Positions 1 through 62,174 of a stretch of DNA of 62,174 nt are shown here, piece by piece (positions within the stretch are counted from its first letter, which is position 1; every line of letters starts with the position of its first letter). The DNA comes from Patescibacteria group bacterium (GTDB taxonomy: Bacteria > Patescibacteriota > Microgenomatia > Levybacterales > GWA1-39-11). The stretch covers positions 1-62,174 of the forward strand of contig DASZRG010000026.1 of NCBI GenBank assembly GCA_035549295.1, given 5' to 3'. The position numbers were made by a program, and so were the translations under genes. Under the pieces are notes generated by a model. It saw only the letters and a list, made by a program, of their open reading frames with translations, did no database searches and was not told where the DNA came from.

Positions 1-3000
1 ATACTGAGACGTTGCCAGTGTCTGCACTTCCAAGTGTTAGATTCTGTTTGTTAGTTGTTGCGATTGTTCCATCACCTGTGATGTATAGAGCATTGTTTGG
101 TGTTGATCCTGAGATAGATGCTGTTGGAGTACCACCTGATATGTTAAGAACAGCAAATCGAGCGGAGCTCGTTGAGGTCCCGCCAAGCAAAAAGTCTTGA
201 GTCTGATTATTCTCAGCAATAACCGAACCGATCGATTGAAAAGGACTATCTGTGCTTCCCACAGGGCATGCAGCTGATCCAGTAACTATACCGTTTGAAG
301 TAGTTACACAAGCAGCTGAACCAACTGTAACACCGGCCAATCCATTCACGCTTAGGTTATTTGAAGGACCGACAACAAAATTGACATTGCCAGTATCTCC
401 TCCACCTAGCGTCAAAGTCTGACGATTGGTAGTTTGAAGAAATCCTGTGCCTGTTAGAAATGTTGCATTATCGGCAGTTCCCGCTGCAATTGATGCGGTT
501 GGAGTACCGACATTCATGTTAAGAACTGCGAAACGAGCGGAGCTTGTTGAAGTACCACCCAATGCAAAATCAACAGTGCTGATCGTTGGAATGATAAGAC
601 CATTTTTTCTTTCCCATATTTGGGTGTTGGCAGTTGAAACGTCAATCCATGAAAGGTGGCCAGCCGCATCCGATGAAAGGACATATCCTGCAAGCGTTGC
701 GTCTGATCCAGGCCAATTGTAAGTAACCCCATTCAATTGAGTTGAACCAATACCGACAAGATTGCCCGATGCGTCAATTCTCTGGGTTCCAGCACCGACT
801 CCAGTATTGATTCCAGTAGTACCATTGAGCGTTGTACCAGTTATGGTATTGCTGGTTGTGATAGTTCCAAATCCCACTGATATCATTCCAGATACAAGAT
901 TCCCGACCGATGTAAGGACTGAATTAACAACTGATCCGCCAAGTGTATTACTTGATAAAACACTGGCTCCGTTGATTTTGTAGGCTCCGCTGTTGGTCAA
1001 ATCTATGTTACCCGATGCATCCACATTAAAAACGGTAACACCGCTTGAGGAAGCGGTGATGATATTTTGATCCGAACCCGTATAGGAAAATACGGAAAGC
1101 GCCTGACCTGGCGGTGCGCCTTCTACTTCAAACTGTCCAATTGGATTTGTCTGCCCTATACCAAGCGCACCTTTTGCATCTATCGTAAGTGCGACTGCAT
1201 TATACAAGTCACTGATTGACGAATCAGCAAGATTGAAGCTTCCTGTGAACTTTGCAATTCTGTTTGTGTCACCGCTTCCACCTATACCGGCGCCGGTCCC
1301 AGAACAGTTGCCTGAAGTATCACAGATGGTTCTTGATCCCCAGAAGAGATCGCCTGTTGGTGCACCACCGGCTGCTGATGTATTGAGAACATTGTTGTTA
1401 CTCGCTGCTCCGAGCCTTATACCACCTGAGACATCGAGCTTTTGTGAAGGTGTGCCTGTTCCAATACCAACATTGCCGCCGCTTAAAGCTGTGATAGCAG
1501 CGCTACCCGCTGGCGCAATAACTATATCTCCCGTCGACGCGTCTCCAAGCGTGAATGTATTGAGGTTAGTTGTACCGATAGTTGGAGTTGAACCAGAAAG
1601 AGTTATGTTGCCAGCGATTGTTGCCGTTGGAGTACCGGAGTTGACATTGATGAAGCCAAACTTTGCCGATGCTGTGGAATTGCCACCGATGAGGACGTCC
1701 TGAGTCAAGATCTTTGGATACAAAGTCCCATTCGCACTATTCCAGGGTCCAATTCCTGTTGGATCAATCCACGTTGGATTGGCACCTGATCCATTTGTTG
1801 AAAGAATAAAGCCTGCTGTTGATGGGGCAAGTGCCGCCATCGTGCCTATGCCGTTGAAATAAGGAACTGCTCCTTGGACAATTGCTGAGAAGTCCTGGCC
1901 TGTACCGCCATACTGAGTGGTTATTGTATTGCCATTCCATGAACCGGCAGTAACTGCACCGCCATTTATAACAACTGAATCAAGAGAGATACTACCGGCA
2001 CCACCCCTTGGACTTAGGAAGATATCACCCGTTGTCGATCCTCCTATGGTGAGCTTGTTGCTAGCTGGTGTCTGAACCGATCCATCGGCTGATAAATATA
2101 TTCCTTGTCCTGATCCATTTTGAGCAGAAAGACTTGCGATAGGTGTTCCACCTGAAACGTTTAATACTGCAAACTTTGCGGAAGCAGTGCTGTTGCCACC
2201 AAGTATCAAGTCAAGCGTTGTAACTCCTGTGTATATCGACCCGTTTGAAACAACCCACTGCTCTGACCCAAGCTGACAAACACCGGTTCCTGTAACGATA
2301 CCGCCCGAGACAGTTACACAAGAAGGTGTACCCTGAGTTATACCAGCCGAACCGGCTGAGAAAAACGTTGATCCATATACGTTATTGAATTGGTCAGAGA
2401 GTGATCCAAGATCGTAAGCCTGATCGGCGTCTGGTCCAATAGATCCTGCAACTGTTAGTTTAAAAGGAGTTGTCGCTGTACCGATACCAACAGTGTCACC
2501 TGAATTTACAAGATTTACAACGCTTCCAGACTCTTGCCATGGGCTAGTTGATGCAACGATATTTGACGAAATAGTCAATGACTTTGCGCCAGTGTCGGCC
2601 GAAAGACTAATACCGCTTCCTGCTATGAAATTTAAAGTATCATTATTTCCACTAGCTGTTATAGTATCAGATCCAGTCACAATATTCTTAAATGTATCGA
2701 CTGATGGAGCACTAACTGTACTCGAAATGGTTGTTCCAGATATTGATATACCGGATCCTGCAGTAAGTGCTATCGCACCTGTTTGACCGCCAATCGAAAG
2801 AACACCCGTGTTGGTAATAATAGGATTTTGTCCGCCGGTAACTGAAATCCCAGCCCCAGCCGTCACGCTGTATATGACGTTTGACGCAGTTAGTTTTCCG
2901 GTTCCCGCATTGATATCGGCATTTTCTGTATCTATACCGCCAACTGCTGAGGTTAACCCCTGGATTTTTACGTTCTTAAGAAAACTAGCGTCTTCTTTGA

Positions 3001-3586
3001 AGAATGTTGGAATATTGAATTTGATTGTGAACATTGGCTGTCCGTCTGTGGCAGCTAAAACGCTCTCCCCTTTTCCGGATACTGACTCAGCAAATGTCTG
3101 CTGGCCTTGTGCTGTTTTAGTTTTGTTGGAGTTATTTGAAGTTATTGAGCTTGATAAGAATGTCTGTGTTAGAACAACAATCATGAAAACTGCTGCTAGA
3201 GTTGCAACGGCCGATAAGAGTAGCATGCGGACTGCTCGGTCCATTTTGAACTTGCTAGTTCGTGCAACTTCAGCCCTAATCTCTGAGTCAGCTACCAAAG
3301 CTTCGGTTATATTGAACGGCGCCTGAGGTGTCTCAATGATCTCTTGAGACGAAGGGGAGGCAGAAGAAACAGGAGCAATCGACGCGACGGCAACTGCCTT
3401 CTTCTCTTTTTTCTTTTCTATAAGCTTATCCCAAAAACCCGAGATCTGTGTTGCTGTATATCTTCTGTGGTTTCCGTCTGTTCTTTGGGGGACCAATATG
3501 CCCCTTTCTTCCCAGCGTCTTAGAGTCTTTGTAGATACTTTTAACTTCTTCGCGGCCTCTTGAATGCTTAATAATTTCTCGTCCAT
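1..3586 (-). CDS. Giant single-pass membrane fibre/adhesin-like protein with N-terminal MerR/excisionase-type HTH; C-terminus lies beyond the left window edge
   Basis: Not in the supplied ORF track. Manual minus-strand translation from the ATG at 3586-3584 stays open to nt 2 (about 1195 codons). It reads MDEKLLSIQEAAKKLKVSTKTLRRWEERGILVPQRTDGNHRRY (HTH_17/MerR-like), then a hydrophobic helix AVRMLLLSAVATLAAVFMIVVLTQTF (about nt 3172-3241). After that come G/T/S-rich repeats with the recurring unit LLGG(N/T)STxSA(K/R)FxVLNxxxGTPTASI. The + strand track ORFs at 12-3326 all share one frame and are antisense shadows. Confidence 0.8.
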   Translation of the reverse strand, partial: MDEKLLSIQEAAKKLKVSTKTLRRWEERGILVPQRTDGNHRRYTATQISGFWDKLIEKKKEKKAVAVASIAPVSSASPSSQEIIETPQAPFNITEALVADSEIRAEVARTSKFKMDRAVRMLLLSAVATLAAVFMIVVLTQTFLSSSITSNNSNKTKTAQGQQTFAESVSGKGESVLAATDGQPMFTIKFNIPTFFKEDASFLKNVKIQGLTSAVGGIDTENADINAGTGKLTASNVIYSVTAGAGISVTGGQNPIITNTGVLSIGGQTGAIALTAGSGISISGTTISSTVSAPSVDTFKNIVTGSDTITASGNNDTLNFIAGSGISLSADTGAKSLTISSNIVASTSPWQESGSVVNLVNSGDTVGIGTATTPFKLTVAGSIGPDADQAYDLGSLSDQFNNVYGSTFFSAGSAGITQGTPSCVTVSGGIVTGTGVCQLGSEQWVVSNGSIYTGVTTLDLILGGNSTASAKFAVLNVSGGTPIASLSAQNGSGQGIYLSADGSVQTPASNKLTIGGSTTGDIFLSPRGGAGSISLDSVVINGGAVTAGSWNGNTITTQYGGTGQDFSAIVQGAVPYFNGIGTMAALAPSTAGFILSTNGSGANPTWIDPTGIGPWNSANGTLYPKILTQDVLIGGNSTASAKFGFINVNSGTPTATIAGNITLSGSTPTIGTTNLNTFTLGDASTGDIVIAPAGSAAITALSGGNVGIGTGTPSQKLDVSGGIRLGAASNNNVLNTSAAGGAPTGDLFWGSRTICDTSGNCSGTGAGIGGSGDTNRIAKFTGSFNLADSSISDLYNAVALTIDAKGALGIGQTNPIGQFEVEGAPPGQALSVFSYTGSDQNIITASSSGVTVFNVDASGNIDLTNSGAYKINGASVLSSNTLGGSVVNSVLTSVGNLVSGMISVGFGTITTSNTITGTTLNGTTGINTGVGAGTQRIDASGNLVGIGSTQLNGVTYNWPGSDATLAGYVLSSDAAGHLSWIDVSTANTQIWERKNGLIIPTISTVDFALGGTSTSSARFAVLNMNVGTPTASIAAGTADNATFLTGTGFLQTTNRQTLTLGGGDTGNVNFVVGPSNNLSVNGLAGVTVGSAACVTTSNGIVTGSAACPVGSTDSPFQSIGSVIAENNQTQDFLLGGTSTSSARFAVLNISGGTPTASISGSTPNNALYITGDGTIATTNKQNLTLGSADTGNVSV

Positions 3587-4729
3587 TATGGGCAGTCTTT
3601 TAAGCCTTTCGACTTAAAAATAAATTCTGTTGTGAAAATCATGGACATTCAAAGCTGATTGTCCAATTTTTTTCTGTACATCCATAGTACTCATATTTTT
3701 CATACCGTGTCAAGCACTTTTCATAATAAAAAAACGCGATTTTTGAGGCTAAATGTCTAGTATTTTACTTTTCACGATAAATTCTTACAGAAAATCCTCA
3801 GAAATCTATAACTTTTGATATACTCTTTTTCCTAGATTTTTCACGGGATAGTGGAAATGCTATGGGATTGTAGAAGGGTATCAAAACATCAAGGGCCTGC
3901 CTTCCGGCAGGCAGGTATCAAAAGTATCAAGATTATCAGAAGTATCAGAAGCATCAGAGTTTCAGATAACAAGAAGTATCGGCTGGTCGGAGAATCAGGG
4001 GGTCTGATGGTCAGAGATTTCAGAGAATCAGAGAATCTAAGTGTTTCAGAGATCAGATAGTCGAAAAATCAGAAGAGCTAAATTAGTACTCGCGCTTCAC
4101 TCAGTGCAAGCAAAACAAGAGTTAACAAATAACCACCTAGACACCTGTGCTAGACAGAGCTATAAACCGTAGTCCGTAGTCGGTAAGCAGTAAGCATGGA
4201 TATTTGACGGTAGATTGCATACCTCACAGCAGATACCCAACTCCCCGCAATTACCACTATCTTTGCGGTTAATTTGCTATCACTCAAGACATCTCGAAGA
4301 CTTTGACCCACAAGTTATCCGCCGTTAAATACTTCACTGTTGAACTCTTTTACTGATAGACTGCTTAACCGCATAACTATTCTACAAAACCGCACTCTAT
4401 ACTCTATACTATAAGTTCTACTATAACTTGTCCTTTCACAACACTGTATCTTGTAGTATATCCTCCAGGATACCCACAATTATGTTATAGTTTTATTACA
4501 TACTTTAACGTTAATATCGGGACAAATAGCTTCATATGTCTAATTTTTACGCCATTATTTTCTCCACTTTTTGGGTCTTTTTAGTGATCAAAAAAACCTT
4601 TTTATCGAACTAAATTATTTATCACTCTAGATCGTGAAACGATAACTTTTTATTACTTTAGGACTATTTTGAATATTTGAATAATGAATAATGAAGAAAG
4701 AATAATGAACAAAGAGATACTAGAGACTA

Positions 4730-4765
4730 CCCGCCTGCAACGCTATGCGTAGCATTGCGAGCAGG
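4730..4765. repeat. Small palindromic element P1, copy 1
   Basis: CCCGCCTGCAACGCTATGCGTAGCATTGCGAGCAGG, flanked by AGATACTAG at 4715-4723 and 4771-4779. Confidence 0.8.
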
Positions 4766-4926
4766 ACATTAGATACTAGGAATTACTTTTAGTGATTAGG
4801 ATTAAAAGAATTAGTGATTAGTATTTCTAGTGCATAGAACCTAGTACTTAGTGCTCAGTTAAAATACAAAAAAATGAACTATATTCTATTTCCTATGTAC
4901 TTGAGATTTGTTCGTGATACTTTTGA

Positions 4927-5748
<822 letters not shown>

Positions 5749-5766
5749 TTGTGCGATGATTAGATT

Positions 5767-6501
5767 ATGGTAGAACTGTCCTATACCACCTACATTACAT
5801 TATTTATAGGGATTGTCATTCTGTGTGGTCTTCTCGTTTACGTGACAATTTCGTATTTCATCTCTATGAAAAGTCTTCGCGAGACAAATAAAAGACGCGA
5901 AGAACTACTGTCTCGCGCTCAAAATGACTATCAAGAGATAATTTCTGCTGCTCAAAAAAAAGCTGATGGGATAATAATGCAAGCGACAAAAATAAACCAG
6001 GAGACAGAAAGCAACCTTAATCAAGCGGTCATAAATATCTCGGAGAAGGAAGAAGAAGCAATCAGAACCAAGTCAGAACAGGTCATCAACAACTTTGAAA
6101 ACAAGCTCAGAGAGCTGAATGATAACAATATCAATCTATTCAAAACAACATCAGATGATTTCGGTAAGTTTGTAAATAATCACTTTGATGAAGTCAAAAA
6201 AATCCTCCAAGATCAGACCATGGAATCAAAAAAATTAGCCGAGGAAAAAATTCAAGGTGAATACGATGCACTCGAGAAAGAGCTCGCAGGATACAAGGAG
6301 GCGCAGATTAAAAAGATCGACGAAAACGTATATCAAATACTTTTTAATATCTCAAAGATCGCATTTGGACGCGGACTCAATCTCGAAAACCATGAGGCTC
6401 TTGTAAACGAAGCACTTGAAGAGGCAAAAAAACTATCAAACAGTAGCCCAGTCGCAATGGCCGCCGCAGCTGAAAGAGAAGGAGCAAGTAATGCAAACTG
6501 A
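5767..6501 (+). CDS. atpF: F-type ATP synthase subunit b (long form)
   Basis: One N-terminal TM helix (ITLFIGIVILCGLLVYVTISYFI) followed by a long charged coiled coil. Located between the c-like gene and delta. Confidence 0.7.
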   Translation: MVELSYTTYITLFIGIVILCGLLVYVTISYFISMKSLRETNKRREELLSRAQNDYQEIISAAQKKADGIIMQATKINQETESNLNQAVINISEKEEEAIRTKSEQVINNFENKLRELNDNNINLFKTTSDDFGKFVNNHFDEVKKILQDQTMESKKLAEEKIQGEYDALEKELAGYKEAQIKKIDENVYQILFNISKIAFGRGLNLENHEALVNEALEEAKKLSNSSPVAMAAAAEREGASNAN

Positions 6502-6985
6502 TAAAGCAAAAGGAACAATACTCGACTATCTTATAACCGAGGAGGACAGGCGCGATATACTCTCTCTACTTTCTGACGTTGAGGAAAATCTGTTCAAGAC
6601 AGATGACTCGCTAAAAAATGTAATTGGCAGCAATGCGCGCTTTGGCAGAATATTAACAGAATTTCTCCCACCTGATTGGCAGAGTCCCGAGAGCAGCGAG
6701 ACTATTGGAAGCATGATTATGGGAATCAAAAATGAAATCGTGGCTATTCCAACTGTCAACGTTGTACTCGCCATCATGGCAAATGAAAAAATTCTTAGCA
6801 TGCTTGAGTCATTTGCCCGAGATGAGCTTGGGAAAAAGGTACTATTTAAAATAGACGTAAACCCCGATATCATAGGAGGGGCAATCTTCATAATAGATGG
6901 GAATTATCTTGACTTTTCACTACTTCGAAAATTAAATGAAGCAGCAATTCAAAAGAGAGACCAAATAAATGCGCTGATTGGCTGA
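6491..6985 (+). CDS. atpH: F-type ATP synthase subunit delta (OSCP)
   Basis: The ATG at 6491 overlaps the atpF stop (ATGCAAACTGA). The C-terminal NPDIIGGAIFIIDGNYLDFSLLRKL matches the delta/OSCP C-terminal pattern. Track ORF 6416-6985 starts further upstream, inside atpF. Confidence 0.7.
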   Translation: MQTDKAKGTILDYLITEEDRRDILSLLSDVEENLFKTDDSLKNVIGSNARFGRILTEFLPPDWQSPESSETIGSMIMGIKNEIVAIPTVNVVLAIMANEKILSMLESFARDELGKKVLFKIDVNPDIIGGAIFIIDGNYLDFSLLRKLNEAAIQKRDQINALIG

Positions 6986-6996
6986 GTTAACCGCTT

Positions 6997-8505
6997 ATGG
7001 ATGATTTTCAGAAAAGCTTAAAAGAGATTGGTGAGGTTGGGTTTGTAAAAGAAGTAACGGGTGCGATAGCCTTTGTAACTGGCCTACCCCAAGTCAGACC
7101 TGACGAACTCGTAATATTTGAAAACGGAGAGATAGGCCAAGTATTCACCTTAAAACCTGATGCCGTTGAAGTCTTAACCTTCTCAAAGACTCCCATTCTA
7201 GTTGGTACAAAAGTTGCAAGATCAGGAAGGCAGTTTGAGGTACCTGTAGGAGAAGAGCTGTTATCAAACGTCATTGACCCTTTTGGCAATTCATTTGAGA
7301 ACCATAAACTATTCAAAAAGCCAGGACAAATGAGGCCGATTCATAGCGCACCACCTGGCATCAAATCGAGAAAGTCTATCAAAAGATATTTTGAGACAGG
7401 AGTATCGATCGTCGATCTCATGGTTCCTTTAGGGCGCGGACAGCGCGAACTCGTCATCGGCGACCGTAAGACTGGTAAGTCAAATTTCCTTTTGCAAACT
7501 ATGGTTTTTGCGGCAAAACAAGGCGATATATGCATCTATGCAGCTATTGGTAAAAACAAGATAGATATCAAAAGAACTGAGGAATATTTCATAAAAAACG
7601 GTGTTATCAATCGCGTCATAATCATTGCTTCATCGTCGCAAGACCAGCCAGAGATCATCCATCTTACACCCTACTCTGCGATGACAATCGCAGAGTATTT
7701 CAGAGACCAAGGACACGATGTGCTCTTGGTGCTTGATGATTTATCAACGCATGCCAAATTCTATCGCGAGATATCACTCATCGGACGACGGTTCCCTGGC
7801 CGAGACTCGTATCCGGGAGATATGTTCTATATGCATGCAAGGCTCCTTGAAAGGGCCGGAAACTTTGCAACTGAAAAAGGTGATGTTTCCATAACCTGCC
7901 TTCCGGTCGTTGAGACTCTTCAGGGAGATCTGTCAGGCTTCATCCAAACCAACATCATGTCTATGACTGATGGCCATATTTACTTTGATAGCAACCTTTT
8001 CTCTCAAGGTAGACGACCATCTGTTAATCCGTTTTTGTCTGTTACTCGTGTCGGTCATCAAACACAAAGCGACTCAAAACGCAGTATTTCACGCGAGCTT
8101 TTGACCTTTTTAACGCTTTTTGACAAAATGCAGAACATAGTCCACTTTGGATCAGAATTATCTGAAAACGTCAAAATTGTTCTTGAGACGGGCGGTAAGA
8201 TCCTCGAGCTTTTTGATCAAGAGTCAGACAAAGTCATACCTGTTAATGTTCAATCCATTGCGCTAAGCCTTCTTTGGGGCGATGACTTTAAGAGTATGGA
8301 AATATCAAAGCTTACATACTACAAAGAAAAAATATCAGAACAATATCAAAGTGATTCTAACTACAAACAAATGGTTGATGAAATAGTAAATAAGTCTAAT
8401 TCCTTCAACGAGATGCTTTCAAAAGTGAGAGAGAATTCGGATAGATTTAACGTCAACTTACCAAAGCAGGAAGCACCAGTTATGCCGAATTTTCCGAAGA
8501 AGTAA
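6997..8505 (+). CDS. atpA: F-type ATP synthase subunit alpha
   Basis: P-loop GDRKTGKS; PGRDSYPGDMFYMHARLLERA; 502 aa. Confidence 0.95.
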   Translation: MDDFQKSLKEIGEVGFVKEVTGAIAFVTGLPQVRPDELVIFENGEIGQVFTLKPDAVEVLTFSKTPILVGTKVARSGRQFEVPVGEELLSNVIDPFGNSFENHKLFKKPGQMRPIHSAPPGIKSRKSIKRYFETGVSIVDLMVPLGRGQRELVIGDRKTGKSNFLLQTMVFAAKQGDICIYAAIGKNKIDIKRTEEYFIKNGVINRVIIIASSSQDQPEIIHLTPYSAMTIAEYFRDQGHDVLLVLDDLSTHAKFYREISLIGRRFPGRDSYPGDMFYMHARLLERAGNFATEKGDVSITCLPVVETLQGDLSGFIQTNIMSMTDGHIYFDSNLFSQGRRPSVNPFLSVTRVGHQTQSDSKRSISRELLTFLTLFDKMQNIVHFGSELSENVKIVLETGGKILELFDQESDKVIPVNVQSIALSLLWGDDFKSMEISKLTYYKEKISEQYQSDSNYKQMVDEIVNKSNSFNEMLSKVRENSDRFNVNLPKQEAPVMPNFPKK

Positions 8506-8582
8506 TCTGGCACTTGGCTTTTAGCTCTTAGCTTTTGGTTAAGAATTTGATATTTGAAATTTAACACTTGAATTAAACTAAC

Positions 8583-11001
<2,419 letters not shown>

Positions 11002-11013
11002 CCTCAAAAACGT

Positions 11014-11349
11014 ATGGATAACAAGATAAAAACACCACCCCAACCAGCAGTTGACCCCAAGTCAAAACAATTGATTCATGTAACAGTTCGTGACAAAAAT
11101 GGGATACTCGTAAATGATGACGTGAGGGCTGTTACGTCATACAATGACGTTGGGCTTTTTGATGTCCTACCATGGCATACCAACTTCATATCTCTTATCA
11201 GACAAAAGCTGGTGCTTCACAAAAAAGACGCGACAAATAAAGAGATGAAGGTAGGACTAGGACTACTCATGGTAACTGATAATGAAATTCACGTCTATTT
11301 GGGGCTTCCAGACGCCGCAGCCGCCGCGGCTTTATCGCAGAATAAATAA
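11014..11349 (+). CDS. atpC: F-type ATP synthase subunit epsilon
   Basis: 111 aa directly after atpD, with an N-terminal beta-sandwich-like sequence (VTVRDKNGILVNDDVRAVTSYNDVGLFDVLPWH). Confidence 0.8.
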   Translation: MDNKIKTPPQPAVDPKSKQLIHVTVRDKNGILVNDDVRAVTSYNDVGLFDVLPWHTNFISLIRQKLVLHKKDATNKEMKVGLGLLMVTDNEIHVYLGLPDAAAAAALSQNK

Positions 11350-11790
11350 TCAAGACTGATCTGCTTGCGTAGATGATTGTTCAAGGAAACTATCCAGCGC
11401 TGGAGAAAAGAAACTTATATCATCCATATCAACGACTTCCCTTCTTGCATCATCTGCAGAGATCTTATACCCATCAATCCTTGTCAACTCCATTACATTA
11501 GGAGCACCTTCAACATATAAATGCGCCACTGCTGAATCAGGTATTCCATCAGGAACGCTCAAGCTTACACCCATCTCAACAGTAGCACCGCTTCTCAAAA
11601 CAATAGGCTTAACATCTTGGCCTTCTTTGCCTTCAAATCTATGAAGAACCCGATCATACATATAACCTGCAGCGTTTCGTGCCCTCTCACGACCGGCTTC
11701 ACGAATACGCTTAATATTATTTCTTTCATTAACTGCAGCTGCATAAGTGCTTAGATCGGGGACTCTAGGCGTTTCGGTCGAGTTTGACAT
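11350..11790 (-). CDS. Hypothetical protein
   Basis: 146-aa ORF convergent with atpC, with zero spacer. TATATA lies 6 nt before the ATG. No family recognised. Confidence 0.55.
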   Translation of the reverse strand: MSNSTETPRVPDLSTYAAAVNERNNIKRIREAGRERARNAAGYMYDRVLHRFEGKEGQDVKPIVLRSGATVEMGVSLSVPDGIPDSAVAHLYVEGAPNVMELTRIDGYKISADDARREVVDMDDISFFSPALDSFLEQSSTQADQS

Positions 11791-11915
11791 AAATTCTATA
11801 TACTTTATTGGAATTTATTCTTACGGTCAACTGATGCAAAACGCATCAAAAGGTTAATTAATGTGTCAATATTCATTGAAAATACTCTGAGGTAATATTA
11901 TAATTTCAAATACGC

Positions 11916-12593
11916 ATGGAGAGAGAAGAATTAATACTCAAGATAACAGCTAACACTCCACAAATAGATAGCTTTTTGTCGGTTGTTTCAAGTATGGATG
12001 GCGTTGAAGTAATAAGTAGACAACCGGCTCCCAAAATTGAAGGCGTACCGATTCAAGCGGGTGCTGAACCCGTCGCAGTTGCGCCACTTACACCTGAGCA
12101 AGCTAGGTGGAAGGAGGAGCTTGAAAGCACTGAAGCGCGAGTAGAAAGAGTTCTTGATCTTGCGAGCCAAGGTCTTAATATAAAATCATTCATTCGTTTT
12201 AATCAGGCTTTAAACAAAACCAGCAAATTGTATGAAGATATTAAATTTGATGAGGAGTTCGTAATGAGGACTCTTGATTTGTTTAGGCGTACTATTCTTG
12301 CGTATGAGGTAAACCACCCCATAGACAATCCTCCCTACAGAAATCCAGATTCAAGAAGCTCAAGGGACTTTAGATATGCAAAAAGGCCAAATAGAACAAT
12401 TAATATAAGGTTGCTTCGTGCAATTTTTGACCATTATGGCTTTGAAAATGAAAAAGGAATAGGCCTATCTCGCAAGGAGATTAGCGAAAAAGAAGACTAC
12501 GATGCTTCAAACGATATAAGCTCAGGTCTAGTCGATATTAGGAATGATTTCTTCCCCACACCCTGGCTCCCCGTCAAAATCCAGCCATATTAA
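11916..12593 (+). CDS. Hypothetical protein
   Basis: 225-aa ORF with a TATAAT at 11899-11904 upstream. No family recognised. Confidence 0.55.
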   Translation: MEREELILKITANTPQIDSFLSVVSSMDGVEVISRQPAPKIEGVPIQAGAEPVAVAPLTPEQARWKEELESTEARVERVLDLASQGLNIKSFIRFNQALNKTSKLYEDIKFDEEFVMRTLDLFRRTILAYEVNHPIDNPPYRNPDSRSSRDFRYAKRPNRTINIRLLRAIFDHYGFENEKGIGLSRKEISEKEDYDASNDISSGLVDIRNDFFPTPWLPVKIQPY

Positions 12594-12763
12594 ACTAAAT
12601 CAATTGCCTATATCCATTAAGCTAGATCCTGTCCAATCAAGTTCACCTATCGATAAAAACATTATCTATATACGATTTATAGAAACCTAACATCTTTTAT
12701 AAGTAAAACCATAAGTTATTTCCCTCTTGTTATTACTGGTATACCGGTATATAAGTAATATAT

Positions 12764-13210
12764 ATGCCTAGGGTTTCTAAGAATAATCTTTTAGATAAGC
12801 AGCAGATTCAGAAATTGGAGAAAGAACTTTATTTACTACTCTCTTCATTTAAGCAAGAGGATCAGCTAGAAATATTCTTGCAAGATTTTCTGAGCGATGA
12901 AGAGCGAGTTATGCTCGCAAAGAGGCTCGCTCTCTACAAAGCAATTCAAGATGATCTAGAGTATAAGTACATATCAATGCTTTTGGGCCTTAGCTTTGAC
13001 ACGATCAGAATTCATAAAATAAAAAGCTTCATGAAGTCGGGGCTGTTTCATGATACCATCAAGAAAGCGCCGAAGGTAGAACTTAAGGAGAATAGAAAGA
13101 TCGTGGAGGGGGCAGTAAATGTCGCTGAATACATGCTCTCGGTGCCAGATAGCATAAAGAAGAGAAAACTAACTCCTACGAACTTCGACACTCGTCCTAA
13201 AAGTAAATAA
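12764..13210 (+). CDS. TrpR/YerC-YecD-like small DNA-binding protein
   Basis: FLQDFLSDEERVMLAKRLALYKAIQDDLEYKYISMLLGLSFDTIRI follows the Trp-repressor-related pattern (F..D.L...E...LA.RL....L....Y..I....G.S..TI.R). Confidence 0.55.
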   Translation: MPRVSKNNLLDKQQIQKLEKELYLLLSSFKQEDQLEIFLQDFLSDEERVMLAKRLALYKAIQDDLEYKYISMLLGLSFDTIRIHKIKSFMKSGLFHDTIKKAPKVELKENRKIVEGAVNVAEYMLSVPDSIKKRKLTPTNFDTRPKSK

Positions 13211-13219
13211 AAAATTGTG

Positions 13220-13291
13220 AGCCTTCTCAGGGATTCGAACCCAGGACCTGCTGTTTACAAAACAGCTGCTCTACCACTGAGCTAAGAAGGC
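13220..13291 (-). tRNA. tRNA-Thr (anticodon UGU), no encoded CCA
   Basis: Reverse complement: GCCTTCTTAGCTCAGTGGTAGAGCAGCTGTTTTGTAAACAGCAGGTCCTGGGTTCGAATCCCTGAGAAGGCT. It folds as a cloverleaf with anticodon stem GCTGT/ACAGC, loop TTTGTAA and T-loop TTCGAAT. There is one U-U mismatch in the T stem. Confidence 0.85.
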
Positions 13292-13295
13292 AAAG

Positions 13296-13372
13296 AGATA
13301 TTAAATATTATAGATTAGATATTATATTGAAGATATTTTTATAATATGTAATATGTTATCTACAATCTATAA
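13296..13372. repeat. AT-rich word element (TATTATAGATTAGATATTATAT ... TTTTTATAATATGTAATATG); near-copy at 31087-31165, shorter copies at 15661-15700 and 32829-32864
   Basis: Direct comparison of the four loci. In every case the element lies just upstream (in the minus-strand sense) of a minus-strand gene: both tRNA-Thr genes, the pyrF-like operon and the TagA-like gene. Confidence 0.8.
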
Positions 13373-14143
13373 CTTAAGAATTTTAGCAGATAGTCAAAGT
13401 AAATTAAATATCAAAAATCAAACCCGATTAAATCGCGTTCAAATATCAAAAACAAAACAAATAATGCTTAAAACTTTTCATGCGAGAATTCGTGCGTAAT
13501 ATTTCACAAAATCTTAGCAATTAATATACCTCTATTGCTAACAGAAAATTGGCCAATTAGACGAATAAGTATATCAAAGACAATCATTTAGCTTCGGGAA
13601 ATTCGGACGTCTACAGATAATCTCACCAAGTATTTTTATCGGTAAAGTAAGGGAAGTTGGGATAGTTTGGGAGATGAAAATGATAATTTTTGAGCTTGGG
13701 AAATTCTCAGAAACGCTTGTTTTTTCTTATCACAAACTTATCAAAAGATATTTTCACCATGCCTAACTTTTTACGAAATGAAGCTGGTGATATTATGAGG
13801 AAAATTGGTGAACATAAAATTTACATGCGAATTTTCTACAAATTTAAATAGTGCGAAATTTTGCGAATTGAGAGGTAGACAAGATGAAAGAATTACGAGT
13901 TAATTCTTAAATTGTTCATTTTAAAAATTAATTGGTAATTGGAAATTTGAAATTGGATATTCCCCTTTGATACTTTTGTTTACCCCGAACTAGATTCGGG
14001 AATACCTGTGATACTTTTGCTACCTTTCAAAAAAGGATTGGGACAGGATGAAGTGCGACGTGAAGTCGCGGCGGATCGATAGATCCACTTTTACATCACC
14101 CTGCCCCGGCACCTTATCTAGTTGCGAGAGTTTTCAGACCAGA

Positions 14144-14632
14144 CTAGCTGGCGGACTTGGCTTTTTGCCTTTCCCTCTCCAGCTTACGCCGATAAGAGGC
14201 ATCAACCTCGCGCAATGCGGCGGGAGGCGTGAATCGGAGAAGCTCATCCTCGAAAGCGTGGAGTTGACTATCCAGCTCAAGAATCGCTGACCGGAGATCC
14301 GCCTCGGACATTGAGTCGAGGTTTTGGGTTATCGCGGCAACCAGGTCGCTCGGAAGCCTCTTTTCTGCCTTGAGGGCGCGAAGCTTACGAGCAAGCCAGA
14401 AGTAGTAGAGGCGATTGCATGATTTGCAATCGTCGTCGTCGCCGAGGTCAACCCCTGTGGCTGCTTGATCAGGATCGATCTCGCATCCACAGAACGACCA
14501 GATGAAGTACTTCCCGCGGCGGTTCATTGACCGAGATATCCCGTAACCCCGGTGATTTTTTTTGCCCGAAGTCGACTTACCCCAGTAAACCATATCGGGC
14601 CGGGTGGGATCGATGATGCTGGCCTGGGTCAT
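14144..14632 (-). CDS. Hypothetical protein with a CxC...CxxC cysteine cluster and C-terminal coiled coil (islet 1)
   Basis: Track ORF 14144-14701. The ATG at 14632 has GGAGG 7 nt upstream. Sequence: MTQASIIDPTRPDMVYWGKS...FCGCEIDP...CKSCNRLYYFW. No family recognised. Confidence 0.6.
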   Translation of the reverse strand: MTQASIIDPTRPDMVYWGKSTSGKKNHRGYGISRSMNRRGKYFIWSFCGCEIDPDQAATGVDLGDDDDCKSCNRLYYFWLARKLRALKAEKRLPSDLVAAITQNLDSMSEADLRSAILELDSQLHAFEDELLRFTPPAALREVDASYRRKLERERQKAKSAS

Positions 14633-14719
14633 GGCGCTTCCTCCGACAAGGGTTAAATTCGACCGAAAAGTCGAACTCGAGTTTGCCTGTACTGCTACCA
14701 ATGTCGTCCTCCTGACGAA

Positions 14720-15178
14720 CTAAGCGAATGCTGGTCGGCTAACAGGTTGCGTGTTTTGCATACGCTGTCGATTCTGTCGACGCTGCCGGCGCTCAGATCT
14801 CCTTTTGTCAATTTTTTCTCTGCGCCAGTTGCTATGCGCTTCCTGTCCCTTTCTCTTCCAGTCATCTGCTGTCGTAAAACTGCGGACGACCCACTCGATC
14901 TGCCCTACTGGCTGTTGGTTTTCATCAGCAAGAAACAGCGCGTCGTAAACGAACTTGACTTGCTGCATTCGCTTTAGCTCACGGATACTCCTGATCTTCG
15001 TGCCGAAGCAAACCTTTCCATCTTGAATATCGGCAAATACAAACAAGTCGAAGCTTGCTTCGATTTTGGGCCGCCCATGTAAATTGGGCGTGATACGCAC
15101 GATTCGATGGGTGTGGTCGATGACGGCCGCACCAGATGCGATCTGGCCCGGAAGCGTGTGAAGAGGCGGTCCTGACAT
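14720..15178 (-). CDS. Hypothetical protein with an arginine-rich basic C-terminal tail (islet 1)
   Basis: AGGAG lies 4 nt upstream of the ATG at 15178. The C-terminus is KIDKRRSERRQRRQNRQRMQN. No family recognised. Confidence 0.6.
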   Translation of the reverse strand: MSGPPLHTLPGQIASGAAVIDHTHRIVRITPNLHGRPKIEASFDLFVFADIQDGKVCFGTKIRSIRELKRMQQVKFVYDALFLADENQQPVGQIEWVVRSFTTADDWKRKGQEAHSNWRREKIDKRRSERRQRRQNRQRMQNTQPVSRPAFA

Positions 15179-15206
15179 TTATCTCCTGTCGTAGGTCCAA
15201 AATACT

Positions 15207-15266
15207 CACCCTAAGGGTGGCTAGTCAGGCACAAATATTTGTACCCAAATAGCCACTCTCAGGGTG
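15207..15266. promoter_or_regulatory. Two copies of the 13-bp palindrome CACYCTNAGGGTG, each adjoined by GCTA/TAGC, upstream of the islet-1 operon
   Basis: CACCCTAAGGGTGGCTA at 15207-15223 and TAGCCACTCTCAGGGTG at 15250-15266. They lie 30-90 nt upstream of the ATG at 15178 (minus strand). Confidence 0.4.
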
Positions 15267-15544
15267 TTTTTTACTCTCGCAAGTTATCAAGGTGCATTCT
15301 GGCTTTTAGCACGTGGCACTTAGCTTTTGGTTTATGCTACTAAACCAGGTAAATGCGCAAGGCGGAGCCAAAATTTAGCAAATCTTACCAGAAATAATGC
15401 TTAAATGCAAACTATGGGCCTATTTGTAAGAGAAATTTTTTATATACTCTGGGACAAGTTATTTTTCACACAAATGACAACTTATTTTCAAAAGGAGAAT
15501 AACATCTGGGGAATTAAAGAAGATTAACTGTGAGCCGATGGTGA

Positions 15545-15581
15545 CCCGCCTGCAGCGCTATGCGTAGCATTGCGGGCAGGG
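15545..15581. repeat. Small palindromic element P1 (CCCGCCTGCAGCGCTATGCGTAGCATTGCGGGCAGGG); second copy at 4730-4765
   Basis: The two copies differ at 2 positions over their shared 36 nt. Each folds as CCTGC..CGCTATGC-GTA-GCATTGCG..GCAGG and each is flanked by short direct repeats. Confidence 0.8.
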
Positions 15582-15586
15582 ACTAG

Positions 15587-15659
15587 AGCCGATGGTGAGA
15601 CTTGAACTCACGACTTGCTCTTTACGAAAGAGCTACTCTACCAACTGAGTTACATCGGC
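15587..15659 (-). tRNA. tRNA-Thr (anticodon CGU), no encoded CCA
   Basis: Reverse complement: GCCGATGTAACTCAGTTGGTAGAGTAGCTCTTTCGTAAAGAGCAAGTCGTGAGTTCAAGTCTCACCATCGGCT. The cloverleaf is perfect, with anticodon loop TTCGTAA. Confidence 0.9.
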
Positions 15660-16192
15660 GAAAAATATATTATAGATTAGATATTGCATATTATATAGAG
15701 GAATTAACGAACACAAAAACGAAGTTAAAAGTGCAGATAAAAATGATCCCATGATACCCGTGGTACACTTGATACCCGTGATACCCTTAAATAATATCTG
15801 CCCTTAAACACTTGTAGGAAACGCTTCCCCGACATGTAAAATGGGAGGGGTGCAAGCCTAGTCCACGGACTAACCTAAATTCACCTTATTTCCATCCTTG
15901 CGGATAAATACCCGATCGGAAAAGTTGTAGAGGAAAACATGTTTCCTACAAATTTGTTCAAGAGCAAGATTCATTATAGAATCGCGATTTTTCACTGTCA
16001 AGATTTAAAATACTATGTTGGACAAGAAAATAGAACACTATTTTAAAAAACTAATATCCAAGCAACAAATTACAAATAAATTGTAAATTTTAAACTCTAA
16101 AAAGATGCAGCTTTGATTTTGAGATTTATAGATTTGAAGATTATTTGAAAATTGGAATTTTGTAATTGAAAATTAAATGATACTATTATGGT

Positions 16193-18925
16193 ATGCTACA
16201 TTTTCGGGCTTTATTTGATAAATATAGAAATAGGCGTGGCTTGACGCTGGTATTCTTATTTGTTCTTGCCTGTATTTCATTTGCTCTAGTTGGCTTCGTT
16301 CTACCCACCCAAAAAAATCAAAACCTACGTGTATTGATAGGAAAAGAGCTCTTCCCAACACCAAGCAAAAATCAGGCAACATCATACAAAATAGAGTTAG
16401 AGTTTGACACATCAACTCAAAAAATCGCTATCCAAAAAATAACTGCCATTCCAGAGAAAATCGTCACCAACACTCGACTCTCAGGTCAATCCCCATATGA
16501 ACTTGCATTGTCAAACGATAAATCCCCCGAAGCTTTTCGCGAAAAAATAACAATTTTTCAGCGAGTTATCGCACATTCTTCCAACCAAAAAGAAAATCTA
16601 CCGACCAACATCAAGTTTCCTGAAAAAGTTGCAACAATTATCTATACACCATATGTAAAAGACGTCGACTCCGTAGTAATTTATAAAAATGGGAAAGCTG
16701 TCGCAAAAACAAAAGTACCTGACAAAGAAAAGTCATATGAAGCTTTTATTCCTGTTAGTGTTGCTGACAATGGTAAGTTAAAAATAGCAATTATTGGTGA
16801 TGGTCTAGGTGGCAATTTTCAGTCGATGGCGCAAAGCTTCATCTCTTCTATTGCAAATGTTGCACCATATGGAAATACTGCCGATCTGATGGATTTTATT
16901 CCATACGACGGCGCGGCGTCGGCCGGATGCACAAATGGATCAAATGGGATCCTCAACTGCATACAGAGCGCGACAATGCAAAGTGTAATGCAGCAAGTCA
17001 TGAGCGCAACTGGTGCACAAGGAGTTGTCGTATTATCAAATGGGGGCGGAATTAGCGCGACAATGCCCGGCATTCCAGGACCAGCAATCATAAATACCTC
17101 CGATCAACCCACAGGACTTACATGGATCGCGACACATGAATTTCTGGGTCATGAAATAGCCCAACTAAATGACCGATATTACAATGCGGATGTTGGTGGT
17201 GGCGGCGATATCGGAATTACAAATAACAACTGCTCTCGCAATCCGAACGGTGAGTCTTGGTGGAAAACAGCAGACCCAAATTCTGTCGCAACGCTTGGGT
17301 GCCAATCAGCAACAACTTATGCACCCTACCCCAACACCTGCGGAGTCGGAAAAGGAAATGAAAATTCTATCATGTCAGGAAATTGCAATCACAGCGGCCA
17401 ATTTGATCCTGTTGAATCTTATTGGATAAGCAATTATATTATCCCCAATCTTGGATCAAGTGGTTCATCCACTGGCGGCGGCACCGGATCATCAGGTGGA
17501 AGCACGGGCGGAGTTTGTCAGTGTCTACATGGTGGGATTGTTGTTGATGGACCAGGTGGATCAAATATTGATTATGACCATACTGGAACGTGTGGTGTCG
17601 CCTATTACGGAACAGACAACAACTGGTATGCATGTACATCAACTGGCTGGGGAAGCCCAATTCCTGCCGGAAGCTGTCTAAATGGCCGCATTATTGACGA
17701 TAAAACAGGCGCTTTTATATCCAATGAATACGTTGGGACACCTGGACAAGCTGTCTGCGGAGCTGATCATCACTGGTACACTTGCAACAATGGCGACTGG
17801 GGACCTGCGGGACCAGCATGTGGCGGTACATCATCTGGGAGTGGATCGTCGTCAGGAGGAGGCTCGTCATCTGGCGGCGGATCTACCCCGCCTCAAAACA
17901 CAAACGGTTACAGCCTGACACTAACACCTAGTAAAACTACTTACGTAACTGGTGAGGTAGGTCAACTGTGTTACAAGTTAACTCCCGCCAATGTACCTTT
18001 TCATGCAGTCCTAACCCAATCGATGAATAACGGACCGTTTGGCGTACTTTTAACTTGGGATGACGATGGAAATGGCGGCGGCGGATGCATACCATCAACT
18101 GCTGCCAATGTCCCAGGATCTTACACGCTCCAACTCCAAGCAGTAGCAAACAGTGGACAGGCATATGCGCAAACTAACTTAACAATCGTCGCAGGAACTC
18201 CACCCACGATTAGTCCAACAGGTGCTACAATTAGCCCAACGAGCGGCACTACTCCGCCAGTCTCACCAACGACCGTGACAAGCCCAACCGTTGCTGTATC
18301 ACCAACAGAAGTTGTACCAACACTCGTACCAAATGCGACTGATACTCCAGCTGTATCACCAACTCCAGCCATAAGCGACACATCAACTCCTGTCCCTTCC
18401 CAAAACCCAACGAGCGCTCCGAGCGTCGCGCCGACTATCACATCCGACAACGGTCAAGTTGGAATATCGCTCACGATTCCAGGAATCGGCGGCAATACTG
18501 GCCTTGGAGAAAATGCCAATCCAACAGGTGGCGTAAAAAGCGGCATGATACAAATAAACGGCGGAGACACCCAAAACGTTACATTCAACTTTAATTCACA
18601 ATCTTTCACATTTAATAGCTTGGCTCCCCTCCCCCAAGCAACTTATGAAATAAGGGTGAGAACAGACAATTCGCTGTGGCGAGATCTGGGATTTGTAAAT
18701 GTTGCGACCGGCACGACAATAAATCTTCCGACAACGACGCTTGTCATGGGAGATCTCAACCAAGATAACCAGCTGGACCTGATGGACTACAACATGCTCA
18801 TCTCATGTTACGGAAATGCTTCATGTGACCAAAAATCGTCAGCCGATTTCAATATGGATGGGAAAGTGGATGAGAGAGATGTGAATATATTCTACTCAAG
18901 CCTAGCCAACCGAGTGGGAGACTAG
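16193..18925 (+). CDS. Secreted or anchored M64-like zinc-metallopeptidase-like protein with Cys-rich module, PT-rich linker, Ig-like module and C-terminal dockerin
   Basis: N-terminal anchor LTLVFLFVLACISFALVGFVL. ATHEFLGHEIAQLNDRYY (His at nt 17135) resembles the M64 motif HEFGHSFxxLxDEY, but with one extra residue (HExxxH). The C-terminal GDLNQDNQLDLMDYNMLISCYG...ADFNMDGKVDERDVNIFY forms two dockerin-type Ca-binding loops. Confidence 0.75.
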   Translation: MLHFRALFDKYRNRRGLTLVFLFVLACISFALVGFVLPTQKNQNLRVLIGKELFPTPSKNQATSYKIELEFDTSTQKIAIQKITAIPEKIVTNTRLSGQSPYELALSNDKSPEAFREKITIFQRVIAHSSNQKENLPTNIKFPEKVATIIYTPYVKDVDSVVIYKNGKAVAKTKVPDKEKSYEAFIPVSVADNGKLKIAIIGDGLGGNFQSMAQSFISSIANVAPYGNTADLMDFIPYDGAASAGCTNGSNGILNCIQSATMQSVMQQVMSATGAQGVVVLSNGGGISATMPGIPGPAIINTSDQPTGLTWIATHEFLGHEIAQLNDRYYNADVGGGGDIGITNNNCSRNPNGESWWKTADPNSVATLGCQSATTYAPYPNTCGVGKGNENSIMSGNCNHSGQFDPVESYWISNYIIPNLGSSGSSTGGGTGSSGGSTGGVCQCLHGGIVVDGPGGSNIDYDHTGTCGVAYYGTDNNWYACTSTGWGSPIPAGSCLNGRIIDDKTGAFISNEYVGTPGQAVCGADHHWYTCNNGDWGPAGPACGGTSSGSGSSSGGGSSSGGGSTPPQNTNGYSLTLTPSKTTYVTGEVGQLCYKLTPANVPFHAVLTQSMNNGPFGVLLTWDDDGNGGGGCIPSTAANVPGSYTLQLQAVANSGQAYAQTNLTIVAGTPPTISPTGATISPTSGTTPPVSPTTVTSPTVAVSPTEVVPTLVPNATDTPAVSPTPAISDTSTPVPSQNPTSAPSVAPTITSDNGQVGISLTIPGIGGNTGLGENANPTGGVKSGMIQINGGDTQNVTFNFNSQSFTFNSLAPLPQATYEIRVRTDNSLWRDLGFVNVATGTTINLPTTTLVMGDLNQDNQLDLMDYNMLISCYGNASCDQKSSADFNMDGKVDERDVNIFYSSLANRVGD

Positions 18926-19045
18926 CCGCAAGGGTTTAGCGTTTAGCGGTTAGGGGTTAGTTAAGAACTAAGAACCAACCGCCAACAGCCAACCCCAAAT
19001 CTCTTGACTTACCTTCCGCTTTCGCTCTATTCTAGATACGTGGGT

Positions 19046-21373
19046 ATGTTTTCATATCGAGAGTTTTTGCGCGAGTTTAGACGAACTGTATTTTTCAAGC
19101 GCGGCGGCGGCCTCGTGCTTTTCGGCATAGTACTTTCAGCTCTCTCCTTTACTCTACTCACATATCAATATTTACCGGAGTCAATTAACCCCCAGCAATC
19201 CTATCAGAGTTTAATTAAAGTAAGTATTAGTGATTACTACATTCCATTTACTGATGCCCCCTATAGTGGAAAGACAGAAATACCAAAGTCTGGACACACT
19301 TGTACAGATGGTAATGATGGAGTTAAAACAACAGGAGGAATACTTGGAACAACTAAATATGCCTGTAACAAAGATTCATCTGGCAATCAATCAATTTGTA
19401 CGGATATCGGAGATGGTTATCTTCGCTGCTCAGCAACAAAACCAGTTACATCTCTTTATACCAACAACGGCAGTAATTCATATACCTGTTCTACTGATAA
19501 ATTAAAAATCACCAAAACATCAGGAGAGGATGTAATTTCATGTCCGTCAATTGGAGGACAACAATCATATTGCTATAACACAGCAGGAGATACCAATGCA
19601 TATGCTTGCGGCATTCCGGGTAATCCAAATCCCATAATCACTGGGCCAACGTCTACTCCTGCGCCGTCATCAGGTCTTCCGCCAAGTGATGCAACTTGCA
19701 ATCTTAACAATCCACAAGCATATTGCGTAGGCTGGGTTTTATCGCCAGGAAATGACCTCTACAATCCGCCAGCTTTAACTTCTGATGCTTCAGCCTGCTG
19801 GGCAAGATGCAATAGTGATCCAAATTGTCTTTCATATAGTTGGCATAAAGTCACAAGTAATGGGCTGGGTGAATGTTGGGAGAAAAATATAGTTAATACT
19901 CCTATCAAAAATATAGAATATAACTCAGGTCTTGTTTATCCAAAGACTCCAGCTCCAACTGTTCCACCACCAGTCAAAGTTACTCCACCGCCAGCAGGAC
20001 CTCCTCCCGGAACCAATCTTCTAACAGGAACTTGCGACCATGGTGGAATAGTTGTTGATGGGCCTGGTGGGTCAAATATAGATACCAACTTTTCTGGTCA
20101 GGTAGGAAATGCATATTACGGAACGGATAACAATTGGTATGCATGTACTTCAAAAGGCTGGTATGGACCAATTACTGCCGGCAGCTGCCTCAATGGGAAT
20201 ATTATTGACGCAACGACTGGAAGCGCTTTAACAACTGAATTTGTCGGTGAGCCAAATCAATTTGTCTGTGGTGCAGACTTTCAAAACTGGCAATGTAATG
20301 GAGCTGGAGTCTGGGTTGCAAAGGGCGGTTCATGCGGACGTCCTGCAAGCACCTGCACTGGAACCAACAAGCTAGCATGTAATAGCGACTGCTGGTCTGT
20401 TACGTCATCTGCGTGTGCAGTTCCTTACTCTTGTCCGACAGGCGCAGGCGGACCCACATGCTCACAACCTGCTGGTGGATCATCCGGCGGAGGAAGCGGT
20501 AGCGGAAGCGGAGGCAACCAAACTCCACCTCCACCACTGACAACTCCGACACTTCCAGCTTGTCAAAATAATGGCACAACCTCACTTGCATGTGGTCAAA
20601 AATGTCTTTGCGTTGGAGCGGGTGATGCGTCTTGTGATCACAGCCAAATAACACTCGATTCGCCAACGAATACCTGTGGTACGGGTGCTAAATGGACTTG
20701 TGCTTCAGGCGCGTCCAACCCTATTTGTCAGCCGGCAACGAGTCCGACCAGTGCGATTAGTCCAACAGTTGCAACAAGTCCTACTGTTGTAACAAGTCCA
20801 ATAGTTGCCGTTTCCGATACGCCTATACCCGGTCTAACTAGCACAAATGCTCCCACCTCAACTCCAATTATTACTGGTACAAGTATTGGACTTTATTTGA
20901 CCCTCGATGGTGTCGGATCAAATGCATCGATTGGTCAGAATAACAATCCTATCAATGCCAATATGCCTGTCCAAGTCCAGATATTTGACGTAACAGGCAA
21001 CAAGATTCAAGAGACATCGGGAACGCTTAATTACAACTCGCAAAGCGCACAATTCGAAGGAGTTATCGCACTCGGCAATCTTCCGACCAATCCTTACAAC
21101 ATCAAAGTCAGATTCAACAATACTCTATGGAAGAGAGTAAGCAGCATAATAACAGCAGGACAGTCTACCAAAATTCCATCGGTCAAACTCATAAACGGAG
21201 ACCTAAATGGCGACAATCAACTTGATCTTCTGGACTACACAACTATGATATCCTGTTATGGTACGGGCCAGTGTAGTCAGAAAGCTGCGGCCGACCTCAA
21301 TCTCGACGGCGTAGTTGACGAGAAAGATTTGAACCTCCTCTATTCCCACTTCGCCGTGCGCGAAGGAGACTAG
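19046..21373 (+). CDS. Secreted Cys-rich protein with PAN/apple-like segment, shared Cys-rich module, Ig-like module and C-terminal dockerin
   Basis: Track ORF 19004-21373 starts at TTG; the ATG at 19046 gives MFSYREF. CWARCNSDPNCLSYSWHKVTSNGLGECWEKN is PAN/apple-like. The C-terminus is GDLNGDNQLDLLDYTTMISCYG...ADLNLDGVVDEKDLNLLY. Confidence 0.75.
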   Translation: MFSYREFLREFRRTVFFKRGGGLVLFGIVLSALSFTLLTYQYLPESINPQQSYQSLIKVSISDYYIPFTDAPYSGKTEIPKSGHTCTDGNDGVKTTGGILGTTKYACNKDSSGNQSICTDIGDGYLRCSATKPVTSLYTNNGSNSYTCSTDKLKITKTSGEDVISCPSIGGQQSYCYNTAGDTNAYACGIPGNPNPIITGPTSTPAPSSGLPPSDATCNLNNPQAYCVGWVLSPGNDLYNPPALTSDASACWARCNSDPNCLSYSWHKVTSNGLGECWEKNIVNTPIKNIEYNSGLVYPKTPAPTVPPPVKVTPPPAGPPPGTNLLTGTCDHGGIVVDGPGGSNIDTNFSGQVGNAYYGTDNNWYACTSKGWYGPITAGSCLNGNIIDATTGSALTTEFVGEPNQFVCGADFQNWQCNGAGVWVAKGGSCGRPASTCTGTNKLACNSDCWSVTSSACAVPYSCPTGAGGPTCSQPAGGSSGGGSGSGSGGNQTPPPPLTTPTLPACQNNGTTSLACGQKCLCVGAGDASCDHSQITLDSPTNTCGTGAKWTCASGASNPICQPATSPTSAISPTVATSPTVVTSPIVAVSDTPIPGLTSTNAPTSTPIITGTSIGLYLTLDGVGSNASIGQNNNPINANMPVQVQIFDVTGNKIQETSGTLNYNSQSAQFEGVIALGNLPTNPYNIKVRFNNTLWKRVSSIITAGQSTKIPSVKLINGDLNGDNQLDLLDYTTMISCYGTGQCSQKAAADLNLDGVVDEKDLNLLYSHFAVREGD

Positions 21374-21482
21374 GAAACCTGCCGGAAGGTATCAAAAGTA
21401 CCATAAGCATCAAGGATATCAAAAGCTAATCTCTGGATTAAAATATTGGTGGCATTGGTAGTAATTGTAGTATTATTAAACT

Positions 21483-22832
21483 GTGTTTGAGAAATTATTC
21501 CCTACTTATCGCAGACTTGGATTATTCCTTTTCTTGGCTGTTGCTGTTTTGTCTATCCCTTTCACGCTCTCGCTGCTGTCTCATCAACAGGACATAAGAC
21601 AGCATGCTGACTATGAGGATACCTCCACTCAACCGCCGCCGAATTATAACGATCAGACTCAAAGCAATACGTCAATCGCAGTTGGTGGCGATACAACAAC
21701 ACAAGCAGGAGACGTTACTGGATATGAGAAAACCCCTTTCGGAACGGCCTCATGTGGACCAGGCGGATGTTTTCTTGCAAATGGCGATGAGGTGGGAGAT
21801 GTAAATGGCAAGATGGCAATTACAAATGGTGCCTCGCTAACTTGCGGTTCCACTGGATGTGTAAACGCAAATGGAACGACTGTAGATCCAAATGCTGCAC
21901 GCCAGTCTCTTGGTCCAGGTCTTCAAGCCTGCACCACTCTGGCATCAAGGAATGGCTTTCCAAATGTCCAACAAATGTGCCAATATCACGACCTGTCAAA
22001 CCCCATGTGCCCAGTTGTTGGTGCCACAAATGGTCTTTGCTGTGACGCGTGTGGATCCGCCGATACACTGTCGCCTGCGACAAACACTTCGCTCTATGTA
22101 ACGCTTACTCCTACTCCAATTCAATCGACACCAACTTCAACACCAAGACCCACCAGAACACCAACCCCGATTAAGTCTGGAATTTTTTCAACTTTAACTC
22201 CGACCCAATCCGTAACAACATTCATGCCGCCCGATACTGTAACCCCGATTCAATCGATACCAACGGAGATTCCGACTCAAAATGCCGAAATAGCATCAGT
22301 AGTAAGTCCAACACAACAAGCATCACAAACAACTCCGGGCGCAACCAGCATAAATCTTTCAATAAAAGTTGAAGGAGTTGGCTCAAACACAACTATCGGA
22401 GAGAATCCAAATCCCAATCCGTCAACCCAATATATTAATGTTTCGATCTTTGACTTGAATAATAACTTTCTTCAAGAAATCCCTTCCTCAGTCAACTATG
22501 ATAGCCCCTCTTCGACTTTCAAAAATATAATATCTGCAAGTATTCCAAGCGGCACCTACAAGCTCAAAATCAGACTTGGAAATACTTTGTGGAAAGCTAT
22601 TAATAATGCTGTTCTAAACTCTCAAACAACCCCTATCTCTGTCTCGATCGTCCCCGGAGACCTCAACTCAGATAATTCTCTTGATCTGTATGACTACAAC
22701 ACTATGATATCTTGTTATGGTACAAGCCAGTGCAGTCAGAAAACTCAAGCTGACCTCAATATGGATGGCAAAGTTGACGAGCAAGACCTGAATATCCTGT
22801 ATTCCGAGTTTACGAACCGACAAGGAGACTAG
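21483..22832 (+). CDS. Secreted Cys-rich protein with Ig-like module and C-terminal dockerin
   Basis: GTG start. N-terminus RLGLFLFLAVAVLSIPFTLSLLSHQQDIRQHAD. C-terminus GDLNSDNSLDLYDYNTMISCYG...ADLNMDGKVDEQDLNILY. Confidence 0.75.
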   Translation: MFEKLFPTYRRLGLFLFLAVAVLSIPFTLSLLSHQQDIRQHADYEDTSTQPPPNYNDQTQSNTSIAVGGDTTTQAGDVTGYEKTPFGTASCGPGGCFLANGDEVGDVNGKMAITNGASLTCGSTGCVNANGTTVDPNAARQSLGPGLQACTTLASRNGFPNVQQMCQYHDLSNPMCPVVGATNGLCCDACGSADTLSPATNTSLYVTLTPTPIQSTPTSTPRPTRTPTPIKSGIFSTLTPTQSVTTFMPPDTVTPIQSIPTEIPTQNAEIASVVSPTQQASQTTPGATSINLSIKVEGVGSNTTIGENPNPNPSTQYINVSIFDLNNNFLQEIPSSVNYDSPSSTFKNIISASIPSGTYKLKIRLGNTLWKAINNAVLNSQTTPISVSIVPGDLNSDNSLDLYDYNTMISCYGTSQCSQKTQADLNMDGKVDEQDLNILYSEFTNRQGD

Positions 22833-22942
22833 ATGATAGGAGTTAGGGGTTGGCGTTTGGGGGTTAGCAAAAGACTAAAAGCTAAGAGCTAAATGCCAAC
22901 CGCCATTCACTACTCTTGTTTCGCTGTCGCCAATCTCCTATC

Positions 22943-24529
22943 ATGAAAATTGTGTTTGAAAAGATCATTTCATCAAAAAAAAGGCTTGGACTATTTTTGT
23001 TTGTAGCAACTGCGCTTCTTTCTATCCCCTTCACTCTCTCGCTTCTTGCAAGACAACAAGATCTTCGCCAGCATGCTGATGATGGTGGGTTTGGAGACAT
23101 TTGTCTTGATTGTCAGCTCAATGGTGATGGTGGTGGAAGCCCACCTCTTGGTGGTGGAGGAATTTTTGGTGGCGGTGGAACAGTTGTCGGAGGAGTTGGT
23201 GGCGGTGGAACTCTGACATGTGACCAACTAGCACAACAAAACGGAGCATCATCCATGGCAGCATACTGTTCAGCCAATGGAGGACTTTGTCCAAGTACTG
23301 CAAATGGAACATGCGGGTGCACAAGTTGTGCCGGTGGTACGGGCGGAAGCGCAACAGGAGCCGGCGGCTCTCAACAAAATACAACAGGCGCACTTACAAA
23401 TTGCACAGTAGACAATTCATATATCGCAGTAGATAGTGATGAGCAAAGTGAAGTGGATCTCATAAATCAATACAGACAACAAAATGGCCTACCGGCTCTG
23501 CCACTCTCACTCGCTTTGACTCGCGATGCTGCTTGGATGACCAAGGACATGGGAGATAAAAATTACTTTAGTCATACTGATTCAGCAGGTAGATCTTGGG
23601 ATACTCGTGCATCACAATGTGGCTATCCCGACTTCGCAGCAGATATTCTTGATGCTGGTACCGGCAACATAACCCCTCAATCGACCCTTGTTGATTGGCA
23701 GAACTCTCCAGGACACGACAAAGTCATAAAAGATCATATCGACGGTACTGATACCACTTACGACTGGAAAGCCATAGGAATAGCCCATTACACGGCAAGT
23801 AATGGCCAAACTTATTGGGATGCGGTATTTGGTCTGACAAATGACGGCGGTGTTGTGCCAACAATTGCCGCAACGCCAACACCGACCAATACTCCTACTC
23901 CAACGTCGCATCCGACAGCAACACCAATACCGACTCAGGCCGGACTTTCACCAACACAAAGTCAATCAAACCCAACTGCTACTCCAATCGTCCAACAGTC
24001 GCCAACTGCAACTCCTACTCTTGCTGCAAATTCCAGTGCGATTTCTATTAACTTTACGCTTCCAGGTATTGGCGGTAACCAAAATGCAGGTGAGAATTCC
24101 AATCCAATGTCCTACAATTTACCCACCGAAATTGCAGTATATGATCTGTCGGGAAATAAACTTGCAGACAACAATTTAACCGCATCATACAACTCAACAA
24201 CCTTCATCTACAATCTTCAAGCAGCACTGGGTGCGGCAGCTGGAACTTATGACTTTAAAATAAGAACAGCATCATCTCTTTGGAAAGATATAGGAACAGT
24301 CACGGTATCTGTTGGACAAGTTGCCAATGGTGGAACCGTTGCGCTCATCACGGGTGACCTAACACAAGACAACTCACTTGATCTAGCCGACTATAACGCC
24401 ATTATTTCATGCTATGGCGACAATCCTTGCGCCAACCCTCAAGCCGCAGATCTTAATATGGACGGGATAGTTGATGAACGCGACCTCAACATCTTCTACT
24501 CGGGACTCTCAGCGAGACAGGGAGACTAG
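22943..24529 (+). CDS. Secreted CAP/SCP (PR-1-like) domain protein with Ig-like module and C-terminal dockerin
   Basis: The ATG at 22943 gives MKIVFEKIISSKKRLGLFLF (track ORF begins at 22916). YRQQNGLPAL...FSHTDSAGRSW...WQNSPGHDKVI...GQTYWDAVFG follows the CAP/SCP pattern. C-terminus GDLTQDNSLDLADYNAIISCYG...ADLNMDGIVDERDLNIFY. Confidence 0.8.
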   Translation: MKIVFEKIISSKKRLGLFLFVATALLSIPFTLSLLARQQDLRQHADDGGFGDICLDCQLNGDGGGSPPLGGGGIFGGGGTVVGGVGGGGTLTCDQLAQQNGASSMAAYCSANGGLCPSTANGTCGCTSCAGGTGGSATGAGGSQQNTTGALTNCTVDNSYIAVDSDEQSEVDLINQYRQQNGLPALPLSLALTRDAAWMTKDMGDKNYFSHTDSAGRSWDTRASQCGYPDFAADILDAGTGNITPQSTLVDWQNSPGHDKVIKDHIDGTDTTYDWKAIGIAHYTASNGQTYWDAVFGLTNDGGVVPTIAATPTPTNTPTPTSHPTATPIPTQAGLSPTQSQSNPTATPIVQQSPTATPTLAANSSAISINFTLPGIGGNQNAGENSNPMSYNLPTEIAVYDLSGNKLADNNLTASYNSTTFIYNLQAALGAAAGTYDFKIRTASSLWKDIGTVTVSVGQVANGGTVALITGDLTQDNSLDLADYNAIISCYGDNPCANPQAADLNMDGIVDERDLNIFYSGLSARQGD

Positions 24530-24643
24530 TCATATTAAGTATTAAGCAAAGGGCTTGGCAATTTGTTTTAACTAAAGGCCAAAAGCTAAAAGCCAAACTC
24601 TAGATTTGTAGTATTACCCTCATTTATCGTATAATCCGAGGCT

Positions 24644-25717
24644 ATGACAAATGCAATCGAATCAGATACGAAAACCGCATACGGCATGTACATCTTTGAT
24701 GGAGCTAGAATAGATAATCCTGATCGTTTAGAAAATCAAGAATTATTAACTCTCTGGGATGCAGAGATAGATACAGCTTTTGAAGAACTTTATAGCATGT
24801 ATTCCTCTAAAAAAATCCCACGTCTCATAGATCTACTATCCCATGCTGCTACAAATAAGTCGATTGCCCGAAAAAGAAAGAATTCTTATCCATCCCCAAG
24901 ATCGAGGACAGAATCGCAAGAGAACGAGGCGAGGGAGTTCAAATGGTATGAAAATAGATGGCGACAAATTGAAATGAGAAATATTCTTACTGCTCTAGAT
25001 TGGAAAAACCAAGGTGTTGCTGGAATAAAAGCAAAAATTATACCACCACCTGATCCCACTCACATGCAAGACTCAATCGAAATTAAGTTTGATGTTGGCT
25101 ATGGTGAAAATTATATATCTAAAACCTCGCTGGATGGGTTTGCAAGATACCGATCGAAAGAAGAAATAGAAGATTTAGTCCGCTCTCCTTATGGTAAATA
25201 TATTCTAAATCGACCAAGTATCGATAGAGCTGAATCTCCTTCACCAGAACAATTACTTCATCTCTGGGAATCGGAAATTGGAGAAGCAGAAGACGAAATA
25301 GACTCCATAATAGGAACTCGAAATCTTGCATTTCTTGTTCCTTTGATGAGACACGCTTCAAGAAATACCTCAGAAGCAAGTAGAAATTCTAAAAACCGCC
25401 ACGATCCAAACTCGCCAGACTACGAAATAAGCCGAACGATGCATAGGTATACCAACAAATGGCAGGAAATAAAAATCTTGGCGATGTGCGAAGCTTTGAA
25501 AATGAAAAGAAGAGGAGATGAACGAGTAAAAGTTGCCATAGTACCCGCAAAACAAGGCGCGGAACAATATGGTGATACCCTAGTAGTTGAAATAAGCATG
25601 AATGATGGTCAAAATCCTTACTATACGAACGCATCCTACAAGGAATTAAAGCAAGCTTTAAACTCATCTGATCTAAGTGAATTTGACTCGTACTTCCAAA
25701 GCTCTAATGAAGAATAA
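24644..25717 (+). CDS. Hypothetical cytoplasmic protein made of two tandem copies of a domain of about 165 aa
   Basis: Residues about 12-165 and 183-345 align. For example, LLTLWDAEIDTAFEELYS...RLIDLLSHAATNKS...WRQIEMRNILTAL matches LLHLWESEIGEAEDEIDS...FLVPLMRHASRNTS...WQEIKILAMCEAL. Confidence 0.6.
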   Translation: MTNAIESDTKTAYGMYIFDGARIDNPDRLENQELLTLWDAEIDTAFEELYSMYSSKKIPRLIDLLSHAATNKSIARKRKNSYPSPRSRTESQENEAREFKWYENRWRQIEMRNILTALDWKNQGVAGIKAKIIPPPDPTHMQDSIEIKFDVGYGENYISKTSLDGFARYRSKEEIEDLVRSPYGKYILNRPSIDRAESPSPEQLLHLWESEIGEAEDEIDSIIGTRNLAFLVPLMRHASRNTSEASRNSKNRHDPNSPDYEISRTMHRYTNKWQEIKILAMCEALKMKRRGDERVKVAIVPAKQGAEQYGDTLVVEISMNDGQNPYYTNASYKELKQALNSSDLSEFDSYFQSSNEE

Positions 25718-25783
25718 AGCTTGATTGGACTTATTTGAAGAAAACTCTTTATTGAATCATCTCTTTGAGATATACTTTTAATT

Positions 25784-26593
25784 ATGAATGTTATTCACGC
25801 TGTCATACTCGGGATAGTTGAAGGTATTACGGAATTTCTCCCTATCTCATCCACTGGTCATCTCATACTCGTCTCAAACATATTACAAATTGCGCAAACT
25901 GATTTTGTAAAGACTTTTGAAATAGCCATTCAGTCGGGTGCTATACTCGCTGTTATAGCACTCTACTGGAGACGAATTATGCAAAATGTCCAACTTTTCA
26001 GGCACGTTGTCGTCGCATTCATACCAACAGGGATTGTCGGATTTGTTCTTTATAAATTGATAAAACACTACCTCCTCGGCAACTCAATGGTGGTAGTCGT
26101 ATCACTTCTTGTCGGAGGAGTTGCACTTATTGGTATAGAAATGCTTCTCGCAAAAAAAGCTAAGAAAAAATCCATTCTAGAAGATGGCTCCACCACAAGC
26201 CACACGCCACACGCAACAAGTCCCATGTCTTATGAAAAAGCTGCTATCATCGGACTATTCCAGTCGATCGCAGTAATTCCTGGAGTATCTCGCTCGGCCA
26301 GTACAATAGTTGGCGCGATGCTTCTCGGGGTAGATCGCACAACCGCGACAGAATTTTCATTTCTACTCGCCGTTCCAACAATGCTTGCGGCAACAGCACT
26401 TGATCTAAAAGACTCAAGCTTTTCATTTGGAACCAATGAGTGGATCGCACTTGGAGTAGGTTTTATCGTCGCATTTGCTGTTGCGATAGTTGCTATCAAA
26501 TGGCTCGTGAAATACGTCCAGACACACAATTTCATCGCCTTCGGCATCTACCGCATAATCATCGCGATTATCTTTTCCCTAATCCTAAAGTAA
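25784..26593 (+). CDS. uppP: Undecaprenyl-diphosphatase (BacA/UppP)
   Basis: N-terminal GIVEGITEFLPISSTGHLIL plus PGVSRSASTI; polytopic membrane protein of 269 aa. Confidence 0.9.
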   Translation: MNVIHAVILGIVEGITEFLPISSTGHLILVSNILQIAQTDFVKTFEIAIQSGAILAVIALYWRRIMQNVQLFRHVVVAFIPTGIVGFVLYKLIKHYLLGNSMVVVVSLLVGGVALIGIEMLLAKKAKKKSILEDGSTTSHTPHATSPMSYEKAAIIGLFQSIAVIPGVSRSASTIVGAMLLGVDRTTATEFSFLLAVPTMLAATALDLKDSSFSFGTNEWIALGVGFIVAFAVAIVAIKWLVKYVQTHNFIAFGIYRIIIAIIFSLILK

Positions 26594-26628
26594 ATCACCC
26601 AACAATTTCAATCCGTACCCACTCCACG

Positions 26629-26652
26629 CTTGCCAAGATCAGATCTTGACAG
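26629..26652. terminator. Palindromic hairpin of the CTGCCAAGATCWGATCTTGGCAG family (imperfect copy), downstream of uppP
   Basis: CTTGCCAAGATCAGATCTTGACAG, 36 nt after the uppP stop. Two further copies lie at 27379-27401 and 46645-46667. Confidence 0.5.
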
Positions 26653-26728
26653 GAAAAATGTGGGCCGGAAGTATAGGAAATTAGCTCGTGATACCCTAGT
26701 TTTATGTAATAGCCTAAAACAAAAATCT

Positions 26729-26749
26729 CCCTCTCCTGTTAGGAGAGGG
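26729..26749. terminator. Hairpin CCCTCTCC-TGTTA-GGAGAGGG downstream of the minus-strand gene 26793-27308
   Basis: 8-bp GC-rich stem seen directly, located between convergent gene ends. Confidence 0.4.
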
Positions 26750-26792
26750 TTGGGGTGAGGTAAGGAAATTAATCTGATACTCGTGATACTCT

Positions 26793-27308
26793 TTAAAGAG
26801 TGGCGAGGCCGGTGGGGACTTCAGATCTTCCTGATGCAATTGCTTCTTCAATTCCTGAAAAATCAGGAGCTTGCTGACTCGGCATCCAAGTGTGAGTCAT
26901 CGGGCTATAAAGACTTGCAGATTTAAAAGTGCTGTAATAAGCCCCAATGTTAAAATTCAAATCATCCTCTACTTTCACCCATTTATCATCTATGTTTCTC
27001 TTTACCTCATATGGCGCTTTACCTTTTTGCACTACAACGGCATAGTCACTAAACCGATTGTCTTTATATACTTGGAAATATACTATAGCGAGTGAGGAGT
27101 TTTGTTCGTGAATTGTAATGTAATCACCCTCCACCGACCCGTTAGGATTATATACGTATTTAGAATTGAGGTTGTATCTCATTGCTTGAGAAATTTTTAG
27201 ATTTATCAAATTAGCCCACGAATTGTAGTCATGCGGCCCTATTTCTTCAGGGGCGAGCGACGATAGATATCTCTTGTCTTTAAGTGATTCTAATTCATAC
27301 CTAACCAT
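26793..27308 (-). CDS. Hypothetical protein
   Basis: 171-aa ORF. TGaTATAAT lies 7 nt before the ATG. No family recognised. Confidence 0.6.
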   Translation of the reverse strand: MVRYELESLKDKRYLSSLAPEEIGPHDYNSWANLINLKISQAMRYNLNSKYVYNPNGSVEGDYITIHEQNSSLAIVYFQVYKDNRFSDYAVVVQKGKAPYEVKRNIDDKWVKVEDDLNFNIGAYYSTFKSASLYSPMTHTWMPSQQAPDFSGIEEAIASGRSEVPTGLATL

Positions 27309-27324
27309 GGTAGATATTATATCA
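27309..27324 (-). promoter_or_regulatory. Extended -10 promoter TGaTATAAT placed 7 nt before the ATG at 27308 (predicted leaderless)
   Basis: The minus strand reads TGATATAAT-ATCTACC-ATG. Confidence 0.55.
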
Positions 27325-27378
27325 TATTTAGTCTTATAGTTTTAGTATCCTTGGGGCTGAAGCGACAGGCGAGAAGCC

Positions 27379-27401
27379 CTGCCAAGATCTGATCTTGGCA
27401 G
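27379..27401. terminator. Perfect palindrome CTGCCAAGATC-T-GATCTTGGCAG downstream of the minus-strand gene 27461-28507
   Basis: 11-bp arms seen directly; it lies 60 nt beyond the stop of the surface-protein gene. Confidence 0.5.
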
Positions 27402-27460
27402 CAGGATTAGGCTATGCATATATGCTAATCTATATGGCAGGGATGAACCTTGCCACAAGT

Positions 27461-28507
27461 CTATTCGTCGGAGGATAGGCGGGTGCGTCTTTTGCGCTTG
27501 AATTTACTGAGCAATTTGTCTTTGAGCTCAGGCTTGGCATATGAAATGATCAAAAACAATGCCACCAAGACAATAACTACTGTGCCTACTGCTTCTTCGT
27601 GTCCCTGCAGTTTGTCAAAAATTGAGCCCCCCGCATTCGCGGGCGCGGGCGTTGGCGTGTCGGTAGGAGTGACCTCAGGGGTATCCGTAGGTGCATCTGT
27701 TGGAGTATCATCTACAGACTGAGATGAAACATCACTTGTAGTGTTAGTGGTAATAGGTGCAACGCTCGTGCTACCGGCACCAGGCGAGTTAGATACTTCG
27801 TTTGAATATGGGCCTGGAGTACCACAGCTATTGACCGCCTTTATAGCAAAATAATAGTTCTTCCCAGATGACAACCCTCCCACAGTGTATGACGTGACAT
27901 TTCCAACATTTGGGTTGCCATAGATATACTGCCCTGTTGCTATTCCATATGAGACTAGATAGTAAGAGACAGAGCCTGTTGATGGCGCAGTCCACGTGAG
28001 AGTCAAACCACTAGTACCTGATGTAGTTGGATTGTTGAGCGAGGGTGCGCTCGGTACCGTATCGGAACACGATGGTGTTGGAGTCGGCGTTGACGAGCTT
28101 GTAAACACCACCTGACCAAGAGAGTTAAGAGTTGTGGAGGTAGTGTTGTCCACTACATTGAGTGAATCAGTCCCTACGGTCGTCGAATGGATCGTAAATG
28201 TGGCGAGACCATTGCTGTCAGTCGTTGCCGATGAAGGGCTTATCACTGCTGCACTGTCAGAAGGCGCTATAACAGACACAGAGTCGCCTACAAGAGCATT
28301 TCCAGAGCTGTCGTGAAGTGTCACCTGGATACTAGACGTAGTTGATCCATCAGCCACAACGCTTGATGGGTTGGGTGAAAGCGTTGAGTGGCCAGCATCA
28401 GGCGGACTACCCGCAAGCACCATAGTCGCGGTCATAGTCGACATGAAGAAAAGCGACAAAAGAACGAACAATATTTTTCTTATAATTTCTGGCATATTTA
28501 TGCTCAC
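27461..28507 (-). CDS. Cell-surface protein: signal peptide, Big_1 (invasin-type Ig) domain, fibronectin type III domain, PT-rich linker, C-terminal TM anchor
   Basis: HSTLSPNPSSVVADGSTTSSIQVTLHDSSGNALVGDSV...DSNGLATFTIHSTTVG is Big_1-like. LTLTWTAPSTGSVSYYLVSYG...YTVGGLSSGKNYYFAIKAVNSCG is FN3-like. The C-terminus is VVIVLVALFLIISYA followed by KFKRKRRTR. Start is the GTG at 28507 or the ATG at 28495. Confidence 0.75.
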   Translation of the reverse strand: MSINMPEIIRKILFVLLSLFFMSTMTATMVLAGSPPDAGHSTLSPNPSSVVADGSTTSSIQVTLHDSSGNALVGDSVSVIAPSDSAAVISPSSATTDSNGLATFTIHSTTVGTDSLNVVDNTTSTTLNSLGQVVFTSSSTPTPTPSCSDTVPSAPSLNNPTTSGTSGLTLTWTAPSTGSVSYYLVSYGIATGQYIYGNPNVGNVTSYTVGGLSSGKNYYFAIKAVNSCGTPGPYSNEVSNSPGAGSTSVAPITTNTTSDVSSQSVDDTPTDAPTDTPEVTPTDTPTPAPANAGGSIFDKLQGHEEAVGTVVIVLVALFLIISYAKPELKDKLLSKFKRKRRTRLSSDE

Positions 28508-28617
28508 ACCCTAAATTTATGATAGCAAACTGAAATTCTGCTTGGAGTTTTCCAGCCCCACAACCTCCAAGGAATCTCCTTGTCAGGCACGCGCAGGGAG
28601 TCTCCTTGTCAGTAGGC

Positions 28618-28686
28618 AGGTTAACGGGTTAACGCGTTGCGTGTTAACGAGTTTTTCGCATTTTCATTATTCTTTATTCTTTATTA
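28618..28686. repeat. Composite word element (TTAACGRG array - TTTTCGCATT - TCATTATTC array), copy A
   Basis: AGGTTAACGGGTTAACGCGTTGCGTGTTAACGAGTTTTTCGCATTTTCATTATTCTTTATTCTTTATT. Related copies lie at 39036-39150, 44019-44129 and, inverted, at 35731-35850. Confidence 0.8.
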
Positions 28687-28803
28687 AAAACATAGCTCGT
28701 GATACTCTTGATACCTTTGATACCCGTGATACTTTTAAAATATGTGGGGGCGTTAAGTTGTGATCGAGTCGTAGACTCGACGAAACGGGTGCCCCCGAAC
28801 CCA

Positions 28804-29430
28804 CTAGTTAGTTACTCCGGCATGGCCGAAAGTCAAATCGAGAGGAATTCCTTCACGACATCCTGGACAAGCTTGTGGTCCGGGTTCGTAATTCGGTATC
28901 TCGAAAGTGGCCAGTGCGTAGAGCTCTGGAATATCAACCGCTTCGGCGGTGACATCTCCTCGATTCGCGAGTAGTCCTGCTCCGATAACGGTTGCATTAT
29001 TTGGGAGTGCGGCTTTCAGTCGCTTAAGGGAACCACCCGTTGTGACAATGTCGTCGACGAGAAGCGTCTTGAAACCCGATAGGGCCTCATAGTAACCGCG
29101 ACCGAAATAAAGATCCTGCTTACCAGGCACCTTCTCGGCGTAGTAATTGAAAACCTTTCGGCCTTCCATTCGCGTCAATACGCGTGATATCTCGTAACCC
29201 AAGACGACAGCACCGACAACCGGCGAAACCACTGCCTCAACGCCTCGCCCTAGATACTGCAAGGCAATTTCGTAGCAAAGGTCTTCGACGGCCTTTGGGT
29301 CGGGTGTCACGTAAGACTTTGCAAGGTATCCGAGTGAATGAAGGCCTGACTGAAGCTCAAAATGGCCAGTCAGGACTGCTCCAAGAGAAATGAGGAGTTC
29401 TTTTACCTCATCTCTTGTCATTCGCGGCAT
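28804..29430 (-). CDS. pyrE: Orotate phosphoribosyltransferase-like type I PRTase
   Basis: PRPP loop LLVDDIVTTGGS; N-terminal FELQSGLHS pattern; C-terminal CPGC. AAGGAG lies 7 nt upstream of the ATG. Confidence 0.75.
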   Translation of the reverse strand: MPRMTRDEVKELLISLGAVLTGHFELQSGLHSLGYLAKSYVTPDPKAVEDLCYEIALQYLGRGVEAVVSPVVGAVVLGYEISRVLTRMEGRKVFNYYAEKVPGKQDLYFGRGYYEALSGFKTLLVDDIVTTGGSLKRLKAALPNNATVIGAGLLANRGDVTAEAVDIPELYALATFEIPNYEPGPQACPGCREGIPLDLTFGHAGVTN

Positions 29431-29462
29431 GTGTCAACTCCTTCCTGCGCTGCTTGGTGCGA

Positions 29463-30092
29463 CTAGCGACCGTGGACGATGGCGAAACCACCCCGCCTGA
29501 TAGCTGTTGGATACTGCCTTCTTATAGGCATTCCGGCTTGACAGATTTCACAATCTGTATCCGGGTATTTCTTCACGTCGACCTGCGCCAACGAGAAGAT
29601 CCTGACATCGGACACGGCTGGTAACGGCTCTGCGTTGAGAAGGTAGCCGACGCTGGCAATAGTGCCCCCGTTGTTCGAAACTGGTACATCTGCCTTCTGC
29701 ACCATTGCATCGGGATAAATACCACCGATGAGCGCGATTCGCCCACGAAGGTAATCCTTTTGAGTCTCGTCAACCACCACTCTTCCATTTGGGTAGCCGA
29801 CGTCAATGACATGACCGACGACGAGGTTGGTCTGTCGAGTCCCATACGAGAGACCCAAGGCAACCTCGTAGCCTAATGTTGCGAATTCGGGACTAAAGGC
29901 AAAGACTGTGTCGATCTCGTGACCTTGCAGCCTTTCCTTGAACGCACTTGCCAGTGCTCTGGTATATTGTGGGTAGGCCGAAAGACCTGCCCAATCGAGA
30001 GCCATGTCAGTGTGCTCCATCAAGATGTCGAAGTGATCACGTAGGATCACCCCACACTTCTTGAGAATATCGACTACTTCGTCGCTTTCCAA
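29463..30092 (-). CDS. PRTase-fold paralogue with a degenerate PRPP-binding loop
   Basis: Same length class and same C-terminal CxxC (CEICQAGMP) as the neighbouring PRTase. The PRPP-loop position reads IALIGGIYPDAMV instead of VDDxxTTG. TTG start with AGGAGGAG 6 nt upstream, overlapping the pyrF-like stop. Confidence 0.55.
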   Translation of the reverse strand: MESDEVVDILKKCGVILRDHFDILMEHTDMALDWAGLSAYPQYTRALASAFKERLQGHEIDTVFAFSPEFATLGYEVALGLSYGTRQTNLVVGHVIDVGYPNGRVVVDETQKDYLRGRIALIGGIYPDAMVQKADVPVSNNGGTIASVGYLLNAEPLPAVSDVRIFSLAQVDVKKYPDTDCEICQAGMPIRRQYPTAIRRGGFAIVHGR

Positions 30093-30104
30093 AACTGTCT
30101 CCTC

Positions 30105-30929
30105 CTACGCTGCTTTCAGCGACTGTTCAATATCCTCGATGATGAGTTCCAGTGCTCGCTCAGACGAGCCAATCCTGAGGATCGGACTTCCGTCCTTGGC
30201 GTCGTACTCCTCAGGAGGACGCGTGATGGCGCGGCCGATAACGACAAAGACTGCCCCATTGCTGATTGCAATTCCCGGCGTATCGCCGCGATCCGCGTTC
30301 TGATCCCCTCTTGGAAACCAGACCGGGTATGAATTGGGGCATACTGGCATAAGCCTTGGAATGATTCCGTGTTCTTTCAGTGCCTCCAATTCTCCCGGAG
30401 CACAGACGAGACCATCAAAGCGCGCTTGGATTAGACCCCCAGCAAGCTCTACTACCGCTTCTTCGGCTGTCGCGCCAAAGACTCGATTACAGTCAGCTGG
30501 ATCCATGTCGGTGAGCGCGGTCACGCCGATTTTCAGCGCGCCGTTGTCAATTGCGGCTACCTGCTTGAGAGTGTTCATGCTATTTGAAGCATGAATCGTC
30601 ATCATGCGAGCCTGAATACCTGCCAGACTCTTGATCGACTCGACGACGGTGTTCGCGATATCGTGCTCTTTGATGTCAAGCATGACTTGATTGCCCATCA
30701 GGGCAAAAAGCTCTGCGAGCTGATCGTTGAAACTATCACGTTCGTACCTGGATGCAGCATCCTGCGCTGACGCATTGACAGCAAAGGTCCTCTCGATAAG
30801 CTGCCTTCCTTGCTTGAAGCCACAGTCGTAATGACCAAGACGCTTGACAATGTCTATCGCCTTTGAGGGGTGATCGACATCGAGCGCCGTGATAACTCGC
30901 TGTGCTGCAGTAAGATTTGCAACGTCCAT
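30105..30929 (-). CDS. pyrF: Orotidine-5'-phosphate decarboxylase family protein
   Basis: ITALDVD, GFKQG, the signature MLDIKEHDIANT (D-x-K-x-x-D-I-x-N-T) and VVIGRAITRP. Confidence 0.75.
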   Translation of the reverse strand: MDVANLTAAQRVITALDVDHPSKAIDIVKRLGHYDCGFKQGRQLIERTFAVNASAQDAASRYERDSFNDQLAELFALMGNQVMLDIKEHDIANTVVESIKSLAGIQARMMTIHASNSMNTLKQVAAIDNGALKIGVTALTDMDPADCNRVFGATAEEAVVELAGGLIQARFDGLVCAPGELEALKEHGIIPRLMPVCPNSYPVWFPRGDQNADRGDTPGIAISNGAVFVVIGRAITRPPEEYDAKDGSPILRIGSSERALELIIEDIEQSLKAA

Positions 30930-31086
30930 TGTTTGTTCCCTAACTCCTTAAAGTGCTAAAAAACTTACACAGTAAACCCTGTGCTGGCTGATGGGAATTA
31001 TACAATTGACAACTGACAATTGACAACTGACAGGGAAGTAAAAGGTATCAAAAGTATCAAAGGTACCAGAAGTATCAAGGGGGTTT

Positions 31087-31165
31087 ATATATTAAATATT
31101 ATAGATTAGATATTATATAAACTTGGAATTTTTATAATATGTAATATGCAATATATAATATGTAG
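31087..31165. repeat. AT-rich word element, copy 2 (see 13296-13372)
   Basis: TATATTAAATATTATAGATTAGATATTATATAAACTTGGAATTTTTATAATATGTAATATGCAATATATAATATGTAG. About 80 nt, closely similar to 13296-13372. Confidence 0.8.
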
Positions 31166-31378
31166 AAATTGGCCTCAAGAATGGAAGATCTGATGGGGTT
31201 TGACCGTATTTGAGCATGCTAATTTATGCCAATTTTTGGTGCGAATTAATGCAAAAATGCATCGTCATTCTGAACTCGCTTCAGAAGCTCATGTTGAGGT
31301 CCTGAAATAAATTCAGGACGACAATTAATCAATCTGGGAGATTCTAGTTTCTAGTCTCTAATATCTAGTATCTAATTA

Positions 31379-31591
31379 CTATTGTTCTGACTTGGCCTGT
31401 ATGCCGAGGAGGTACATAACTGCTTCTTTTTTATATCTTCTATCCCCTCTTGAATTAATTCTTATTGCAGGGAGCTTTCCGCGTTTTCCCCATCTTTTGA
31501 TAGTAAGTGGAGAAACTCTGAGAATCTCTGCGACTTCACGTACCGTAAGTAGATCTGGAAGGTTGCTGATTGATATATTTTGCTGTGGCAT
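31379..31591 (-). CDS. Small excisionase-family (HTH_17) DNA-binding protein
   Basis: MPQQNISISNLPDLLTVREVAEILRVSPLTIKRWGKRGKLPAIRINSRGDRRY. Track ORF 31379-31660 has a longer, unlikely N-terminus. Confidence 0.7.
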   Translation of the reverse strand: MPQQNISISNLPDLLTVREVAEILRVSPLTIKRWGKRGKLPAIRINSRGDRRYKKEAVMYLLGIQAKSEQ

Positions 31592-31932
31592 ACTATTTAA
31601 AAATCTGTCTATCTGTATAAGATATGCAACTAGACTAACAAACACCATCAGGGGTGTCAAGGACTAAAATTATTATGAGTTTTAGAGATTAAAATTTTGT
31701 AAAAATAGTGTCAGCTTAATGACAACTTTTGGAGGTTCAGGGGAGGGAAAATACTTTGGGATGTTTGTATCAAAAACGGACTACGCTACCCTAAAGTTTC
31801 CGAATGTTTACTCCGAATTATCCCAAATACTTGGATTGAAGTGAAAATTTTAGCTAGATCATATTAGGCACAATTAGCCTCAAATCTATTCGGTTTATTC
31901 GGACTAACAATTTGGATCCATTCGTGATGGGC

Positions 31933-32715
31933 CTAATTTTCTGGAGATTTTAAACGATTACCAAGCCAGGTCCAAAAAATTAGGGCCCCAAAAACGGCCA
32001 ATCTCAGCTGGCGGAAAATTCTCCACGGCTGGCGGACAAGACGAAACAACCATTCGAGGCCAATTTTTCTCAAAAAAGCTGGCGCTCGTACTACCCTCTC
32101 TGATAAAAAATCAAACGATCCGCCCACAGCCATCAGTACTGTTGCTGGAACTTCAGACTTGTGAGACTCGATCCACTTCTCCTGTTTAGGAAATCCCAGC
32201 CCAACATACAAAATATCTACACCCGACGCGCTCATTTTCTCCCTGTCGTATACGTCTGATGCATATCCGATAGTCATTTTTGGACTGATTTTTTGCAAGC
32301 GCTTGCCAGCCTCAACTGCTACCCCCTCCTGAGAACCGATTAATCCAGTCACGACGGGCCGTTTTGATATAGAGAGGTCATGTTTTTGTAAGTGTTGAGT
32401 AAGACTTTTCATGAAATCGACACCAGCTATTCGACGCCTAATAGGCAGACCAAGTAGTCGAGCTCCAACAACCACTCCCACTCCATCTGGCAAGGCTATA
32501 TCTGCTGAGTTGAGAAGTGACTTGAGGCTATTATCAAATTGTGCAGCCACAATCTGCTCAGGGTTGGGAGTAAATATAACAACCTGTCTGTCTCCAGGCA
32601 AGTTCTTCGTACCTGTCTTAGACCTTTCCGAGAGCTTTTTTTCAATATATTCTAGGATCTCCTCCTCTGAAGCGGTTGTAATTTTAACTCCCAAAAGTTT
32701 TATTGAACTTAGCAT
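31933..32715 (-). CDS. WecG/TagA/CpsF-family glycosyltransferase
   Basis: IFTPNPEQIV, GLGFPKQEKWI, GGSFDFLSERVVRAP and GLEWLFRLVRQPWR. Confidence 0.85.
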   Translation of the reverse strand: MLSSIKLLGVKITTASEEEILEYIEKKLSERSKTGTKNLPGDRQVVIFTPNPEQIVAAQFDNSLKSLLNSADIALPDGVGVVVGARLLGLPIRRRIAGVDFMKSLTQHLQKHDLSISKRPVVTGLIGSQEGVAVEAGKRLQKISPKMTIGYASDVYDREKMSASGVDILYVGLGFPKQEKWIESHKSEVPATVLMAVGGSFDFLSERVVRAPAFLRKIGLEWLFRLVRQPWRIFRQLRLAVFGALIFWTWLGNRLKSPEN

Positions 32716-32727
32716 ATTTTGATTATA
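32716..32727 (-). promoter_or_regulatory. TATAAT placed 6 nt before the ATG at 32715 (predicted leaderless)
   Basis: The minus strand reads TATAAT-CAAAAT-ATG. Confidence 0.55.
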
Positions 32728-33062
32728 CTACGAGATGAGATATATTTTGAATAATGAATAACGAATAAGGAATAATGAATAAATTTATTGAACTGCAATT
32801 TTGATCGTGATTTACCAAACTTTCTAACATATTAGATATTATAGATTAGATATTATAGAAATTACTTCTATGAGTTTAATTTGTTGTGGAAATAGTGGCA
32901 TATTTGTGTGAAAAATTGGGGATTATTTGGCGTTTAATATTTGACTATGAGATTTAGTATATGGTTATCAGTTCTCGGTTTTCAGTTATCAGAATCTGGT
33001 TTGTTAGTTTTCAGGTTGCCAGTTTTGCTTCGGTCAATTGTCAATTGTCAATTGTTCCAATC

Positions 33063-34070
33063 CTAGTCCTTATTAATACTTCTCTTATATAGTTCCAGGT
33101 TCTCAAGTGCGACCCCTACTCCACGGATGACGCAAAATAGCGGATCTTCAGCAACGTATGCAGGTACTCCCGTCTCAGATGCAATATAGCGATCGAGGTT
33201 CTTAAGGAGCACTGTTCCACCTGTCAGGACTATCCCCTTTTCTATTATGTCTGATGCGAGCTCTGGGGGTGTTGCCTCAAAAACTTCTTTTATAGCCGTT
33301 ATCATAGACTTTAGGACTGGCTGGATCGCCTCGTTTGTTTCGGCCTCTGTCACTTCAATCGCACGTGGAAGACCCGTCACGCTATCTCGCCCCTTGACCT
33401 CCATACTCTTTTTCCCACCATCGCTCACTATTGCCGATGCAAGCTTCATTTTGATCTCCTCAACCGAACGTTCTCCAACTAGAAGATTGAATCTCTTTCT
33501 AATATAGTTGGCAATTGCCTCCTCTGTCTTGTTGCCTGCGACCCTTATCGACTTGTGAACCACGACTCCACCCAGTGATATAACCGCAATATCCGTCGTT
33601 CCACCACCACTATCAAGGATCATGTGCCCTGTTGCCTGTGCGATAGGGATTTTTGCGCCTATTGCAGCTGCAAGCGGCTCCTCTATCAGATACACGTTGC
33701 CTGCCCCTGCTGCCGAACATGCATCGAGCACTGCACGCTTTTCGACCTGAGTAACACCGGATGGTATACACACCATAACTTCAGGCCTCATAAAACGACT
33801 TCGTCCTGCGACCTTGTCTATAAAATAAGAAAGCATGGATTGGGTTATCACATAGTCTGCAATAACTCCGTCTTTCAGCGGTCTTGTAGCAACAATATTT
33901 CCAGGAGTTCGACCGAGCATCTCGCGAGCCTCAGTCCCAACAGCAACAACACGGTTGTCATCTGCGCGAACCGCTACAACAGTAGGCTCATTGAGAACCA
34001 CTCCTTCACCACCTAGATAAACGAGAATATTAGCAGTGCCTAAGTCAATTCCTACGCGCTTGGATAACAT
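33063..34070 (-). CDS. mreB: Rod-shape-determining actin homologue MreB
   Basis: VGIDLGTANILVY, EPLAAAIGA, DSGGGTTDIAVISLGG and VLTGGTVLLKNLD. Confidence 0.95.
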   Translation of the reverse strand: MLSKRVGIDLGTANILVYLGGEGVVLNEPTVVAVRADDNRVVAVGTEAREMLGRTPGNIVATRPLKDGVIADYVITQSMLSYFIDKVAGRSRFMRPEVMVCIPSGVTQVEKRAVLDACSAAGAGNVYLIEEPLAAAIGAKIPIAQATGHMILDSGGGTTDIAVISLGGVVVHKSIRVAGNKTEEAIANYIRKRFNLLVGERSVEEIKMKLASAIVSDGGKKSMEVKGRDSVTGLPRAIEVTEAETNEAIQPVLKSMITAIKEVFEATPPELASDIIEKGIVLTGGTVLLKNLDRYIASETGVPAYVAEDPLFCVIRGVGVALENLELYKRSINKD

Positions 34071-34525
34071 AAATTAAACAGATTTAATACGAGCAATTAG
34101 ATACTAGCTACTAGAAACTAGTTTCTAATTTCTAGTCTCTAGTTTCTCGAATAACATATCAGACTACAACTCAAATCTATCATTTTTTCCCAAAATGAAC
34201 GGGAGCAAGATTAATAAGTTATAGCATCGAGTAGGATCTGTTTCAATAGATCAAAGAGAATCAACGCTGAATAATTATTCAACGTAATAACCCAATACTA
34301 CCAATATACAAATAAACAAATCAATAAAAGACAAAATTATTTAATTCCTTAAATGATTTAATAATTGATTCCGATTTAATCGGGATTGATTGGGTTATTG
34401 GGTTATTTGTTTATTGGGTTATTAAAATGGCTTACCCTGCATCATTTACAGTATTTGTAGTATTTGTAGTATTGGCCCGCTGATAGTTTTCAGTCGGGAT
34501 AAATAGTATTATAATTGAGAGAGCT

Positions 34526-35707
34526 ATGAGTAAGGTTATTCTGTCGAGCATTGCGATAGGACTTTTTGTGCTTACATTTGGCACTGGGGTCATCATGTAT
34601 GCTAACGGATACAGATTCAATTTCGGTGGCGGGGGAACAGGGAACATAAAATTCATCGAGGGCACTGGGATACTTGTTGCAACAAGCAAGCCCGACGGAG
34701 CACGAGTTATAGTAAATGGTCATCTAACAACCGCCACCAACAATACTATTAACCTCTCACCTGGTGAATATGACGTGAAGATAGAAAAAGACGGTTATCT
34801 CACCTGGGACAAGAAGATAACTATAAAAAAAAGCCTTGTATCAGAAGCAAACGCACTACTTCTACCAAATACCCCCAAACTTGAAGCAGTTACAACAATC
34901 GGTATTTCAAATCTAGTAATAGATCCTACTCAAACACTTCTTGCTTTCACTGTTGCTTCAAACTCTGCCTCAAAAAACGGTATATATTCGCTTGATATGA
35001 GCGCCCAATCGCTAATATTTCTAGGAGACTCTGGAACACAGCTTGTAAGCGATATCACTGATCTGTTCTCGACTGCTAAATTGTCTTTCTCTCCCAATAG
35101 TAAGCAAATTTTAGCCAGTCTACCAAATGGTACATACTATTTACTCGATAGCCGCGCCGGTGGTCAAAGTCCACAAGACGTTACAAATACTCTGACACTC
35201 GTCACACAAGACTGGCAGCAACAGCAAATAGACCGCGACAAAAAGCTTATGGCGTCTTTGCCATCAAAACTCATTCCGATCGCAACAAAATATTTTACGA
35301 ATATAATCCCATCTCCAGACGGCAACATGCTCCTTTATACAGCATCTTCTTCAGGAACTTTAAAACTAGTTGTTAATCCTCCTGCGCCATCTGTTAACTC
35401 CACACCAGATCACCGCCAAATAAAAGCAGGAAATAGCTATGTATATGACATCAAAGAAGATAAGAATTATGAAATTGGAAGCTCAGACACACACTATTTG
35501 TGGCATGCAGACTCGCGACACCTTGTCTATGCACAAGACGGGCATGTAAATGTAGTGGAATTTGATGGCGGCAACCTAACAACAGTCTATGATGGGCCAT
35601 TTCTCGATAATCTTGTATTCCCATGGTCTAACGGCTCAGGAATCGCTATCCTGACGCGCCTTTCACCCTCCGTACCGTATAACCTATATCGCCTGGGACT
35701 GCAGTAA
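34526..35707 (+). CDS. PEGA-domain membrane protein with a TolB-like beta-propeller-type C-terminal region
   Basis: N-terminal TM, then ILVATSKPDGARVIVNGHLTTATNNTINLSPGEYDVKIEKDGYLTW (PEGA motif). Confidence 0.7.
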   Translation: MSKVILSSIAIGLFVLTFGTGVIMYANGYRFNFGGGGTGNIKFIEGTGILVATSKPDGARVIVNGHLTTATNNTINLSPGEYDVKIEKDGYLTWDKKITIKKSLVSEANALLLPNTPKLEAVTTIGISNLVIDPTQTLLAFTVASNSASKNGIYSLDMSAQSLIFLGDSGTQLVSDITDLFSTAKLSFSPNSKQILASLPNGTYYLLDSRAGGQSPQDVTNTLTLVTQDWQQQQIDRDKKLMASLPSKLIPIATKYFTNIIPSPDGNMLLYTASSSGTLKLVVNPPAPSVNSTPDHRQIKAGNSYVYDIKEDKNYEIGSSDTHYLWHADSRHLVYAQDGHVNVVEFDGGNLTTVYDGPFLDNLVFPWSNGSGIAILTRLSPSVPYNLYRLGLQ

Positions 35708-35730
35708 ATGGATATCCCAATCAAGAAGCA

Positions 35731-35850
35731 AGAATCATGAATAATGAATAAAGAATAATGAAGAATGAATAATGAAATTAGGAAAAACTCTTTAACCCGT
35801 AACTCTTTAACTCGCAAACCCGTTAACCCGTTAACCCGTTAACCCGTTAA
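35731..35850. repeat. Composite word element, inverted copy D
   Basis: GAATAATGAATAAAGAATAATGAAGAATGAATAATGAAATTAGGAAAAACTCTTTAACCCGTAACTCTTTAACTCGCAAACCCGTTAACCCGTTAACCCGTTAACCCGTTAA. This is the reverse complement of the arrangement seen at 39036-39150. Confidence 0.8.
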
Positions 35851-35897
35851 TATACATAATACTTGATACTCGATACTGGATACACTATCCTTAATCC

Positions 35898-36359
35898 ATG
35901 CAACTACTTGCGGATGCGACTCAGAGCGGACAGGTGAATTTGGACGTTGAGGTACCCGCAACAAGCCTCAATAGCACTCCAACAGGAACAAATTCAACAG
36001 GTTCGAGCGGCTCTTCTGGCTCAACGGGAGGTAAAACAGGTGGCGGATCATCCGCAGGACTTTCCGGAACTCCAACACAAGTTGGAATAGCGTCTGGAGG
36101 TAGAAAAGCATCAGATTCGAGCATTCTTGCCAACAACCCTGAAAACGTCCTTAAGACTCTTACTGCCCCACTCCAAGACTTTAATCAAGTTATTCTTGCT
36201 GCACTGTTTCTCGTTTTAGCGCTCCTCATAATGATCTTTATATTCAAAAACAAAATAGTTGAAGTAATCAACAACATAAAAGCAAAAACTGCCAAACAAG
36301 ACGTTCAAAAAAATCCAGAACAACCCAAATCACTTGACGAAATTCTAAACAAAGGTTAG
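35898..36359 (+). CDS. Hypothetical G/S/T-rich protein with a C-terminal TM helix
   Basis: 153 aa; low-complexity GSSGSSGSTGGKTGGGSS followed by VILAALFLVLALLIMIFIF. Confidence 0.5.
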   Translation: MQLLADATQSGQVNLDVEVPATSLNSTPTGTNSTGSSGSSGSTGGKTGGGSSAGLSGTPTQVGIASGGRKASDSSILANNPENVLKTLTAPLQDFNQVILAALFLVLALLIMIFIFKNKIVEVINNIKAKTAKQDVQKNPEQPKSLDEILNKG

Positions 36360-37825
36360 TTTGGAAGCTTTGCGGGATCAGCTGGCTGGGGTGCAGCCGT
36401 AGAAGATGAAGGTGCCTGAGCCTGAACTGCAGCCTGAGAGGCTGGAGCTTGTTGCACAGGTGGCGTAGGAGTTGCTGGTTTTGTCAAATCCTCAGTCAGA
36501 ATAGGCAAGGTGAAATGCGCCACGGTTCCTCCATTTTCTTTTGAGTCAAGCCAGATTTTCCCACCATGTGAATCTACAATTTGCTTTGATATAAACAGTC
36601 CAAGCCCAGAACTACCTGCTGATCTGTTGACCGGCTGGACTTTTTCGAAATTGCCTTCAACTTGGCCAAATTTCGTGAATAAAATGGCTTTTTTACTCTC
36701 CGGAATGCCAATACCATTATCAGTACAAGTAACCTCAACTTCTTTATCTTTTACTTCAACTTTTAGTTTTACAAACCCACCTTCATTTGTAAATTTGAGA
36801 CTGTTGGAAATAAGGTTGTTTATTACCTGCCCTACTCTTATCTGATCAAATAAAAATTGAGGAACAGTCACATTCTTATCAAATTCAAGTGTTATTTTCT
36901 TCTCACGCGCGGCATAAGAAAATACTTCAACGTGCTCATTTATAACCTTAACTATATCGCATAGCATCTTATTAAGCTTAAATTTACCTTCATCAAGCTT
37001 GGCGGCATCCAAAAAGTCTGATACGGTTGAAAGCATGTCGTTTGATGAATCAAGTATAATTCTTGGCATCTTATCTTTTTCTTCCTGGGCAAGAGCGGGA
37101 GACAGCATAAGCGAGGCCGCGCCGCGAATGGCAGTAAGCGGCGCCCGAAGCTCGTGCATCATCATATCAGTAAAGTCAGCGCGTATTTTCTCGGTTTTTG
37201 CCTCCTCGGTCTTTATGACGTCGTGAAGTCTCTGAATTGCGTTTTGTGCACTCGTCACAATCTTGTTTAGGAAATCTATATCTCCATCGTCATACTTGAT
37301 ATGATTTCTTGATGAGATGTTTATCATTCCAACAAGCTTGCCCGAAACCATCATCGGAATGTTGAAGTAAGTCTGCGGCACAGCACTCGCGAACTGGTCA
37401 GATGCTGCAACCGGTTTTGATTCGGCTTCAATCATCTCAATAGGCAGATCGCGCGTCGCAGGGTCAGACTCATTCATGGCATCTTTTATGATCTTCGTAA
37501 GCTTTTCTATGTATAAGCCATCAACAGGCTCTTTTTTGAAAGTTTTAATACTGATATTTCTGTGCTTAACGACTCCATATGATACAGTCGATAGCTCGAA
37601 AATATTCTCGGCGGTGAGCGCTATTGTCTCTGAGATTGATTCGAGGTTGAGTGAGTAGCCTATGCGGTCTGCAATTGACTGGAGAAGAGATAATTCAAAC
37701 ATTCGCCTTGCTATTTCTTTCTTTTGACGCTCAACCTGCTCAGTTTTCTTCTCATATCGGTACGAAAAATATATCGCAACCACAGCAAAGAAAACGTTTG
37801 TTAAAACGTAAAACCAAAGCATCAT
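36356..37825 (-). CDS. Sensor histidine kinase (N-terminal TM, GAF-like domain, HisKA, HATPase_c)
   Basis: H box HELRAPLTAIRGA, N/G boxes DNGIGIPESKK and GSSGLGLFISKQIV. The C-terminal tail is P/A/Q-rich. Confidence 0.9.
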   Translation of the reverse strand: MMLWFYVLTNVFFAVVAIYFSYRYEKKTEQVERQKKEIARRMFELSLLQSIADRIGYSLNLESISETIALTAENIFELSTVSYGVVKHRNISIKTFKKEPVDGLYIEKLTKIIKDAMNESDPATRDLPIEMIEAESKPVAASDQFASAVPQTYFNIPMMVSGKLVGMINISSRNHIKYDDGDIDFLNKIVTSAQNAIQRLHDVIKTEEAKTEKIRADFTDMMMHELRAPLTAIRGAASLMLSPALAQEEKDKMPRIILDSSNDMLSTVSDFLDAAKLDEGKFKLNKMLCDIVKVINEHVEVFSYAAREKKITLEFDKNVTVPQFLFDQIRVGQVINNLISNSLKFTNEGGFVKLKVEVKDKEVEVTCTDNGIGIPESKKAILFTKFGQVEGNFEKVQPVNRSAGSSGLGLFISKQIVDSHGGKIWLDSKENGGTVAHFTLPILTEDLTKPATPTPPVQQAPASQAAVQAQAPSSSTAAPQPADPAKLPN

Positions 37826-37872
37826 AATATTAGTATCAAGTATTTTGTAAGAAGTATCAAGAGGCGCGACGT

Positions 37873-37960
37873 AAAGGTATCAAAAGTATCAAGGGTATCA
37901 AAAGTATCAAATGCTAATTAGCCCGTGATACTCGTGGTACACTTGGTACCCGTGATACCC
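37873..37960 (-). repeat. 88-nt intercistronic GTATC-word hairpin element (copy between RR1 and the kinase)
   Basis: AAAGGTATCAAAAGTATCAAGGGTATCAAAAGTATCA - 12 nt - CCCGTGATACTCGTGGTACACTTGGTACCCGTGATACCC. Near-identical in both arms to 38342-38429, but the 12-nt loop differs. Confidence 0.85.
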
Positions 37961-37967
37961 TTTCGGC

Positions 37968-38336
37968 TTACTCTCCGATGATTCCCTTTATCTTCTCCGG
38001 GAGGTCGGTTGGGGAGACCTGGTATTTGAGGATATAGTCTGCTGCTCCACTATCAAGAGCGTCTTTTATGAGGTCGTTGCTTCCGAAGTTGGTAAGCATT
38101 GCCACAGGAATTGTCTTTAGATTGTCGTCGCTTTTTAGAGTTCGCAAGACATCATTACCTGACATATCAGGCATCATCTCATCAAGCAGGATCATATCAA
38201 ATTTCTGCTCGCGTGCCGCCTGGAGACCACTATTACCATCTGTTGCGATACGGACTTGATAACCAACAGCAGTCAAAGCAGTTTGGAAAACCGTTGCAAG
38301 CTGCTTATCATCATCCACTAATAGTACAGACTTCAT
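37968..38336 (-). CDS. Single-domain (CheY-like) response regulator
   Basis: LLVDDD, DMILLDEMMPDMSG and ADYILKY; 122 aa with no output domain. Confidence 0.9.
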   Translation of the reverse strand: MKSVLLVDDDKQLATVFQTALTAVGYQVRIATDGNSGLQAAREQKFDMILLDEMMPDMSGNDVLRTLKSDDNLKTIPVAMLTNFGSNDLIKDALDSGAADYILKYQVSPTDLPEKIKGIIGE

Positions 38337-38341
38337 TCTTA

Positions 38342-38429
38342 AAAGGTATCAAAAGTATCAAGGGTATCAAAAGTATCACAAGCAAATCTGCCCGTGATAC
38401 CCGTGGTACACTTGGTACCCGTGATACCC
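38342..38429 (-). repeat. 88-nt intercistronic GTATC-word hairpin element (copy between RR2 and RR1)
   Basis: Same length and arm sequence as 37873-37960. A third copy of the right arm lies at 15748-15786. Confidence 0.85.
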
Positions 38430-38438
38430 ATCTCGCGC

Positions 38439-38807
38439 TTACTCTCCTATTAGATCCTTGATCTTCATTGAGAGATCATCAGGTGTCATTTGGTATTTTA
38501 GAATATAGTCGTTTGCACCAGCGGCGATTGCTTCCTTGACTAGTTGATCATCATTAAAGTTGGTAAGGACTATTATAGGAAGCTTGGCGGTTGCTGGATC
38601 CTGGCGGAGGACTTTTATGATGCTATTTCCTGACATATCAGGCATCATTTCATCAACTATCATCACATCAAATTGGCTAGCCTTAACAAGTTCAAGTGCG
38701 TGCTTTCCGGAGTCTGAAACTTCTACTTCATAACCAACAGAAGTAAGTGCGGCCTTAAAAACATCGATTGCCTGCTGTTCGTCATCAACTACTAATACTC
38801 GCTTCAT
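38439..38807 (-). CDS. Single-domain (CheY-like) response regulator, paralogue of 37968-38336
   Basis: VLVVDDE, DVMIVDEMMPDMSG and NDYILKY; 122 aa. Confidence 0.9.
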   Translation of the reverse strand: MKRVLVVDDEQQAIDVFKAALTSVGYEVEVSDSGKHALELVKASQFDVMIVDEMMPDMSGNSIIKVLRQDPATAKLPIIVLTNFNDDQLVKEAIAAGANDYILKYQMTPDDLSMKIKDLIGE

Positions 38808-39035
38808 AGTTTCTAGAAACTAGAGACTAGAAAATAGATACTAGTTTCTAATATCTAGTATCTAATATCTATCTCAATATCTCATTCAAGGCTACCACTT
38901 AACAATTTTAAAAACAAGCCCCAAACACATAATTATTTACGTTTGGGGTGCAGTCCCGCATACACGCCCTTGCGACGCGTGGATGTAGACCACGGGAGCA
39001 AGTAAGTGATGTGCGGGGCAAGAGGTAATCAGAAT

Positions 39036-39150
39036 TAGTATTATGTATTATGTAGTAAGTATTAAGTTATGTTAACGAGTTAACGTGTTGCGTGTTAACG
39101 AGTTTTCGCATTATCATGCTTCATTAATCTTTAATCATTATTCATTATTC
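39036..39150. repeat. Composite word element, copy B (TAGTATTATGTA words - TTAACGAG array - TTTTCGCATT - CATTATTC array)
   Basis: TAGTATTATGTATTATGTAGTAAGTATTAAGTTATGTTAACGAGTTAACGTGTTGCGTGTTAACGAGTTTTCGCATTATCATGCTTCATTAATCTTTAATCATTATTCATTATTC. Confidence 0.8.
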
Positions 39151-39164
39151 ACAAGTTACCAGGG

Positions 39165-39179
39165 TGGTATAATATAAAC
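39165..39179 (+). promoter_or_regulatory. Extended -10 promoter TGgTATAAT placed 6 nt before the ATG (predicted leaderless transcript)
   Basis: TATAAT at 39168-39173 and ATG at 39180, with no purine-rich ribosome-binding site. Confidence 0.55.
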
Positions 39180-41468
39180 ATGGCTAACGAAACACTAAGG
39201 AGCCCTGAACATTTGTTATCTAACAGAAAACCCGTATTTGAAGGCGGTGCTTTTGATATCTCCGTTTTGTCTGAATCACCTACGGGACTTCAAGTTGTAA
39301 CAGATAAAACACTTAAGGTTAGTGAATTTTTCCCTGTCAACGCAGAGGGCAAAAAAGTATCTCCACTCAACCCTGACCAGCGCAAACAACTTGGAGAATC
39401 AATAAAGCTTGATGTTGACCGTGCACTCAGAAATGCAGTTGGACCTATAACTCCAGAGCACGATGAAGTTGAAGAACGAAAAAGAGAAACAGTACTTCGC
39501 GACATGCTCTCTCGCGGCAACTTTTCAGAAGAAAGAATTGAAGAAGCTGTCGCAAACATGCGTACTCATGAGGAAAAAATCAAATTTGATACGGCAAGGA
39601 GAAAAGCTATCGAGTCAATGACTGCTGCTGAACATACAAGATATCTTTTAAATTACTCTAATACTTTAAAAGTTGGCCTGAGAAACAAAGAAGAAAACAG
39701 CGGAACTATCACAACCGACCTTATAAGTGTGCCATATTTTGTATACAGGCTTTTTAACAAACCCGAGCTTAGCCCAGAAATTCATGCTTTTAGTGCAAAT
39801 TCGGCTGCGTCACTAATAGTTAGAACTCGCGGCGAAAATGGACAACGTGGTAAATTTATTGTTCAGCATAGACGTCACAATCAGCTATATGATGATATTC
39901 CAGGTGCATCGGCCGCCGGAATTTACGATGCAAAAATCAAAAGACATGGTAATGGTACGATAGAGCCGATAACTGAAAACGGTGTAGTCGGTCATGCTCT
40001 AAAGGAAACAGGTGAGGAAATTGGCCTCAAAAAAAATACAAAAATTGAGCCAATTAATACAGAAACACTTATTGAATTTGCAGAAGAAAAACTTCAGGCT
40101 GAAACAGGCGAAGAGAGACAAGCTATCAAGAATATTCGAATTACTGGACTTGCTCACGACAAAGTTGCTGTTCATGACGAATTCCTACTTTTTGCAGATA
40201 CAGATCTGACATATCAAGAACTTCTCGCCAATGCAAGACGTGCACCTCGTCAAGAAAAGCTTGATGACTTTGACTTTAGAGAAAAATTCTTTGCAATTGA
40301 TGCAACGGCTGAGGCTATAGAAAAGCTTATCGCAGAAAGTGAATGCCCACTACCTCCTACTCATTCAGCCGCATTTGTAGCAGCAGGATACCTATTGGTA
40401 CTTGAAGAAAAGGGACACGAAGCGGCAGAAGCATGGAAAACTGATATTCAGAAAAAATTCACTGACAATTGGAACAAAATAAATAGAAAGGCAGCAGACT
40501 TTCATCAAAGTCATCCTGAAATAAAAGAGAAATACCCAAATATCAACACTGAGGGCTACGACCCTAGCCTTATACCAGAGCTGCAAGGACTACCAAATCT
40601 AGAAGATGAACTTGATCGCTTAGGTATAAAAGAAGTTGAACAAGTTGACGAGGCATTTATCGTAGATGCAGATGGAGTTTTGACCGATATTCACACTAAA
40701 GAACTTGAACCCGGAATTGTTGATGAAATTATTGGAATTCTTGAAAACTCGACAATGTGTATCAATACTGGTCGATCACGCATTTGGTTTGAACAAATTG
40801 AAAATGCTATTAAAAACAGGATCATGGAACAGAAAAAAGATATGGAAATGATGAGAAACCTTTTTGTCGCCTGCGAGATGGGTGGCGTAACAATTGAATA
40901 TGACAGACATGGGAATGCGACTGAAAATATTGATCCCGAGCTAACAATACCTGAGGATCTAAAAAATGATCTAAGAACTCTTGCATCAAGATATGATTAT
41001 GGAGTTTTTTATGATGAGGAAAAAAAGACAATGGCGACCCTTGAAAGACAGAGAGACTACTCTCAAGATGATTTCAAAAACGAACTCCAAAACAAAGTAT
41101 TTGGCGAGATTTCAGCTCTCGTAGGACTGCATGAGGCATCTGAAAATTTAAAGTTTGCAAAGACAACTATTGCGATCGATGTTCAGGATAAAAAGGCAGA
41201 CAAAGGACTGGGCGCTAGAAAGTATAACGAGTGGCTTGCAAAAAGAAAGATAAAACCTGCCAAATTCATTGCTATGGGCGACAGTGAGAACGATGAAGAC
41301 ATGGCAAGCGAGCTTGCAAATGAGGGTGAAAATGTAGATTTTGTTTACGTAGGTACAGGAGATTTATCAAAAGATGGCAACCCTCAACACAACCGCGTTC
41401 AAGCTGCACCGTTTTACTCTGCCCTGGCCGCCCGCTTCCTTCGCGAACACCGACTAAGTAGATCTTAA
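39180..41468 (+). CDS. Multidomain protein: unknown N-terminal region, Nudix-like fold with degenerate Nudix box, C-terminal HAD-IIB-type phosphatase
   Basis: GHALKETGEEIGL resembles the Nudix box GxxxxxExxxxxxxREUxEExGU, with R replaced by K. HAD motifs are FIVDADGVLTD (DxDxT) and GDSENDEDMA. Confidence 0.65.
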   Translation: MANETLRSPEHLLSNRKPVFEGGAFDISVLSESPTGLQVVTDKTLKVSEFFPVNAEGKKVSPLNPDQRKQLGESIKLDVDRALRNAVGPITPEHDEVEERKRETVLRDMLSRGNFSEERIEEAVANMRTHEEKIKFDTARRKAIESMTAAEHTRYLLNYSNTLKVGLRNKEENSGTITTDLISVPYFVYRLFNKPELSPEIHAFSANSAASLIVRTRGENGQRGKFIVQHRRHNQLYDDIPGASAAGIYDAKIKRHGNGTIEPITENGVVGHALKETGEEIGLKKNTKIEPINTETLIEFAEEKLQAETGEERQAIKNIRITGLAHDKVAVHDEFLLFADTDLTYQELLANARRAPRQEKLDDFDFREKFFAIDATAEAIEKLIAESECPLPPTHSAAFVAAGYLLVLEEKGHEAAEAWKTDIQKKFTDNWNKINRKAADFHQSHPEIKEKYPNINTEGYDPSLIPELQGLPNLEDELDRLGIKEVEQVDEAFIVDADGVLTDIHTKELEPGIVDEIIGILENSTMCINTGRSRIWFEQIENAIKNRIMEQKKDMEMMRNLFVACEMGGVTIEYDRHGNATENIDPELTIPEDLKNDLRTLASRYDYGVFYDEEKKTMATLERQRDYSQDDFKNELQNKVFGEISALVGLHEASENLKFAKTTIAIDVQDKKADKGLGARKYNEWLAKRKIKPAKFIAMGDSENDEDMASELANEGENVDFVYVGTGDLSKDGNPQHNRVQAAPFYSALAARFLREHRLSRS

Positions 41469-41596
41469 AGATTGAAGAATAAAGATTAAAGAACAAAAAG
41501 CAAATATATCTCCCCTATCCAATCTATTTGATATTTAATATCGTTTGGACACTTCATTCCACGATCGTGGAACCTTATGTCCAAAATATCATCTAG

Positions 41597-41611
41597 TGCT
41601 ATAATGGCGGC
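41597..41611 (+). promoter_or_regulatory. Extended -10 promoter TGcTATAAT placed 6 nt before the ATG (predicted leaderless)
   Basis: TATAAT at 41600-41605 and ATG at 41612. Confidence 0.55.
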
Positions 41612-42088
41612 ATGCGAGAGATCGAGCCTGAAATTCACGACAGTCCCAAAAAACTACCTGCCACCAGATACGTCAGAACAACAGAACATCTTCGAGGCTT
41701 TGATGAAATCTATCAATTGACCTCGGGAAATAAAAGACTTGAGTTAATGATTGCCTATGAAGCAGATAGAATAAACGCCCAGACTCACCTTGGCACTATT
41801 GAAAACAAAGCTAAAAAAGACGGTTCAACTACGTCTTGCTATTTAGTAGCAAAAGATCTAATGCAAGAGTTAGCTTCGAAAAAAGGCATGCGGGTTGATT
41901 ATCTACTCGATACAACAGAGCCAAGCATGATTACTTGGGCTAGAACTGCTGGACTTGAAATATTCAATTTTTATGAAGCAAGCTATGGATGGAGCCCTAT
42001 CAAACACGCAATAAGATTCGTAGCCCGCGCGACAATCAACCCTGAGCAAGATTCTAAGGTAAGAGTTAGCGGAAATGAGAAGGGTTAA
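41612..42088 (+). CDS. Hypothetical protein
   Basis: 158-aa ORF with a leaderless-type promoter. No family recognised. Confidence 0.6.
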   Translation: MREIEPEIHDSPKKLPATRYVRTTEHLRGFDEIYQLTSGNKRLELMIAYEADRINAQTHLGTIENKAKKDGSTTSCYLVAKDLMQELASKKGMRVDYLLDTTEPSMITWARTAGLEIFNFYEASYGWSPIKHAIRFVARATINPEQDSKVRVSGNEKG

Positions 42089-42108
42089 ACTTTGTCAATT
42101 GTCACATG

Positions 42109-42957
42109 TCAGTTGTCAGTTGTTACTTTCGTCGTCGCACCATCGCTTATTATCTCTATCGTCCCGACTTCATCAGTTCGTTTATACGGCACATTATACT
42201 TTTTAAGAAGCGCGAGAACGCTAGGCTTCGGATGGTGGTAACGGTTGTGATACCCCACCGAAATGGGCACAAAACCGGGGTGAATTATATTGAAAGTCAG
42301 ATCATCCACTCCAGTATCTGACCCATGATGAGGAATTTTAAACAAGTCTAAATTATGAGGCACAGGAAGTGTATCAAGAATCTGATAGGTTATATCTCCC
42401 GTAAATAAACCCTTAAAGTTTTTATAAGTCAGAAGCTGTACAAGAGAATATGGATTGGTGTCAGTTGATGTGAAGCCTTTTTCGGGCCAAAGCGTAGTTA
42501 GCACGACACCATCTGAAACAACAAAGCGATCACCGGTCGTTATAAGTCTTGATGGTATCCCCTGCTCCTTGATGTCGCGAATAAGTGTCGCGAAAATGGC
42601 AGTATTATTTTTGTTATCGAGCGTCGAAGTATTGAACGAAAGCACCTTATAATTTTCTAGGACCTGAGTGAGTCCACCTATGTGGTCAGCATCCGGATGA
42701 GTCGCGAACATTTCTTCAATATCATGATCCCAAAAAGGCAAGTTCTTTGAAAGACATGCAACCATCTTTCCATTTTCAGGTCCTCCATCTATTACGATAT
42801 CGGCATTTTCAGGTGTTCTTATCAAAATACCATCCCCCTGCCCTACGTCACACACAAAAATATGTAATTTCTTATCAGACAAATACTGTGACTGATAGTA
42901 AAAAACGAGAATTAAGGCTAAAAAACAGAAGAAAATTATGATAAAAACTCGTTTCAT
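42109..42957 (-). CDS. comEC: ComEC C-terminal metallo-beta-lactamase-fold module encoded as a separate ORF with its own N-terminal TM helix
   Basis: VCDVGQGDGILI, HPDADHIGGL and HHGS. Confidence 0.8.
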   Translation of the reverse strand: MKRVFIIIFFCFLALILVFYYQSQYLSDKKLHIFVCDVGQGDGILIRTPENADIVIDGGPENGKMVACLSKNLPFWDHDIEEMFATHPDADHIGGLTQVLENYKVLSFNTSTLDNKNNTAIFATLIRDIKEQGIPSRLITTGDRFVVSDGVVLTTLWPEKGFTSTDTNPYSLVQLLTYKNFKGLFTGDITYQILDTLPVPHNLDLFKIPHHGSDTGVDDLTFNIIHPGFVPISVGYHNRYHHPKPSVLALLKKYNVPYKRTDEVGTIEIISDGATTKVTTDN

Positions 42958-43026
42958 TAAGTATTCTAGCGGACTTCCCGTATGCTAATTTATGCAAATT
43001 CTTACTGCGAATTGATGCATATGATA

Positions 43027-44016
43027 TCATTTGGATATAGTTGTTGGGTTTTTTGAAAACTTTAGCCAAATTGCCGCAACTATTAGATAGTAACCGGCGA
43101 CCAGAGTCCACGGAACTGTCTTCAATTCTACCATCTGCGAGTGTTTTGCAAAGTAGTCAATCACCAGAAAGAAGTATGAAAGAAGAGGTAGACAGAGATA
43201 CACGAGAGGTGCAGCAAGAACTGGAATTGGCGAAAGTATTGCCGCGATTCCACCCAATACCATAAGCGGCGGAACAGTCCACAGAACTAAAAAATTGGTG
43301 ACAATAGATATGACCGAATAACTTCCGAAGAATAAAAGCAAAATAGGAGTCGTCGCAATTTGGGCCGAGATAGTTGTCCTGAAATCTTCGAAAAAATCAC
43401 TCTTCATCACTCTTTTCATGATGGGGTCAAAGAGTATTATTCCCGCAGTTGCGGTAAAAGAAAGAATAAAGGAAATCGAAGTAATCACACTTGGGTCATA
43501 AAAGATCATAACAAAGGCTGTGAAAAGGAGCGCAATAAGTGAAGTATTTTGCCGTCCGACTATTCCAGCGCCCAGCGCAACAGTCCCCATGATAGCAGCT
43601 CGCATAATAGATGCTTGAAAATCAGCGAGTGCTGCATAGAAAAATATAACAAGAATTGTTGCCACCAAAGCGTGCTGTCGCCTCAAAAATAGGATCAAAA
43701 ATCCTAGCACAAAGGACGTTGCCATGCTAATGTTCATACCTGATGCTGCGATGATATGGAGCACTCCGGTCTTTTGGAAATTTTTCATCGCAGTCTTATC
43801 TAGAGTTTTATCCCCAAATACTATTCCCATTAGAAGATCTGCATCCTGCCCGCCCAAATACTCACCATAAACCTGCCTGATATGAGACTTCATCTCCGTG
43901 AAAATGCTAGGAGCGGGCTTTTCACTCGTGACTATTCCCGCAGACTGAGCCGAGGGATGATAGAAGTACAGACGAAGCGAGAGAAGAAGCAGGAGGATGA
44001 GAAAGAAGCGTATCAT
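43027..44016 (-). CDS. comEC: ComEC/Rec2 competence (DNA channel) membrane domain
   Basis: LLMGIVFGDKTLDKTAMKNFQKTGVLHIIAASGMNISM; polytopic membrane protein of 329 aa. Confidence 0.85.
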   Translation of the reverse strand: MIRFFLILLLLLSLRLYFYHPSAQSAGIVTSEKPAPSIFTEMKSHIRQVYGEYLGGQDADLLMGIVFGDKTLDKTAMKNFQKTGVLHIIAASGMNISMATSFVLGFLILFLRRQHALVATILVIFFYAALADFQASIMRAAIMGTVALGAGIVGRQNTSLIALLFTAFVMIFYDPSVITSISFILSFTATAGIILFDPIMKRVMKSDFFEDFRTTISAQIATTPILLLFFGSYSVISIVTNFLVLWTVPPLMVLGGIAAILSPIPVLAAPLVYLCLPLLSYFFLVIDYFAKHSQMVELKTVPWTLVAGYYLIVAAIWLKFSKNPTTISK

Positions 44017-44018
44017 AG

Positions 44019-44129
44019 TTAGTATTAAGTATTATGTAGGAAGTATTAAGCAAGTTAACGAGTTAACGAGTTAAAGTGTTAACGAGTTTTGCATTCTCAT
44101 TATTCATTCTTCATTATTCTTTATTCATT
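44019..44129. repeat. Composite word element, copy C
   Basis: TAGTATTAAGTATTATGTAGGAAGTATTAAGCAAGTTAACGAGTTAACGAGTTAAAGTGTTAACGAGTTTTGCATTCTCATTATTCATTCTTCATTATTCTTTATTCATT. Confidence 0.8.
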
Positions 44130-44788
44130 TATAAACTGATAAGGTCTCGTATCTTATCCATCGTCTTTTGCGTGATGGATTTTTTGCTGACGAGTTCGTC
44201 GAGCGACGAATATGGGCGGTTGTTGATGATCTTTGCAGCACTTACTGGGCCAATTGCAGGAAGACCCTCAAGCTGCTCTTCGCTTGCACTATTAACCGAA
44301 ACTAATCCTCCTGCATTTTCCGGATTAATATTGCCCGTGATACTTGTGGTACCCTTGATACCCGTGATACTCATGTCCACAGTACCCGTGATACCTTTAA
44401 CTTCTTCACCCTTTGCTGGAATATAAACCTTCTGGCCGTCGTATACTTTGGCCGCAAGGTTCACTGCATTGCGGTCTGCCACGGCTCCCATACCACCAGC
44501 AGCAATTAGCGCATCCTGAACTCGCGCATCACCAGATAGCTCATAAACCCCTGGCTTGAGAACTTGGCCCTCAACATCTACCTTTATTTTGCCACTTGGC
44601 GTAACTGATGTAGCTACTCCAGCCACCTGCTCACCTCTCTCAAATTTGACTGTAGCTGTCTTCTGCCCAGCTATCTGCATCACTCCAATTGCCAAAAATA
44701 TTAATCCAAGAACGAGAAGTCCTATAAAAAGCACATTACCTGAGACAAAACGTGAGAGTCTCTCCTGAAAACTACCTGAATCTTCCAT
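44129..44788 (-). CDS. comEA: ComEA DNA receptor (TM, SLBB-like domain, repeat-derived linker, helix-hairpin-helix)
   Basis: C-terminal VNSASEEQLEGLPAIGPVSAAKIINNRPYSSLDEL, with an N-terminal TM helix. Confidence 0.85.
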   Translation of the reverse strand: MEDSGSFQERLSRFVSGNVLFIGLLVLGLIFLAIGVMQIAGQKTATVKFERGEQVAGVATSVTPSGKIKVDVEGQVLKPGVYELSGDARVQDALIAAGGMGAVADRNAVNLAAKVYDGQKVYIPAKGEEVKGITGTVDMSITGIKGTTSITGNINPENAGGLVSVNSASEEQLEGLPAIGPVSAAKIINNRPYSSLDELVSKKSITQKTMDKIRDLISL

Positions 44789-44852
44789 GAGTTTAGTATT
44801 ATTCGTCCGAGGTTATGAAGTCAAGTGACATCTCCCTTGAGAGAGACGCTTC

Positions 44853-45860
44853 CTAAGGCCTTCTTAGACTTACAATGTTATTACTCTTGGATAAATCCTC
44901 TATACACCTCAACGTTTCTTCATGTCCATTGATCATATAATATCTATCTGTCCCTGACTGCGCACCAGTATGACGCGAGACATATGGATGTCTAACGCGA
45001 GCAACCGGCAGACCCTCATCTCTGAGCTCTTCATATAAATCGTTTACCATTGGATAACGAACACTATACCCTCCATCCCTGACTCCTGTCGATAGTGGAA
45101 CCAAAACACCCAAGCGAGCCATAAAATCAGCCGTACTCCATGCCTTACGACTTTCAAGAAATCTCAAGAAATTTGAGGCTTGACGGTCGTCCAAGAGACC
45201 ATCTCTCATAAAACCAATTATTTTGTACAGTTGGTCTCGACCCAAGCTCATATCAATTGAAGGATCGCCTCCTGAACCATCTAGAATTCTCTCGATATGA
45301 TCTGACTTTTGCTGCTTAATCATCTTCTTGTGGTTTTCCCTAAGCTGTTTGAGGCTAAGAATTCGTCTCTCTGAGTATTGCGCTATTGAGTTTGCAGGGC
45401 CGCGCCCACCAGTCTTTTTTTTAAAGTTTTTTCCCGGTTCGAGCCCAAATTCAAACTCATATGGTGATTTACTACTTGAAACAAGAGAATACTGCCAAAT
45501 ACTCTTACCATGAGCCTTTGCATGACTCTCAACAAGCCTCCACTCTGTAGGCTCAATAAAATCTGAGAACAATTTACGAGCTCTCGCAGCCTTTGGATAG
45601 TCATTGTCGTTAATTATTCTAGGTGTTTTTTCAGCCCTAGCCCTGGGTTCATCATCAGATTCTTCTTTAACGTCTCTTTGTGCTAAAACCAACTCACTGA
45701 ATGGAACGCTTACTGCATTTCCATCTGTAGATCGCTTGGCTGCATCTATCAAAATATATCCGACTAGCGCAGCCGCGCCTGTTATCTCGCGATCACCTAG
45801 CTTCAAGACAGCTACTGGGCTCTCTAAATTTATTGGCACTTCTGCTGACATAATGCTCAT
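44853..45860 (-). CDS. Hypothetical protein
   Basis: 335-aa ORF. A TATAAT at 45864-45859 lies 7 nt before the in-frame ATG at 45851, so the true start may be 45851. Confidence 0.6.
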   Translation of the reverse strand: MSIMSAEVPINLESPVAVLKLGDREITGAAALVGYILIDAAKRSTDGNAVSVPFSELVLAQRDVKEESDDEPRARAEKTPRIINDNDYPKAARARKLFSDFIEPTEWRLVESHAKAHGKSIWQYSLVSSSKSPYEFEFGLEPGKNFKKKTGGRGPANSIAQYSERRILSLKQLRENHKKMIKQQKSDHIERILDGSGGDPSIDMSLGRDQLYKIIGFMRDGLLDDRQASNFLRFLESRKAWSTADFMARLGVLVPLSTGVRDGGYSVRYPMVNDLYEELRDEGLPVARVRHPYVSRHTGAQSGTDRYYMINGHEETLRCIEDLSKSNNIVSLRRP

Positions 45861-45864
45861 TATA
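45852..45864 (-). promoter_or_regulatory. TATAAT placed 7 nt before the ATG at 45851 (predicted leaderless)
   Basis: The minus strand reads TATAAT-GAGCATT-ATG. Confidence 0.45.
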
Positions 45865-45915
45865 AAGTCTTTCCGAGGCTAAATCAATTATTATAAGACT
45901 AACTATAAGATTTTA

Positions 45916-45930
45916 TGCTATAATCCCACT
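45916..45930 (+). promoter_or_regulatory. Extended -10 promoter TGcTATAAT placed 6 nt before the ATG (predicted leaderless)
   Basis: TATAAT at 45919-45924 and ATG at 45931. Confidence 0.55.
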
Positions 45931-46638
45931 ATGGTATACGAAGATCTTCGCGGAAGGCTCGCAAATTATCCTGAAAACCAAAGCCCAGCTCAACAGCAAG
46001 CGCTTGAGGCTGCTTTCAATATATTAGAAATGAATGGAGTTGTCGATCTTCGAAGCAAACTTGGTCCTCAACCAGAAAAAACCACCATATCACCCGAGGC
46101 TGTAGAACGCGCAAATAGCCTGAGACATCAATATCTAAAAGGTCTTCCAAACTTCAATAATATATTCATGAATAACATAGGAGTTGATGAAAAAATTATC
46201 GGACTATCAGGTACACCAATATACACTCTTGGTAGCTATATCACCTCGGCAATCTTAAGCGATAGGGAACGTCTAGACTGGAATGGAGGAGCTAGTGCTG
46301 AAACAGAAGTAAAGATAGATGGCTATATCCTAGATGCAGAAAATGCATTACTAGAATCACTGGATTTTACAGATGCAGAAAATACACCAATATCAGAATT
46401 CTTAGCAGATGTGAAAAGACGCGGAGGATTATTAAATCGTGGCTACCCTGATGAAATATACGGATACCGCAATCCCTATATGCTGCCTCGAATAAAAACT
46501 GTGGGTCATTTTACAATGAGAACCGAGTCCGAAATTGAAAGTAATAGCAATTTTGGAACTATGAGAATGGAAGAAACAAGAAAAAGACTCACCGCACTAG
46601 GACTTGCATTCGCAACCGAAACCCTACCCCAAGCCTAG
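45931..46638 (+). CDS. Hypothetical protein with a C-terminal helix-hairpin-helix resembling the RNA polymerase alpha C-terminal domain
   Basis: GHFTMRTESEIESNSNFGTMRMEETRKRLTALGL resembles the alpha-CTD pattern (L..tE.EL..i.NFGkkSl.Ei..kL..lGL). Match made by eye only. Confidence 0.5.
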   Translation: MVYEDLRGRLANYPENQSPAQQQALEAAFNILEMNGVVDLRSKLGPQPEKTTISPEAVERANSLRHQYLKGLPNFNNIFMNNIGVDEKIIGLSGTPIYTLGSYITSAILSDRERLDWNGGASAETEVKIDGYILDAENALLESLDFTDAENTPISEFLADVKRRGGLLNRGYPDEIYGYRNPYMLPRIKTVGHFTMRTESEIESNSNFGTMRMEETRKRLTALGLAFATETLPQA

Positions 46639-46644
46639 TTTTTC

Positions 46645-46667
46645 CTGCCAAGATCAGATCTTGGCAG
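46645..46667. terminator. Perfect palindrome CTGCCAAGATC-A-GATCTTGGCAG between convergent genes
   Basis: 11-bp arms, located between the stops at 46638 (+) and 46714 (-). Confidence 0.55.
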
Positions 46668-46713
46668 ACGAATTGGATTGCGGAATCAGGCTAATCAATG
46701 CGGTTTAGATTAA

Positions 46714-49356
46714 TTAGATCACGAAATTGATTATCTTGCCAGGGACGTAAACTACCTTCTTCACTACTACTCCGTCAACGTAAGAAGCGACTACCTCGCG
46801 TGCCCTCTCCTCAACCCTCGCCTTATTCTCGATACTGGATACTGAATACTCAATACTGATTTCCCCTCGTCTCTTACCATTCACCTGGACAGGAATGACT
46901 ACTTCATCCTGTACGAGATACTTCTCATCATACTCCGGCCAGTTCTGCGTATGTATGCTTTGGCTCTTAACGGTTAGCTCTTGGCTCTTGGTTTTTTCTA
47001 ACCCCAAACCCCCAACTGCCAAACGCTGCCACAGCTCCTCCGCCAGATGCGGGGCGAATGGAGCCATGACTCTCAGGAATTTTTCCCATACCTCACTCCA
47101 ATTTATCTTAGTGCCAAGTTTTTGAGCATCGGTTAGGTCGTTGTAGAATTCCATCATTGTTGATATCGCAGTGTTGAAGCGCATTCCCTCGATATCATCT
47201 GTTATTTTCTTTATCGTACTATTTAGAAGTATATCAATCTGTTTATCTTGCTCTTTATTTTCGAGTGCATGTGTCTCCTCAAAGAGTCTATAGATCTTTT
47301 TAATAAAGCGCGACATCCCCTCAACTCCAGTAAGACTCCAAGGCTTCATCGCGTCAAATGGACCAAGGAACATCTCGTACATGCGCAGCGTATCAGCTCC
47401 GTATTTAGGGATAATATCATCTGGTGTTACGACATTGTGCCATCGTTTACTCATCTTTCGCGAGTCAGGTCCCAAAATCCAGCCTGGCGCACGAAGCTTG
47501 AGAAATGGCTCCTCACCTAGAGACTTCTCGATATATCCTGCGTCAAATATAACTTTCCAGAAGAATCGAGCAAATAGAAGATGTTGCACCACATGTCCCC
47601 CACCAACATAGACATCGACCGGAAGCCATTTTGCGATAGCTTCACGTGATGCGAATTCTTTTTCATTTTTGGGATCAACAAATCTCAAAAAGTACCATGA
47701 TGAGTCGACAAATGTATCCATAGTGTCGACCTCTCGACTTGCTGGTCCACCACATCCAGGACATGTGACACCTTCTTGAAAAGACTTTGACAAGGCTATC
47801 GGCGATTTACCAGTAGGTCTGAAATCAACATCGTGAGGAAGGAGAATCGGCAAATCTGACTCGGGAGCGGGATACCAACCAGCGTAATCGTCATTGCGAG
47901 GAGTCGAAGACGACGAAGCAATCTCCCGCGCTGAGACTGCCGCGCTATCGCTCGCAGTGACATTTTCTGTGAACCAAGATTTCCCATCGTGGGCGCACGA
48001 CTCACAATAGATCATAGGGATTGGAACTCCCCAATAACGTTGTCTTGATATCAGCCAATCTCGGAGATGATAAGTCGTCTTTTTCTCACCTATTTTCTTC
48101 TTATCAAGATCTGATATAACCTTATCAAATTCATCAGGCATCATAAGTCCATCCCAATCGCCTGAATTTTTGAGCACGCCACTCCCCACATATGCCTCAC
48201 TTAAATCTTTTGTCGTATCATCTTTTGATTTGAAGATTACTTGCTTTATTGGCAAGTTGAACTTGGTGGCAAATTCAAAATCGCGCTCGTCATGTGCCGG
48301 TACGGCCATGATCGCGCCAGTCCCATAGCCCATAAGTACATAGTCAGCTATCCAGACAGGTATCTTTTCGCCTGATACAGGATTTATACAATATAGGCCA
48401 GAAAATACTCCAGTTTTTTCTTTGTTCTCTCGTCTATCAGCATCACTCTTTGCTTTCGCCTCAGCCACATAACTTTTTACATCTTCTATATCGTAAGGAT
48501 CATTTAATATATCATTATCAGTTTTTGATATTTGCTTTCTGATATTCGATATTTCTTCTACTACAGGGTGTTCAGGTGACAAAACCAAGAATGTTGCGCC
48601 GTATAGCGTATCTGGTCGAGTTGTAAAAACATTGATTTCACGGTCTAAACCATCGATTTTAAATTCTATCAAAGCACCATCGGATCTGCCAATCCAGTTC
48701 TTCTGCTGGGTCTTAACTTCCTCGAGCCAATCAATACCGGCAAGATCATCGATCAGTCGATCAGCATAGTCAGTAATCTTGAAGAACCACTGATTGAGCT
48801 TCTTCTTGATAACCTCATCGCCAGAGCGTTCACACTTGCCATCAACCACCTGCTCGTTGGCCAGCACTGTCTCGCAGGACGGACACCAGTTAACATCTGC
48901 TTCCTGCTTGTAGGCAAGACCCATCTTGAAGAACAATGTAAATAGCCACTGAGTCCAGCGATAGTATTCAGGGCTACTCGTATCTATCTCATGACTCCAA
49001 TCGTATGAGAGTCCTACGCTTCTGAGCTGACGCTTAAAGGTCTTGATATTCTCATGAGTTGATTCATCAGGGTGAATTCCAGTCTTGATAGCATAATTTT
49101 CAGCAGGTAGTCCAAAAGCGTCCCACCCCATCGGATGCAAAACGCTTGCGCCTTTCATGCGAAAGTAGCGAGATATGATATCAGTACCCACGTAGCCTTC
49201 TATATGCCCCACATGAAGAGTCGCGCCAGATGGATAAGGGAACATATCAAGAACGTATTTTTTGTTCGCACCCGACTCATCGGTCTGATAGAGACCACTC
49301 TCCTCCCATTTTTTTTGCCACTTGGCCTCTATTTTTGAAGGATCATATTGATTCAT
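46714..49356 (-). CDS. leuS: Leucine--tRNA ligase carrying lineage-specific insertions
   Basis: PYPSGATLHVGHIEGY (HIGH region), KMSKRWHN (KMSKS) and the C-terminal VQVNGKRRG...VVYVPGKIINFV. Confidence 0.95.
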   Translation of the reverse strand: MNQYDPSKIEAKWQKKWEESGLYQTDESGANKKYVLDMFPYPSGATLHVGHIEGYVGTDIISRYFRMKGASVLHPMGWDAFGLPAENYAIKTGIHPDESTHENIKTFKRQLRSVGLSYDWSHEIDTSSPEYYRWTQWLFTLFFKMGLAYKQEADVNWCPSCETVLANEQVVDGKCERSGDEVIKKKLNQWFFKITDYADRLIDDLAGIDWLEEVKTQQKNWIGRSDGALIEFKIDGLDREINVFTTRPDTLYGATFLVLSPEHPVVEEISNIRKQISKTDNDILNDPYDIEDVKSYVAEAKAKSDADRRENKEKTGVFSGLYCINPVSGEKIPVWIADYVLMGYGTGAIMAVPAHDERDFEFATKFNLPIKQVIFKSKDDTTKDLSEAYVGSGVLKNSGDWDGLMMPDEFDKVISDLDKKKIGEKKTTYHLRDWLISRQRYWGVPIPMIYCESCAHDGKSWFTENVTASDSAAVSAREIASSSSTPRNDDYAGWYPAPESDLPILLPHDVDFRPTGKSPIALSKSFQEGVTCPGCGGPASREVDTMDTFVDSSWYFLRFVDPKNEKEFASREAIAKWLPVDVYVGGGHVVQHLLFARFFWKVIFDAGYIEKSLGEEPFLKLRAPGWILGPDSRKMSKRWHNVVTPDDIIPKYGADTLRMYEMFLGPFDAMKPWSLTGVEGMSRFIKKIYRLFEETHALENKEQDKQIDILLNSTIKKITDDIEGMRFNTAISTMMEFYNDLTDAQKLGTKINWSEVWEKFLRVMAPFAPHLAEELWQRLAVGGLGLEKTKSQELTVKSQSIHTQNWPEYDEKYLVQDEVVIPVQVNGKRRGEISIEYSVSSIENKARVEERAREVVASYVDGVVVKKVVYVPGKIINFVI

Positions 49357-49369
49357 AAGGCTAATTATA
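49357..49369 (-). promoter_or_regulatory. TATAAT placed 7 nt before the leuS ATG (predicted leaderless)
   Basis: The minus strand reads TATAAT-TAGCCTT-ATG. Confidence 0.5.
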
Positions 49370-49602
49370 ATCTAAATAGACTCAAATATGAAATATTAAA
49401 TACCAAAAATCAAAAATACATATTAAAAATAAAATATTTCAGATCTTCTATGTATATCTGCTATTTTCTTTTTAAGATTTAATTTGATGTTATAATTCAA
49501 ATCAATTGAGGGATTATCCCAAAGCTGACTAGTCGATAGTAAGGGGCGGGATATTCCAGCTCTTTACCAATTCGACACGGATTCAGAGAAAGGAATCGAA
49601 CA

Positions 49603-49881
49603 TTGAACCTAGAGGGATGGATTCTTTGCATCAGCATCTGGGGAATCGCTGGAGGAGCATGTTTCTATGGCTACCTTCGAACAAATGGATTCCCACGCAA
49701 GCTTCAGTCAATTTCGCTTACCATTACGTTCGTTTCAATCTTAGCTTTAGCTATGGTCGAGGCGAAAGCTCTCATCTATAGCCTGAGCCCAAATCCAGAC
49801 TGGGGCGGGATCGGTGCTGGTCTAGTAGCAATCTTGCTTTTCATGATAGCAAGACAACTTTACCCGCACCACAGAATCTGA
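49603..49881 (+). CDS. Small membrane protein (about 3 TM helices)
   Basis: TTG start with AAAGGAA upstream; hydrophobic segments WILCISIWGIAGGACFYGYL, ISLTITFVSILALAMV and GIGAGLVAILLFMIA. Confidence 0.5.
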   Translation: MNLEGWILCISIWGIAGGACFYGYLRTNGFPRKLQSISLTITFVSILALAMVEAKALIYSLSPNPDWGGIGAGLVAILLFMIARQLYPHHRI

Positions 49882-49908
49882 GAAATATAGGAAGAAAGGG
49901 AGATGTAA

Positions 49909-50256
49909 ATGACCTCAGTACCCGAGGAAAAAAACGTACAGTCAGCGGATCTGGGAACAGTGACGCTGACAATCGGAGAAAACGAACCCGTAGAGCTTTT
50001 CATTCCCAACACAGGTTTGGGAGGATACGCCACATGGTTCGACGTGTTACTACACAACACCAGACCTCTCTCATCGAATATCTCCTATCTCACGATCTCA
50101 AGTGGTAACTACGGAAACCGAGTACAAAAGATTGGAGATCTGGAAGGGGTTTTGGGCGTTGAGTTCAATGGTCAAGTACACTCAATGGAAGGACGTATAC
50201 CTCGAATTCGAGCTATGCAAGGCGATAGGATCAAATTCTATCGACTTAAGACTTAG
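49909..50256 (+). CDS. Hypothetical small soluble protein
   Basis: 115 aa with a strong ribosome-binding site. No family recognised. Confidence 0.55.
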   Translation: MTSVPEEKNVQSADLGTVTLTIGENEPVELFIPNTGLGGYATWFDVLLHNTRPLSSNISYLTISSGNYGNRVQKIGDLEGVLGVEFNGQVHSMEGRIPRIRAMQGDRIKFYRLKT

Positions 50257-50351
50257 ACCAAGAAGAAGACCATCGAAGACCCTGGACTCTACTACGAAGG
50301 TTAGTCAAACGCATCACAGATTCTGAGGACCAGATCGGATAGGAGGATCCG

Positions 50352-50771
50352 ATGCAAACAGCAAAAGCGACTTGGCGCGAAGCTCTCAATTCTTGCTTCA
50401 CCGTCATCTCGTTGCTGCTCGAGATCATCTTGTATACTTTCATAGTATACCTTAGACTCCTACCTCCTCTGGAGATGGAGACGTATAACAATGTAAGGGG
50501 GTTACTGATGGAAGACCTTGACTTGCTCACGAAGTGGTCGTTCTATGCGACGGTCACCCTTGAATCAATCGAGGAGGAGATCACAGAGAGAGCCTTGATG
50601 TGGGGATCAGCAACCGCGATCATCTGGACCCTCATCACGATCGGAAACGGAATAACACCGAATCCAATCTCGCTAGGACTTTTCGCGGTAGCCTTGTTCG
50701 CAGGAGGAATACTCACGCGGATACGACTTGACAATTTAGATCGACCCAAGATCAAAGCCAATCCCTATTAA
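50352..50771 (+). CDS. Small membrane protein (about 3 TM helices)
   Basis: 139 aa with a strong ribosome-binding site; hydrophobic segments CFTVISLLLEIILYTFIVYL, SATAIIWTLITIG and ISLGLFAVALFAGGIL. Confidence 0.55.
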   Translation: MQTAKATWREALNSCFTVISLLLEIILYTFIVYLRLLPPLEMETYNNVRGLLMEDLDLLTKWSFYATVTLESIEEEITERALMWGSATAIIWTLITIGNGITPNPISLGLFAVALFAGGILTRIRLDNLDRPKIKANPY

Positions 50772-50797
50772 CACCGTGTCGAGAAATTCGCGCTTTT

Positions 50798-50816
50798 CGC
50801 CTCCCTTTGGGAGGCG
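50798..50816 (+). terminator. Hairpin CGCCTCCC-TTT-GGGAGGCG after islet 3 (no U tract)
   Basis: 8-bp GC stem located 27 nt after the stop at 50771. Confidence 0.4.
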
Positions 50817-51049
50817 GAATTCTGATTCATATCAGAACCAAACCAACCCTGAATCAAGTTCAGGATAAACAAATAAGCGCACGACACCATTTAGCAATTA
50901 GCGTTTAGCGTTTAGATAAAATTCTAATGGCTAACTGCCAACCCCCAAGCGCCAACAGCAAGCTCCAGAACCTCCCTAATACCCAATACCAGATACTTGA
51001 TACCCTCGGTACTGGATACTGGATACTCAATACTATATACTTAATTACG

Positions 51050-51652
51050 ATGAAGCTCTTCACCCAATCTCTTTCAATTTTCTTAGCACTCGCCATAGTA
51101 CTAGTGATAACCAACACTCCACTCGACGACTATATTACTGTTATCTTAGGCATACTTATAATCTTTTCCATCATTTACGGAATTATCAAAAGGCGCGGCA
51201 AAAAAGATGAGGAGATATTTTCTGGATCTGCTCTTGAGGTATCGGGTGTTTCAATGATCCTGCTTCTTGCTATCTTTCTCACAGGGGGCCTTACTTCAAA
51301 CCTATTTTTCTTGCTCTACTTTCTCATGTTTGGGCTTGTTTTTCTGTTTGAGCCTGCAACGGTATTTGTACTCTTGATAGGACTTCTAGTAGTCTTCTTC
51401 ACATCTATATCTGATGGCGATCTATTCTCCAATCTGATAAGACTCGGCTCACTCGTCTTTCTATCCCCCATCTCATACTTCTTTGGCCGTGAGTTCCAAC
51501 GTCGCGAGAAACTTGCAGATGAAATCAATGATAAAACAGGCCAGATCATCGAAGACGCCGAGACCCTCAAATCCCATACAAAGAACTCTGATGCTATTGA
51601 TGAAATTGAAGATATCGAGAAGAAAGCCAAAGAGCTGAGGAATAAAGAATAA
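51050..51652 (+). CDS. Polytopic membrane protein with an acidic coiled-coil C-terminus
   Basis: Track ORF 50927-51652 begins inside word-repeat DNA. The ATG at 51050 (MKLFTQSLSIFLALAIVLV) is preceded by TATACT 8 nt upstream. Confidence 0.6.
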   Translation: MKLFTQSLSIFLALAIVLVITNTPLDDYITVILGILIIFSIIYGIIKRRGKKDEEIFSGSALEVSGVSMILLLAIFLTGGLTSNLFFLLYFLMFGLVFLFEPATVFVLLIGLLVVFFTSISDGDLFSNLIRLGSLVFLSPISYFFGREFQRREKLADEINDKTGQIIEDAETLKSHTKNSDAIDEIEDIEKKAKELRNKE

Positions 51653-51658
51653 CGAAGA

Positions 51659-52045
51659 ATGAATAATGATCAAAACGCTAAAATAAGATCATTTACTGAT
51701 TTAAACGCTTGGAAAGAGGGTCACAAACTAGTCCTACTTATATACAAAATAACAGCCAATTTTCCAAAGTCAGAAACTTATTCAATAGTAGATCAAATGA
51801 GACGCGCAGCAGCTTCGATTACGGCTAACCTTGCAGAAGGCTTTACTAGACAATACTATAGAGAGAAGATTCAATTCTATTATTTATCAAAAGGCTCTCT
51901 AGTTGAGCTTAAAAACTTTCTCTTAATATCAAAAGATGTCAGTTATTTAACTGAAATTGAATTTAAACAACTAATGGATCAGGCAGATTCTGTTGACCAA
52001 TTAATTCAAGGATTTATTCGAAAAAGCAGAACTTTCCTAAAATGA
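51659..52045 (+). CDS. Four-helix-bundle protein (23S rRNA intervening-sequence protein / Avd-like family)
   Basis: FTDLNAWKEGHKLVLLIYKITANFPKSETYSIVDQMRRAAASITANLAEGF. The stop overlaps the next ATG (ATGA). Confidence 0.8.
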   Translation: MNNDQNAKIRSFTDLNAWKEGHKLVLLIYKITANFPKSETYSIVDQMRRAAASITANLAEGFTRQYYREKIQFYYLSKGSLVELKNFLLISKDVSYLTEIEFKQLMDQADSVDQLIQGFIRKSRTFLK

Positions 52046-52779
52046 AATATATAGCTTCACTCGTCTTATTCATTATTCTTTATTCTTTATTCATTATTCA
52101 TGATGCTCATGCTCAGACGATGAGTAACGGATCATATATACTAGAGCAAGGGAATCTCAATTCCTTTGCAGGCAAAGCTACCGGATCAAACAACAAAGTC
52201 ACTTTCTCCTCGGGTACAACCGCCCAAGGAGTCTACACAGGCACAAATTATAAAATAAGGCAGGGCTTTCAGTATACTCAGTCGGCTGCCGGTAGCGGTT
52301 CATTTACATTTACAATATCTAGCGGGTCAATAAGTTTTGGCACAATTAACCCAGGAGAACCTATCACCCGAAATAGTACTCTGCTAATCTCGAGCCCGGA
52401 TTCAGGCTATCAAGTAATAGCATCTGAAGATCACAGCATGAGAAACTCAAATAGAGTTGATATTCCAGATACCAAATGCGATGATGGCAATTGCTCTGAG
52501 ACTCAATCCTCACTATGGACTTCCCCATTAACATTCGGATTTGGGTACAGATGTGACAATACAGCTTCGTCTCCTTGCGTTTCAGACTTTTTAACCTATG
52601 ATTCTTACCGTCAATTCGCGAATAAAGAGGCTTCAGAAAGTGCGCAAACAATCATGTCGAGTGATAATCCGGTAACAAATAATCAGTCAACAATAACTTA
52701 TAAAGTAAATATTTCGGGCTCGCAGGCCCCAGGAACATATCAAAATAGCATCTTGTATATCGCCTCCCCCTCCCTTTAG
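52042..52779 (+). CDS. Secreted protein, possibly WxL-like surface protein
   Basis: Signal peptide MKYIASLVLFIILYSLFIIHDAHA and C-terminal GTYQNSILYIASPSL. The family assignment is tentative. Confidence 0.6.
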   Translation: MKYIASLVLFIILYSLFIIHDAHAQTMSNGSYILEQGNLNSFAGKATGSNNKVTFSSGTTAQGVYTGTNYKIRQGFQYTQSAAGSGSFTFTISSGSISFGTINPGEPITRNSTLLISSPDSGYQVIASEDHSMRNSNRVDIPDTKCDDGNCSETQSSLWTSPLTFGFGYRCDNTASSPCVSDFLTYDSYRQFANKEASESAQTIMSSDNPVTNNQSTITYKVNISGSQAPGTYQNSILYIASPSL

Positions 52780-53205
52780 CTTCCCAATTAACCAATTATC
52801 AAATTCCAATTCACCAAACCAAACATCAATTTTAAATTGTTTAAACATTAAACATTTCTTAATTGGTTTGAAAATTGATTAATTGATCAATTGAAAATTT
52901 ATTTGGCCTTGGGTACTGTACAATAACTTACTCAAAAACCTATCACTTGAACTACTCTTTTGCCATTATCAGATTTTAGTCTAGGCCAAATATTTTGATC
53001 AGTTTGATATAGTCTATTTTTTCCCCGCAAAACATCATTTTTAGGTCTAAAATGACCTATTTTCTAGAAATTTTCTAATTATTATTACCGCACTAGCCTC
53101 AGTTTTTACCGAAAAACTATATGACTTTTTTGATCAAATAAATCATTTATGCCAACACAACGGCATTTATACCGCCGTTATATTTGCTATGAAAATTTAC
53201 CGCAG

Positions 53206-53220
53206 TGGTATAATCAAATT
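53206..53220 (+). promoter_or_regulatory. Extended -10 promoter TGgTATAAT placed 6 nt before the ATG (predicted leaderless)
   Basis: TATAAT at 53209-53214 and ATG at 53221. Confidence 0.55.
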
Positions 53221-54237
53221 ATGAAATTATCACCCAGGCATAGAGCTCTAAAATTATTATTTTCTTTATTCATTATTCTTTATTCATTATTCTTTATTCC
53301 TATAGGGGTTAATGCCGATAGCAACTCCTTCTCCCTCTCCATCTCACCTTCGATAACTGAAATAGTTGCAACTCCTCCTGCAAGCGTTGAGTCAAGAATA
53401 AGTATAGAGAACAAGTCAGGAAAAGAAGAAGACTTAAACATCAGCTTCATGCCCTTTAAAATGTCAAAGGCTTCAAATGGGAACATTGAATATATAAACG
53501 GGCAAGATAGCAACTTCGAACAAATAAGGTCAAAAATAAGTATTTACGACGGAAATAATGCCATCACGAGTGTCAAGCTCAATCCTTATGAGGAAAAGGA
53601 TTTAAAGCTAAAAATAAATATAGATGACTCGGCAGGTAAGAATGACTATTACTTCTCAGTTGTATTTGCAGCGAGCGATAATACTCTCAAGCCAAATTCT
53701 TCACAAACCTCAGGTGGGATAGCAACAAACATAATATTAACCACAAATGAAGCTGAAAAACCAAGCGGGCATATAGCTGACTTCTCGACTCCATTCTTTG
53801 AGAATCGAGGACCAGTTCCATTTACTTTACTTCTTGTCAATGATGGAGATCACTATATGATCCCTCGCGGACGAATAAGCCTTAAGGATATGTTTGGCCG
53901 TGATCTTGAAAGAATCGATATAAAGCCTGAATATATACTGGGTCATGGACAGCGATATTTAACTCAATACATTGATGAAAAAAACAATTCAACAATTAAA
54001 ACAATAAATCAATATAAGAATAATTCTGGGCACCCCATACTTATCTGGCCTCAAACGTTTCTTTTTGGAATATACAATGCAACGGCAGTTATAAAACTCT
54101 CAGACAGTGGCCCAACATTTACTACCACTACATCTTTTATTTCTATGCCTATATATCTTATTTTGCCAATTACTATATTCTCTGCAATCCTTCTGGGGAT
54201 CTATATCAAAGTGAAACAAAAGTCGGAAAAAAAATAG
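53221..54237 (+). CDS. Cell-surface protein with signal peptide and C-terminal TM anchor (architecture resembles DUF916/DUF3324)
   Basis: MKLSPRHRALKLLFSLFIILYSLFFIPIGVNA, with C-terminus IYLILPITIFSAILLGIYIKVKQKSEKK. Track ORF 53149-54237 starts upstream of the promoter. Confidence 0.65.
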   Translation: MKLSPRHRALKLLFSLFIILYSLFFIPIGVNADSNSFSLSISPSITEIVATPPASVESRISIENKSGKEEDLNISFMPFKMSKASNGNIEYINGQDSNFEQIRSKISIYDGNNAITSVKLNPYEEKDLKLKINIDDSAGKNDYYFSVVFAASDNTLKPNSSQTSGGIATNIILTTNEAEKPSGHIADFSTPFFENRGPVPFTLLLVNDGDHYMIPRGRISLKDMFGRDLERIDIKPEYILGHGQRYLTQYIDEKNNSTIKTINQYKNNSGHPILIWPQTFLFGIYNATAVIKLSDSGPTFTTTTSFISMPIYLILPITIFSAILLGIYIKVKQKSEKK

Positions 54238-54853
54238 AATCAGCATATATATTTGGCTTAAAGCTAGAGTTTTAAGCCATTTTTATCCCCGCAAAATACT
54301 ATATACAGCTAAATTTACCCGTGCCTAATTTATTGAGAGAATATTTAAGTTTTTCTACTAATCTCTTACGGCTTGGAGTAAATATTTTAAAAAGCCACTC
54401 TTCTGGCGCACAAAAAGAATAAAAAAGCGGTGTTTAAGAAAAAGTAAGGAGTTGGTAATAAAAGGGTTATTTAAATTTATACTGTTAAATTAAGCCAAAA
54501 AGGCCATCAAAACACTCTATCAATTGACCACATCGATTGATAATTGGATTATCAACCACTCTCAAAAGAAACTACTGTAAGAATACCTAACAAGTTATAG
54601 TACTTAAAGATTGATAGAGCAATAAGAGCGTGAAACAATAGTGAAAAAGTACCCTATCAAAATACATCAACCACAAAAAAAGCTGAATTCAGACATAATG
54701 ATATACTTTGATATAAATTTTGGTCAACGTGAAACATATTTTTACGGTAAAAAAGTCATTTCACGGTAATAACTGAACTTTTCATAGTCCCTATTTCTCC
54801 AAATAAATAGATCATTATATATCAAATAGCCTTGACTATTAAACTCTAGGTTA

Positions 54854-54881
54854 TTGACAATAAATATAGTGATAGGATAAT
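54854..54881 (+). promoter_or_regulatory. Sigma-70-like promoter TTGACA-N16-GATAAT upstream of the giant gene at 55027
   Basis: TTGACA at 54854-54859 and GATAAT at 54876-54881, about 145 nt before the ATG. Confidence 0.45.
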
Positions 54882-55026
54882 CTTTATGAGATCGGTAAAT
54901 AATCAGTATAATATGTATAATCTTGAGGCTAGTATAAATTCAACAAATATTACGGTAATCTTCATCGTGAAAAACTATTCTATGGCTGGGTTTCACAAAA
55001 TAGGAAATATATTAACACTTTAAAAA

Positions 55027-58000
55027 ATGAGCAATATAGGACTCCAATTCAAAAGTTATCTCCTTGAGAAAAAAAAAGTTAGTCATATCACTCTCAAGAA
55101 TTATTCATCAGATATAAGCCGATTCCTCAACTGGTATTCACAATACTTTGGCGTAGAATTCAGGCCCGACAATTTTGACTCAAAACTAATTAAGCGCTTT
55201 GTTGATGAAATGAAAAATGGAGGCGATCCTATCGCACGGCCATCCGCTCGCTCACTCGAGAGATACATCTCCACTCTCAAAAGGTTTGCCGACTTTATGA
55301 TTGCGACAAACCTAATCGTTGAAAATCCTTTTGCAAGCGATGAAAACCGTTCGCAACAGGCAACAGATGAGTGGAAAATGCGCGGATTCAAAGACTTTTT
55401 ATATGTAAATGGCGCATCTCGAGCTACCATGAAAAACTATATAGTCGATATTAACGCGTTCACTACCTGGATCAGCCAGAGCTTTGACTTTTCAGATATT
55501 TCAGATCCCGCCGAGCTCCTCACTAATTCTGTTCTTGAGCAATATAAAGTACGTCTAAAAGAAGTCTTTAATCTGTCTCAAGCGAGCATAGACCGCAAGA
55601 TTTCATCGATTAGAAAGTACTTTAAATATGCTGGCCGAGAGACTGAACTACCTGTAAAAGAGTATCAGAAGTTTATCAACACTGCTAAAGCTGAAGTTAT
55701 TGTGCCTGAACCAATTGCTACAACTGCCGAAAACACGCTAACCATGGATAGTCTGCAGCTTGAGCCGGACCCTGTTATGACTAGCTACTCGCCTATTCCG
55801 CCTTTTAGACTTGTTCAAAAGCTACTTCTTCCCTATCTGCTTCTTGAGGAAATGATCTCTCACAAAATAGCACTTGGAGTACGCCGCAGACACCTTGAAA
55901 CATATATCAAAGCAGGCGAGCAACTGCCAAAACCCGATGTTAAAAATACTAACACTTTACTAAATAGACTTAAAAATAACCGCCCCATGTGGTACAAAAG
56001 GTATCACAATATGGCATTTACCAATTATTTACACCTCGCTATCCTTATTATATATGCGACTATTTTGAGCATGATCATGTATAGAAATATGTTTGACAAC
56101 AAAAACGGCGTCCAAGCATCAACTATTGCACCTCAGCGCGTATTATCCTTTCAGGGTCGCCTAACAGATAACAACGACAATCCTATCACCTCGACAACAA
56201 GTGTAAGATTTCAGATATACAATGACGCAAGCGCATCGGGCTCTGCCCTTCTCTGGCAGGAGGTCGATTCTGTAACACCCGATAACAACGGTATTTTCTC
56301 AGTTCTTCTTGGCTCAGGAAGCAATTGCAACGGCCAACCCCTCACATCGCAAACAACGCCATGCGCAATTCCCCAAGATCTCTTTGGAACTCATGACAAT
56401 TTGTATTTGGGTATTGCGGTCCAGACAACTGCCGAGCTGACCCCTCGCCAAAAGATCGCAACTGTTGCCTATGCTGCCAACAGTGAGTCTGTACAAGGAA
56501 TGCTTCCCACAACAGACTCAAACGCCGGGCAGACAAATGTAATTCTTGCACTAGACTCATCTGGCAATCTAACGATAGGCGGGTCAGCTAATCCTACTTT
56601 TTCCGCGTCCGGCGGACAATTCAAGCTTTCTGGACAACCAATAGTTCTTGCAACCAACCCTGGCTCAAACGGCGATATTCAGCTAATACCTGACGGAACT
56701 GGAAAAATAGATGCAGAAGCTCCACTCGTAAACAATGGCACATCAGGAATAGTTACCCCAGGTGGCGTTGAGGTCGATGACCGGTTTGGAGTAATTGCAA
56801 CAGAGTCATCTGTCGCTGCCTTTATCGTTAATAACAATACAACAGGCGGCGATATATTTGCTGCATCATCAAGCGGCACTACTCGCTTCGTACTACAAAA
56901 CACTGGTGATATAAGCATTCAACCAGGAGCCTCAATTGATACATTAAGTATAGGTTCGATATCTATTGGTGGAACTAATGCTAGCACTATTTCGCTTGGC
57001 CGAATCGGTCAAGGAATAAGATTTCCAGGTTTCTCGGTACAAAACGGTGTTTTATATGATGAATATGGGACTGGCAATCTGCAGCAGGTAACAACATTTA
57101 CTCCTAACCAATGTCTTTTGTCAGGACCATCAAATCCATATTGGGGAGACTGTTCGCTATCCGGAAGCAGCGCTTTCTGGAATCAGGTTAATGGTGCACT
57201 ATCCCCCAACAATTCGACCGTCGACTTTCTCGTTGGCGGACAGTCAAGCGCCTCTGCTAAGTTCTCGGTAACGAACGTGAACTCTGGCACGCCAACTGCT
57301 AGTATCTCGGGTAATCTGATTGTCATGCCTAATGTTTCAAACTCAAGTGGTGGAAATGTAGGAATAGGTGTGGCTTCGCCAACTCATACGCTTGAACTCT
57401 GGAACGACGATGCTGCCAAATCTCTTACAACAACTTGGACTGTCACATCTGACGAGCGAACCAAGACTAACATCCAGTCATTTAACGACGGACTTGCCGT
57501 CATAGATCAAATAGATCCAGTCACTTTTACATATAATGGTCTCGGAGGGACTATAGCAGGTGCATCTGGGATCGGAGTAATCGCACAAGACATACAAAAA
57601 GTTGCTCCATATACAGTTGGTACATTTCAAGCAAAACTCAACCCAAATGATACAAATGAGACAACTCTACTCGATTTCAATCCCCACGCTCTTTTCTTCA
57701 TAACTATTAACGCGATTAAAGAGCTTGATGCAAAAATTGGCGCGCTTTCCCAGAATGTCGTGACTCAAGCAATTTCTGCCGGACAAGTCTCAGCGCAAAG
57801 CCTTAACGTCGCAACGAATTCAATTACTATTGCTGGTGTTAACCTAAAAGACTATATTGCAGAAGTCGTAGCAGAACAGCTCGGAACGAGTCAACTAGTT
57901 TCACCTCTTGCATCGACCAACCAAGTTAAGACAAACGTCATCTCACCACTTGCTGATGACTCGCATATTTCAATTGGACTTGATAAATCAAAAGTAACTA

Positions 58001-59067
58001 TCCATGCAACTGAAGCATCAGGTTCTGCCGTTGTCGCATCGATAGATAATTCAGGCAACGCCACATTCTCTGGAAGTCTCACTACTGCATCTGCTTCAAT
58101 CTCAGGAAACCTAACAGCAGCTGGCGATGCAACCGTTGCAGGCACATTGTATGCAAACAATATACAGGCGAGCTCAATAGAGGGACTTGATGATAGGATT
58201 AAATCTATCACGCAGGCAAACGACGGGTTCAACAATGTATCAAGACAAGCTATTTCAAACTACCATACAGAAATTGCATCCGAATCCGCTGGTCTTATCG
58301 CAAGCATCAACAACCAAGACGGAATTGTCGTCGGGCATTTCATTGATATTCAGAATCTATCTGCCGACTTTGGCACCTTTAGACAAGGCCTAACTGCACT
58401 CGGCCCATCTACATTTGCCGAGGCAAGTGTCTTGGGGACTTTGAGCGTTGGCAACAATATGACTTTTGACCAAAACTCTATCAACACTTACGGCACCGAT
58501 CTTGCAATACAACCTCTGAAGCAAGGTGCGGTTGACTTCCTGGCTGGTGCCGTCCGAATCGAGACCGATGGAACACTCAAAGTTTCAGGCAATGCATACT
58601 TTGCCTCAAACGTCACGGTTGGCGGCAATTTAAATACAAACGTCATCTCTCCTCTATCAAATAGCAAGCCGCTAACAATTACAAACTCAAAACCATCCGA
58701 TGGTGAAACAGGACTTGAAACCGATGACCACACATTACTTAACGTACAAGGTTCAGCCTCGGTATCAGGATCTCTTACTCTTGGCAAACTCAATTTCCCC
58801 CTCGTTGCACCAGCCTATGCAGTGTCTGATGTAGAGGTTGTCGCAACGGGATCTGCCGGCATGACAACTCTCAAGCAATACAGAACCGAAGTAACTATAG
58901 ATAACCCTATCGTAACAGATCATTCTCTTATATACATCTCGCCAGTCGGGCCATCAAACGACCAGTCGCTCTTCCTCATGCGCCAAGTCCCCGGAAAGTC
59001 ATTTACAGTTGGCGTCAATTCCCAAGCAATAAGCGACATCAATTTCAATTGGATAATCGTAAATTAG
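55027..59067 (+). CDS. Giant single-pass membrane fibre protein: two N-terminal tyrosine-recombinase core-binding (SAM-like) domains, TM helix, tail-fibre-like repeats, internal peptidase-S74 chaperone module
   Basis: FKSYLLEKKKVSHITLKNYSSDISRFLNWY...RSLERYISTLKRFADFM...NPF and FKDFLYVNGASRATMKNYIVDINAFTTW...IDRKISSIRKYFKY are core-binding-domain-like. TM helix AFTNYLHLAILIIYATILSMIMY at nt 56014-56082. VDFLVGGQSSASAKFSVTNVNSGTPTASISG matches the repeat unit of the gene at 1-3586. TSDERTKTNIQ...VTFTYN...GVIAQDIQKVAPY...INAIKELDAKIGAL is S74-like (nt 57440-57750). Confidence 0.85.
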   Translation: MSNIGLQFKSYLLEKKKVSHITLKNYSSDISRFLNWYSQYFGVEFRPDNFDSKLIKRFVDEMKNGGDPIARPSARSLERYISTLKRFADFMIATNLIVENPFASDENRSQQATDEWKMRGFKDFLYVNGASRATMKNYIVDINAFTTWISQSFDFSDISDPAELLTNSVLEQYKVRLKEVFNLSQASIDRKISSIRKYFKYAGRETELPVKEYQKFINTAKAEVIVPEPIATTAENTLTMDSLQLEPDPVMTSYSPIPPFRLVQKLLLPYLLLEEMISHKIALGVRRRHLETYIKAGEQLPKPDVKNTNTLLNRLKNNRPMWYKRYHNMAFTNYLHLAILIIYATILSMIMYRNMFDNKNGVQASTIAPQRVLSFQGRLTDNNDNPITSTTSVRFQIYNDASASGSALLWQEVDSVTPDNNGIFSVLLGSGSNCNGQPLTSQTTPCAIPQDLFGTHDNLYLGIAVQTTAELTPRQKIATVAYAANSESVQGMLPTTDSNAGQTNVILALDSSGNLTIGGSANPTFSASGGQFKLSGQPIVLATNPGSNGDIQLIPDGTGKIDAEAPLVNNGTSGIVTPGGVEVDDRFGVIATESSVAAFIVNNNTTGGDIFAASSSGTTRFVLQNTGDISIQPGASIDTLSIGSISIGGTNASTISLGRIGQGIRFPGFSVQNGVLYDEYGTGNLQQVTTFTPNQCLLSGPSNPYWGDCSLSGSSAFWNQVNGALSPNNSTVDFLVGGQSSASAKFSVTNVNSGTPTASISGNLIVMPNVSNSSGGNVGIGVASPTHTLELWNDDAAKSLTTTWTVTSDERTKTNIQSFNDGLAVIDQIDPVTFTYNGLGGTIAGASGIGVIAQDIQKVAPYTVGTFQAKLNPNDTNETTLLDFNPHALFFITINAIKELDAKIGALSQNVVTQAISAGQVSAQSLNVATNSITIAGVNLKDYIAEVVAEQLGTSQLVSPLASTNQVKTNVISPLADDSHISIGLDKSKVTIHATEASGSAVVASIDNSGNATFSGSLTTASASISGNLTAAGDATVAGTLYANNIQASSIEGLDDRIKSITQANDGFNNVSRQAISNYHTEIASESAGLIASINNQDGIVVGHFIDIQNLSADFGTFRQGLTALGPSTFAEASVLGTLSVGNNMTFDQNSINTYGTDLAIQPLKQGAVDFLAGAVRIETDGTLKVSGNAYFASNVTVGGNLNTNVISPLSNSKPLTITNSKPSDGETGLETDDHTLLNVQGSASVSGSLTLGKLNFPLVAPAYAVSDVEVVATGSAGMTTLKQYRTEVTIDNPIVTDHSLIYISPVGPSNDQSLFLMRQVPGKSFTVGVNSQAISDINFNWIIVN

Positions 59068-59164
59068 AGACTAGATATTAGATACTAGAGACTAGCAATG
59101 AATCAAAAAAATCATAATATCTAGTATCTAGTGACTAGTCCCTAGAATTGTGCTAGCATAAATT

Positions 59165-59908
59165 ATGGAGGGAAATGTCAACCAGGCGGCCACGCAGCCT
59201 CCACAAGAGAATGTACCGCCAGGGATACCCACGAGTAACCCTCCGCAAGAAAGTGATATGGCTACCAAATCTTTAAGGCTACAAAAACTCGAGATAGCAG
59301 GCTTGGTCACGATCATTCTAGTTCTTGGTGGCTCCATACTTTTCTTTGATCAAATAAAAAGTCTTGTTACGAAGCAAAACAAACCAATCCAAAAGACAGC
59401 TACAATCGTACCTGATCAACACACAACTGCATCTTCAGATCCTACCCCAACAACGGAGCCCGATACAGGACTGGTATGCGCAGGGTATAAAAGACTTGAT
59501 GAAGCACTTGCCCATATTGATACCGCATGTGCACTTGACCTCTCGAACCAGAACTTGAGCGAACTACCAAAGGATGTCTTGAAGCTAAAAAATCTGACCT
59601 CGATCAATCTAGATAATAATAAATTTACTGCATTTCCAGATGATTTAACAACTTTTACGAAGCTACAAAGAATAGATATGAAAAATAACCAGCTCACCAA
59701 TATTCCAAACTCTATTACCAAACTTTCTTCTTTGCAAATTATTGATTTTTCAAACAATAAATTGGCCACCCTTCCGAATATAAGTAGCATGTTATATTTA
59801 CAAACAATAGATGTTTCGCAGAACAATTTTTCTGCTCAAGAAAAAGAGTCAATAAACAAAATGTTCGATCAACGTAATTCTCCTCAAAAGACTGATATTA
59901 GACTTTAA
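59165..59908 (+). CDS. Leucine-rich-repeat protein with an N-terminal TM anchor
   Basis: LDLSNQNLSELPKDVLKLKNLTSINLDNNKFTAFPDDLTTFTKLQRIDMKNNQLTNIPNSITKLSSLQIIDFSNNKLATLP. Confidence 0.8.
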   Translation: MEGNVNQAATQPPQENVPPGIPTSNPPQESDMATKSLRLQKLEIAGLVTIILVLGGSILFFDQIKSLVTKQNKPIQKTATIVPDQHTTASSDPTPTTEPDTGLVCAGYKRLDEALAHIDTACALDLSNQNLSELPKDVLKLKNLTSINLDNNKFTAFPDDLTTFTKLQRIDMKNNQLTNIPNSITKLSSLQIIDFSNNKLATLPNISSMLYLQTIDVSQNNFSAQEKESINKMFDQRNSPQKTDIRL

Positions 59909-59927
59909 GGTAACTACTTAGTTATTC

Positions 59928-62174
59928 TTATTGACAAGTCTGTCCCCATGCAATATTAACTGGGATTGTACAGGCTGAATTCGAATAGTAACCCATATTG
60001 TAAGATACAGTACTCCCGCAAGATGCCGTTGTAGCCGATGTTCCGGAACAGATTGGCCATGGGGGGCTTGAATTCAACGTGCAAACACCATTATTAATTA
60101 CATATTGAGCTGCGTTTGAAGTAGCCGTGCACGCAGAGTATGCAGGGTATGGATAGCCATAAGTCGTTACACCATCGCAGTCCCAATCCCCAGAATCCCA
60201 TGTATTTCCTGCAAGATCATTTCCCTTAATGCCCTGTCCGCGTACGCCGCCGTGACCACCTGGATAGCCAGGTTGCGCATAATACTCTCCGTCAAAACAG
60301 TCAAGCGTTGAACTTTGTGCGGCTAGCCATCCTGTTGGCAAAGATCCGTTAGTACAGACTGATTGTTGAGCAAGCGTGTATGAGTCGCCATCGGTATCCG
60401 GATATCCCGTCTTCGTAACCCACTTTGAATTGTCGTTTGGAGCACAGTCACTTCCACCAAGTGCGGAAGTCGTTGCATCGGTATAAAGACTTGTGTTATT
60501 TCCTGGAGTTACATAAAAGGCAGCAAGAAAACCTGCTCCAACACCACCATTTGTCGATGTTGCATTTTTATTTCCCGAGGCGCCCGCCGCCGCCTGAAGT
60601 CCCATCGCCGCTGCAAGGGTTTGGTTGGAATTAGAATAATCCTCTTTCTCAGAAAGGGGCGATGTATATGACTGGAAGTTAGAAGTTATGTTTACACCCC
60701 ATAGACCTAGTAAAGTTTCATTGCTATTTGAAGTTGTTATGCCTGTCAGTGTTTTAGTACTAGTTCCTGTTGGAAAAAGACTACTAAGACCTGTGTCGTA
60801 TGCGATTGTACCTCCGCTTGCATTATCAAGCGTGATAATAGTGCCGCTCGCGAGCCCTCCTACTGCTTCGCTCCATTTCCATTGATAGTATGAAGGCTCA
60901 GTCCCAGATGATGTTATAGGCTTGTAGTATGAATAACAGACGTCTCCCGCAACGTTATTTGCAGCTCTACCACCTATTTGCACCCATGCAGATGGTGTCG
61001 CAGTCATTGATAGATTGAATGGTGAACTCGAGTCCACTGCACACAGGAGGGCAACAAGCATATCGCCATTACTAATAAGCGAGGGTTTAACAATCGACAA
61101 ATTATTTCCCGATCCTGTATTCGGATTCAGAGGCGCAACTTGCGCAATTGTATTCTTGGAAGCTCCAGAATAGTAATTGCGAATAAGAGGCTTCAAAGCA
61201 AACATAATTGACCCTCCATATGCTGTGCCAGATGTAAGAGTTGATGTCTGGATACCTGTCACACCAGGTGTAGTCTGAGTCATATCTGAAACTTCAAGAT
61301 ATAAATTAGCACCTGTGGAGGTTGATCCACCTTGCTTTCTAATAGTCCATCCAGAAGCAGGTGCAGGCACGCCAAAAGTCTTTGACGCAGTTGTCGTCAG
61401 ACCGGCAACGTGGAACACAACTGCATTGGCTGTCGCAGTCGTAACAGAGGGACCAGCAAATGCTGCCACAGGAACAGCGTTAGTACCATTTGCTGTTCCA
61501 CCACCTGATGTATCAATTGGTGAACTTGTATCAATCCCCGTGTATCTAAGTATAGTTACAGCTTCGTTTGTATCAGCTTGAAGCTGATAATATGATGGCT
61601 CGTTATTGGCGATTTTATAGTATGCAGAAGTAACGGTCTGAGTATTTGCGCCGCCGCCGCCATTATTTGTGATACTTTTGATCAGGGTATAGCCATATGT
61701 TGTAGGAGTAGATACTTGAAAAGATGGAACACCACCGGCTTTTGAAATAACAGTTACCATAAGTAGTAGATCACCATTTGCTGTATTATTTGGAGTATTT
61801 ACTAATACTCCTCCTCCACCAGAAGTACCGGTCGCAACCCCGGAGGTCGATGTTGATTTATAAGTAATGGTTTGAACAAGAGGTGTAGCAGCGCCAACGC
61901 ACATAGAAGCTGGTGAACCAGTATAATATCTATCTTGATCCGCATCTGCTGCTAGATTCGAAATGGATTGATAAATGCTCGAATTAGTATCGTCACAGTC
62001 AGTGTTATTAAGTACTCCTCCCACATAACAGCCCTGGACCCCCGCTCCATATCCATCACCATCAAGGTCCTGGTAAGAATTTGGCGTACAAGCTGTTGTG
62101 GCAAAAGAGAGAACGCTTCCATAAGCTGTACCGGCTGCATTTTGGGCAACAGAACAAAAGTAGTAAGTGGTACC
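59928..62174 (-). CDS. Large secreted Cys-rich protein with MopE-like DxDGDGY / DCDD motifs and duplicated beta-rich modules; N-terminus lies beyond the right window edge
   Basis: Track ORF 59928-62024 starts at an internal GTG. Manual translation shows the frame stays open to nt 62174 (...YQDLDGDGYGAGVQGCYVGGVLNNTDCDDTN...). Confidence 0.75.
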   Translation of the reverse strand, partial: GTTYYFCSVAQNAAGTAYGSVLSFATTACTPNSYQDLDGDGYGAGVQGCYVGGVLNNTDCDDTNSSIYQSISNLAADADQDRYYTGSPASMCVGAATPLVQTITYKSTSTSGVATGTSGGGGVLVNTPNNTANGDLLLMVTVISKAGGVPSFQVSTPTTYGYTLIKSITNNGGGGANTQTVTSAYYKIANNEPSYYQLQADTNEAVTILRYTGIDTSSPIDTSGGGTANGTNAVPVAAFAGPSVTTATANAVVFHVAGLTTTASKTFGVPAPASGWTIRKQGGSTSTGANLYLEVSDMTQTTPGVTGIQTSTLTSGTAYGGSIMFALKPLIRNYYSGASKNTIAQVAPLNPNTGSGNNLSIVKPSLISNGDMLVALLCAVDSSSPFNLSMTATPSAWVQIGGRAANNVAGDVCYSYYKPITSSGTEPSYYQWKWSEAVGGLASGTIITLDNASGGTIAYDTGLSSLFPTGTSTKTLTGITTSNSNETLLGLWGVNITSNFQSYTSPLSEKEDYSNSNQTLAAAMGLQAAAGASGNKNATSTNGGVGAGFLAAFYVTPGNNTSLYTDATTSALGGSDCAPNDNSKWVTKTGYPDTDGDSYTLAQQSVCTNGSLPTGWLAAQSSTLDCFDGEYYAQPGYPGGHGGVRGQGIKGNDLAGNTWDSGDWDCDGVTTYGYPYPAYSACTATSNAAQYVINNGVCTLNSSPPWPICSGTSATTASCGSTVSYNMGYYSNSACTIPVNIAWGQTCQ

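What the first reader, a model, noticed from the sequence alone, without database searches (positions are those of the whole stretch)
1..3586. Second giant fibre gene, missed by the ORF track, with an excisionase/MerR-type HTH as its cytoplasmic head
Manual minus-strand translation gives an open frame of at least 1195 codons. It begins with an HTH_17-like motif closely resembling the stand-alone Xis-like protein at 31379-31591 (LLSIQEAAKKLKVSTKTLRRWEERG versus LLTVREVAEILRVSPLTIKRWGKRG). One TM helix follows, then the same fibre repeat unit as in 55027-59067. Two paralogous fibres therefore each carry a different recombination-module DNA-binding domain at the N-terminus. This points to a recurring design rather than a chance fusion.
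Basis: partly seen in the sequence, partly recalled or inferred. Interest (0 to 1): 0.7.

Follow-up and report, generated by a model that had tools for sequence, protein, structure and literature searches.

The report
Giant surface fibre with DNA-binding head
The left end of this window encodes a giant, membrane-anchored surface fibre of an ultra-small (Patescibacteria) bacterium. Its cytoplasmic tip is a BldC-type DNA-binding domain that most likely binds a conserved repeat at the start of its own gene, so an adhesin and a gene regulator appear to be joined in one protein.

Summary
Window 2-3586 (minus strand) is one open frame of 1195 codons that runs off the contig end. It encodes a MerR-type HTH (Pfam E 8e-14), an S/P-rich linker, one TM helix and then a G/T/S-rich fibre. 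The fibre shares a repeat unit with the paralogue at 55027-59067.

The design recurs. I found 318 loci in species-representative genomes, all named ones Patescibacteria (Microgenomates, one Saccharimonadales). Of the best 80, 79 are long ORFs or ORFs cut by the contig end, and all with enough sequence have a single TM.

The head is closest to BldC, not to an excisionase, and BldC's DNA-contact residues are kept. The context is chromosomal (ATP synthase operon), not a recombination module.

New here: these genes carry a conserved operator-like repeat (AAAAnTTGGACA, inverted or tandem) at the transcription start. It is present in 68/79 loci. A sister clade with a different recognition helix (VSIDT) carries TGCATAG instead (43/66, against 2/79 in the main clade). 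HTH-less fibre paralogues lack the motif.

Best reading: a membrane-tethered, self-regulating transcription factor whose sensor is a giant fibre. DNA binding, the sign of regulation and any signal are inferred, not shown. I found no paper describing this.

The parts
2..3586 (-). Partial CDS, 1195 codons with the C-terminus missing at the contig end: BldC-like HTH, linker, TM, giant fibre.
   Evidence: No stop codon in frame. The identical protein, P0001, is on record with MerR Pfam hits.
3443..3574 (-). Cytoplasmic MerR/BldC-type winged HTH (residues 5-48).
   Evidence: Pfam MerR E 7.9e-14. Family profile against PDB: BldC 6AMA E 4.8e-12. AF2 pLDDT 86.7 and top Foldseek hit BldC-DNA complex. 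BldC's DNA-contact residues are conserved as K20, T21, R24, W25, H40, R41 and R42.
3230..3442 (-). Low-complexity linker (residues 49-119), probably a flexible tether.
   Evidence: No domain hit. In homologues the length from wing to TM varies from 24 to 150 aa (median 61) and the linker is rich in S, P, T and E.
3161..3229 (-). Single transmembrane helix (residues about 120-142), N-terminus in the cytoplasm.
   Evidence: Kyte-Doolittle 19-residue window up to 2.77, preceded by KFKMDRAVR. Across the family the net charge is +2.05 before the TM and +0.92 after it, and there is no second hydrophobic segment in 75/75.
2..3160 (-). Extracytoplasmic fibre (residues 143-1195), rich in G, T, S, A and N. 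It has a conserved base (VLAAT...FNIPTFF..., then AGxGI repeats) and four copies of the W..NG...GG.STASAKF...GTPTASI unit.
   Evidence: Composition and motif positions. BLASTP to the paralogue E 1e-16. The paralogue's matching stretch hits phage tail-fibre phrog_1980 at 1.2e-18. Full-length homologues carry Peptidase_S74, and one carries collagen repeats.
2117..2260 (-). Fibre repeat unit 1 (residues about 443-490).
   Evidence: Motif scan.
1601..1747 (-). Fibre repeat unit 2 (residues about 614-662). This copy aligns best with the paralogue.
476..619 (-). Fibre repeat unit 3 (residues about 990-1037).
101..244 (-). Fibre repeat unit 4 (residues about 1115-1162).
3684..3714 (-). Sigma-70-type promoter: CTTGACA (3714-3708), 18 nt, TACTAT (3689-3684).
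   Evidence: Best promoter-like site in the region, 10 of 12 matches. CTTGACA is present upstream of 54/81 family genes against 1 in the background. Coordinates.
3641..3666 (-). Candidate operator: inverted repeat TTGGACA-N12-TGTCCAt with an A-tract flank. It begins 47 nt after the start of the -35 hexamer, so it lies at or just after the transcription start.
3742..3760 (-). Upstream composite element CTAGACAtttAGCCTCAAA (a third half-site plus an AGCCTCA box).
   Evidence: The same composite lies at -101 to -149 from the start codon in the closest relatives: L004, L005, L010, L013, L015, L046, L048 and L050.
55027..59067 (+). Paralogous fibre gene (1346 aa): two Phage_int_SAM_1-like domains, TM, Bdello_MAT_N-like stretch, shared repeat unit, Peptidase_S74.
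31382..31591 (-). Stand-alone 70-aa BldC/Xis-like HTH protein, 43% identical to the fibre head.

Best explanation
The gene encodes a type II (N-in) single-pass membrane protein of a Microgenomates-group (Patescibacteria) bacterium.

A giant fibre of more than 1050 residues projects from the cell. It resembles a phage tail fibre and is probably trimeric. A flexible cytoplasmic tether of about 70 residues ends in a BldC-type winged HTH.

The head binds AAAAnTTGGACA half-sites. These sit as an inverted pair (or, in relatives, as tandem arrays with a 10-12 bp period) at the transcription start of the protein's own gene. The protein is therefore a membrane-tethered, autoregulatory one-component transcription factor. 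Because the site lies downstream of the promoter, it most likely represses its own synthesis.

Shown: the architecture, its recurrence, the fold and conserved DNA-contact residues of the head, the conserved operator-like repeats with their fixed position, and their switch together with the type of recognition helix.

Inferred: that the head, rather than another factor, binds these repeats; that binding represses; that the fibre is a trimer.

Speculative: that fibre engagement, loss or clustering changes DNA binding, which would couple surface contact or fibre turnover to expression.
For: 1. Architecture.

2. Recurrence.
- 57 of 100 fibre homologues carry the MerR head.
- 318 loci were found in GTDB species representatives.
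- Of the best 80, 68 are ORFs of at least 500 aa, 11 run off a contig end early and 1 is short. Every one with enough sequence has one TM 75-230 aa from the start.

3. The head is BldC-like.
- Profile E 4.8e-12 to 6AMA/6AMK.
- AF2 pLDDT 86.7.
- Foldseek TM 0.69-0.75, 36-40% identity, rmsd 1.6-2.3 to BldC-DNA complexes.
- BldC's base- and groove-contact residues K26, R30, W31, H46, R47 and R48 (PMC5859096) correspond to K20, R24, W25, H40, R41 and R42. R24 is invariant, and R23, W25, R41 and R42 are at least 90% conserved in the family.

4. Cis element.
- An unbiased 7-mer count in the 400 bp upstream gave TTGGACA in 60/81 loci (background 3), TGTCCAA in 42/81 (background 1) and CTTGACA in 54/81.
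- 134 of 301 TTGGACA occurrences in 722 kb fall in the 300 bp upstream of the start, which is 3.3% of the sequence.
- 52 of 66 inverted repeats lie within 150 bp upstream of the start.
- The spacer is 10-14 nt. The repeat begins 33-48 nt after the start of the -35 hexamer, in two classes (34 and 44-47) one helical turn apart.

5. Covariation.
- Loci whose recognition helix reads VSIDT[LV]RRW have TTGGACA in 2/66, against 68/79 for VSTKTLRRW (Fisher p 1.4e-26).
- They have TGCATAG/CTATGCA in 43/66, against 2/79 (p 1.5e-17). It takes the form of an inverted repeat at the same place in the promoter, or of direct repeats.
- Both HTH types occur at the orthologous position next to the ATP synthase operon, each with its own motif: the window and L002 against L083 and L086.

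6. Short HTH-TM proteins of the VSIDT clade, which have no fibre, also carry TGCATAG repeats in their own promoters. The HTH and the motif are therefore the constant pair.

7. HTH-less fibre paralogues lack TTGGACA (0/3). One of them (L170) has a divergent stand-alone HTH_17 gene plus a 3x ATGCAATAGT array in the shared intergenic region, a 'split' version of the fusion.

8. Precedent: BldC binds 2-4 direct repeats head-to-tail, with the consensus AATTNNNN(C). AAAT-TGGA-C fits that frame.
Against: - There is no experimental evidence of DNA binding.
- The two HTH clades are also two lineages, so the motif switch could in principle track another lineage-specific regulator.
- The window's own second half-site is imperfect (TGTCCAt).
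- The inverted repeat would also fold as an RNA hairpin in the leader (the window's leader folds with z = -3.0), so an RNA-level role is not excluded for loci of the inverted-repeat type.
- Other conserved elements also sit in these promoters: GATAAGA direct repeats, GTGAAAA/TTTTCAC and AGCCTCA. More than one factor may therefore act, and the head could bind one of those instead.
- The logic of a repressor that stays tethered to the membrane is unclear unless something relieves it.
- Trimerisation is inferred only from homologues. This protein's C-terminus is missing, and the AF2 monomer model of the fibre was uninformative (pLDDT 47).
- The start codons of homologues were taken as the first Met in the ORF.
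Confidence: 0.6

Rival explanations
1. The head acts as an architectural tether between DNA and membrane, not as a regulator. It pins the chromosome, or the gene's own locus, to the membrane at the base of the fibre. This would resemble RacA (a MerR-like wHTH that anchors the chromosome), or the way ToxR tethers DNA to the membrane. Any effect on transcription would be secondary.
For: RacA is among the structural matches (5I44/5I41, TM 0.67-0.71; profile E 1.6e-05). ToxR is reported to work by tethering DNA to the membrane (PMC10629549, title and significance statement). Short tail-anchored HTH-TM proteins without any ectodomain exist in the sister clade, which suggests that membrane attachment of the HTH is itself the selected feature.
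Against: The sites are few (2-5), lie almost only at the protein's own promoter, and sit at a fixed distance from the -35/-10 elements. That is the pattern of an operator. It is not the pattern of a centromere-like or dispersed anchoring site.
Confidence: 0.15
2. The HTH is a protein-binding adaptor, not a DNA binder, as in RodZ. RodZ has a cytoplasmic HTH, one TM and an external domain, and its HTH binds MreB. On this view the TTGGACA repeats are either bound by a different factor or act in the mRNA, for example as a 5' stem-loop that stabilises a very long transcript.
For: The layout HTH, linker, TM, ectodomain is that of RodZ (this rests on my own knowledge, not on a tool). The inverted repeat folds as a hairpin in the window's leader, z = -3.0. 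Other conserved promoter elements hint at additional regulators.
Against: - All DNA-contacting residues of BldC are conserved.
- The repeat arms are conserved in sequence and show no compensatory change.
- In about 20 loci the half-sites are tandem direct repeats, which cannot form a hairpin.
- The half-site changes together with the recognition helix.
- The HTH is MerR-type, not the XRE-type of RodZ.
Confidence: 0.12
3. One reading: the heads (Xis-like HTH and integrase SAM-like domain) are parts of a recombination module. They would act in site-specific recombination, for example switching or inverting fibre genes or their promoters.
For: HTH_17 passes Pfam's threshold (29.7 bits against 27). 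PHROGs lists excisionase families for the head (E 1.4e-07 to 3e-05). The paralogue's head is the core-binding domain of tyrosine recombinases. The operator is an inverted repeat.
Against: - None of the neighbouring genes scanned is a recombinase, and the region is housekeeping.
- The excisionase model TIGR01764 is below its cut-off.
- The best sequence and fold matches are to BldC.
- 7-bp arms with a 10-14 bp spacer at a fixed position in the promoter look like an operator rather than a recombinase core site.
- The SAM-like head lacks the catalytic domain.
Confidence: 0.05
4. Artefact: a chimeric assembly or a sequencing error fuses a small HTH gene to a fibre gene.
For: The gene lies at a contig end, and repetitive fibre genes break assemblies. 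Most homologues are 'partial'.
Against: The same continuous ORF is seen in at least 68 independent assemblies from many studies and in full-length proteins of 1346-1947 aa. An in-frame Met just before the TM is not conserved (10/76).
Confidence: 0.01

Closest known systems
BldC (Streptomyces; PDB 6AMA, 6AMK), founder of the small MerR-like wHTH family
   Same: It is the best sequence and fold match to the head. The wing RT.G(G/N)(H/Q)RRY and the recognition-helix residues K, T, R and W that contact DNA are shared. The head has no MerR effector domain. The candidate sites include tandem direct repeats of 2-5 units and an A/T tract next to a YpG step, as in BldC's AATTNNNN(C).
   Different: BldC is a free 68-residue protein. 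Here the domain is the N-terminus of a membrane protein of more than 1195 residues. The score against the curated NCBIfam BldC model is 31.8 bits, with a cut-off of 77. The commonest site arrangement here is an inverted pair two helical turns apart, which has not been described for BldC.
ToxR-like membrane-integrated one-component regulators (ToxR, CadC, TcpP, PsaE, VtrA)
   Same: They have an N-terminal cytoplasmic DNA-binding domain, a linker, one TM and an external domain in a single polypeptide that binds DNA while in the membrane (PMC6320335, PMC10629549). This is the closest match for how the protein would work.
   Different: Their DNA-binding domain is OmpR-type, not MerR/BldC-type. Their external part is a small periplasmic sensor domain, not a fibre of 1000-2000 residues. 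They activate other operons rather than (apparently) sitting on their own promoter.
MYRF (animal membrane-bound transcription factor with a phage tailspike ICA/Peptidase_S74 domain; PMC3742443)
   Same: It is a type II membrane protein that combines an N-terminal DNA-binding domain, one TM and the trimerising, self-cleaving chaperone domain of phage tailspikes. Full-length homologues of the window protein carry Peptidase_S74.
   Different: In MYRF the S74 domain lies on the cytoplasmic side, between the DNA-binding domain and the TM, and its self-cleavage releases the DNA-binding trimer. Here it lies far out in the external fibre, so its cleavage could not free the head. The DNA-binding domains are unrelated (Ndt80 against MerR). 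This protein's own C-terminus is unknown.
Phage tail fibres and Bdellovibrio mosaic adhesive trimer (MAT) fibres
   Same: The paralogue that shares the repeat unit hits tail-fibre PHROGs (E 1.2e-18), Peptidase_S74 and the NCBIfam Bdello_MAT_N model (E 9.7e-10, below its cut-off). The composition is G/T/S-rich and repetitive.
   Different: Those fibres are anchored to a virion or to the cell surface through protein adaptors. I know of none with a cytoplasmic DNA-binding head and a TM anchor. The window protein itself has no significant fibre-family hit outside its own family.
RodZ and RacA
   Same: RodZ has the same layout of HTH, TM and external domain. RacA is a MerR-like wHTH that anchors DNA to the cell envelope.
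   Different: RodZ's HTH is XRE-type and binds MreB. RacA is soluble, is held at the pole through DivIVA (my own knowledge, not a tool result) and binds its DNA sites as a symmetric dimer (PMC5859096).

Membership tests
MerR superfamily winged HTH (Pfam PF00376 / PF13411) | Sequence match above the curated threshold. | tested here: met
   PF00376: 51.6 bits against 28.2. PF13411: 44.3 bits against 21.6.
MerR superfamily winged HTH (Pfam PF00376 / PF13411) | wHTH fold: strand, helix-turn-helix, two-strand wing, helix. | tested here: met
   AF2 pLDDT 86.7 with elements E5-7, H8-14, H19-28, E41-44, H45-61. Every one of the 50 listed Foldseek hits is a MerR-type domain.
Classical MerR regulators | C-terminal antiparallel coiled-coil dimerisation helix plus an effector-binding domain. 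| tested here: not met
   The MerR_1 match covers only profile positions 2-43 of 69. After residue 61 come a low-complexity linker and a TM.
BldC family | Curated NCBIfam model NF033787 above its cut-off. | tested here: not met
   31.8 bits against a cut-off of 77. BldC is nevertheless the top PDB match by profile and by fold.
BldC family | A small stand-alone protein consisting of the wHTH only. | tested here: not met
   The domain is fused to a linker, a TM and a fibre of more than 1050 residues.
BldC family | Conserved DNA-contact residues (K26, T27, R30, W31, H46, R47, R48). | tested here: met
   The alignment, with residue roles, gives K20, T21, R24, W25, H40, R41 and R42.
BldC family | Cooperative head-to-tail binding to direct repeats. 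| not testable with these tools
   Only circumstantial: tandem TTRGACA arrays with a 10-12 bp period in about 20 homologous promoters.
Excisionase / recombination directionality factor (TIGR01764, HTH_17) | Curated excisionase model above its cut-off. | tested here: not met
   TIGR01764: 21.7 bits against 28.8. The broader Pfam HTH_17 passes narrowly, 29.7 bits against 27.
Excisionase / recombination directionality factor (TIGR01764, HTH_17) | A partner integrase and a mobile-element context. | tested here: not met
   The neighbours scanned are ATP synthase subunits, OMP decarboxylase (pyrF-like), a WecG/TagA-family glycosyltransferase and two-component genes. None of them is a recombinase. 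The synteny is shared with Levybacteria contigs.
ToxR-like membrane-integrated transcription regulators | The order: cytoplasmic N-terminal DNA-binding domain, single TM, external C-terminal domain. | tested here: met
ToxR-like membrane-integrated transcription regulators | OmpR/PhoB-type winged-helix DNA-binding domain. | tested here: not met
   The domain is MerR-type.
MYRF-type self-cleaving membrane transcription factors | An ICA/Peptidase_S74 domain between the DNA-binding domain and the TM, on the cytoplasmic side. | tested here: not met
   There is no S74 hit in the 1195 residues present. In full-length homologues S74 lies 1000-1600 residues after the TM, in the external part.
Trimeric tail-fibre-like adhesins with a C-terminal intramolecular chaperone | A Peptidase_S74 / IMC domain near the C-terminus. 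| tested here: inconclusive
   The C-terminus is missing from the contig. The domain is present in the paralogue (residues 808-864) and in homologues P0014, P0071, P0072, P0077 and P0078, but absent from the complete homologue P0036.
Trimeric tail-fibre-like adhesins with a C-terminal intramolecular chaperone | Trimeric beta-structured fibre fold. | tested here: inconclusive
   The AF2 monomer model of residues 150-560 reached pLDDT 47. No multimer tool was available.

The most novel reading that the evidence does not exclude
The protein is a one-polypeptide 'touch-to-transcription' device of ultra-small episymbiotic bacteria. A trimeric, tail-fibre-like adhesin spans the envelope, and its three cytoplasmic BldC-like heads sit on the operator of its own gene. 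Engagement of a host cell, or breakage, loss or clustering of the fibre, changes occupancy of the operator. Surface contact or fibre turnover would then be read out directly as transcription, without a two-component system. The same principle would be reused with interchangeable heads: a single or tandem MerR HTH, or a tandem integrase SAM-like domain, each matched to its own operator.
Probability: 0.25. Interest if true: 0.85.

Novelty: new variant of a known kind. Interest (0 to 1): 0.72.

Why it matters
Patescibacteria (CPR) are ubiquitous, and the cultured ones live attached to other microbes, yet how they sense and hold on to hosts is largely unknown. This family joins two things in one protein: a probable host-contact fibre and a DNA-binding head that appears to read its own promoter.

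If the link is real, three things follow.
- It gives a direct, testable route from the cell surface to gene expression in organisms with very few classical regulators.
- It extends the BldC type of DNA binding to membrane proteins.
- It supplies a natural pair of matched head and operator specificities (STK with TTGGACA, SID with TGCATAG), useful for dissecting how this fold recognises DNA.

It also corrects annotation. Hundreds of giant surface proteins are currently named 'MerR family transcriptional regulator, partial'.

Tried and rejected
- GATAC arrays. I first suspected that the 9-bp TTGATACnn arrays near the gene (3915-3955) were the head's operator. I rejected this because such arrays are absent from the promoters of all homologues (0 loci). 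They are a genome-wide feature of this contig.
- Internal start. An internal translation start just before the TM, which would give an HTH-less fibre, is rejected. A Met there is present in only 10 of 76 homologues.
- Prophage or recombination-module context: rejected.
- Fibre structure. The AF2 monomer model of the fibre segment, residues 150-560, reached pLDDT 47, so I made no fold search on it. The full alignment A1 was too large for structure prediction.
- Paralogue's head. The search for homologous proteins with the paralogue's N-terminal 368 residues returned nothing at E <= 1e-5. The recurrence of the SAM-like head therefore rests on three hits.
- Rfam: only two tRNAs in the window.
- Representative search. 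The hmmsearch of representatives ranks by summed score, so it is dominated by proteins with several HTH copies. It gives family size (3838 clusters at E <= 1e-10) but no clean count of single-head fibres.
- Literature. The searches found no description of this architecture. The library lacks most subscription journals, so this absence is not proof.

Full report
**1. Observation**

The minus strand of window 1-3586 translates into 1195 codons without a stop. The other five frames contain 24-85 stops. The frame opens at ATG 3586 and leaves the window at its left end. The ORF listing omits ORFs that run off an end, which is why the gene is not listed. The protein is on record as P0001, on a contig as long as the window. 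The C-terminus is therefore lost to the assembly, not to the window.

Pfam finds a MerR-type HTH at residues 7-43 (E 7.9e-14), MerR_1 (1.9e-11) and HTH_17 (8.1e-07), all above their curated cut-offs. A single hydrophobic helix follows at about residues 120-142 and is preceded by KFKMDRAVR.

The remaining 1050 residues are 15% G, 13% T, 12% S and 8% N. They contain four copies of the unit W..NG.L.P..T.D.L.GG.STASAKF.V.N..GTPTASI. The same unit aligns with the protein of 55027-59067 (BLASTP E 1e-16 and 5e-10). That paralogue starts with two Phage_int_SAM_1 domains (E 2e-20) and one TM helix, and carries Peptidase_S74 at residues 808-864. The stand-alone HTH at 31382-31591(-) is 43% identical to the fibre's head.

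**2. Origin and context**

The gene lies divergent from an F-type ATP synthase operon. The rest of the window holds housekeeping and signalling genes: OMP decarboxylase (pyrF-like), a WecG-type glycosyltransferase, a histidine kinase, receiver proteins and two tRNA-Thr genes. None of the neighbouring genes scanned is an integrase or a phage gene.

The closest homologues come from Levybacteria and other Microgenomates. The Levybacteria homologue P0004 sits in the same position next to the ATP synthase operon. The lineage is Patescibacteria group, Microgenomates group.

**3. Recurrence**

Of the 100 best homologues of the whole protein, 57 carry the MerR head in front of 700-2090 residues. Three carry the SAM-like head (P0043, P0081, P0089). 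Many of the others begin directly with a TM or signal-anchor helix.

I scanned 185,579 species-representative genomes with the head's most conserved peptide, [VI]Sx[KN]TLRRW[ED]. This gave 318 confirmed loci. Every record with an informative name is from Patescibacteria: Levy-, Woese-, Ames- and Shapirobacteria, Microgenomates and one Saccharimonadales. Of the best 80 loci, 68 are ORFs of at least 500 residues, 11 are cut early by a contig end and one is short. Every ORF with enough sequence has exactly one TM helix 75-230 residues from the start.

Full-length relatives of 1346-1947 residues end with Peptidase_S74 200-350 residues before the C-terminus. One of them also has collagen repeats. 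The paralogue's shared region hits phage tail-fibre families (phrog_1980, E 1.2e-18). The fusion is therefore a stable, widespread design, and the external part is a tail-fibre-like, probably trimeric, structure.

**4. What kind of head**

A profile of 35 family heads finds BldC (6AMA/6AMK) as the best solved relative (E 4.8e-12), ahead of classical MerR proteins, GlnR/TnrA and RacA. The AF2 model (pLDDT 86.7) is a wHTH, and its top Foldseek match is the BldC-DNA complex (TM 0.69-0.75, 36-40% identity).

The BldC residues reported to contact DNA are K26 and R30 (bases), T27 and W31 (backbone and kink) and H46, R47 and R48 (wing in the minor groove) (PMC5859096). In the alignment they correspond to K20, T21, R24, W25, H40, R41 and R42. 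These positions are invariant or at least 90% conserved across the family.

There is no coiled-coil or effector domain, only a linker rich in S, P, T and E that measures 24-150 residues in relatives. The curated excisionase model is not reached (21.7 bits against 28.8). Neither is the curated BldC model (31.8 bits against 77). The head is thus a divergent BldC-like domain that looks fit to bind DNA. It is not an excisionase.

**5. A conserved operator-like element**

I counted 7-mers, with no prior expectation, in the 400 bp upstream of 81 family genes. TTGGACA was present in 60 (3 in a control region), its complement TGTCCAA in 42 (1) and CTTGACA in 54 (1).

The layout is constant:
- a CTTGACA-N17/18-TAnnAT promoter;
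- then, in the leader, either TTGGACA-N10-14-TGTCCAA or tandem TTRGACA units with a 10-12 bp period;
- often a further half-site upstream of the -35 element.

Across 722 kb of fetched loci:
- 134 of 301 TTGGACA copies lie in the 300 bp before the start codon, which is 3.3% of the sequence;
- 52 of 66 inverted repeats lie within 150 bp before the start codon.

The inverted repeat starts 33-48 nt after the first base of the -35 hexamer, so it lies at the transcription start. It falls into two classes (34 and 44-47) one helical turn apart. The half-site logo is AAAAnTTGGACAwTT (132 sites). An A-tract beside a TpG step is the kind of site BldC reads (AATTNNNN(C)).

In the window the elements are as follows:

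| Element | Coordinates (minus strand) |
|---|---|
| -35 CTTGACA | 3714-3708 |
| -10 TACTAT | 3689-3684 |
| TTGGACA | 3666-3660 |
| TGTCCAt | 3647-3641 |
| CTAGACAtttAGCCTCAAA | 3760-3742 |

**6. Does the head bind it?**

Four observations link the motif to the HTH rather than to fibre genes in general.

(a) A sister clade has VSIDT[LV]RRW in place of VSTKTLRRW in the recognition helix. I collected 66 of its upstream regions from metagenomes and from contigs of homologues. TTGGACA occurs in 2/66 of them, against 68/79 in the main clade (Fisher p 1.4e-26). TGCATAG/CTATGCA occurs in 43/66, against 2/79 (p 1.5e-17). It takes the form of an inverted repeat at the same place in the promoter, or of direct repeats.

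(b) Both clades occur at the orthologous position beside the ATP synthase operon, each with its own motif: the window and L002 against L083 and L086.

(c) Short HTH-TM proteins of the sister clade, 125-260 residues long and without a fibre, also have TGCATAG repeats in their own promoters.

(d) Three fibre paralogues without an HTH have no TTGGACA. One of them (L170) instead has a divergent small HTH_17 gene and a threefold ATGCAATAGT array in the shared intergenic region, which is a split version of the fusion.

The caveat is that the two clades are also two lineages, so the statistics are not phylogenetically independent.

**7. Mechanism**

Shown: the architecture, its recurrence, the head's fold and conserved contact residues, the repeats, their position and their covariation with the head.

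Inferred:
- the head of the membrane-anchored protein binds the repeats at its own transcription start;
- because the site lies downstream of the -10 element, binding represses the gene, giving negative autoregulation of a very costly protein.

A flexible tether of about 70 residues, in a cell only a few hundred nanometres across, makes contact between a membrane-held head and the chromosome plausible. This has been shown for CadC and ToxR (PMC6320335, PMC10629549).

Speculative: trimerisation of the fibre brings three heads together (two leader half-sites plus the site upstream of the -35). Fibre engagement, loss or proteolysis then relieves repression.

I put the architecture at about 0.95, binding to the gene's own promoter at about 0.65, and the full statement at 0.6.

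**8. Rivals**

- The head could be an architectural tether between DNA and membrane (like RacA, or ToxR-style tethering), confidence 0.15. The operator-like number and position of the sites argue against this.
- The head could be a protein adaptor as in RodZ, with the repeats serving another factor or folding as an mRNA hairpin, confidence 0.12. The window's leader does fold significantly (z = -3.0). However, the arms are conserved in sequence, about 20 loci have tandem repeats that cannot pair, and the motif switches with the recognition helix.
No recombinase was found among the neighbours scanned, and the sites look like operators.
- An assembly artefact is excluded by at least 68 independent assemblies.

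**9. Comparison with known systems**

The protein would work like the ToxR/CadC class of membrane-integrated one-component regulators. It is not a member, because the DNA-binding domain is MerR/BldC-type and the 'sensor' is a giant fibre.

It shares a striking parts list with animal MYRF: a DNA-binding domain, a TM and the phage tailspike S74 chaperone (PMC3742443). The S74 domain is on the other side of the membrane, though, so MYRF's release mechanism cannot apply.

The head is BldC-like but fails two defining features of that family: it is not a small free protein, and it does not reach the curated model score. Six full-text literature searches found no description of this architecture. Public records call these proteins 'MerR family transcriptional regulator, partial'.

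**10. Verdict**

The label 'excisionase/recombination module' is not.

The added value is the conserved, head-specific operator at the gene's own transcription start. It turns a curious domain fusion into a concrete, testable model of a self-regulating, membrane-tethered fibre. I classify it as a new variant of a known kind (membrane-integrated transcription regulators), with interest 0.72.

Noticed in passing
window 3915-3955(-), 4916-4929(+), 13968-14023(+), 21389-21402(-), 26776-26789(+), 28701-28734(+), 31045-31076(-), 37877-37908(-), 38346-38377(-): Arrays of 2-4 tandem 9-bp units TTGATACnn: 21 matches to GATACTTTTGATAC at up to 2 mismatches, against 0.76 expected. Nine clusters lie between the ORFs called in the window. 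Upstream of the histidine kinase gene and of one receiver gene, each array faces an inverted array (GGGTATCACGGGTACCAAGTGTACCACGAGTATCACGG). A 9-bp period with 2-4 copies is what BldC-type proteins bind, and the stand-alone BldC-like protein at 31382-31591 is a candidate binder. The arrays are not found at the fibre promoters of homologues in other genomes.
   Followed up: partly
window 54906-54931: The leader of the paralogous fibre gene (SAM-like head) holds GTATAATatGTATAATC followed by TTGAGGCTA. The same tandem GTATAATnnGTATAAT plus GGCT is found upstream of two of three other SAM-head fibre genes (L167, L168). It could be this head's own operator, or simply tandem -10 boxes.
   Followed up: partly
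window 41545-41584: A perfect TTGGACA-N26-TGTCCAA inverted repeat, with an inner palindrome TTCCACGATCGTGGAA, lies just upstream of a TATAAT box and of the 158-aa gene 41612-42088, which has no Pfam hit. It is a possible second target of the fibre's head in this genome.
   Followed up: partly
window 10990-11008(+) and 3742-3760(-): Two copies of the composite T(T/A)GACA-www-AGCCTCAAA, in opposite orientation, bracket the ATP synthase operon. One lies upstream of the fibre promoter and the other just before the last ATP synthase gene (11014-11349). The AGCCTCA box also occurs near other genes and in both fibre families' leaders.
   Followed up: partly
window, e.g. 24644, 34526, 39180, 41612, 45931: Several of the 13 start sites inspected have TATAAT 7-10 nt before the ATG, and none has a Shine-Dalgarno sequence. 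This suggests that transcripts are largely leaderless in this organism. The MerR-fibre gene is an exception: it has a leader of about 100 nt, a conserved CTGCC(C) 3-8 nt before the ATG (41/79 family genes) and a second perfect hairpin at 3598-3619.
   Followed up: partly
L139, L146, L149, L159, L166 (metagenome loci): These are short 'tail-anchored' proteins of 205-263 aa that consist only of the BldC-like HTH, a linker and a C-terminal TM helix. Membrane-tethered HTHs therefore exist without any ectodomain. Other short members of this clade, without a detected TM (L144, L147, L162, L164, L165), carry TGCATAG direct repeats in their own promoters.
   Followed up: partly
P0101, P0103, P0106 and others; P0002, P0008, P0036, P0037, P0062, P0078: Proteins exist with 2 to 12 tandem copies of this HTH, for example 8 copies in 623 aa and 12 in 1015 aa. 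Several fibres carry two tandem heads. Concatenated heads would fit head-to-tail binding to arrays of direct repeats.
   Followed up: no
L170 486-1000: This is a 'split' version of the fusion. An HTH-less 1991-aa fibre gene has a divergent 94-aa HTH_17 gene, and the shared intergenic region holds a threefold ATGCAATAGT direct repeat.
   Followed up: partly
window residues ~176-200 of the fibre (nt ~2987-3061) and homologues: A motif (S/A)VL(A/G)A(T/S), followed by P.F.F.VN.P..F, is conserved about 30-45 residues after the TM in both HTH-bearing and HTH-less fibres (V27 and L28 are invariant in A4). It marks the start of the conserved fibre base. It could be a processing or attachment site.
   Followed up: no
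window 55027-59067: In the paralogue, and in full-length homologues, Peptidase_S74 is followed by a further 200-480 residues. In the phage fibres I know of, the chaperone is at the very C-terminus. Self-cleavage there would release a sizeable distal piece.
   Followed up: no
record titles of L004-L082; window contig CAZMXU010000061.1: Many TPA_asm MAG records that carry this Patescibacteria-type gene are titled 'uncultured Gammaproteobacteria bacterium' or 'uncultured Pseudomonadales bacterium'. Their gene content and closest homologues point to Microgenomates, so the titles look like mislabels.
   Followed up: no
homologous promoters (L016, L019, L025-L028, L032-L034, L037, L043, L045, L047): Direct repeats GATAAGATTAT(x2), with an 11-bp period, lie immediately upstream of the -35 element, often with inverted copies further upstream. 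14 of 15 occurrences in 722 kb lie within 300 bp of a MerR-fibre start. This is a second family-specific cis element whose binder is unknown.
   Followed up: partly

What the first reader, a model, noticed from the sequence alone, without database searches (positions are those of the whole stretch)
16193..24529. Tandem cassette of four dockerin-tailed secreted proteins with exchangeable heads
Four consecutive same-strand genes share an N-terminal membrane anchor or signal, a PT-rich linker, and a conserved C-terminal region of about 140 aa: an Ig-like beta module followed by a two-loop dockerin (DLNxDNxLDxxDY ... DLNMDGKVDExD). Their central heads differ: M64-like metallopeptidase-like; PAN/apple-like plus Cys-rich; Cys-rich; CAP/SCP. 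This resembles a polymorphic effector set docked onto one unidentified cohesin-like receptor. No cohesin is recognisable in the window.
Basis: partly seen in the sequence, partly recalled or inferred. Interest (0 to 1): 0.65.

Follow-up and report, generated by a model that had tools for sequence, protein, structure and literature searches.

The report
Four X-dockerin-tailed surface protein genes
A Levybacteria-like (CPR) bacterium carries four adjacent genes for exported proteins with different functional heads but the same C-terminal X-module-plus-dockerin plug, the kind that in relatives sits next to genes for membrane- or cell-wall-anchored cohesin sockets, so this looks like a cellulosome-style docking system reused for surface display rather than for cellulose breakdown.

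Summary
Four same-strand genes (16193-24529) each encode one N-terminal hydrophobic helix, a variable head, a Pro/Thr-rich linker and a conserved C-terminal module of about 165 aa. This module is an X-module-dockerin dyad of the cellulosomal type II kind. It matches CipA X-Doc by profile (2B59_B, E=5e-11). Its AlphaFold model (pLDDT 95.5) has only type II X-Doc structures as significant Foldseek matches. Each protein has two canonical Ca2+ loops. The CAP and PAN heads pass Pfam thresholds. The "M64" head is weak and carries HEFLGH instead of HExxH. The window contains no cohesin. The tail defines a large family (1,679 clusters at E<=1e-10), and 16 of its 150 best members also carry an N-terminal cohesin. 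In Patescibacteria relatives, confirmed cohesin genes (membrane-anchored, LPXTG-anchored or cohesin-X-Doc adaptors) lie directly beside X-Doc genes. The array occupies a conserved slot between tRNA-Thr(CGT) and uppP in Levybacteria-like genomes, with variable gene number and heads. Best reading: these are cargo subunits of a non-cellulosomal cohesin-X-dockerin surface display system. The cohesin partner in this genome was not found. I rate it a new variant of a known kind, of moderate interest.

The parts
15586..15659 (-). tRNA-Thr(CGT), left border of the variable island
   Evidence: ARAGORN and Rfam. The same tRNA lies directly upstream of the first X-Doc gene in the syntenic loci L003, L005 and L006.
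16193..18925 (+). Gene A (910 aa): N-terminal helix, beta-rich region, M64-like zincin-like head with HEFLGH, Cys-rich module, Ig-like module, PT linker, X-Doc
16742..17471 (+). A head: divergent M64-like region; HEFLGH at aa 315
   Evidence: Pfam M64 scores 19.2 bits, below the cut-off of 26. The motif is conserved in P0124 and in L003:12238-14133. The AF2 model is unusable (pLDDT 44.6).
17522..17872 (+). Cys-rich module shared by A and B (A aa 444-560)
   Evidence: BLASTP of A against B, 39% identity from A444/B344 onwards; DNA 75% over 172 nt.
18428..18922 (+). A X-module + dockerin (X-Doc) tail
   Evidence: Alignment A1; Dockerin_1 27.9 bits; Ca loops at aa 854 and 885.
19004..21373 (+). 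Gene B (789 or 775 aa): N-terminal helix, Cys-rich regions (36 Cys), PAN/apple, shared Cys-rich module, PT linker, X-Doc
19745..19879 (+). B PAN_4 domain (aa 248-292)
   Evidence: Pfam 31.0 bits, above the cut-off of 27.
20876..21370 (+). B X-Doc tail (the sequence that was modelled)
   Evidence: AF2 pLDDT 95.5, pTM 0.89. The Foldseek top 4 are all type II X-Doc structures. Dockerin_1 34.3 bits.
21483..22832 (+). Gene C (449 aa): N-terminal helix with QQDIRQHA motif, Cys-rich head, PT linker, X-Doc
22335..22829 (+). C X-Doc tail
22916..24529 (+). Gene D (537, 528 or 525 aa): N-terminal helix with QQDLRQHA motif, Gly/Cys-rich region, CAP/SCP domain, PT linker, X-Doc
23453..23812 (+). D CAP (PR-1/YkwD-like) domain (aa 180-299)
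   Evidence: Pfam CAP 32.4 bits, above the cut-off of 21.1. TIGR02909 YkwD E=3.9e-12, but below its own cut-off.
24032..24526 (+). D X-Doc tail
   Evidence: The first Ca loop has Thr at position 3.
25784..26593 (+). uppP/BacA, right border of the island (conserved flank)
   Evidence: PF02673. 57-69% identical to the gene flanking the arrays in L003, L005 and L006.

Best explanation
The four genes encode exported cargo subunits of a non-cellulosomal cohesin-dockerin surface display system in a Levybacteria-like (Microgenomates/Patescibacteria) bacterium. Each protein is exported through its N-terminal hydrophobic signal or anchor. A flexible Pro/Thr linker separates the head from a C-terminal X-module-dockerin dyad. 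That dyad binds, in a Ca2+-dependent way, to a cohesin carried by a membrane- or cell-wall-anchored protein of the same cell, either directly or through cohesin-X-Doc adaptors. This holds four different heads at the cell surface: a divergent M64-like zincin, PAN/apple plus Cys-rich modules, a Cys-rich module, and a CAP/PR-1 domain. The array lies in a conserved chromosomal slot (tRNA-Thr(CGT) to uppP) whose gene number and head content vary between related genomes, which points to a variable surface repertoire. What is shown: the gene and domain architecture, the X-Doc identity of the tail, the exchange of heads, the synteny, and the existence and adjacency of cohesin genes in relatives. What is inferred: export and topology, the cohesin partner in this genome, Ca-dependent docking, and the adhesion or host-interaction role of the heads.
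For: X-Doc identity: the profile of the tails matches the X-module+DocII of CipA across both modules (2B59_B E=5e-11, 3KCP_A, 5G5D_B, 4U3S_B). The AF2 model has pLDDT 95.5 and pTM 0.89, with 8 strands followed by 3 helices. The only Foldseek PDB hits with E<1e-5 are four C. thermocellum type II X-Doc chains aligned over ~170 columns, TM 0.53-0.63. Both Ca loops are canonical in all four proteins. Family: 5,258 representatives at E<=1e-3, 1,679 at <=1e-10 and 106 at <=1e-30; the tail is almost always at the extreme C-terminus. Heads among 83 relatives: CAP 23, SdrD_B 9, PAN 8, cohesin 4, plus VWA, peptidases, phytase and beta-helix. Cohesin partner in the lineage: Pfam Cohesin scores above its cut-off in helix-Coh-linker-X-Doc proteins, and 16 of the 150 best relatives have this layout. 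Confirmed cohesin ORFs lie directly downstream of X-Doc genes in L008, L012 (Levyibacteriota), L033 and L056 (Microgenomates). Two of these end in LPQTG/LPRSG plus a hydrophobic tail, the form of a sortase signal. L041 has Coh-Coh-X-Doc and Coh-Coh-Fn3-TM proteins. L083 has the order cargo-X-Doc, Coh-X-Doc, Coh-X-Doc, TM-Coh on one strand. Conserved slot with variable content: atpA-G-D, tRNA-Thr, array, uppP, WecG, a 335-aa protein at 88-90% identity, and a PEGA protein are shared with L003 (Levybacteria), L005 and L006, while the arrays differ (CAP/PAN/beta-helix; unknown/unknown/CAP; CAP...CAP).
Against: No cohesin is detectable anywhere in the 62-kb window. There is none in the ~20 kb fetched around the three closest syntenic arrays (L003, L005, L006). 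The rest of this genome (GCA_964570355.1) could not be searched. Dockerins without any cohesin in the genome are common in other phyla (my own knowledge, Peer et al. 2009; the dockerin-only hits in Planctomycetota fit this). Whether the N-terminal helix is cleaved is unknown. If it is retained, the proteins are already membrane-tethered and docking is not needed for retention. No binding, structure-of-complex or expression data exist. The promoter and terminator scans were at chance level.
Confidence: 0.6

Rival explanations
1. Orphan dockerins: the X-Doc tail works without a cohesin. It would be a Ca2+-stabilised module that binds cell-wall or host glycans, or that self-associates (X-Doc with X-Doc) to cluster the four paralogues on the membrane to which their N-terminal helices already anchor them.
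For: There is no cohesin in the window or in the 20-kb neighbourhoods of the closest syntenic arrays. Every protein already has an N-terminal hydrophobic helix. Many dockerin-only hits occur in phyla not known for cohesins.
Against: The same tail family includes 16 of 150 members that carry a cohesin. Cohesin genes are placed immediately beside X-Doc genes in at least six loci of related bacteria, which is hard to explain without cohesin-X-Doc pairing. The fold matches cohesin-binding type II X-Doc structures.
Confidence: 0.22
2. Inter-cellular docking: the X-Doc tails plug into cohesin-like receptors on another organism (the host of an episymbiotic CPR cell), so that the array is a set of host-attachment ligands.
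For: The organism is placed among Levybacteria-like Patescibacteria, a group whose cultivated members are epibionts (PMC10633639). No own cohesin was found in the window.
Against: The cohesins found are encoded in the Patescibacteria genomes themselves, next to the X-Doc genes, with their own membrane or LPXTG anchors. No host is known, and no host cohesin was examined.
Confidence: 0.08
3. A conventional cellulosome: dockerin-bearing enzymes assembled on a scaffoldin to degrade plant cell walls.
For: Dockerin and cohesin domains are the hallmark of cellulosomes, and the fold matches C. thermocellum components.
Against: None of the four heads is a glycoside hydrolase, esterase, lyase or CBM. 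Family-wide the commonest heads are CAP, SdrD_B and PAN. The tail is of the X-Doc anchoring type, not the type I enzyme dockerin.
Confidence: 0.03
4. A polymorphic toxin/effector locus in the formal sense, with exchangeable toxic domains and cognate immunity genes.
For: There is a tandem array of paralogues with swapped modules. A window-specific ORF of unknown function (24644-25717) follows gene D.
Against: The variable part is N-terminal or central and the constant part is C-terminal, the reverse of polymorphic toxins. No small immunity-like genes are interleaved (gaps of 78-109 nt). The heads are adhesion or PR-1-type domains, not known toxin folds.
Confidence: 0.03

Closest known systems
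Type II X-module-dockerin dyad of Clostridium (Acetivibrio) thermocellum scaffoldins (CipA X-DocII bound to SdbA/OlpB/ScaA-type cohesins; PDB 2B59, 3KCP/4FL4, 5K39, 5M0Y)
   Same: An Ig-like X-module is fused directly to a two-loop, three-helix dockerin at the extreme C-terminus. Profile similarity spans both modules, and these are the best and only significant structural matches. In relatives the partner cohesins are on anchoring proteins, as in the type II system.
   Different: Sequence identity is only 17-19%. The cargo is not a cohesin-rich scaffoldin but CAP, PAN, Cys-rich and zincin-like heads. A Cys pair between the two Ca loops (SCYG...C) is present in over 90% of family members; to my knowledge this pair is not a feature of cellulosomal dockerins. 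Anchors in relatives are N-terminal helices or LPXTG rather than SLH repeats. The organism is a Patescibacterium, not a Firmicute.
Ruminococcus flavefaciens ScaE system (sortase-anchored cohesin that binds the X-Doc of ScaB and of the non-enzymatic adhesin CttA); cited from my own knowledge and not retrieved here
   Same: A single cohesin is attached to the wall through an LPXTG signal and receives X-Doc-tailed proteins, including a non-enzyme adhesin. The L033 and L056 cohesin proteins have exactly this signal-Coh-linker-LPxTG-hydrophobic tail layout, beside X-Doc genes.
   Different: No such cohesin has been found in this window. R. flavefaciens uses the system mainly for fibre degradation. 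Similarity to ScaE/CttA structures was not among the top Foldseek hits.
Non-cellulosomal cohesin- and dockerin-like modules found across bacteria and archaea (Peer et al. 2009, FEMS Microbiol Lett; my own knowledge). An essential dockerin-domain envelope protein, SEML1_0315, is reported in a Saccharibacterium (PMC10633639).
   Same: Dockerins are attached to peptidase, adhesion and unknown domains in organisms that do not degrade cellulose. Function is undetermined, and a role in the envelope or in host interaction has been proposed.
   Different: Here the dockerin comes as a conserved X-Doc dyad family. It has identifiable cohesin partners, adaptors and anchors in the same lineage, and it sits in a conserved variable island. 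I found no paper describing this for Patescibacteria.
CAP/SCP/PR-1 superfamily (bacterial YkwD-like proteins) and PAN/apple domains
   Same: The head of D passes Pfam CAP, and B passes PAN_4. CAP is the commonest head of the whole X-Doc family (23 of 83).
   Different: Fusion to an X-Doc tail is not part of the described families. D is far below the YkwD subfamily cut-off (46 vs 171 bits).

Membership tests
Dockerin (PF00404; F-hand Ca-binding duplicated segment) | Profile match above the curated threshold | tested here: met
   A 27.9, B 34.3 and C 31.7 bits against a cut-off of 22.9; D 21.6, marginally below. 64 of 83 relatives pass E<=1e-3.
Dockerin (PF00404; F-hand Ca-binding duplicated segment) | Two 12-residue Ca-binding loops with Asp/Asn at positions 1, 3, 5, 9 and 12, each followed by a helix | tested here: met
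   The motif D-x-N/T-x-D-x-x-x-D-x-x-D occurs twice in each protein, 31 residues apart. Helices follow in the AF2 model (H121-130, H152-162). Actual Ca2+ binding was not tested.
X-module-dockerin dyad (type II-like X-Doc) | An Ig-like beta-sandwich X-module immediately N-terminal to the dockerin and packed against it as one unit | tested here: met
   AF2 gives pLDDT 95.5 and pTM 0.89 for the 168-aa unit. Foldseek full-length matches go to 5K39_B, 4FL4_I, 5M0Y_B and 2B59_B (E 4e-7 to 3e-6). The HMM match to 2B59_B spans profile positions 44-162.
X-module-dockerin dyad (type II-like X-Doc) | Binds a cognate cohesin on an anchoring protein | not testable with these tools
   No multimer prediction or binding assay was available. 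The only support is indirect: cohesin genes lie adjacent to X-Doc genes in relatives.
Cellulosome | A scaffoldin with cohesins encoded in the same system | tested here: not met
   No cohesin in the window: local HMM best E=0.69, hhalign below 1% for all ORFs. The rest of the genome was not searchable.
Cellulosome | Dockerin-bearing carbohydrate-active enzymes and a cellulose-binding CBM | tested here: not met
   The heads are CAP, PAN, Cys-rich and M64-like. There are no GH, CE, PL or CBM hits.
Peptidase M64 (IgA peptidase) | Profile match above the curated threshold | tested here: not met
   15.0 bits for the whole protein and 19.2 bits for the excised head, against a cut-off of 26. No PDB sequence match.
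Peptidase M64 (IgA peptidase) | HExxH zinc-binding motif (HEFGH...EEY in M64) | tested here: not met
   A has HEFLGH (HExxxH) at aa 315. This form is conserved in P0124 and in L003:12238-14133. Family member P0052 has the canonical HEFGHSFGDLSEEY. The conserved variant points to a related but divergent site whose activity is unknown.
CAP/SCP/PR-1 superfamily (PF00188) | Profile match above the curated threshold | tested here: met
   D aa 180-299, 32.4 bits against a cut-off of 21.1.
PAN/apple domain (PF14295) | Profile match above the curated threshold | tested here: met
   B aa 248-292, 31.0 bits against a cut-off of 27.
Polymorphic toxin systems | Constant N-terminal trafficking part, variable C-terminal toxin, adjacent immunity gene | tested here: not met
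   The polarity is reversed (variable head, constant C-terminal tail). There are no interleaved small ORFs.

The most novel reading that the evidence does not exclude
Levybacteria-type CPR bacteria may run a complete, hierarchical cohesin-X-dockerin system, with membrane- or sortase-anchored cohesin bases, cohesin-X-Doc adaptors and many head-X-Doc cargos, as a general plug-and-play surface display platform unrelated to cellulose degradation. The cargo array between tRNA-Thr(CGT) and uppP would then be a rapidly diversifying island that tunes adhesion to, or manipulation of, partner cells. Cohesin-X-Doc proteins might also polymerise head-to-tail into surface fibres.
Probability: 0.35. Interest if true: 0.75.

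Novelty: new variant of a known kind. Interest (0 to 1): 0.55.

Why it matters
How ultra-small CPR/Patescibacteria build their cell surface and attach to partner cells is largely unknown, and most of their surface proteins are unannotated. This locus connects a large set of such proteins (1,679 representative clusters at E<=1e-10) to a well-understood, experimentally tractable mechanism: Ca2+-dependent cohesin-dockerin docking. It also predicts concrete partners (small anchored cohesins and cohesin-X-Doc adaptors) and identifies a conserved chromosomal slot where the displayed repertoire varies between genomes. If confirmed, it would extend the X-dockerin anchoring principle from Firmicute cellulosomes to non-cellulolytic surface display in a distant phylum. 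It would also provide new orthogonal cohesin-dockerin pairs, with a conserved Cys pair in the dockerin, for protein engineering.

Tried and rejected
(1) The word-indexed homolog searches with the tail, a 48-sequence tail profile and a cohesin profile returned only 1, 8 and 8 hits and no useful names. The exhaustive HMMER search was what revealed the family.

With A1 it used two narrow peptide patterns, so the taxonomic spread it shows is a lower bound. The window's own genome was not among the hits.

(3) The AF2 model of head A from a 2-sequence alignment was too poor for fold search (pLDDT 44.6). PDB sequence searches of head A found nothing.

Only its Fn3 resembles the Fn3 of a cohesin-bearing anchor protein in L041.

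(5) A cellulosomal cohesin sequence recalled from memory was used only as a probe. Every hit that was used was re-verified with Pfam.

(6) The promoter and terminator scans were at chance level and say nothing about operon structure.

(7) Cluster look-ups gave almost no organism names; the only named member was from Candidatus Levybacteria.

(8) Recent duplication or gene conversion of the tails is rejected, because DNA identity is 68-75%.

Full report
OBSERVATION. The window has four consecutive + strand ORFs at the stated coordinates. They are A 16193-18925 (910 aa), B 19004-21373 (789 aa, or 775 aa from the ATG at 19046), C 21483-22832 (449 aa) and D 22916-24529 (537 aa, or 528/525 aa from later starts). 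The gaps between them are 78, 109 and 83 nt. The last ~165 residues of the four proteins align at 40-60% identity with 32 invariant columns. A profile of this tail hits these four ORFs only, at E 1e-83 to 1e-91, in the six-frame translation of the window. Each protein has exactly one strongly hydrophobic segment, near the N-terminus. Each also has two 12-residue loops of the form D-x-N/T-x-D-x-x-x-D-x-x-D, 31 residues apart, near the C-terminus. The segments before the tail are 41-47% Pro+Thr. There are two additions. A and B share a further Cys-rich module of about 110 aa, and C and D share their N-terminal 150 aa. At DNA level the tails are only 68-75% identical, so the paralogues are old.

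WHAT THE MODULES ARE. Pfam places Dockerin_1 in A, B and C above the gathering score and in D just below it. PAN_4 in B and CAP in D are above threshold. Peptidase_M64 in A reaches only 15-19 bits against a cut-off of 26. A profile of the tails matches the X-module plus type II dockerin of the C. thermocellum scaffoldin CipA over both modules (2B59_B E=5e-11; also 3KCP_A, 5G5D_B and the A. cellulolyticus X-Doc 4U3S_B). An AlphaFold2 model of B's tail, built on a 48-sequence alignment, is very confident: pLDDT 95.5, pTM 0.89, eight strands followed by three helices. Its only Foldseek matches with E<1e-5 in the PDB are four type II cohesin-X-Doc complex chains, 5K39_B, 4FL4_I, 5M0Y_B and 2B59_B. 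These align over ~170 columns at TM 0.53-0.63. The tail is thus an X-dockerin dyad, the kind that in cellulosomes attaches a scaffoldin to cell-surface anchoring cohesins. Head A is only M64-like. Its zinc motif reads HEFLGH instead of HExxH. This variant is conserved in its two known relatives, P0124 at 36% identity and L003:12238-14133 at 31%. A different family member, P0052, has the canonical M64 motif HEFGHSFGDLSEEY. The AF2 model of head A was unusable.

THE FAMILY. An exhaustive HMMER search of 1.84 billion representatives found 5,258 proteins at E<=1e-3, 1,679 at <=1e-10 and 106 at <=1e-30. Among the best 150 the whole 164-position profile is nearly always matched at the extreme C-terminus of proteins of very different lengths. 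Pfam scans of 83 of these show Dockerin_1 in 64, CAP in 23, SdrD_B in 9, PAN_4 in 8 and Cohesin in 4. VWA, reprolysin/M64/M11 peptidases, a phytase, beta-helix and others also occur. So the tail is a common plug on many heads, which supports "exchangeable heads". An A-type head also occurs without the tail, in L003. A Cys pair between the two Ca loops (SCYG...C) is present in over 90% of members.

THE MISSING COHESIN. No cohesin is detectable in the window. A lineage-specific cohesin HMM gives a best E of 0.69, and an hhalign sweep of every ORF of 90 aa or more gives probabilities below 1%. Cohesins do exist in this protein family and lineage. Pfam Cohesin is above threshold in P0131, P0103, P0150, P0092 and P0080, all with the layout N-terminal helix, cohesin, linker, X-Doc. 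With the local HMM, 16 of the 150 best X-Doc relatives have this layout. In genomic loci of named Patescibacteria, Pfam-confirmed cohesin ORFs lie directly downstream of X-Doc genes. These are L008 (Patescibacteria group), L012 (Candidatus Levyibacteriota), L056 (Microgenomates group) and L033. The L033 and L056 proteins are signal-cohesin-Ser/Thr linker-LPQTG/LPRSG-hydrophobic tail, which has the form of a sortase wall-sorting signal. L041 encodes helix-Coh-Coh-X-Doc next to helix-Coh-Coh-Fn3-C-terminal helix. On a 751-kb contig (L083) the same-strand order is VWA/SdrD_B-X-Doc, Coh-X-Doc, Coh-X-Doc and then a 211-aa helix-Coh protein. That is a cargo, adaptor and anchor hierarchy that parallels cellulosomal organisation.

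GENOMIC SETTING. The window corresponds to contig CAZMXU010000061.1 of GCA_964570355.1 and is ordinary chromosome, with F-type ATP synthase, LeuRS, UppP and a histidine kinase. The array is syntenic with a Candidatus Levybacteria contig (L003) and with two MAG contigs, L005 and L006. The shared order is atpA-atpG-atpD, tRNA-Thr(TGT), tRNA-Thr(CGT), X-Doc array, uppP (57-69% identity), a WecG glycosyltransferase, a 335-aa protein at 88-90% identity and a PEGA protein. The organism is therefore Levybacteria-like. The slot is conserved but its content is not. L003 has CAP, PAN and beta-helix heads plus a tail-less A-type head on the other strand. L005 has two unassigned heads and a CAP head. L006 has CAP heads. 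The window has M64-like, PAN+Cys-rich, Cys-rich and CAP heads. Tandem X-Doc arrays also occur in L007, L008 and L009.

MECHANISM. The best-supported reading (confidence about 0.6) is that A to D are exported cargo proteins. Their X-Doc tails would dock in a Ca2+-dependent manner onto cohesins of the cell's own anchored proteins, directly or through Coh-X-Doc adaptors, and so present CAP, PAN, Cys-rich and zincin-like heads on long Pro/Thr stalks. Shown here: the architectures, the fold, the family-wide exchange of heads, the synteny, and the presence and adjacency of cohesins in relatives. Inferred: export and cleavage of the N-terminal helix, the existence of a cohesin elsewhere in this genome, the binding itself, and any role of the heads in adhesion or partner-cell interaction. 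The main rival (about 0.22) is that these are orphan dockerins that bind wall or glycan, or that self-associate. This rival is favoured by the lack of cohesin in the window and near the three closest arrays. Docking to a host cohesin (0.08), a true cellulosome (0.03) and a polymorphic toxin locus (0.03) fit the data poorly.

COMPARISON AND NOVELTY. The closest known system is the type II X-Doc/anchoring-cohesin interaction of C. thermocellum. For the LPXTG-anchored cohesins in relatives, the closest is the R. flavefaciens ScaE system (my own knowledge). Non-cellulosomal dockerins and cohesins have been catalogued before (Peer et al. 2009, my own knowledge). A dockerin-domain envelope protein is essential in a cultured Saccharibacterium (PMC10633639). 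Literature searches found no description of an X-Doc/cohesin system in Patescibacteria. I therefore class it as a new variant of a known kind. The parts and the likely mechanism are the same. The cargo, the anchoring, the conserved Cys pair, the phylum and the genomic organisation as a variable island are different.

LIMITS. The rest of the genome could not be searched. No complex prediction or signal-peptide predictor was available. The start codons of B and D are uncertain. Promoter and terminator scans were uninformative. The genome scan used narrow peptide patterns, so the taxonomic range is a lower bound.

Noticed in passing
window 13219-13291 (-) and 15586-15659 (-); L003 4899-4970 and 5784-5858; L005 3592-3665; L006 5863-5937 and 7401-7474: Two tRNA-Thr genes (TGT and CGT) lie just upstream of the array. 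tRNA-Thr(CGT) is the immediate left neighbour of the first X-Doc gene in every syntenic locus, so the variable island is bounded by tRNA-Thr(CGT) and uppP. The array's linkers are very Thr-rich, which may or may not be a coincidence.
   Followed up: partly
window 21483-21620 (C aa 1-45) and 22916-23070 (D aa 1-52); relatives P0007, P0021, P0057, P0131 and others: The N-terminal helix (often containing I-P-x-T) is followed by a conserved motif QQQ(D/E)(I/L/T)R(Q/S)(R/H)A in C, D and 20 of 132 relatives, including the cohesin-bearing ones. In those, the cohesin starts 5-10 residues after the motif. It may be a lineage-specific export or cleavage signal. A and B have a different N-terminal type (FFKRGGG + helix).
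   Followed up: partly
L083 1-10636 (751-kb contig, ERZ25039480): A same-strand series of VWA/SdrD_B-X-Doc, Coh-X-Doc, Coh-X-Doc and a 211-aa helix-Coh protein. It looks like a complete cargo, adaptor and anchor set in one operon-like block.
   Followed up: partly
L003 12238-14133 (-): A 631-aa homologue of protein A's head (31% identity, HEFLGH conserved, plus the Cys-rich module) lacks the X-Doc tail and is encoded on the opposite strand at the end of the Levybacteria array.
   Followed up: partly
window 27461-28507 (-): A surface protein with signal, Big_1, Fn3, acidic PT linker and C-terminal helix. Its Fn3 is 39% identical (E=1e-17) to the Fn3 of the L041 protein that carries two cohesins on the same kind of C-terminal anchor. 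So it has a related anchor chassis with a different N-terminal domain, and it is not itself a cohesin.
   Followed up: yes
window 24644-25717 (+): A 357-aa ORF between gene D and uppP is made of two internal repeats (27% identity, E=4e-17). It has no family match and no hydrophobic segment, and it is absent from the syntenic loci L003, L005 and L006. It appears to be an insertion specific to this genome.
   Followed up: partly
window 55027-59067 (+): A 1346-aa ORF combines two phage-integrase N-terminal SAM-like domains with a Peptidase_S74 (endosialidase intramolecular chaperone) domain, which is an unusual architecture.
   Followed up: no
L004, L005, L006, L033, L041, L054 (TPA MAG records titled 'uncultured Gammaproteobacteria bacterium'): L005 and L006 share gene order and 56-90% identical flanking proteins with the window and with a Levybacteria contig. 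The 'Gammaproteobacteria' labels of these MAGs therefore look wrong.
   Followed up: partly
L010, L011, L013, L016, L020, L027 and others (Fimbriimonadales/Armatimonadota): More distant X-module+dockerin tails (about 29% identity, covering profile positions ~26-160) occur at the C-termini of proteins in Armatimonadota, so the dyad is not confined to Patescibacteria and Firmicutes.
   Followed up: no

Follow-up and report, generated by a model that had tools for sequence, protein, structure and literature searches.

REP/BIME elements, REPINs and pneumococcal BOX elements are short extragenic hairpin repeats that form mosaics of a few motif types, and Rickettsia palindromic elements are inserted in frame within protein genes. 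In Nostoc punctiforme, small dispersed repeats (SDRs) nested in tandem heptamer arrays were reportedly described by Elhai in 2008. The genomes of CPR/Patescibacteria are usually described as small and tightly packed.

According to those parts of two papers that cite Mrazek 2007 (PMC4679880, PMC4692102), heptamers are the commonest class of long SSRs in bacteria, are intergenic and have no known function, and polymerase slippage is proposed there as their origin. In the relevant part of Rehm 2015 (PMC4692102), STRR/LSSR with units of 5-11 nt are described from heterocystous cyanobacteria (Calothrix, Nostoc), Xanthomonas and others, with Mazel 1990 and Mrazek 2007 as the cited sources. TAACTGA direct repeats are described in the corresponding section of MacGregor 2015 (PMC4679880) from marine Beggiatoaceae, some cyanobacteria and Bacteroidetes.

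Here, comparable arrays were studied in the window, i.e., the whole stretch of DNA that was analysed (62,174 nt), which belongs to the chromosome of an uncultivated bacterium of the CPR/Patescibacteria (Microgenomates group). A Nostoc-type STRR in a cyanobacterium was rejected, as HIP1 (GCGATCGC) has a count of 0 and the LeuRS relatives are Microgenomates-group CPR.

Word arrays in the spacers

A preceding sequence-only reading had claimed that nearly every spacer is assembled from stuttered short words of about ten recurring families. The families were found: the intergenic words, 7-9 nt long, fall into ~10 recurring families, and ~10 dispersed modules of 30-120 nt were counted, each consisting of 3-7 tandem words of 7, 8 or 9 nt. 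All three runs that had been cited at 31000-31170 were present (CAATTGA/CAACTGA at 31003-31032, GTATCA-N3 at 31043-31080 and ATATTATAGATTAGATATTATA at 31096-31118), as was the word given for every other locus. The extent had been overstated, since 21 of the 34 spacers of at least 40 nt contained a TRF array and 23 contained an array or a dispersed module copy, with 25.6% of spacer bases covered.

The proposed tandem-repeat analysis was carried out with TRF on the window. It gave 107 rows with a strongly non-random distribution: 45 rows had period 7, 14 had period 8, 14 had period 9, 12 had period 14 and 6 had period 18. On a heuristic gene map, in which several of the "in-ORF" rows fall in over-extended or spurious ORFs, TRF arrays covered 15.3% of the bases between genes and 1.7% of those in ORFs. 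The spacers contained 1722 nt of arrays in 71 rows, including 35 period-7 rows, whereas 50 dinucleotide shuffles of the spacers gave 75±54 nt, 3.5 rows and 0.5 period-7 rows. The observation of arrays is real: they depart strongly from randomness and lie mainly between genes.

Each word has a conserved core of 4-6 nt and 1-3 variable bases. The module cores are CTAG/TAG, GTAYCA, GAATAA, GTTAAC, CAAYTGA, TTAGSG and CCAAC, with TAG repeated every 7 nt, GTAYCA every 9 nt and GTTAAC every 8 nt. Within the window, GAATAAT recurs at 9 loci, CAAYTGA at 3 loci and TAG-N4 heptad runs (CTAG and TTAGSG words pooled) at ~10 loci; TAG-N4 x4 occurred 44 times against 0.11 expected. Perfect two-word dimers of 14 and 18 nt were found at 31002-31032, 32831-32859 and 37876-37910. 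Mismatches within arrays occupied fewer columns than random ones (49 vs 57.9±2.6, P=0.003). A stop codon was present on at least one strand in 87% of period-7/8 units and in 70% of random heptamers; this weak enrichment is expected simply because the arrays are excluded from ORFs. The principal arrays are as follows.

31002..31032, + strand: (CAATTGA/CAACTGA) x4.4 heptamer array with a perfect 14-nt dimer; the - strand reads TTGTCAG/TTGTCAA
31041..31078, + strand: module B with a GTAYCA core every 9 nt, four in all (AAAGGTATC AAAAGTATC AAAGGTACC AGAAGTATC)
31085..31164: hairpin of module D, with ATATTAAATATTATAGATTAGATATTATA as left arm and TAATATGTAATATGCAATATATAATATG as right arm; the arms are 7 nt apart and 81% complementary
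31216..31253, + strand: ATGCTAATTTATGCCAATTT... with a 10-nt period (module G), found again at 42982-43019 (87%)
31343..31381, - strand: TAG-N4 heptad array (CTAG family, module E)
34082..34157: CTAG-NNN heptads that keep a single phase throughout and form a module E palindrome; its end precedes the mreB start codon (34070, -) by 16 nt
38808..38882: palindrome of module E, built of CTAG-NNN heptads and ending 5 nt before the start codon of the response-regulator gene 38439-38807 (-)
59063..59145: hairpin of module E with a TAGATAC arm and a TATCTAG arm around a 20-nt loop; RNA fold z = -5.2
37870..37965: modules B (GTATCAAAA x4) and C (CCCGTGATA x4) as an inverted pair, a hairpin with z of -4.7 and -5.5 on the two strands
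38340..38434: second inverted pair of modules B and C, -43.1 kcal/mol, z of -6.7 on the gene strand
44012..44129, + strand: composite module A, (AGTATTA)n-(GTTAACGN)n-linker TTTTGCATT-(TCATTMT)n, the entire ComEA-ComEC spacer
18932..18998, + strand: hairpin module of TTAGSGN heptads, a CTAAGAA centre and CCAACNG heptads
32748..32782, + strand: module F, (TGAATAA) x5
4729..4765, + strand: 37-nt dispersed hairpin element CCCGCCTGCARCGCTATGCGTAGCATTGCGRGCAGG, nested in a TAGATAC-type word run

Most of these modules have further copies. Module B recurs at 3913-3953, 37873-37910 and 38340-38384 (88-92% identical), and module D, whose left arm reads TATAATATCTAATCTATAAT on the - strand, at 13298-13366, 15664-15692 and 32829-32861. 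Module A copies lie at 39028-39146 (83% over 120 nt), 28613-28685 and 35732-35814 (reverse orientation), and module F arrays at 4678, 28663, 35732, 39121, 44097, 51640, 52066 and 53253. The palindrome at 34082..34157 is 91% identical to 38811-38866 in reverse orientation, and the TTAGSG/CCAAC module has homologues at 22833-22915, at 50878-50962 and in the LeuRS gene. The 37-nt hairpin element has a second copy at 15544-15580 (95%) adjoining a tRNA gene and flanked on each side by the same 13-nt piece from the 3' end of the tRNA.

Several arrays lie at gene ends. The first unit of the array at 31343..31381 is the TAG stop codon of an HTH_17/MerR-like gene (31379-31660, -), the hairpin at 59063..59145 begins at the TAG stop codon of the gene 55027-59067 (+), and the module at 18932..18998 begins in phase with the TAG stop codon at 18923. 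The hairpin at 37870..37965 occupies the whole histidine-kinase/response-regulator spacer, and the pair at 38340..38434 occupies the 102-nt spacer separating two response-regulator genes. Upstream of response-regulator genes, mreB and comEC, arrays stop 4-16 nt short of the start codon; the module F array at 32748..32782 ends ~33 nt upstream of the leaderless-type start of a WecG-family gene (31933-32715, -). Genes that follow an array have no GGAGG; those in tight operons do.

Module copies, hairpins and possible expression signals

Three module A copies contain the linker GTTGCGTGTTAACGAGTTTTCGCATT, and the word order CCCGTGATA-CCCGTGGTA-CACTTGGTA-CCCGTGATA recurs at 15748, 37921, 38391 and 44333. 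Because the order of variant words is preserved, distant arrays are copies of one another and not independent local stutters. Slippage or template switching had been suggested as the generating process. A slippage-type process does fit the perfect 14- and 18-nt dimers, but local slippage alone is insufficient, because distant loci share both variant-word order and unique linkers (39028-39146 corresponds to 44012-44129).

It had also been stated that these sequences are not a CRISPR array, a satellite or a classical REP. The first two exclusions are correct: the periods are 7-18 nt with no unique spacers between the units, whereas CRISPR repeats measure 24-48 nt and alternate with unique spacers of similar length, and no classical satellite is present. 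As to the third, imperfect palindromic extragenic units in REP/BIME-like mosaics of dispersed modules were found here. Since the arrays are copies of dispersed modules, they are nearer to mosaic REP/BIME-like or STRR-like interspersed repeats than had been allowed.

Complementary modules often lie in inverted pairs (I1-I25) that form imperfect hairpins with z-scores of -3 to -7, and these hairpins take up gene junctions, starting at the stop codon and leaving 4-30 nt before the following start. Modules B and C occur singly as well as paired. The sequence-only reading had recorded neither these complementary hairpin-forming pairs nor the modules located in frame inside genes. When word orientation relative to the flanking genes was checked, as had been proposed, the same family was seen in both orientations. 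The strand of greater hairpin stability was mixed with respect to gene direction, with no preference for one strand, and therefore gives no evidence of selection on one RNA strand. The consensus fold of five aligned TTAGSG/CCAAC copies was weak (-3 kcal/mol) and showed no real covariation. With Rfam, the whole window gave only two tRNAs, and the section 30880-31420 gave no meaningful match at E<=1. The ~50 ORFs of the window contained no RAYT, transposase or integrase catalytic domain. Inspection by eye and a self-BLAST, neither of them a systematic search, showed no consistent terminal inverted repeats or target duplications such as flank the 100-400-nt unit of a MITE.

The suggestion of modular promoter cassettes was borne out in part, as some words coincide with promoter hexamers. 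The best promoter-like site of an 18-kb scan (TTGTCA at 31026, 18 nt, TATAAT ending at 30997) lies upstream of the OMP decarboxylase gene (pyrF, 30105-30929, -), and its -35 is supplied by the CAAYTGA array. Module D is located 9-15 nt upstream of both tRNA-Thr genes (copies 13298-13366 and 15664-15692), where it provides TATAAT pairs. However, promoter-like sites were just mildly enriched, at 55 vs 40.6±7 in shuffles, or ~2 sd. The suggested terminator cassettes received no support. Among 21 terminator-like matches in 18.4 kb (15±4 expected), only the one at 28628-28648 lies within an array, and the array hairpins lack U tracts, so that they do not have the G+C-rich hairpin plus U tract of an intrinsic terminator.

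A Trp-repressor-like protein (12764-13210) was considered as a CTAG binder and set aside as speculation (26.3 vs the Pfam threshold of 27 bits). The spacing of TrpR sites is 8 nt, not 7, which counts against binding of CTAG heptads by this protein.

Relatives and in-frame copies

The nearest LeuRS outside the window organism is 65% identical. Three relatives with 62-65% LeuRS identity have the same array style, with some exact words in common, whereas a relative with 59% identity has abutting genes and no arrays. The density of period-7 arrays per kb was 0.58 in the window, 0.67-0.83 in L082/L083 (two assemblies of one relative), 0.73 in L084, 0 in L085 and 0-0.05 in most other bacteria. A word-sharing test with one mismatch was too permissive because of its high null and was replaced by an exact-match test, in which 4 of 7 heptamer units were common to the window and L084 (P=0.0005) and 3 of 15 to the window and L082 (P=0.03).

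In array-free L085, the LeuRS-ComEA-ComEC-MBL junctions measure 5, -20 and 14 nt. By comparison, the ComEA-ComEC, ComEC-MBL and (in L084) LeuRS-ComEA junctions measure 44-112 nt in the window, L082 and L084, and arrays fill those inspected, except that the L082 ComEA-ComEC interval holds an inserted GIY-YIG gene. The array trait is confined to a small clade whose junction spacers are inflated relative to an array-free relative.

Orthologous spacers, which were to be compared between strains for turnover, were compared across relatives instead and were found to carry different word families; in the orthologous response-regulator spacers of L082, the arrays likewise reach the ATG. L082 and L083 are identical, and this pair therefore gives no polymorphism information. 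Exact-match searches gave no match for the flagged 70-mer in GTDB representative genomes and none for a 50-mer from L082. The scan across genomes for GTATCA-N3 x4 gave >113 matches in bacteria so diverse that it cannot count as a specific pattern; a raised heptamer density (0.25-0.5 per kb) was seen for some of the matches in Levy-, Curtiss- and other Patescibacteria, at loci chosen in a biased way.

Two arrays lie inside genes.

46950..47030, - strand: TTAGSG/CCAAC module in frame within the LeuRS gene, encoding LAVGGLGLEKTKSQELTVKSQ
44327..44377, - strand: module C-like 9-mer array within the ComEA ORF, encoding an ITG-rich linker

The LeuRS module occupies the same site in L084 and is absent from L082 and the more distant LeuRS sequences compared. 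The same 9-mers occur in ComEA of L082 and L084, so that the linker array is present in all three clade members.

In this CPR clade, approximately one quarter of spacer DNA consists of word arrays, and junctions that overlap or measure 5-14 nt in a related genome are expanded. Since the heptamer-repeat phenomenon is extended to a very distant lineage, a general mechanism is argued for rather than lineage quirks. The clade offers unusually clean material for studying this mechanism: several families occur together, block copies carry a diagnostic order of words, arrays are phased on stop codons, and the in-frame insertion in LeuRS is dated. Because the words break short-read assemblies and inflate ORF calls, MAG quality in this clade is affected.

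Origin of the arrays and relation to known systems

We give slightly better than even credence to interspersed repeats that grow by slippage and are copied in blocks, most of them neutral or selfish and some co-opted, a reading that would make the arrays a CPR counterpart of the STRR/LSSR heptamer repeats. Words would multiply locally through replication slippage, one or two words per step, and whole blocks would be copied to new junctions and occasionally into tolerant protein loops. This copying may proceed by recombination or template switching, possibly with a trans-acting enzyme encoded outside the window, and the hairpins would arise from palindromic cores and inverted copying. Most copies would be neutral or selfish passengers, proposed to persist because they carry stop codons and lie outside ORFs. 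A minority may have been co-opted: module D as tandem TATAAT boxes before the two tRNA-Thr genes, the CAAYTGA array as a -35, and the A/T-rich arrays that precede leaderless starts without an SD. Against this explanation, no copying mechanism was identified within the window. The clustering of mismatches and the core words held in common at 62-65% LeuRS identity also fit selection on cores, i.e., function, and arrays abutting start codons in orthologous spacers of two lineages are not predicted by a purely neutral model.

It is possible, though rather unlikely, that the words are a cis-regulatory code whose cores serve as binding platforms for putative oligomeric DNA- or RNA-binding proteins, setting initiation at SD-less, leaderless-type genes or acting as selected promoter/UTR cassettes. 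The restriction of variation to linker columns, the exact words common across a deep clade, the excess of TAG-N4 x4 and the position of module D upstream of the two tRNA genes are consistent with such a code. So are the array ends 4-16 nt before starts of genes without GGAGG and the L082 response-regulator spacers, and the section of PMC4679880 on Beggiatoaceae TAACTGA repeats contains the same proposal. However, the same family occurs in both orientations relative to the flanking genes, orthologous spacers carry different families, modules lie inside ORFs, and B and C are both single and paired; the weak five-copy fold and the small excess of promoter-like sites also argue against it. Distinctly unlikely is the wider proposal, made by analogy with the logic of HutP (UAG-N4 triplets) or of TRAP and its spaced triplets, of a clade-wide regulatory code read by putative oligomeric nucleic-acid-binding proteins and written by a dedicated copying activity. 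If it were true, TAG heptads running from stop to start would link termination to stop insurance in all three frames and to re-initiation at SD-less genes.

Origin of each array in place, by slippage or template switching under a lineage-specific mutational bias such as a repair defect and without dispersal, is disfavoured as improbable. Recurrent words would then reflect the sequence preference of the process, and the perfect young dimers, the clade-specific distribution and the dominance of period 7 would be explained; period 7 also dominates in other bacteria, for which the relevant parts of PMC4679880 and PMC4692102, citing Mrazek 2007, propose slippage. This does not account for distant loci with the same variant-word order and the same non-repetitive linkers (GTTGCGTGTTAACGAGTTTTCGCATT in three module A copies), nor for the homologous in-frame LeuRS copy.

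Equally improbable is movement of the modules as non-autonomous REPIN- or MITE-like elements by a transposase encoded elsewhere, e.g., a hairpin-recognising RAYT/IS200-type enzyme. Dispersed copies, hairpin-forming inverted pairs, the presence or absence of the LeuRS copy by lineage and the nested 37-nt hairpin, whose second copy by a tRNA gene is flanked by the 13-nt tRNA 3' repeats, would fit such movement. On the other side stand ragged boundaries, mosaic modules and many single-arm copies, in addition to the lack of a transposase in 62 kb and of visible consistent terminal repeats or target duplications.

Assembly or scaffolding artefacts, previously named as what would overturn the observation, are effectively refuted: although short repeats common to several loci can mislead de Bruijn assemblers and one end of a separately assembled Logan contig (run SRR12170510) falls inside a GAATAAT array, its last 30 nt matching 35743-35772 exactly, this contig is 100% identical to window 44100-49619 over 5520 nt including four period-7 arrays, which are therefore not scaffolding artefacts, and arrays of this style recur in relatives that come from different samples and assemblers (L082/L083: SRR9179563 and GCA_964525205.1; L084: SRR33452760) and in frame within conserved genes.

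The arrays compare with known repeats as follows. They are of the same kind as the heptamer repeats of cyanobacteria, Xanthomonas and Beggiatoa(ceae), here in a new lineage, and any function is putative. Like REP/BIME, REPIN and BOX elements, they form imperfect hairpins and mosaics at gene junctions inside operons, but REP and BOX units have no internal 7-9-nt periodicity and no sequence similarity to the arrays, and no RAYT-type gene is present in the window. As with Rickettsia palindromic elements, a lineage-specific palindromic repeat is tolerated in frame in an essential gene; the sequence, size and host differ, and copies inside ORFs are exceptional here. The 37-nt hairpin element at 4729-4765 resembles the SDRs of Nostoc punctiforme in lying inside a heptamer word run, but it has only two copies in 62 kb and HIP1 is absent.

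The TAACTGA repeats, as described in the pertinent section of PMC4679880, likewise consist of 2-6 heptamer copies just upstream of SD-less start codons, with stop codons in the word. The CAACTGA/CAATTGA family differs from TAACTGA by 1-2 bases. No exact TAACTGA tandem is present in the window, and the two best matches have two mismatches each (CAACTGACAACTGA at 42109 and TAACTGAAAACCGA at 32975), which is at chance level (2 vs 0.67 expected; 17 of 100 shuffles reach 2). In contrast to these repeats, the window has many families rather than one, in both orientations and with frequent hairpin pairing.

The arrays share with STRR/LSSR the dominance of tandem heptamers above the level set by composition, a mostly non-coding location with intergenic over-representation, recurrence at many dispersed loci, ~4 units per array, variants within arrays and, at times, inverted-repeat pairing. 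They differ in their A/T-rich, not G4-forming words and in their host, a CPR bacterium with an otherwise small, compact genome type. They differ further in the ~10 families and the 8- and 9-nt words combined in mosaics, in the apparent block copying of multi-word modules, in the in-frame copies in LeuRS and ComEA, and in arrays that span the distance from a stop codon to the next start.

Abundance of the word arrays

Tandem Repeats Finder (TRF) returned 107 rows over the 62 kb of the window, including 45 rows of period 7, 14 of period 8 and 14 of period 9; among longer periods, 14 nt gave 12 rows and 18 nt gave 6. On a heuristic gene map made of the longest non-overlapping ORFs, arrays of these words covered 15.3% of intergenic bases versus 1.7% of ORF bases, and several of the in-ORF rows sat in clearly over-extended or repeat-made ORFs, such as 28542-28763. 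The spacers contained 1722 nt in arrays (71 rows, 35 of them of period 7); the corresponding figures in 50 dinucleotide-preserving shuffles were 75 ± 54 nt, 3.5 rows and, for period 7, 0.5 rows. The first 3.6 kb, mapped as an array-free "spacer", is really one long minus-strand ORF running off the window. This ORF (1-3590, minus strand, at least 1199 codons, extending past the window start) opens with a MerR/HTH_17-like motif, recognised by eye, and encodes a long, repetitive protein rich in Gly, Thr and Ser beyond it. Word arrays are nearly absent from the ORF, with one 2-copy, 10-nt TRF row (3126-3146).

The sequence-only reading had quoted three word runs for 31000-31170, and all were found as written; the stated word was also found at each of its remaining loci. 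Its statement that nearly every spacer is so built was exaggerated: of the spacers with a length of 40 nt or more, 34 in all, 21 had a TRF array and 23 had either an array or a copy of a dispersed module, together accounting for 25.6% of the spacer bases. The possibility that the words were assembly or scaffolding artefacts was contradicted by a Logan contig from an independent assembly (run SRR12170510), which matched 44100-49619 at 100% identity with several arrays inside, and by relatives from other samples, which showed the same array style. One end of this contig lay inside a GAATAAT array and its last 30 nt also matched 35743-35772 exactly, as expected where a de Bruijn graph breaks at genuinely shared words.

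Word structure and dispersed modules

The array words consisted of a conserved core and a variable linker (for example CTAG-NNN, GTAYCA-NNN, GAATAA-N, GTTAAC-NN). Differences between copies fell in 49 variable columns versus 57.9 ± 2.6 for random placement (P = 0.003), a test that is only indicative because the arrays, being in part mutual copies, are not fully independent. Self-comparison of the window traced the arrays to about ten dispersed modules, of which they are copies that preserve the order of variant words and even the non-repetitive linkers.

Dispersed modules and other repeated elements
Module A: trio (AGTATTA)n-(GTTAACGN)n-(TCATTMT)n; 39028-39146, 44012-44129, 28613-28685, and 35732-35814 reversed
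Module B: GTATCAAAA x4; four loci
Module C: CCCGTGATA x4; five loci
Module D: ATATTAAATATTATAGATTAGATATTATA plus complementary arm; four loci
Module E: CTAG-heptad palindromes; four loci
Module F: GAATAAT; nine loci
Module G: two loci
Module J: GATACT words; three loci
37-nt hairpin element: CCCGCCTGCARCGCTATGCGTAGCATTGCGRGCAGG; two copies, 4729-4765 and 15544
23-nt perfect or near-perfect palindrome: CTGCCAAGATCWGATCTTGGCAG; ~26630-26653, 27379-27401, 46645-46667

The module A copies at 39028-39146 and 44012-44129 were 83% identical over 120 nt, and the 170 nt at 31000-31170 proved to be a CAAYTGA array, module B and module D placed end to end. Perfect two-word dimers detected by TRF (14 nt at 31002-31032 and 32831-32859; 18 nt at 37876-37910) are as expected from recent slippage by two words per step.

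In the copy of the 37-nt element beside tRNA-Thr(CGT), both flanks carry GAGCCGATGGTGA, which is the tRNA gene's 3' terminus; this arrangement (15525-15597) resembles an insertion or integration scar. All 3 copies of the 23-nt palindrome lie shortly past a stop codon, between convergent genes at 26630 and 46645 and between two minus-strand genes at 27379; the palindrome, which has no U tract, may signal stopping or processing in both directions.

Inverted-repeat comparison showed that many arrays form complementary pairs (37870-37965, 38345-38419, 31086-31164, 34082-34157, 59065-59144, 13300-13372 and 38828-38871). Entire spacers were predicted to fold on both strands into long imperfect hairpins (z-scores -3 to -7) with no consistent strand preference, and modules B and C were also found singly. 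When five copies of the TTAGSG/CCAAC module (TTAGSGN and CCAACNG heptads) were aligned, the consensus fold was only weak and real covariation was absent.

Gene junctions and expression signals

Typically, an array extended from a stop codon to 4-30 nt short of the next start. Array-preceded genes lacked GGAGG, whereas genes in tight operons had GGAGG-type sites (14144, 14720, 28804, 29463, 30105, 49909, 50352). TAG recurred every 7 nt, a feature common to the CTAG and TTAGSG families, at 44 overlapping positions in runs of at least 4 units versus 0.11 expected, and the TAG stop codon of the gene was the first array unit at 18923, 22830, 59065 and 31381 (minus strand). Stop codons in the window were TAG (22), TAA (21) and TGA (6), a TAG share unusually high for a bacterium.

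In many genes, a TAnAAT hexamer, often TGnTATAAT, ends 5-8 nt before ATG without a Shine-Dalgarno sequence (24644, 26793-27308(-), 31933-32715(-), 34526, 39180, 41612, 45931, 46714-49356(-) and others), as in the layout of leaderless mRNAs.

It had been suggested that the words might be promoter, terminator or insulator cassettes. Some words coincided with promoter signals. Copies of module D, which reads TATAATATCTAATCTATAAT on the minus strand, precede the mature 5' ends of the two tRNA-Thr genes by 9-15 nt, and the module is also found in front of the genes for OMP decarboxylase and the WecG-family protein; the top promoter-like site of an 18.4-kb scan (minus strand: TTGTCA at 31026, 18 nt, TATAAT at 30997) has its -35 within the CAAYTGA array of 31000-31170. 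Overall, promoter-like sites numbered only 55 versus 40.6 ± 7 in shuffles. The terminator part was not supported: array hairpins lacked U tracts, and the same scan gave a single array-borne terminator-like match. Rfam matched tRNAs only.

From its predicted promoter (30997-31026) to its start at 30929, the OMP decarboxylase (pyrF-like) gene has a leader of ~60 nt that contains a terminator-like hairpin (30967-30984, minus strand) plus a U run, GCACAGGGTTTACTGTGT then AAGTTTTTTA. The hairpin looks like a transcription attenuator; no Rfam match to it was found.

Host, relatives and origin of the arrays

The nearest LeuRS sequences were metagenomic proteins (62-65% identity), followed by those of Candidatus Blackburnbacteria, Microgenomates and Woesebacteria (52-58%). 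These neighbours and the gene content indicate that the window is chromosomal DNA of an uncultivated member of the CPR/Patescibacteria, Microgenomates group. A cyanobacterial host was ruled out by a HIP1 count of 0, and no transposase was encoded within the window.

Genes of the window
F1 ATPase alpha, gamma and beta subunits; BacA
Phosphoribosyltransferase; OMP decarboxylase; WecG-family glycosyltransferase
MreB; PEGA protein; histidine kinase; two response regulators
ComEA; ComEC; metallo-beta-lactamase-fold protein (MBL); LeuRS
Two tRNA-Thr genes; four dockerin-domain proteins (those listed below at 16193-24529)
12764-13210 (+): small HTH protein, Trp-repressor-family-like (26.3 bits, just below the Pfam cut-off)
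16193-24529 (+): four consecutive secreted-looking proteins, each with a C-terminal dockerin type I domain (the fourth at 21.6 bits, just under the Pfam cut-off of 22.9 bits), one also with a PAN and one with a CAP domain; three C-terminal regions are 68-75% identical as DNA, and every junction has a word-array hairpin
51659-52045 (+): 23S rRNA intervening-sequence protein (four-helix-bundle, bAvd-like), with a GAATAAT/TTATTCA array on either side of its gene, one of them containing the start codon
55027-59067 (+): 1346-aa protein with two N-terminal phage-integrase SAM-like domains and a Peptidase_S74 (endosialidase chaperone) domain, no catalytic integrase domain being detected; architecture kept in the L082 ortholog (682-4653, 1323 aa)

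Density of period-7 arrays with at least 3 copies (per kb)
Window: 0.58
L082/L083 (two assemblies of one syntenic relative, LeuRS 62%): 0.67-0.83
L084 (another relative, LeuRS 63%): 0.73
Two other CPR loci: 0.22-0.31
L085 (array-free relative, LeuRS 59%): 0
About 70 other bacteria: 0-0.05

Exact heptamer units were shared with the window by L084 (4/7, P = 0.0005) and L082 (3/15, P = 0.03). At the orthologous response-regulator spacers of the window and L082, arrays reach the ATG in both, with different families (GTATCA and CTAG, respectively). In array-free L085, LeuRS, ComEA, ComEC and MBL abut (gaps of 5, -20 and 14 nt), whereas in array-bearing genomes the ComEA-ComEC, ComEC-MBL and (L084) LeuRS-ComEA junctions measure 44-112 nt and are array-filled where inspected, except for L082 ComEA-ComEC, which holds an inserted GIY-YIG gene. 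The LeuRS gene also has an in-frame copy of the TTAGSG/CCAAC module (46950-47030, minus strand), encoding LAVGGLGLEKTKSQELTVKSQ; this copy is at the same site in L084 and absent from L082 and more distant LeuRS. The ITG-rich linker of ComEA is encoded by GTAYCACGG 9-mers in all three clade members. Separately, the LeuRS of the window (46714-49356, minus strand) has a ~30-residue insertion, WFTENVTASDSAAVSAREIASSSSTPRNDDY, at residues ~535-565 beside the zinc-binding CxxC region, present in 0 of 8 aligned homologues.

Slippage or template switching had been suggested as the generating process. Stuttering purely in place was ruled out by the block copies, while the young perfect dimers support slippage as a growth step, and the presence or absence of the LeuRS copy together with the inflated junctions supports block insertion. 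Arrays would grow by slippage, and blocks would be inserted at gene boundaries. Conserved cores, words shared deep in the clade and arrays abutting start codons in two lineages speak for a functional code, a less likely reading. Because the arrays occur in both orientations, swap families at orthologous sites, include single arms and have in-ORF copies, they fit mostly neutral or selfish interspersed repeats; module D and the array that supplies the -35 seem to have been co-opted.

Among known systems, REP/BIME, REPIN and BOX elements resemble the mosaic hairpin aspect of the arrays and Rickettsia palindromic elements the in-frame LeuRS copy; membership was supported for neither. Closest to the arrays are the heptamer repeats that lie between genes in other bacteria, and the testable defining features of that kind were found here. 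Such repeats include the STRR of Calothrix and Nostoc, and heptamers are the commonest class of long simple sequence repeats (Mrazek 2007, as cited in PMC4692102 and PMC4679880). GGGNATC repeats are known from Xanthomonas and Nostoc (PMC4692102), and in Beggiatoaceae, TAACTGA repeats lie directly upstream of start codons lacking Shine-Dalgarno sequences (PMC4679880). Full-text literature search found, within the collection covered, no description of such arrays in CPR/Patescibacteria, to which the present results extend the heptamer-repeat kind.
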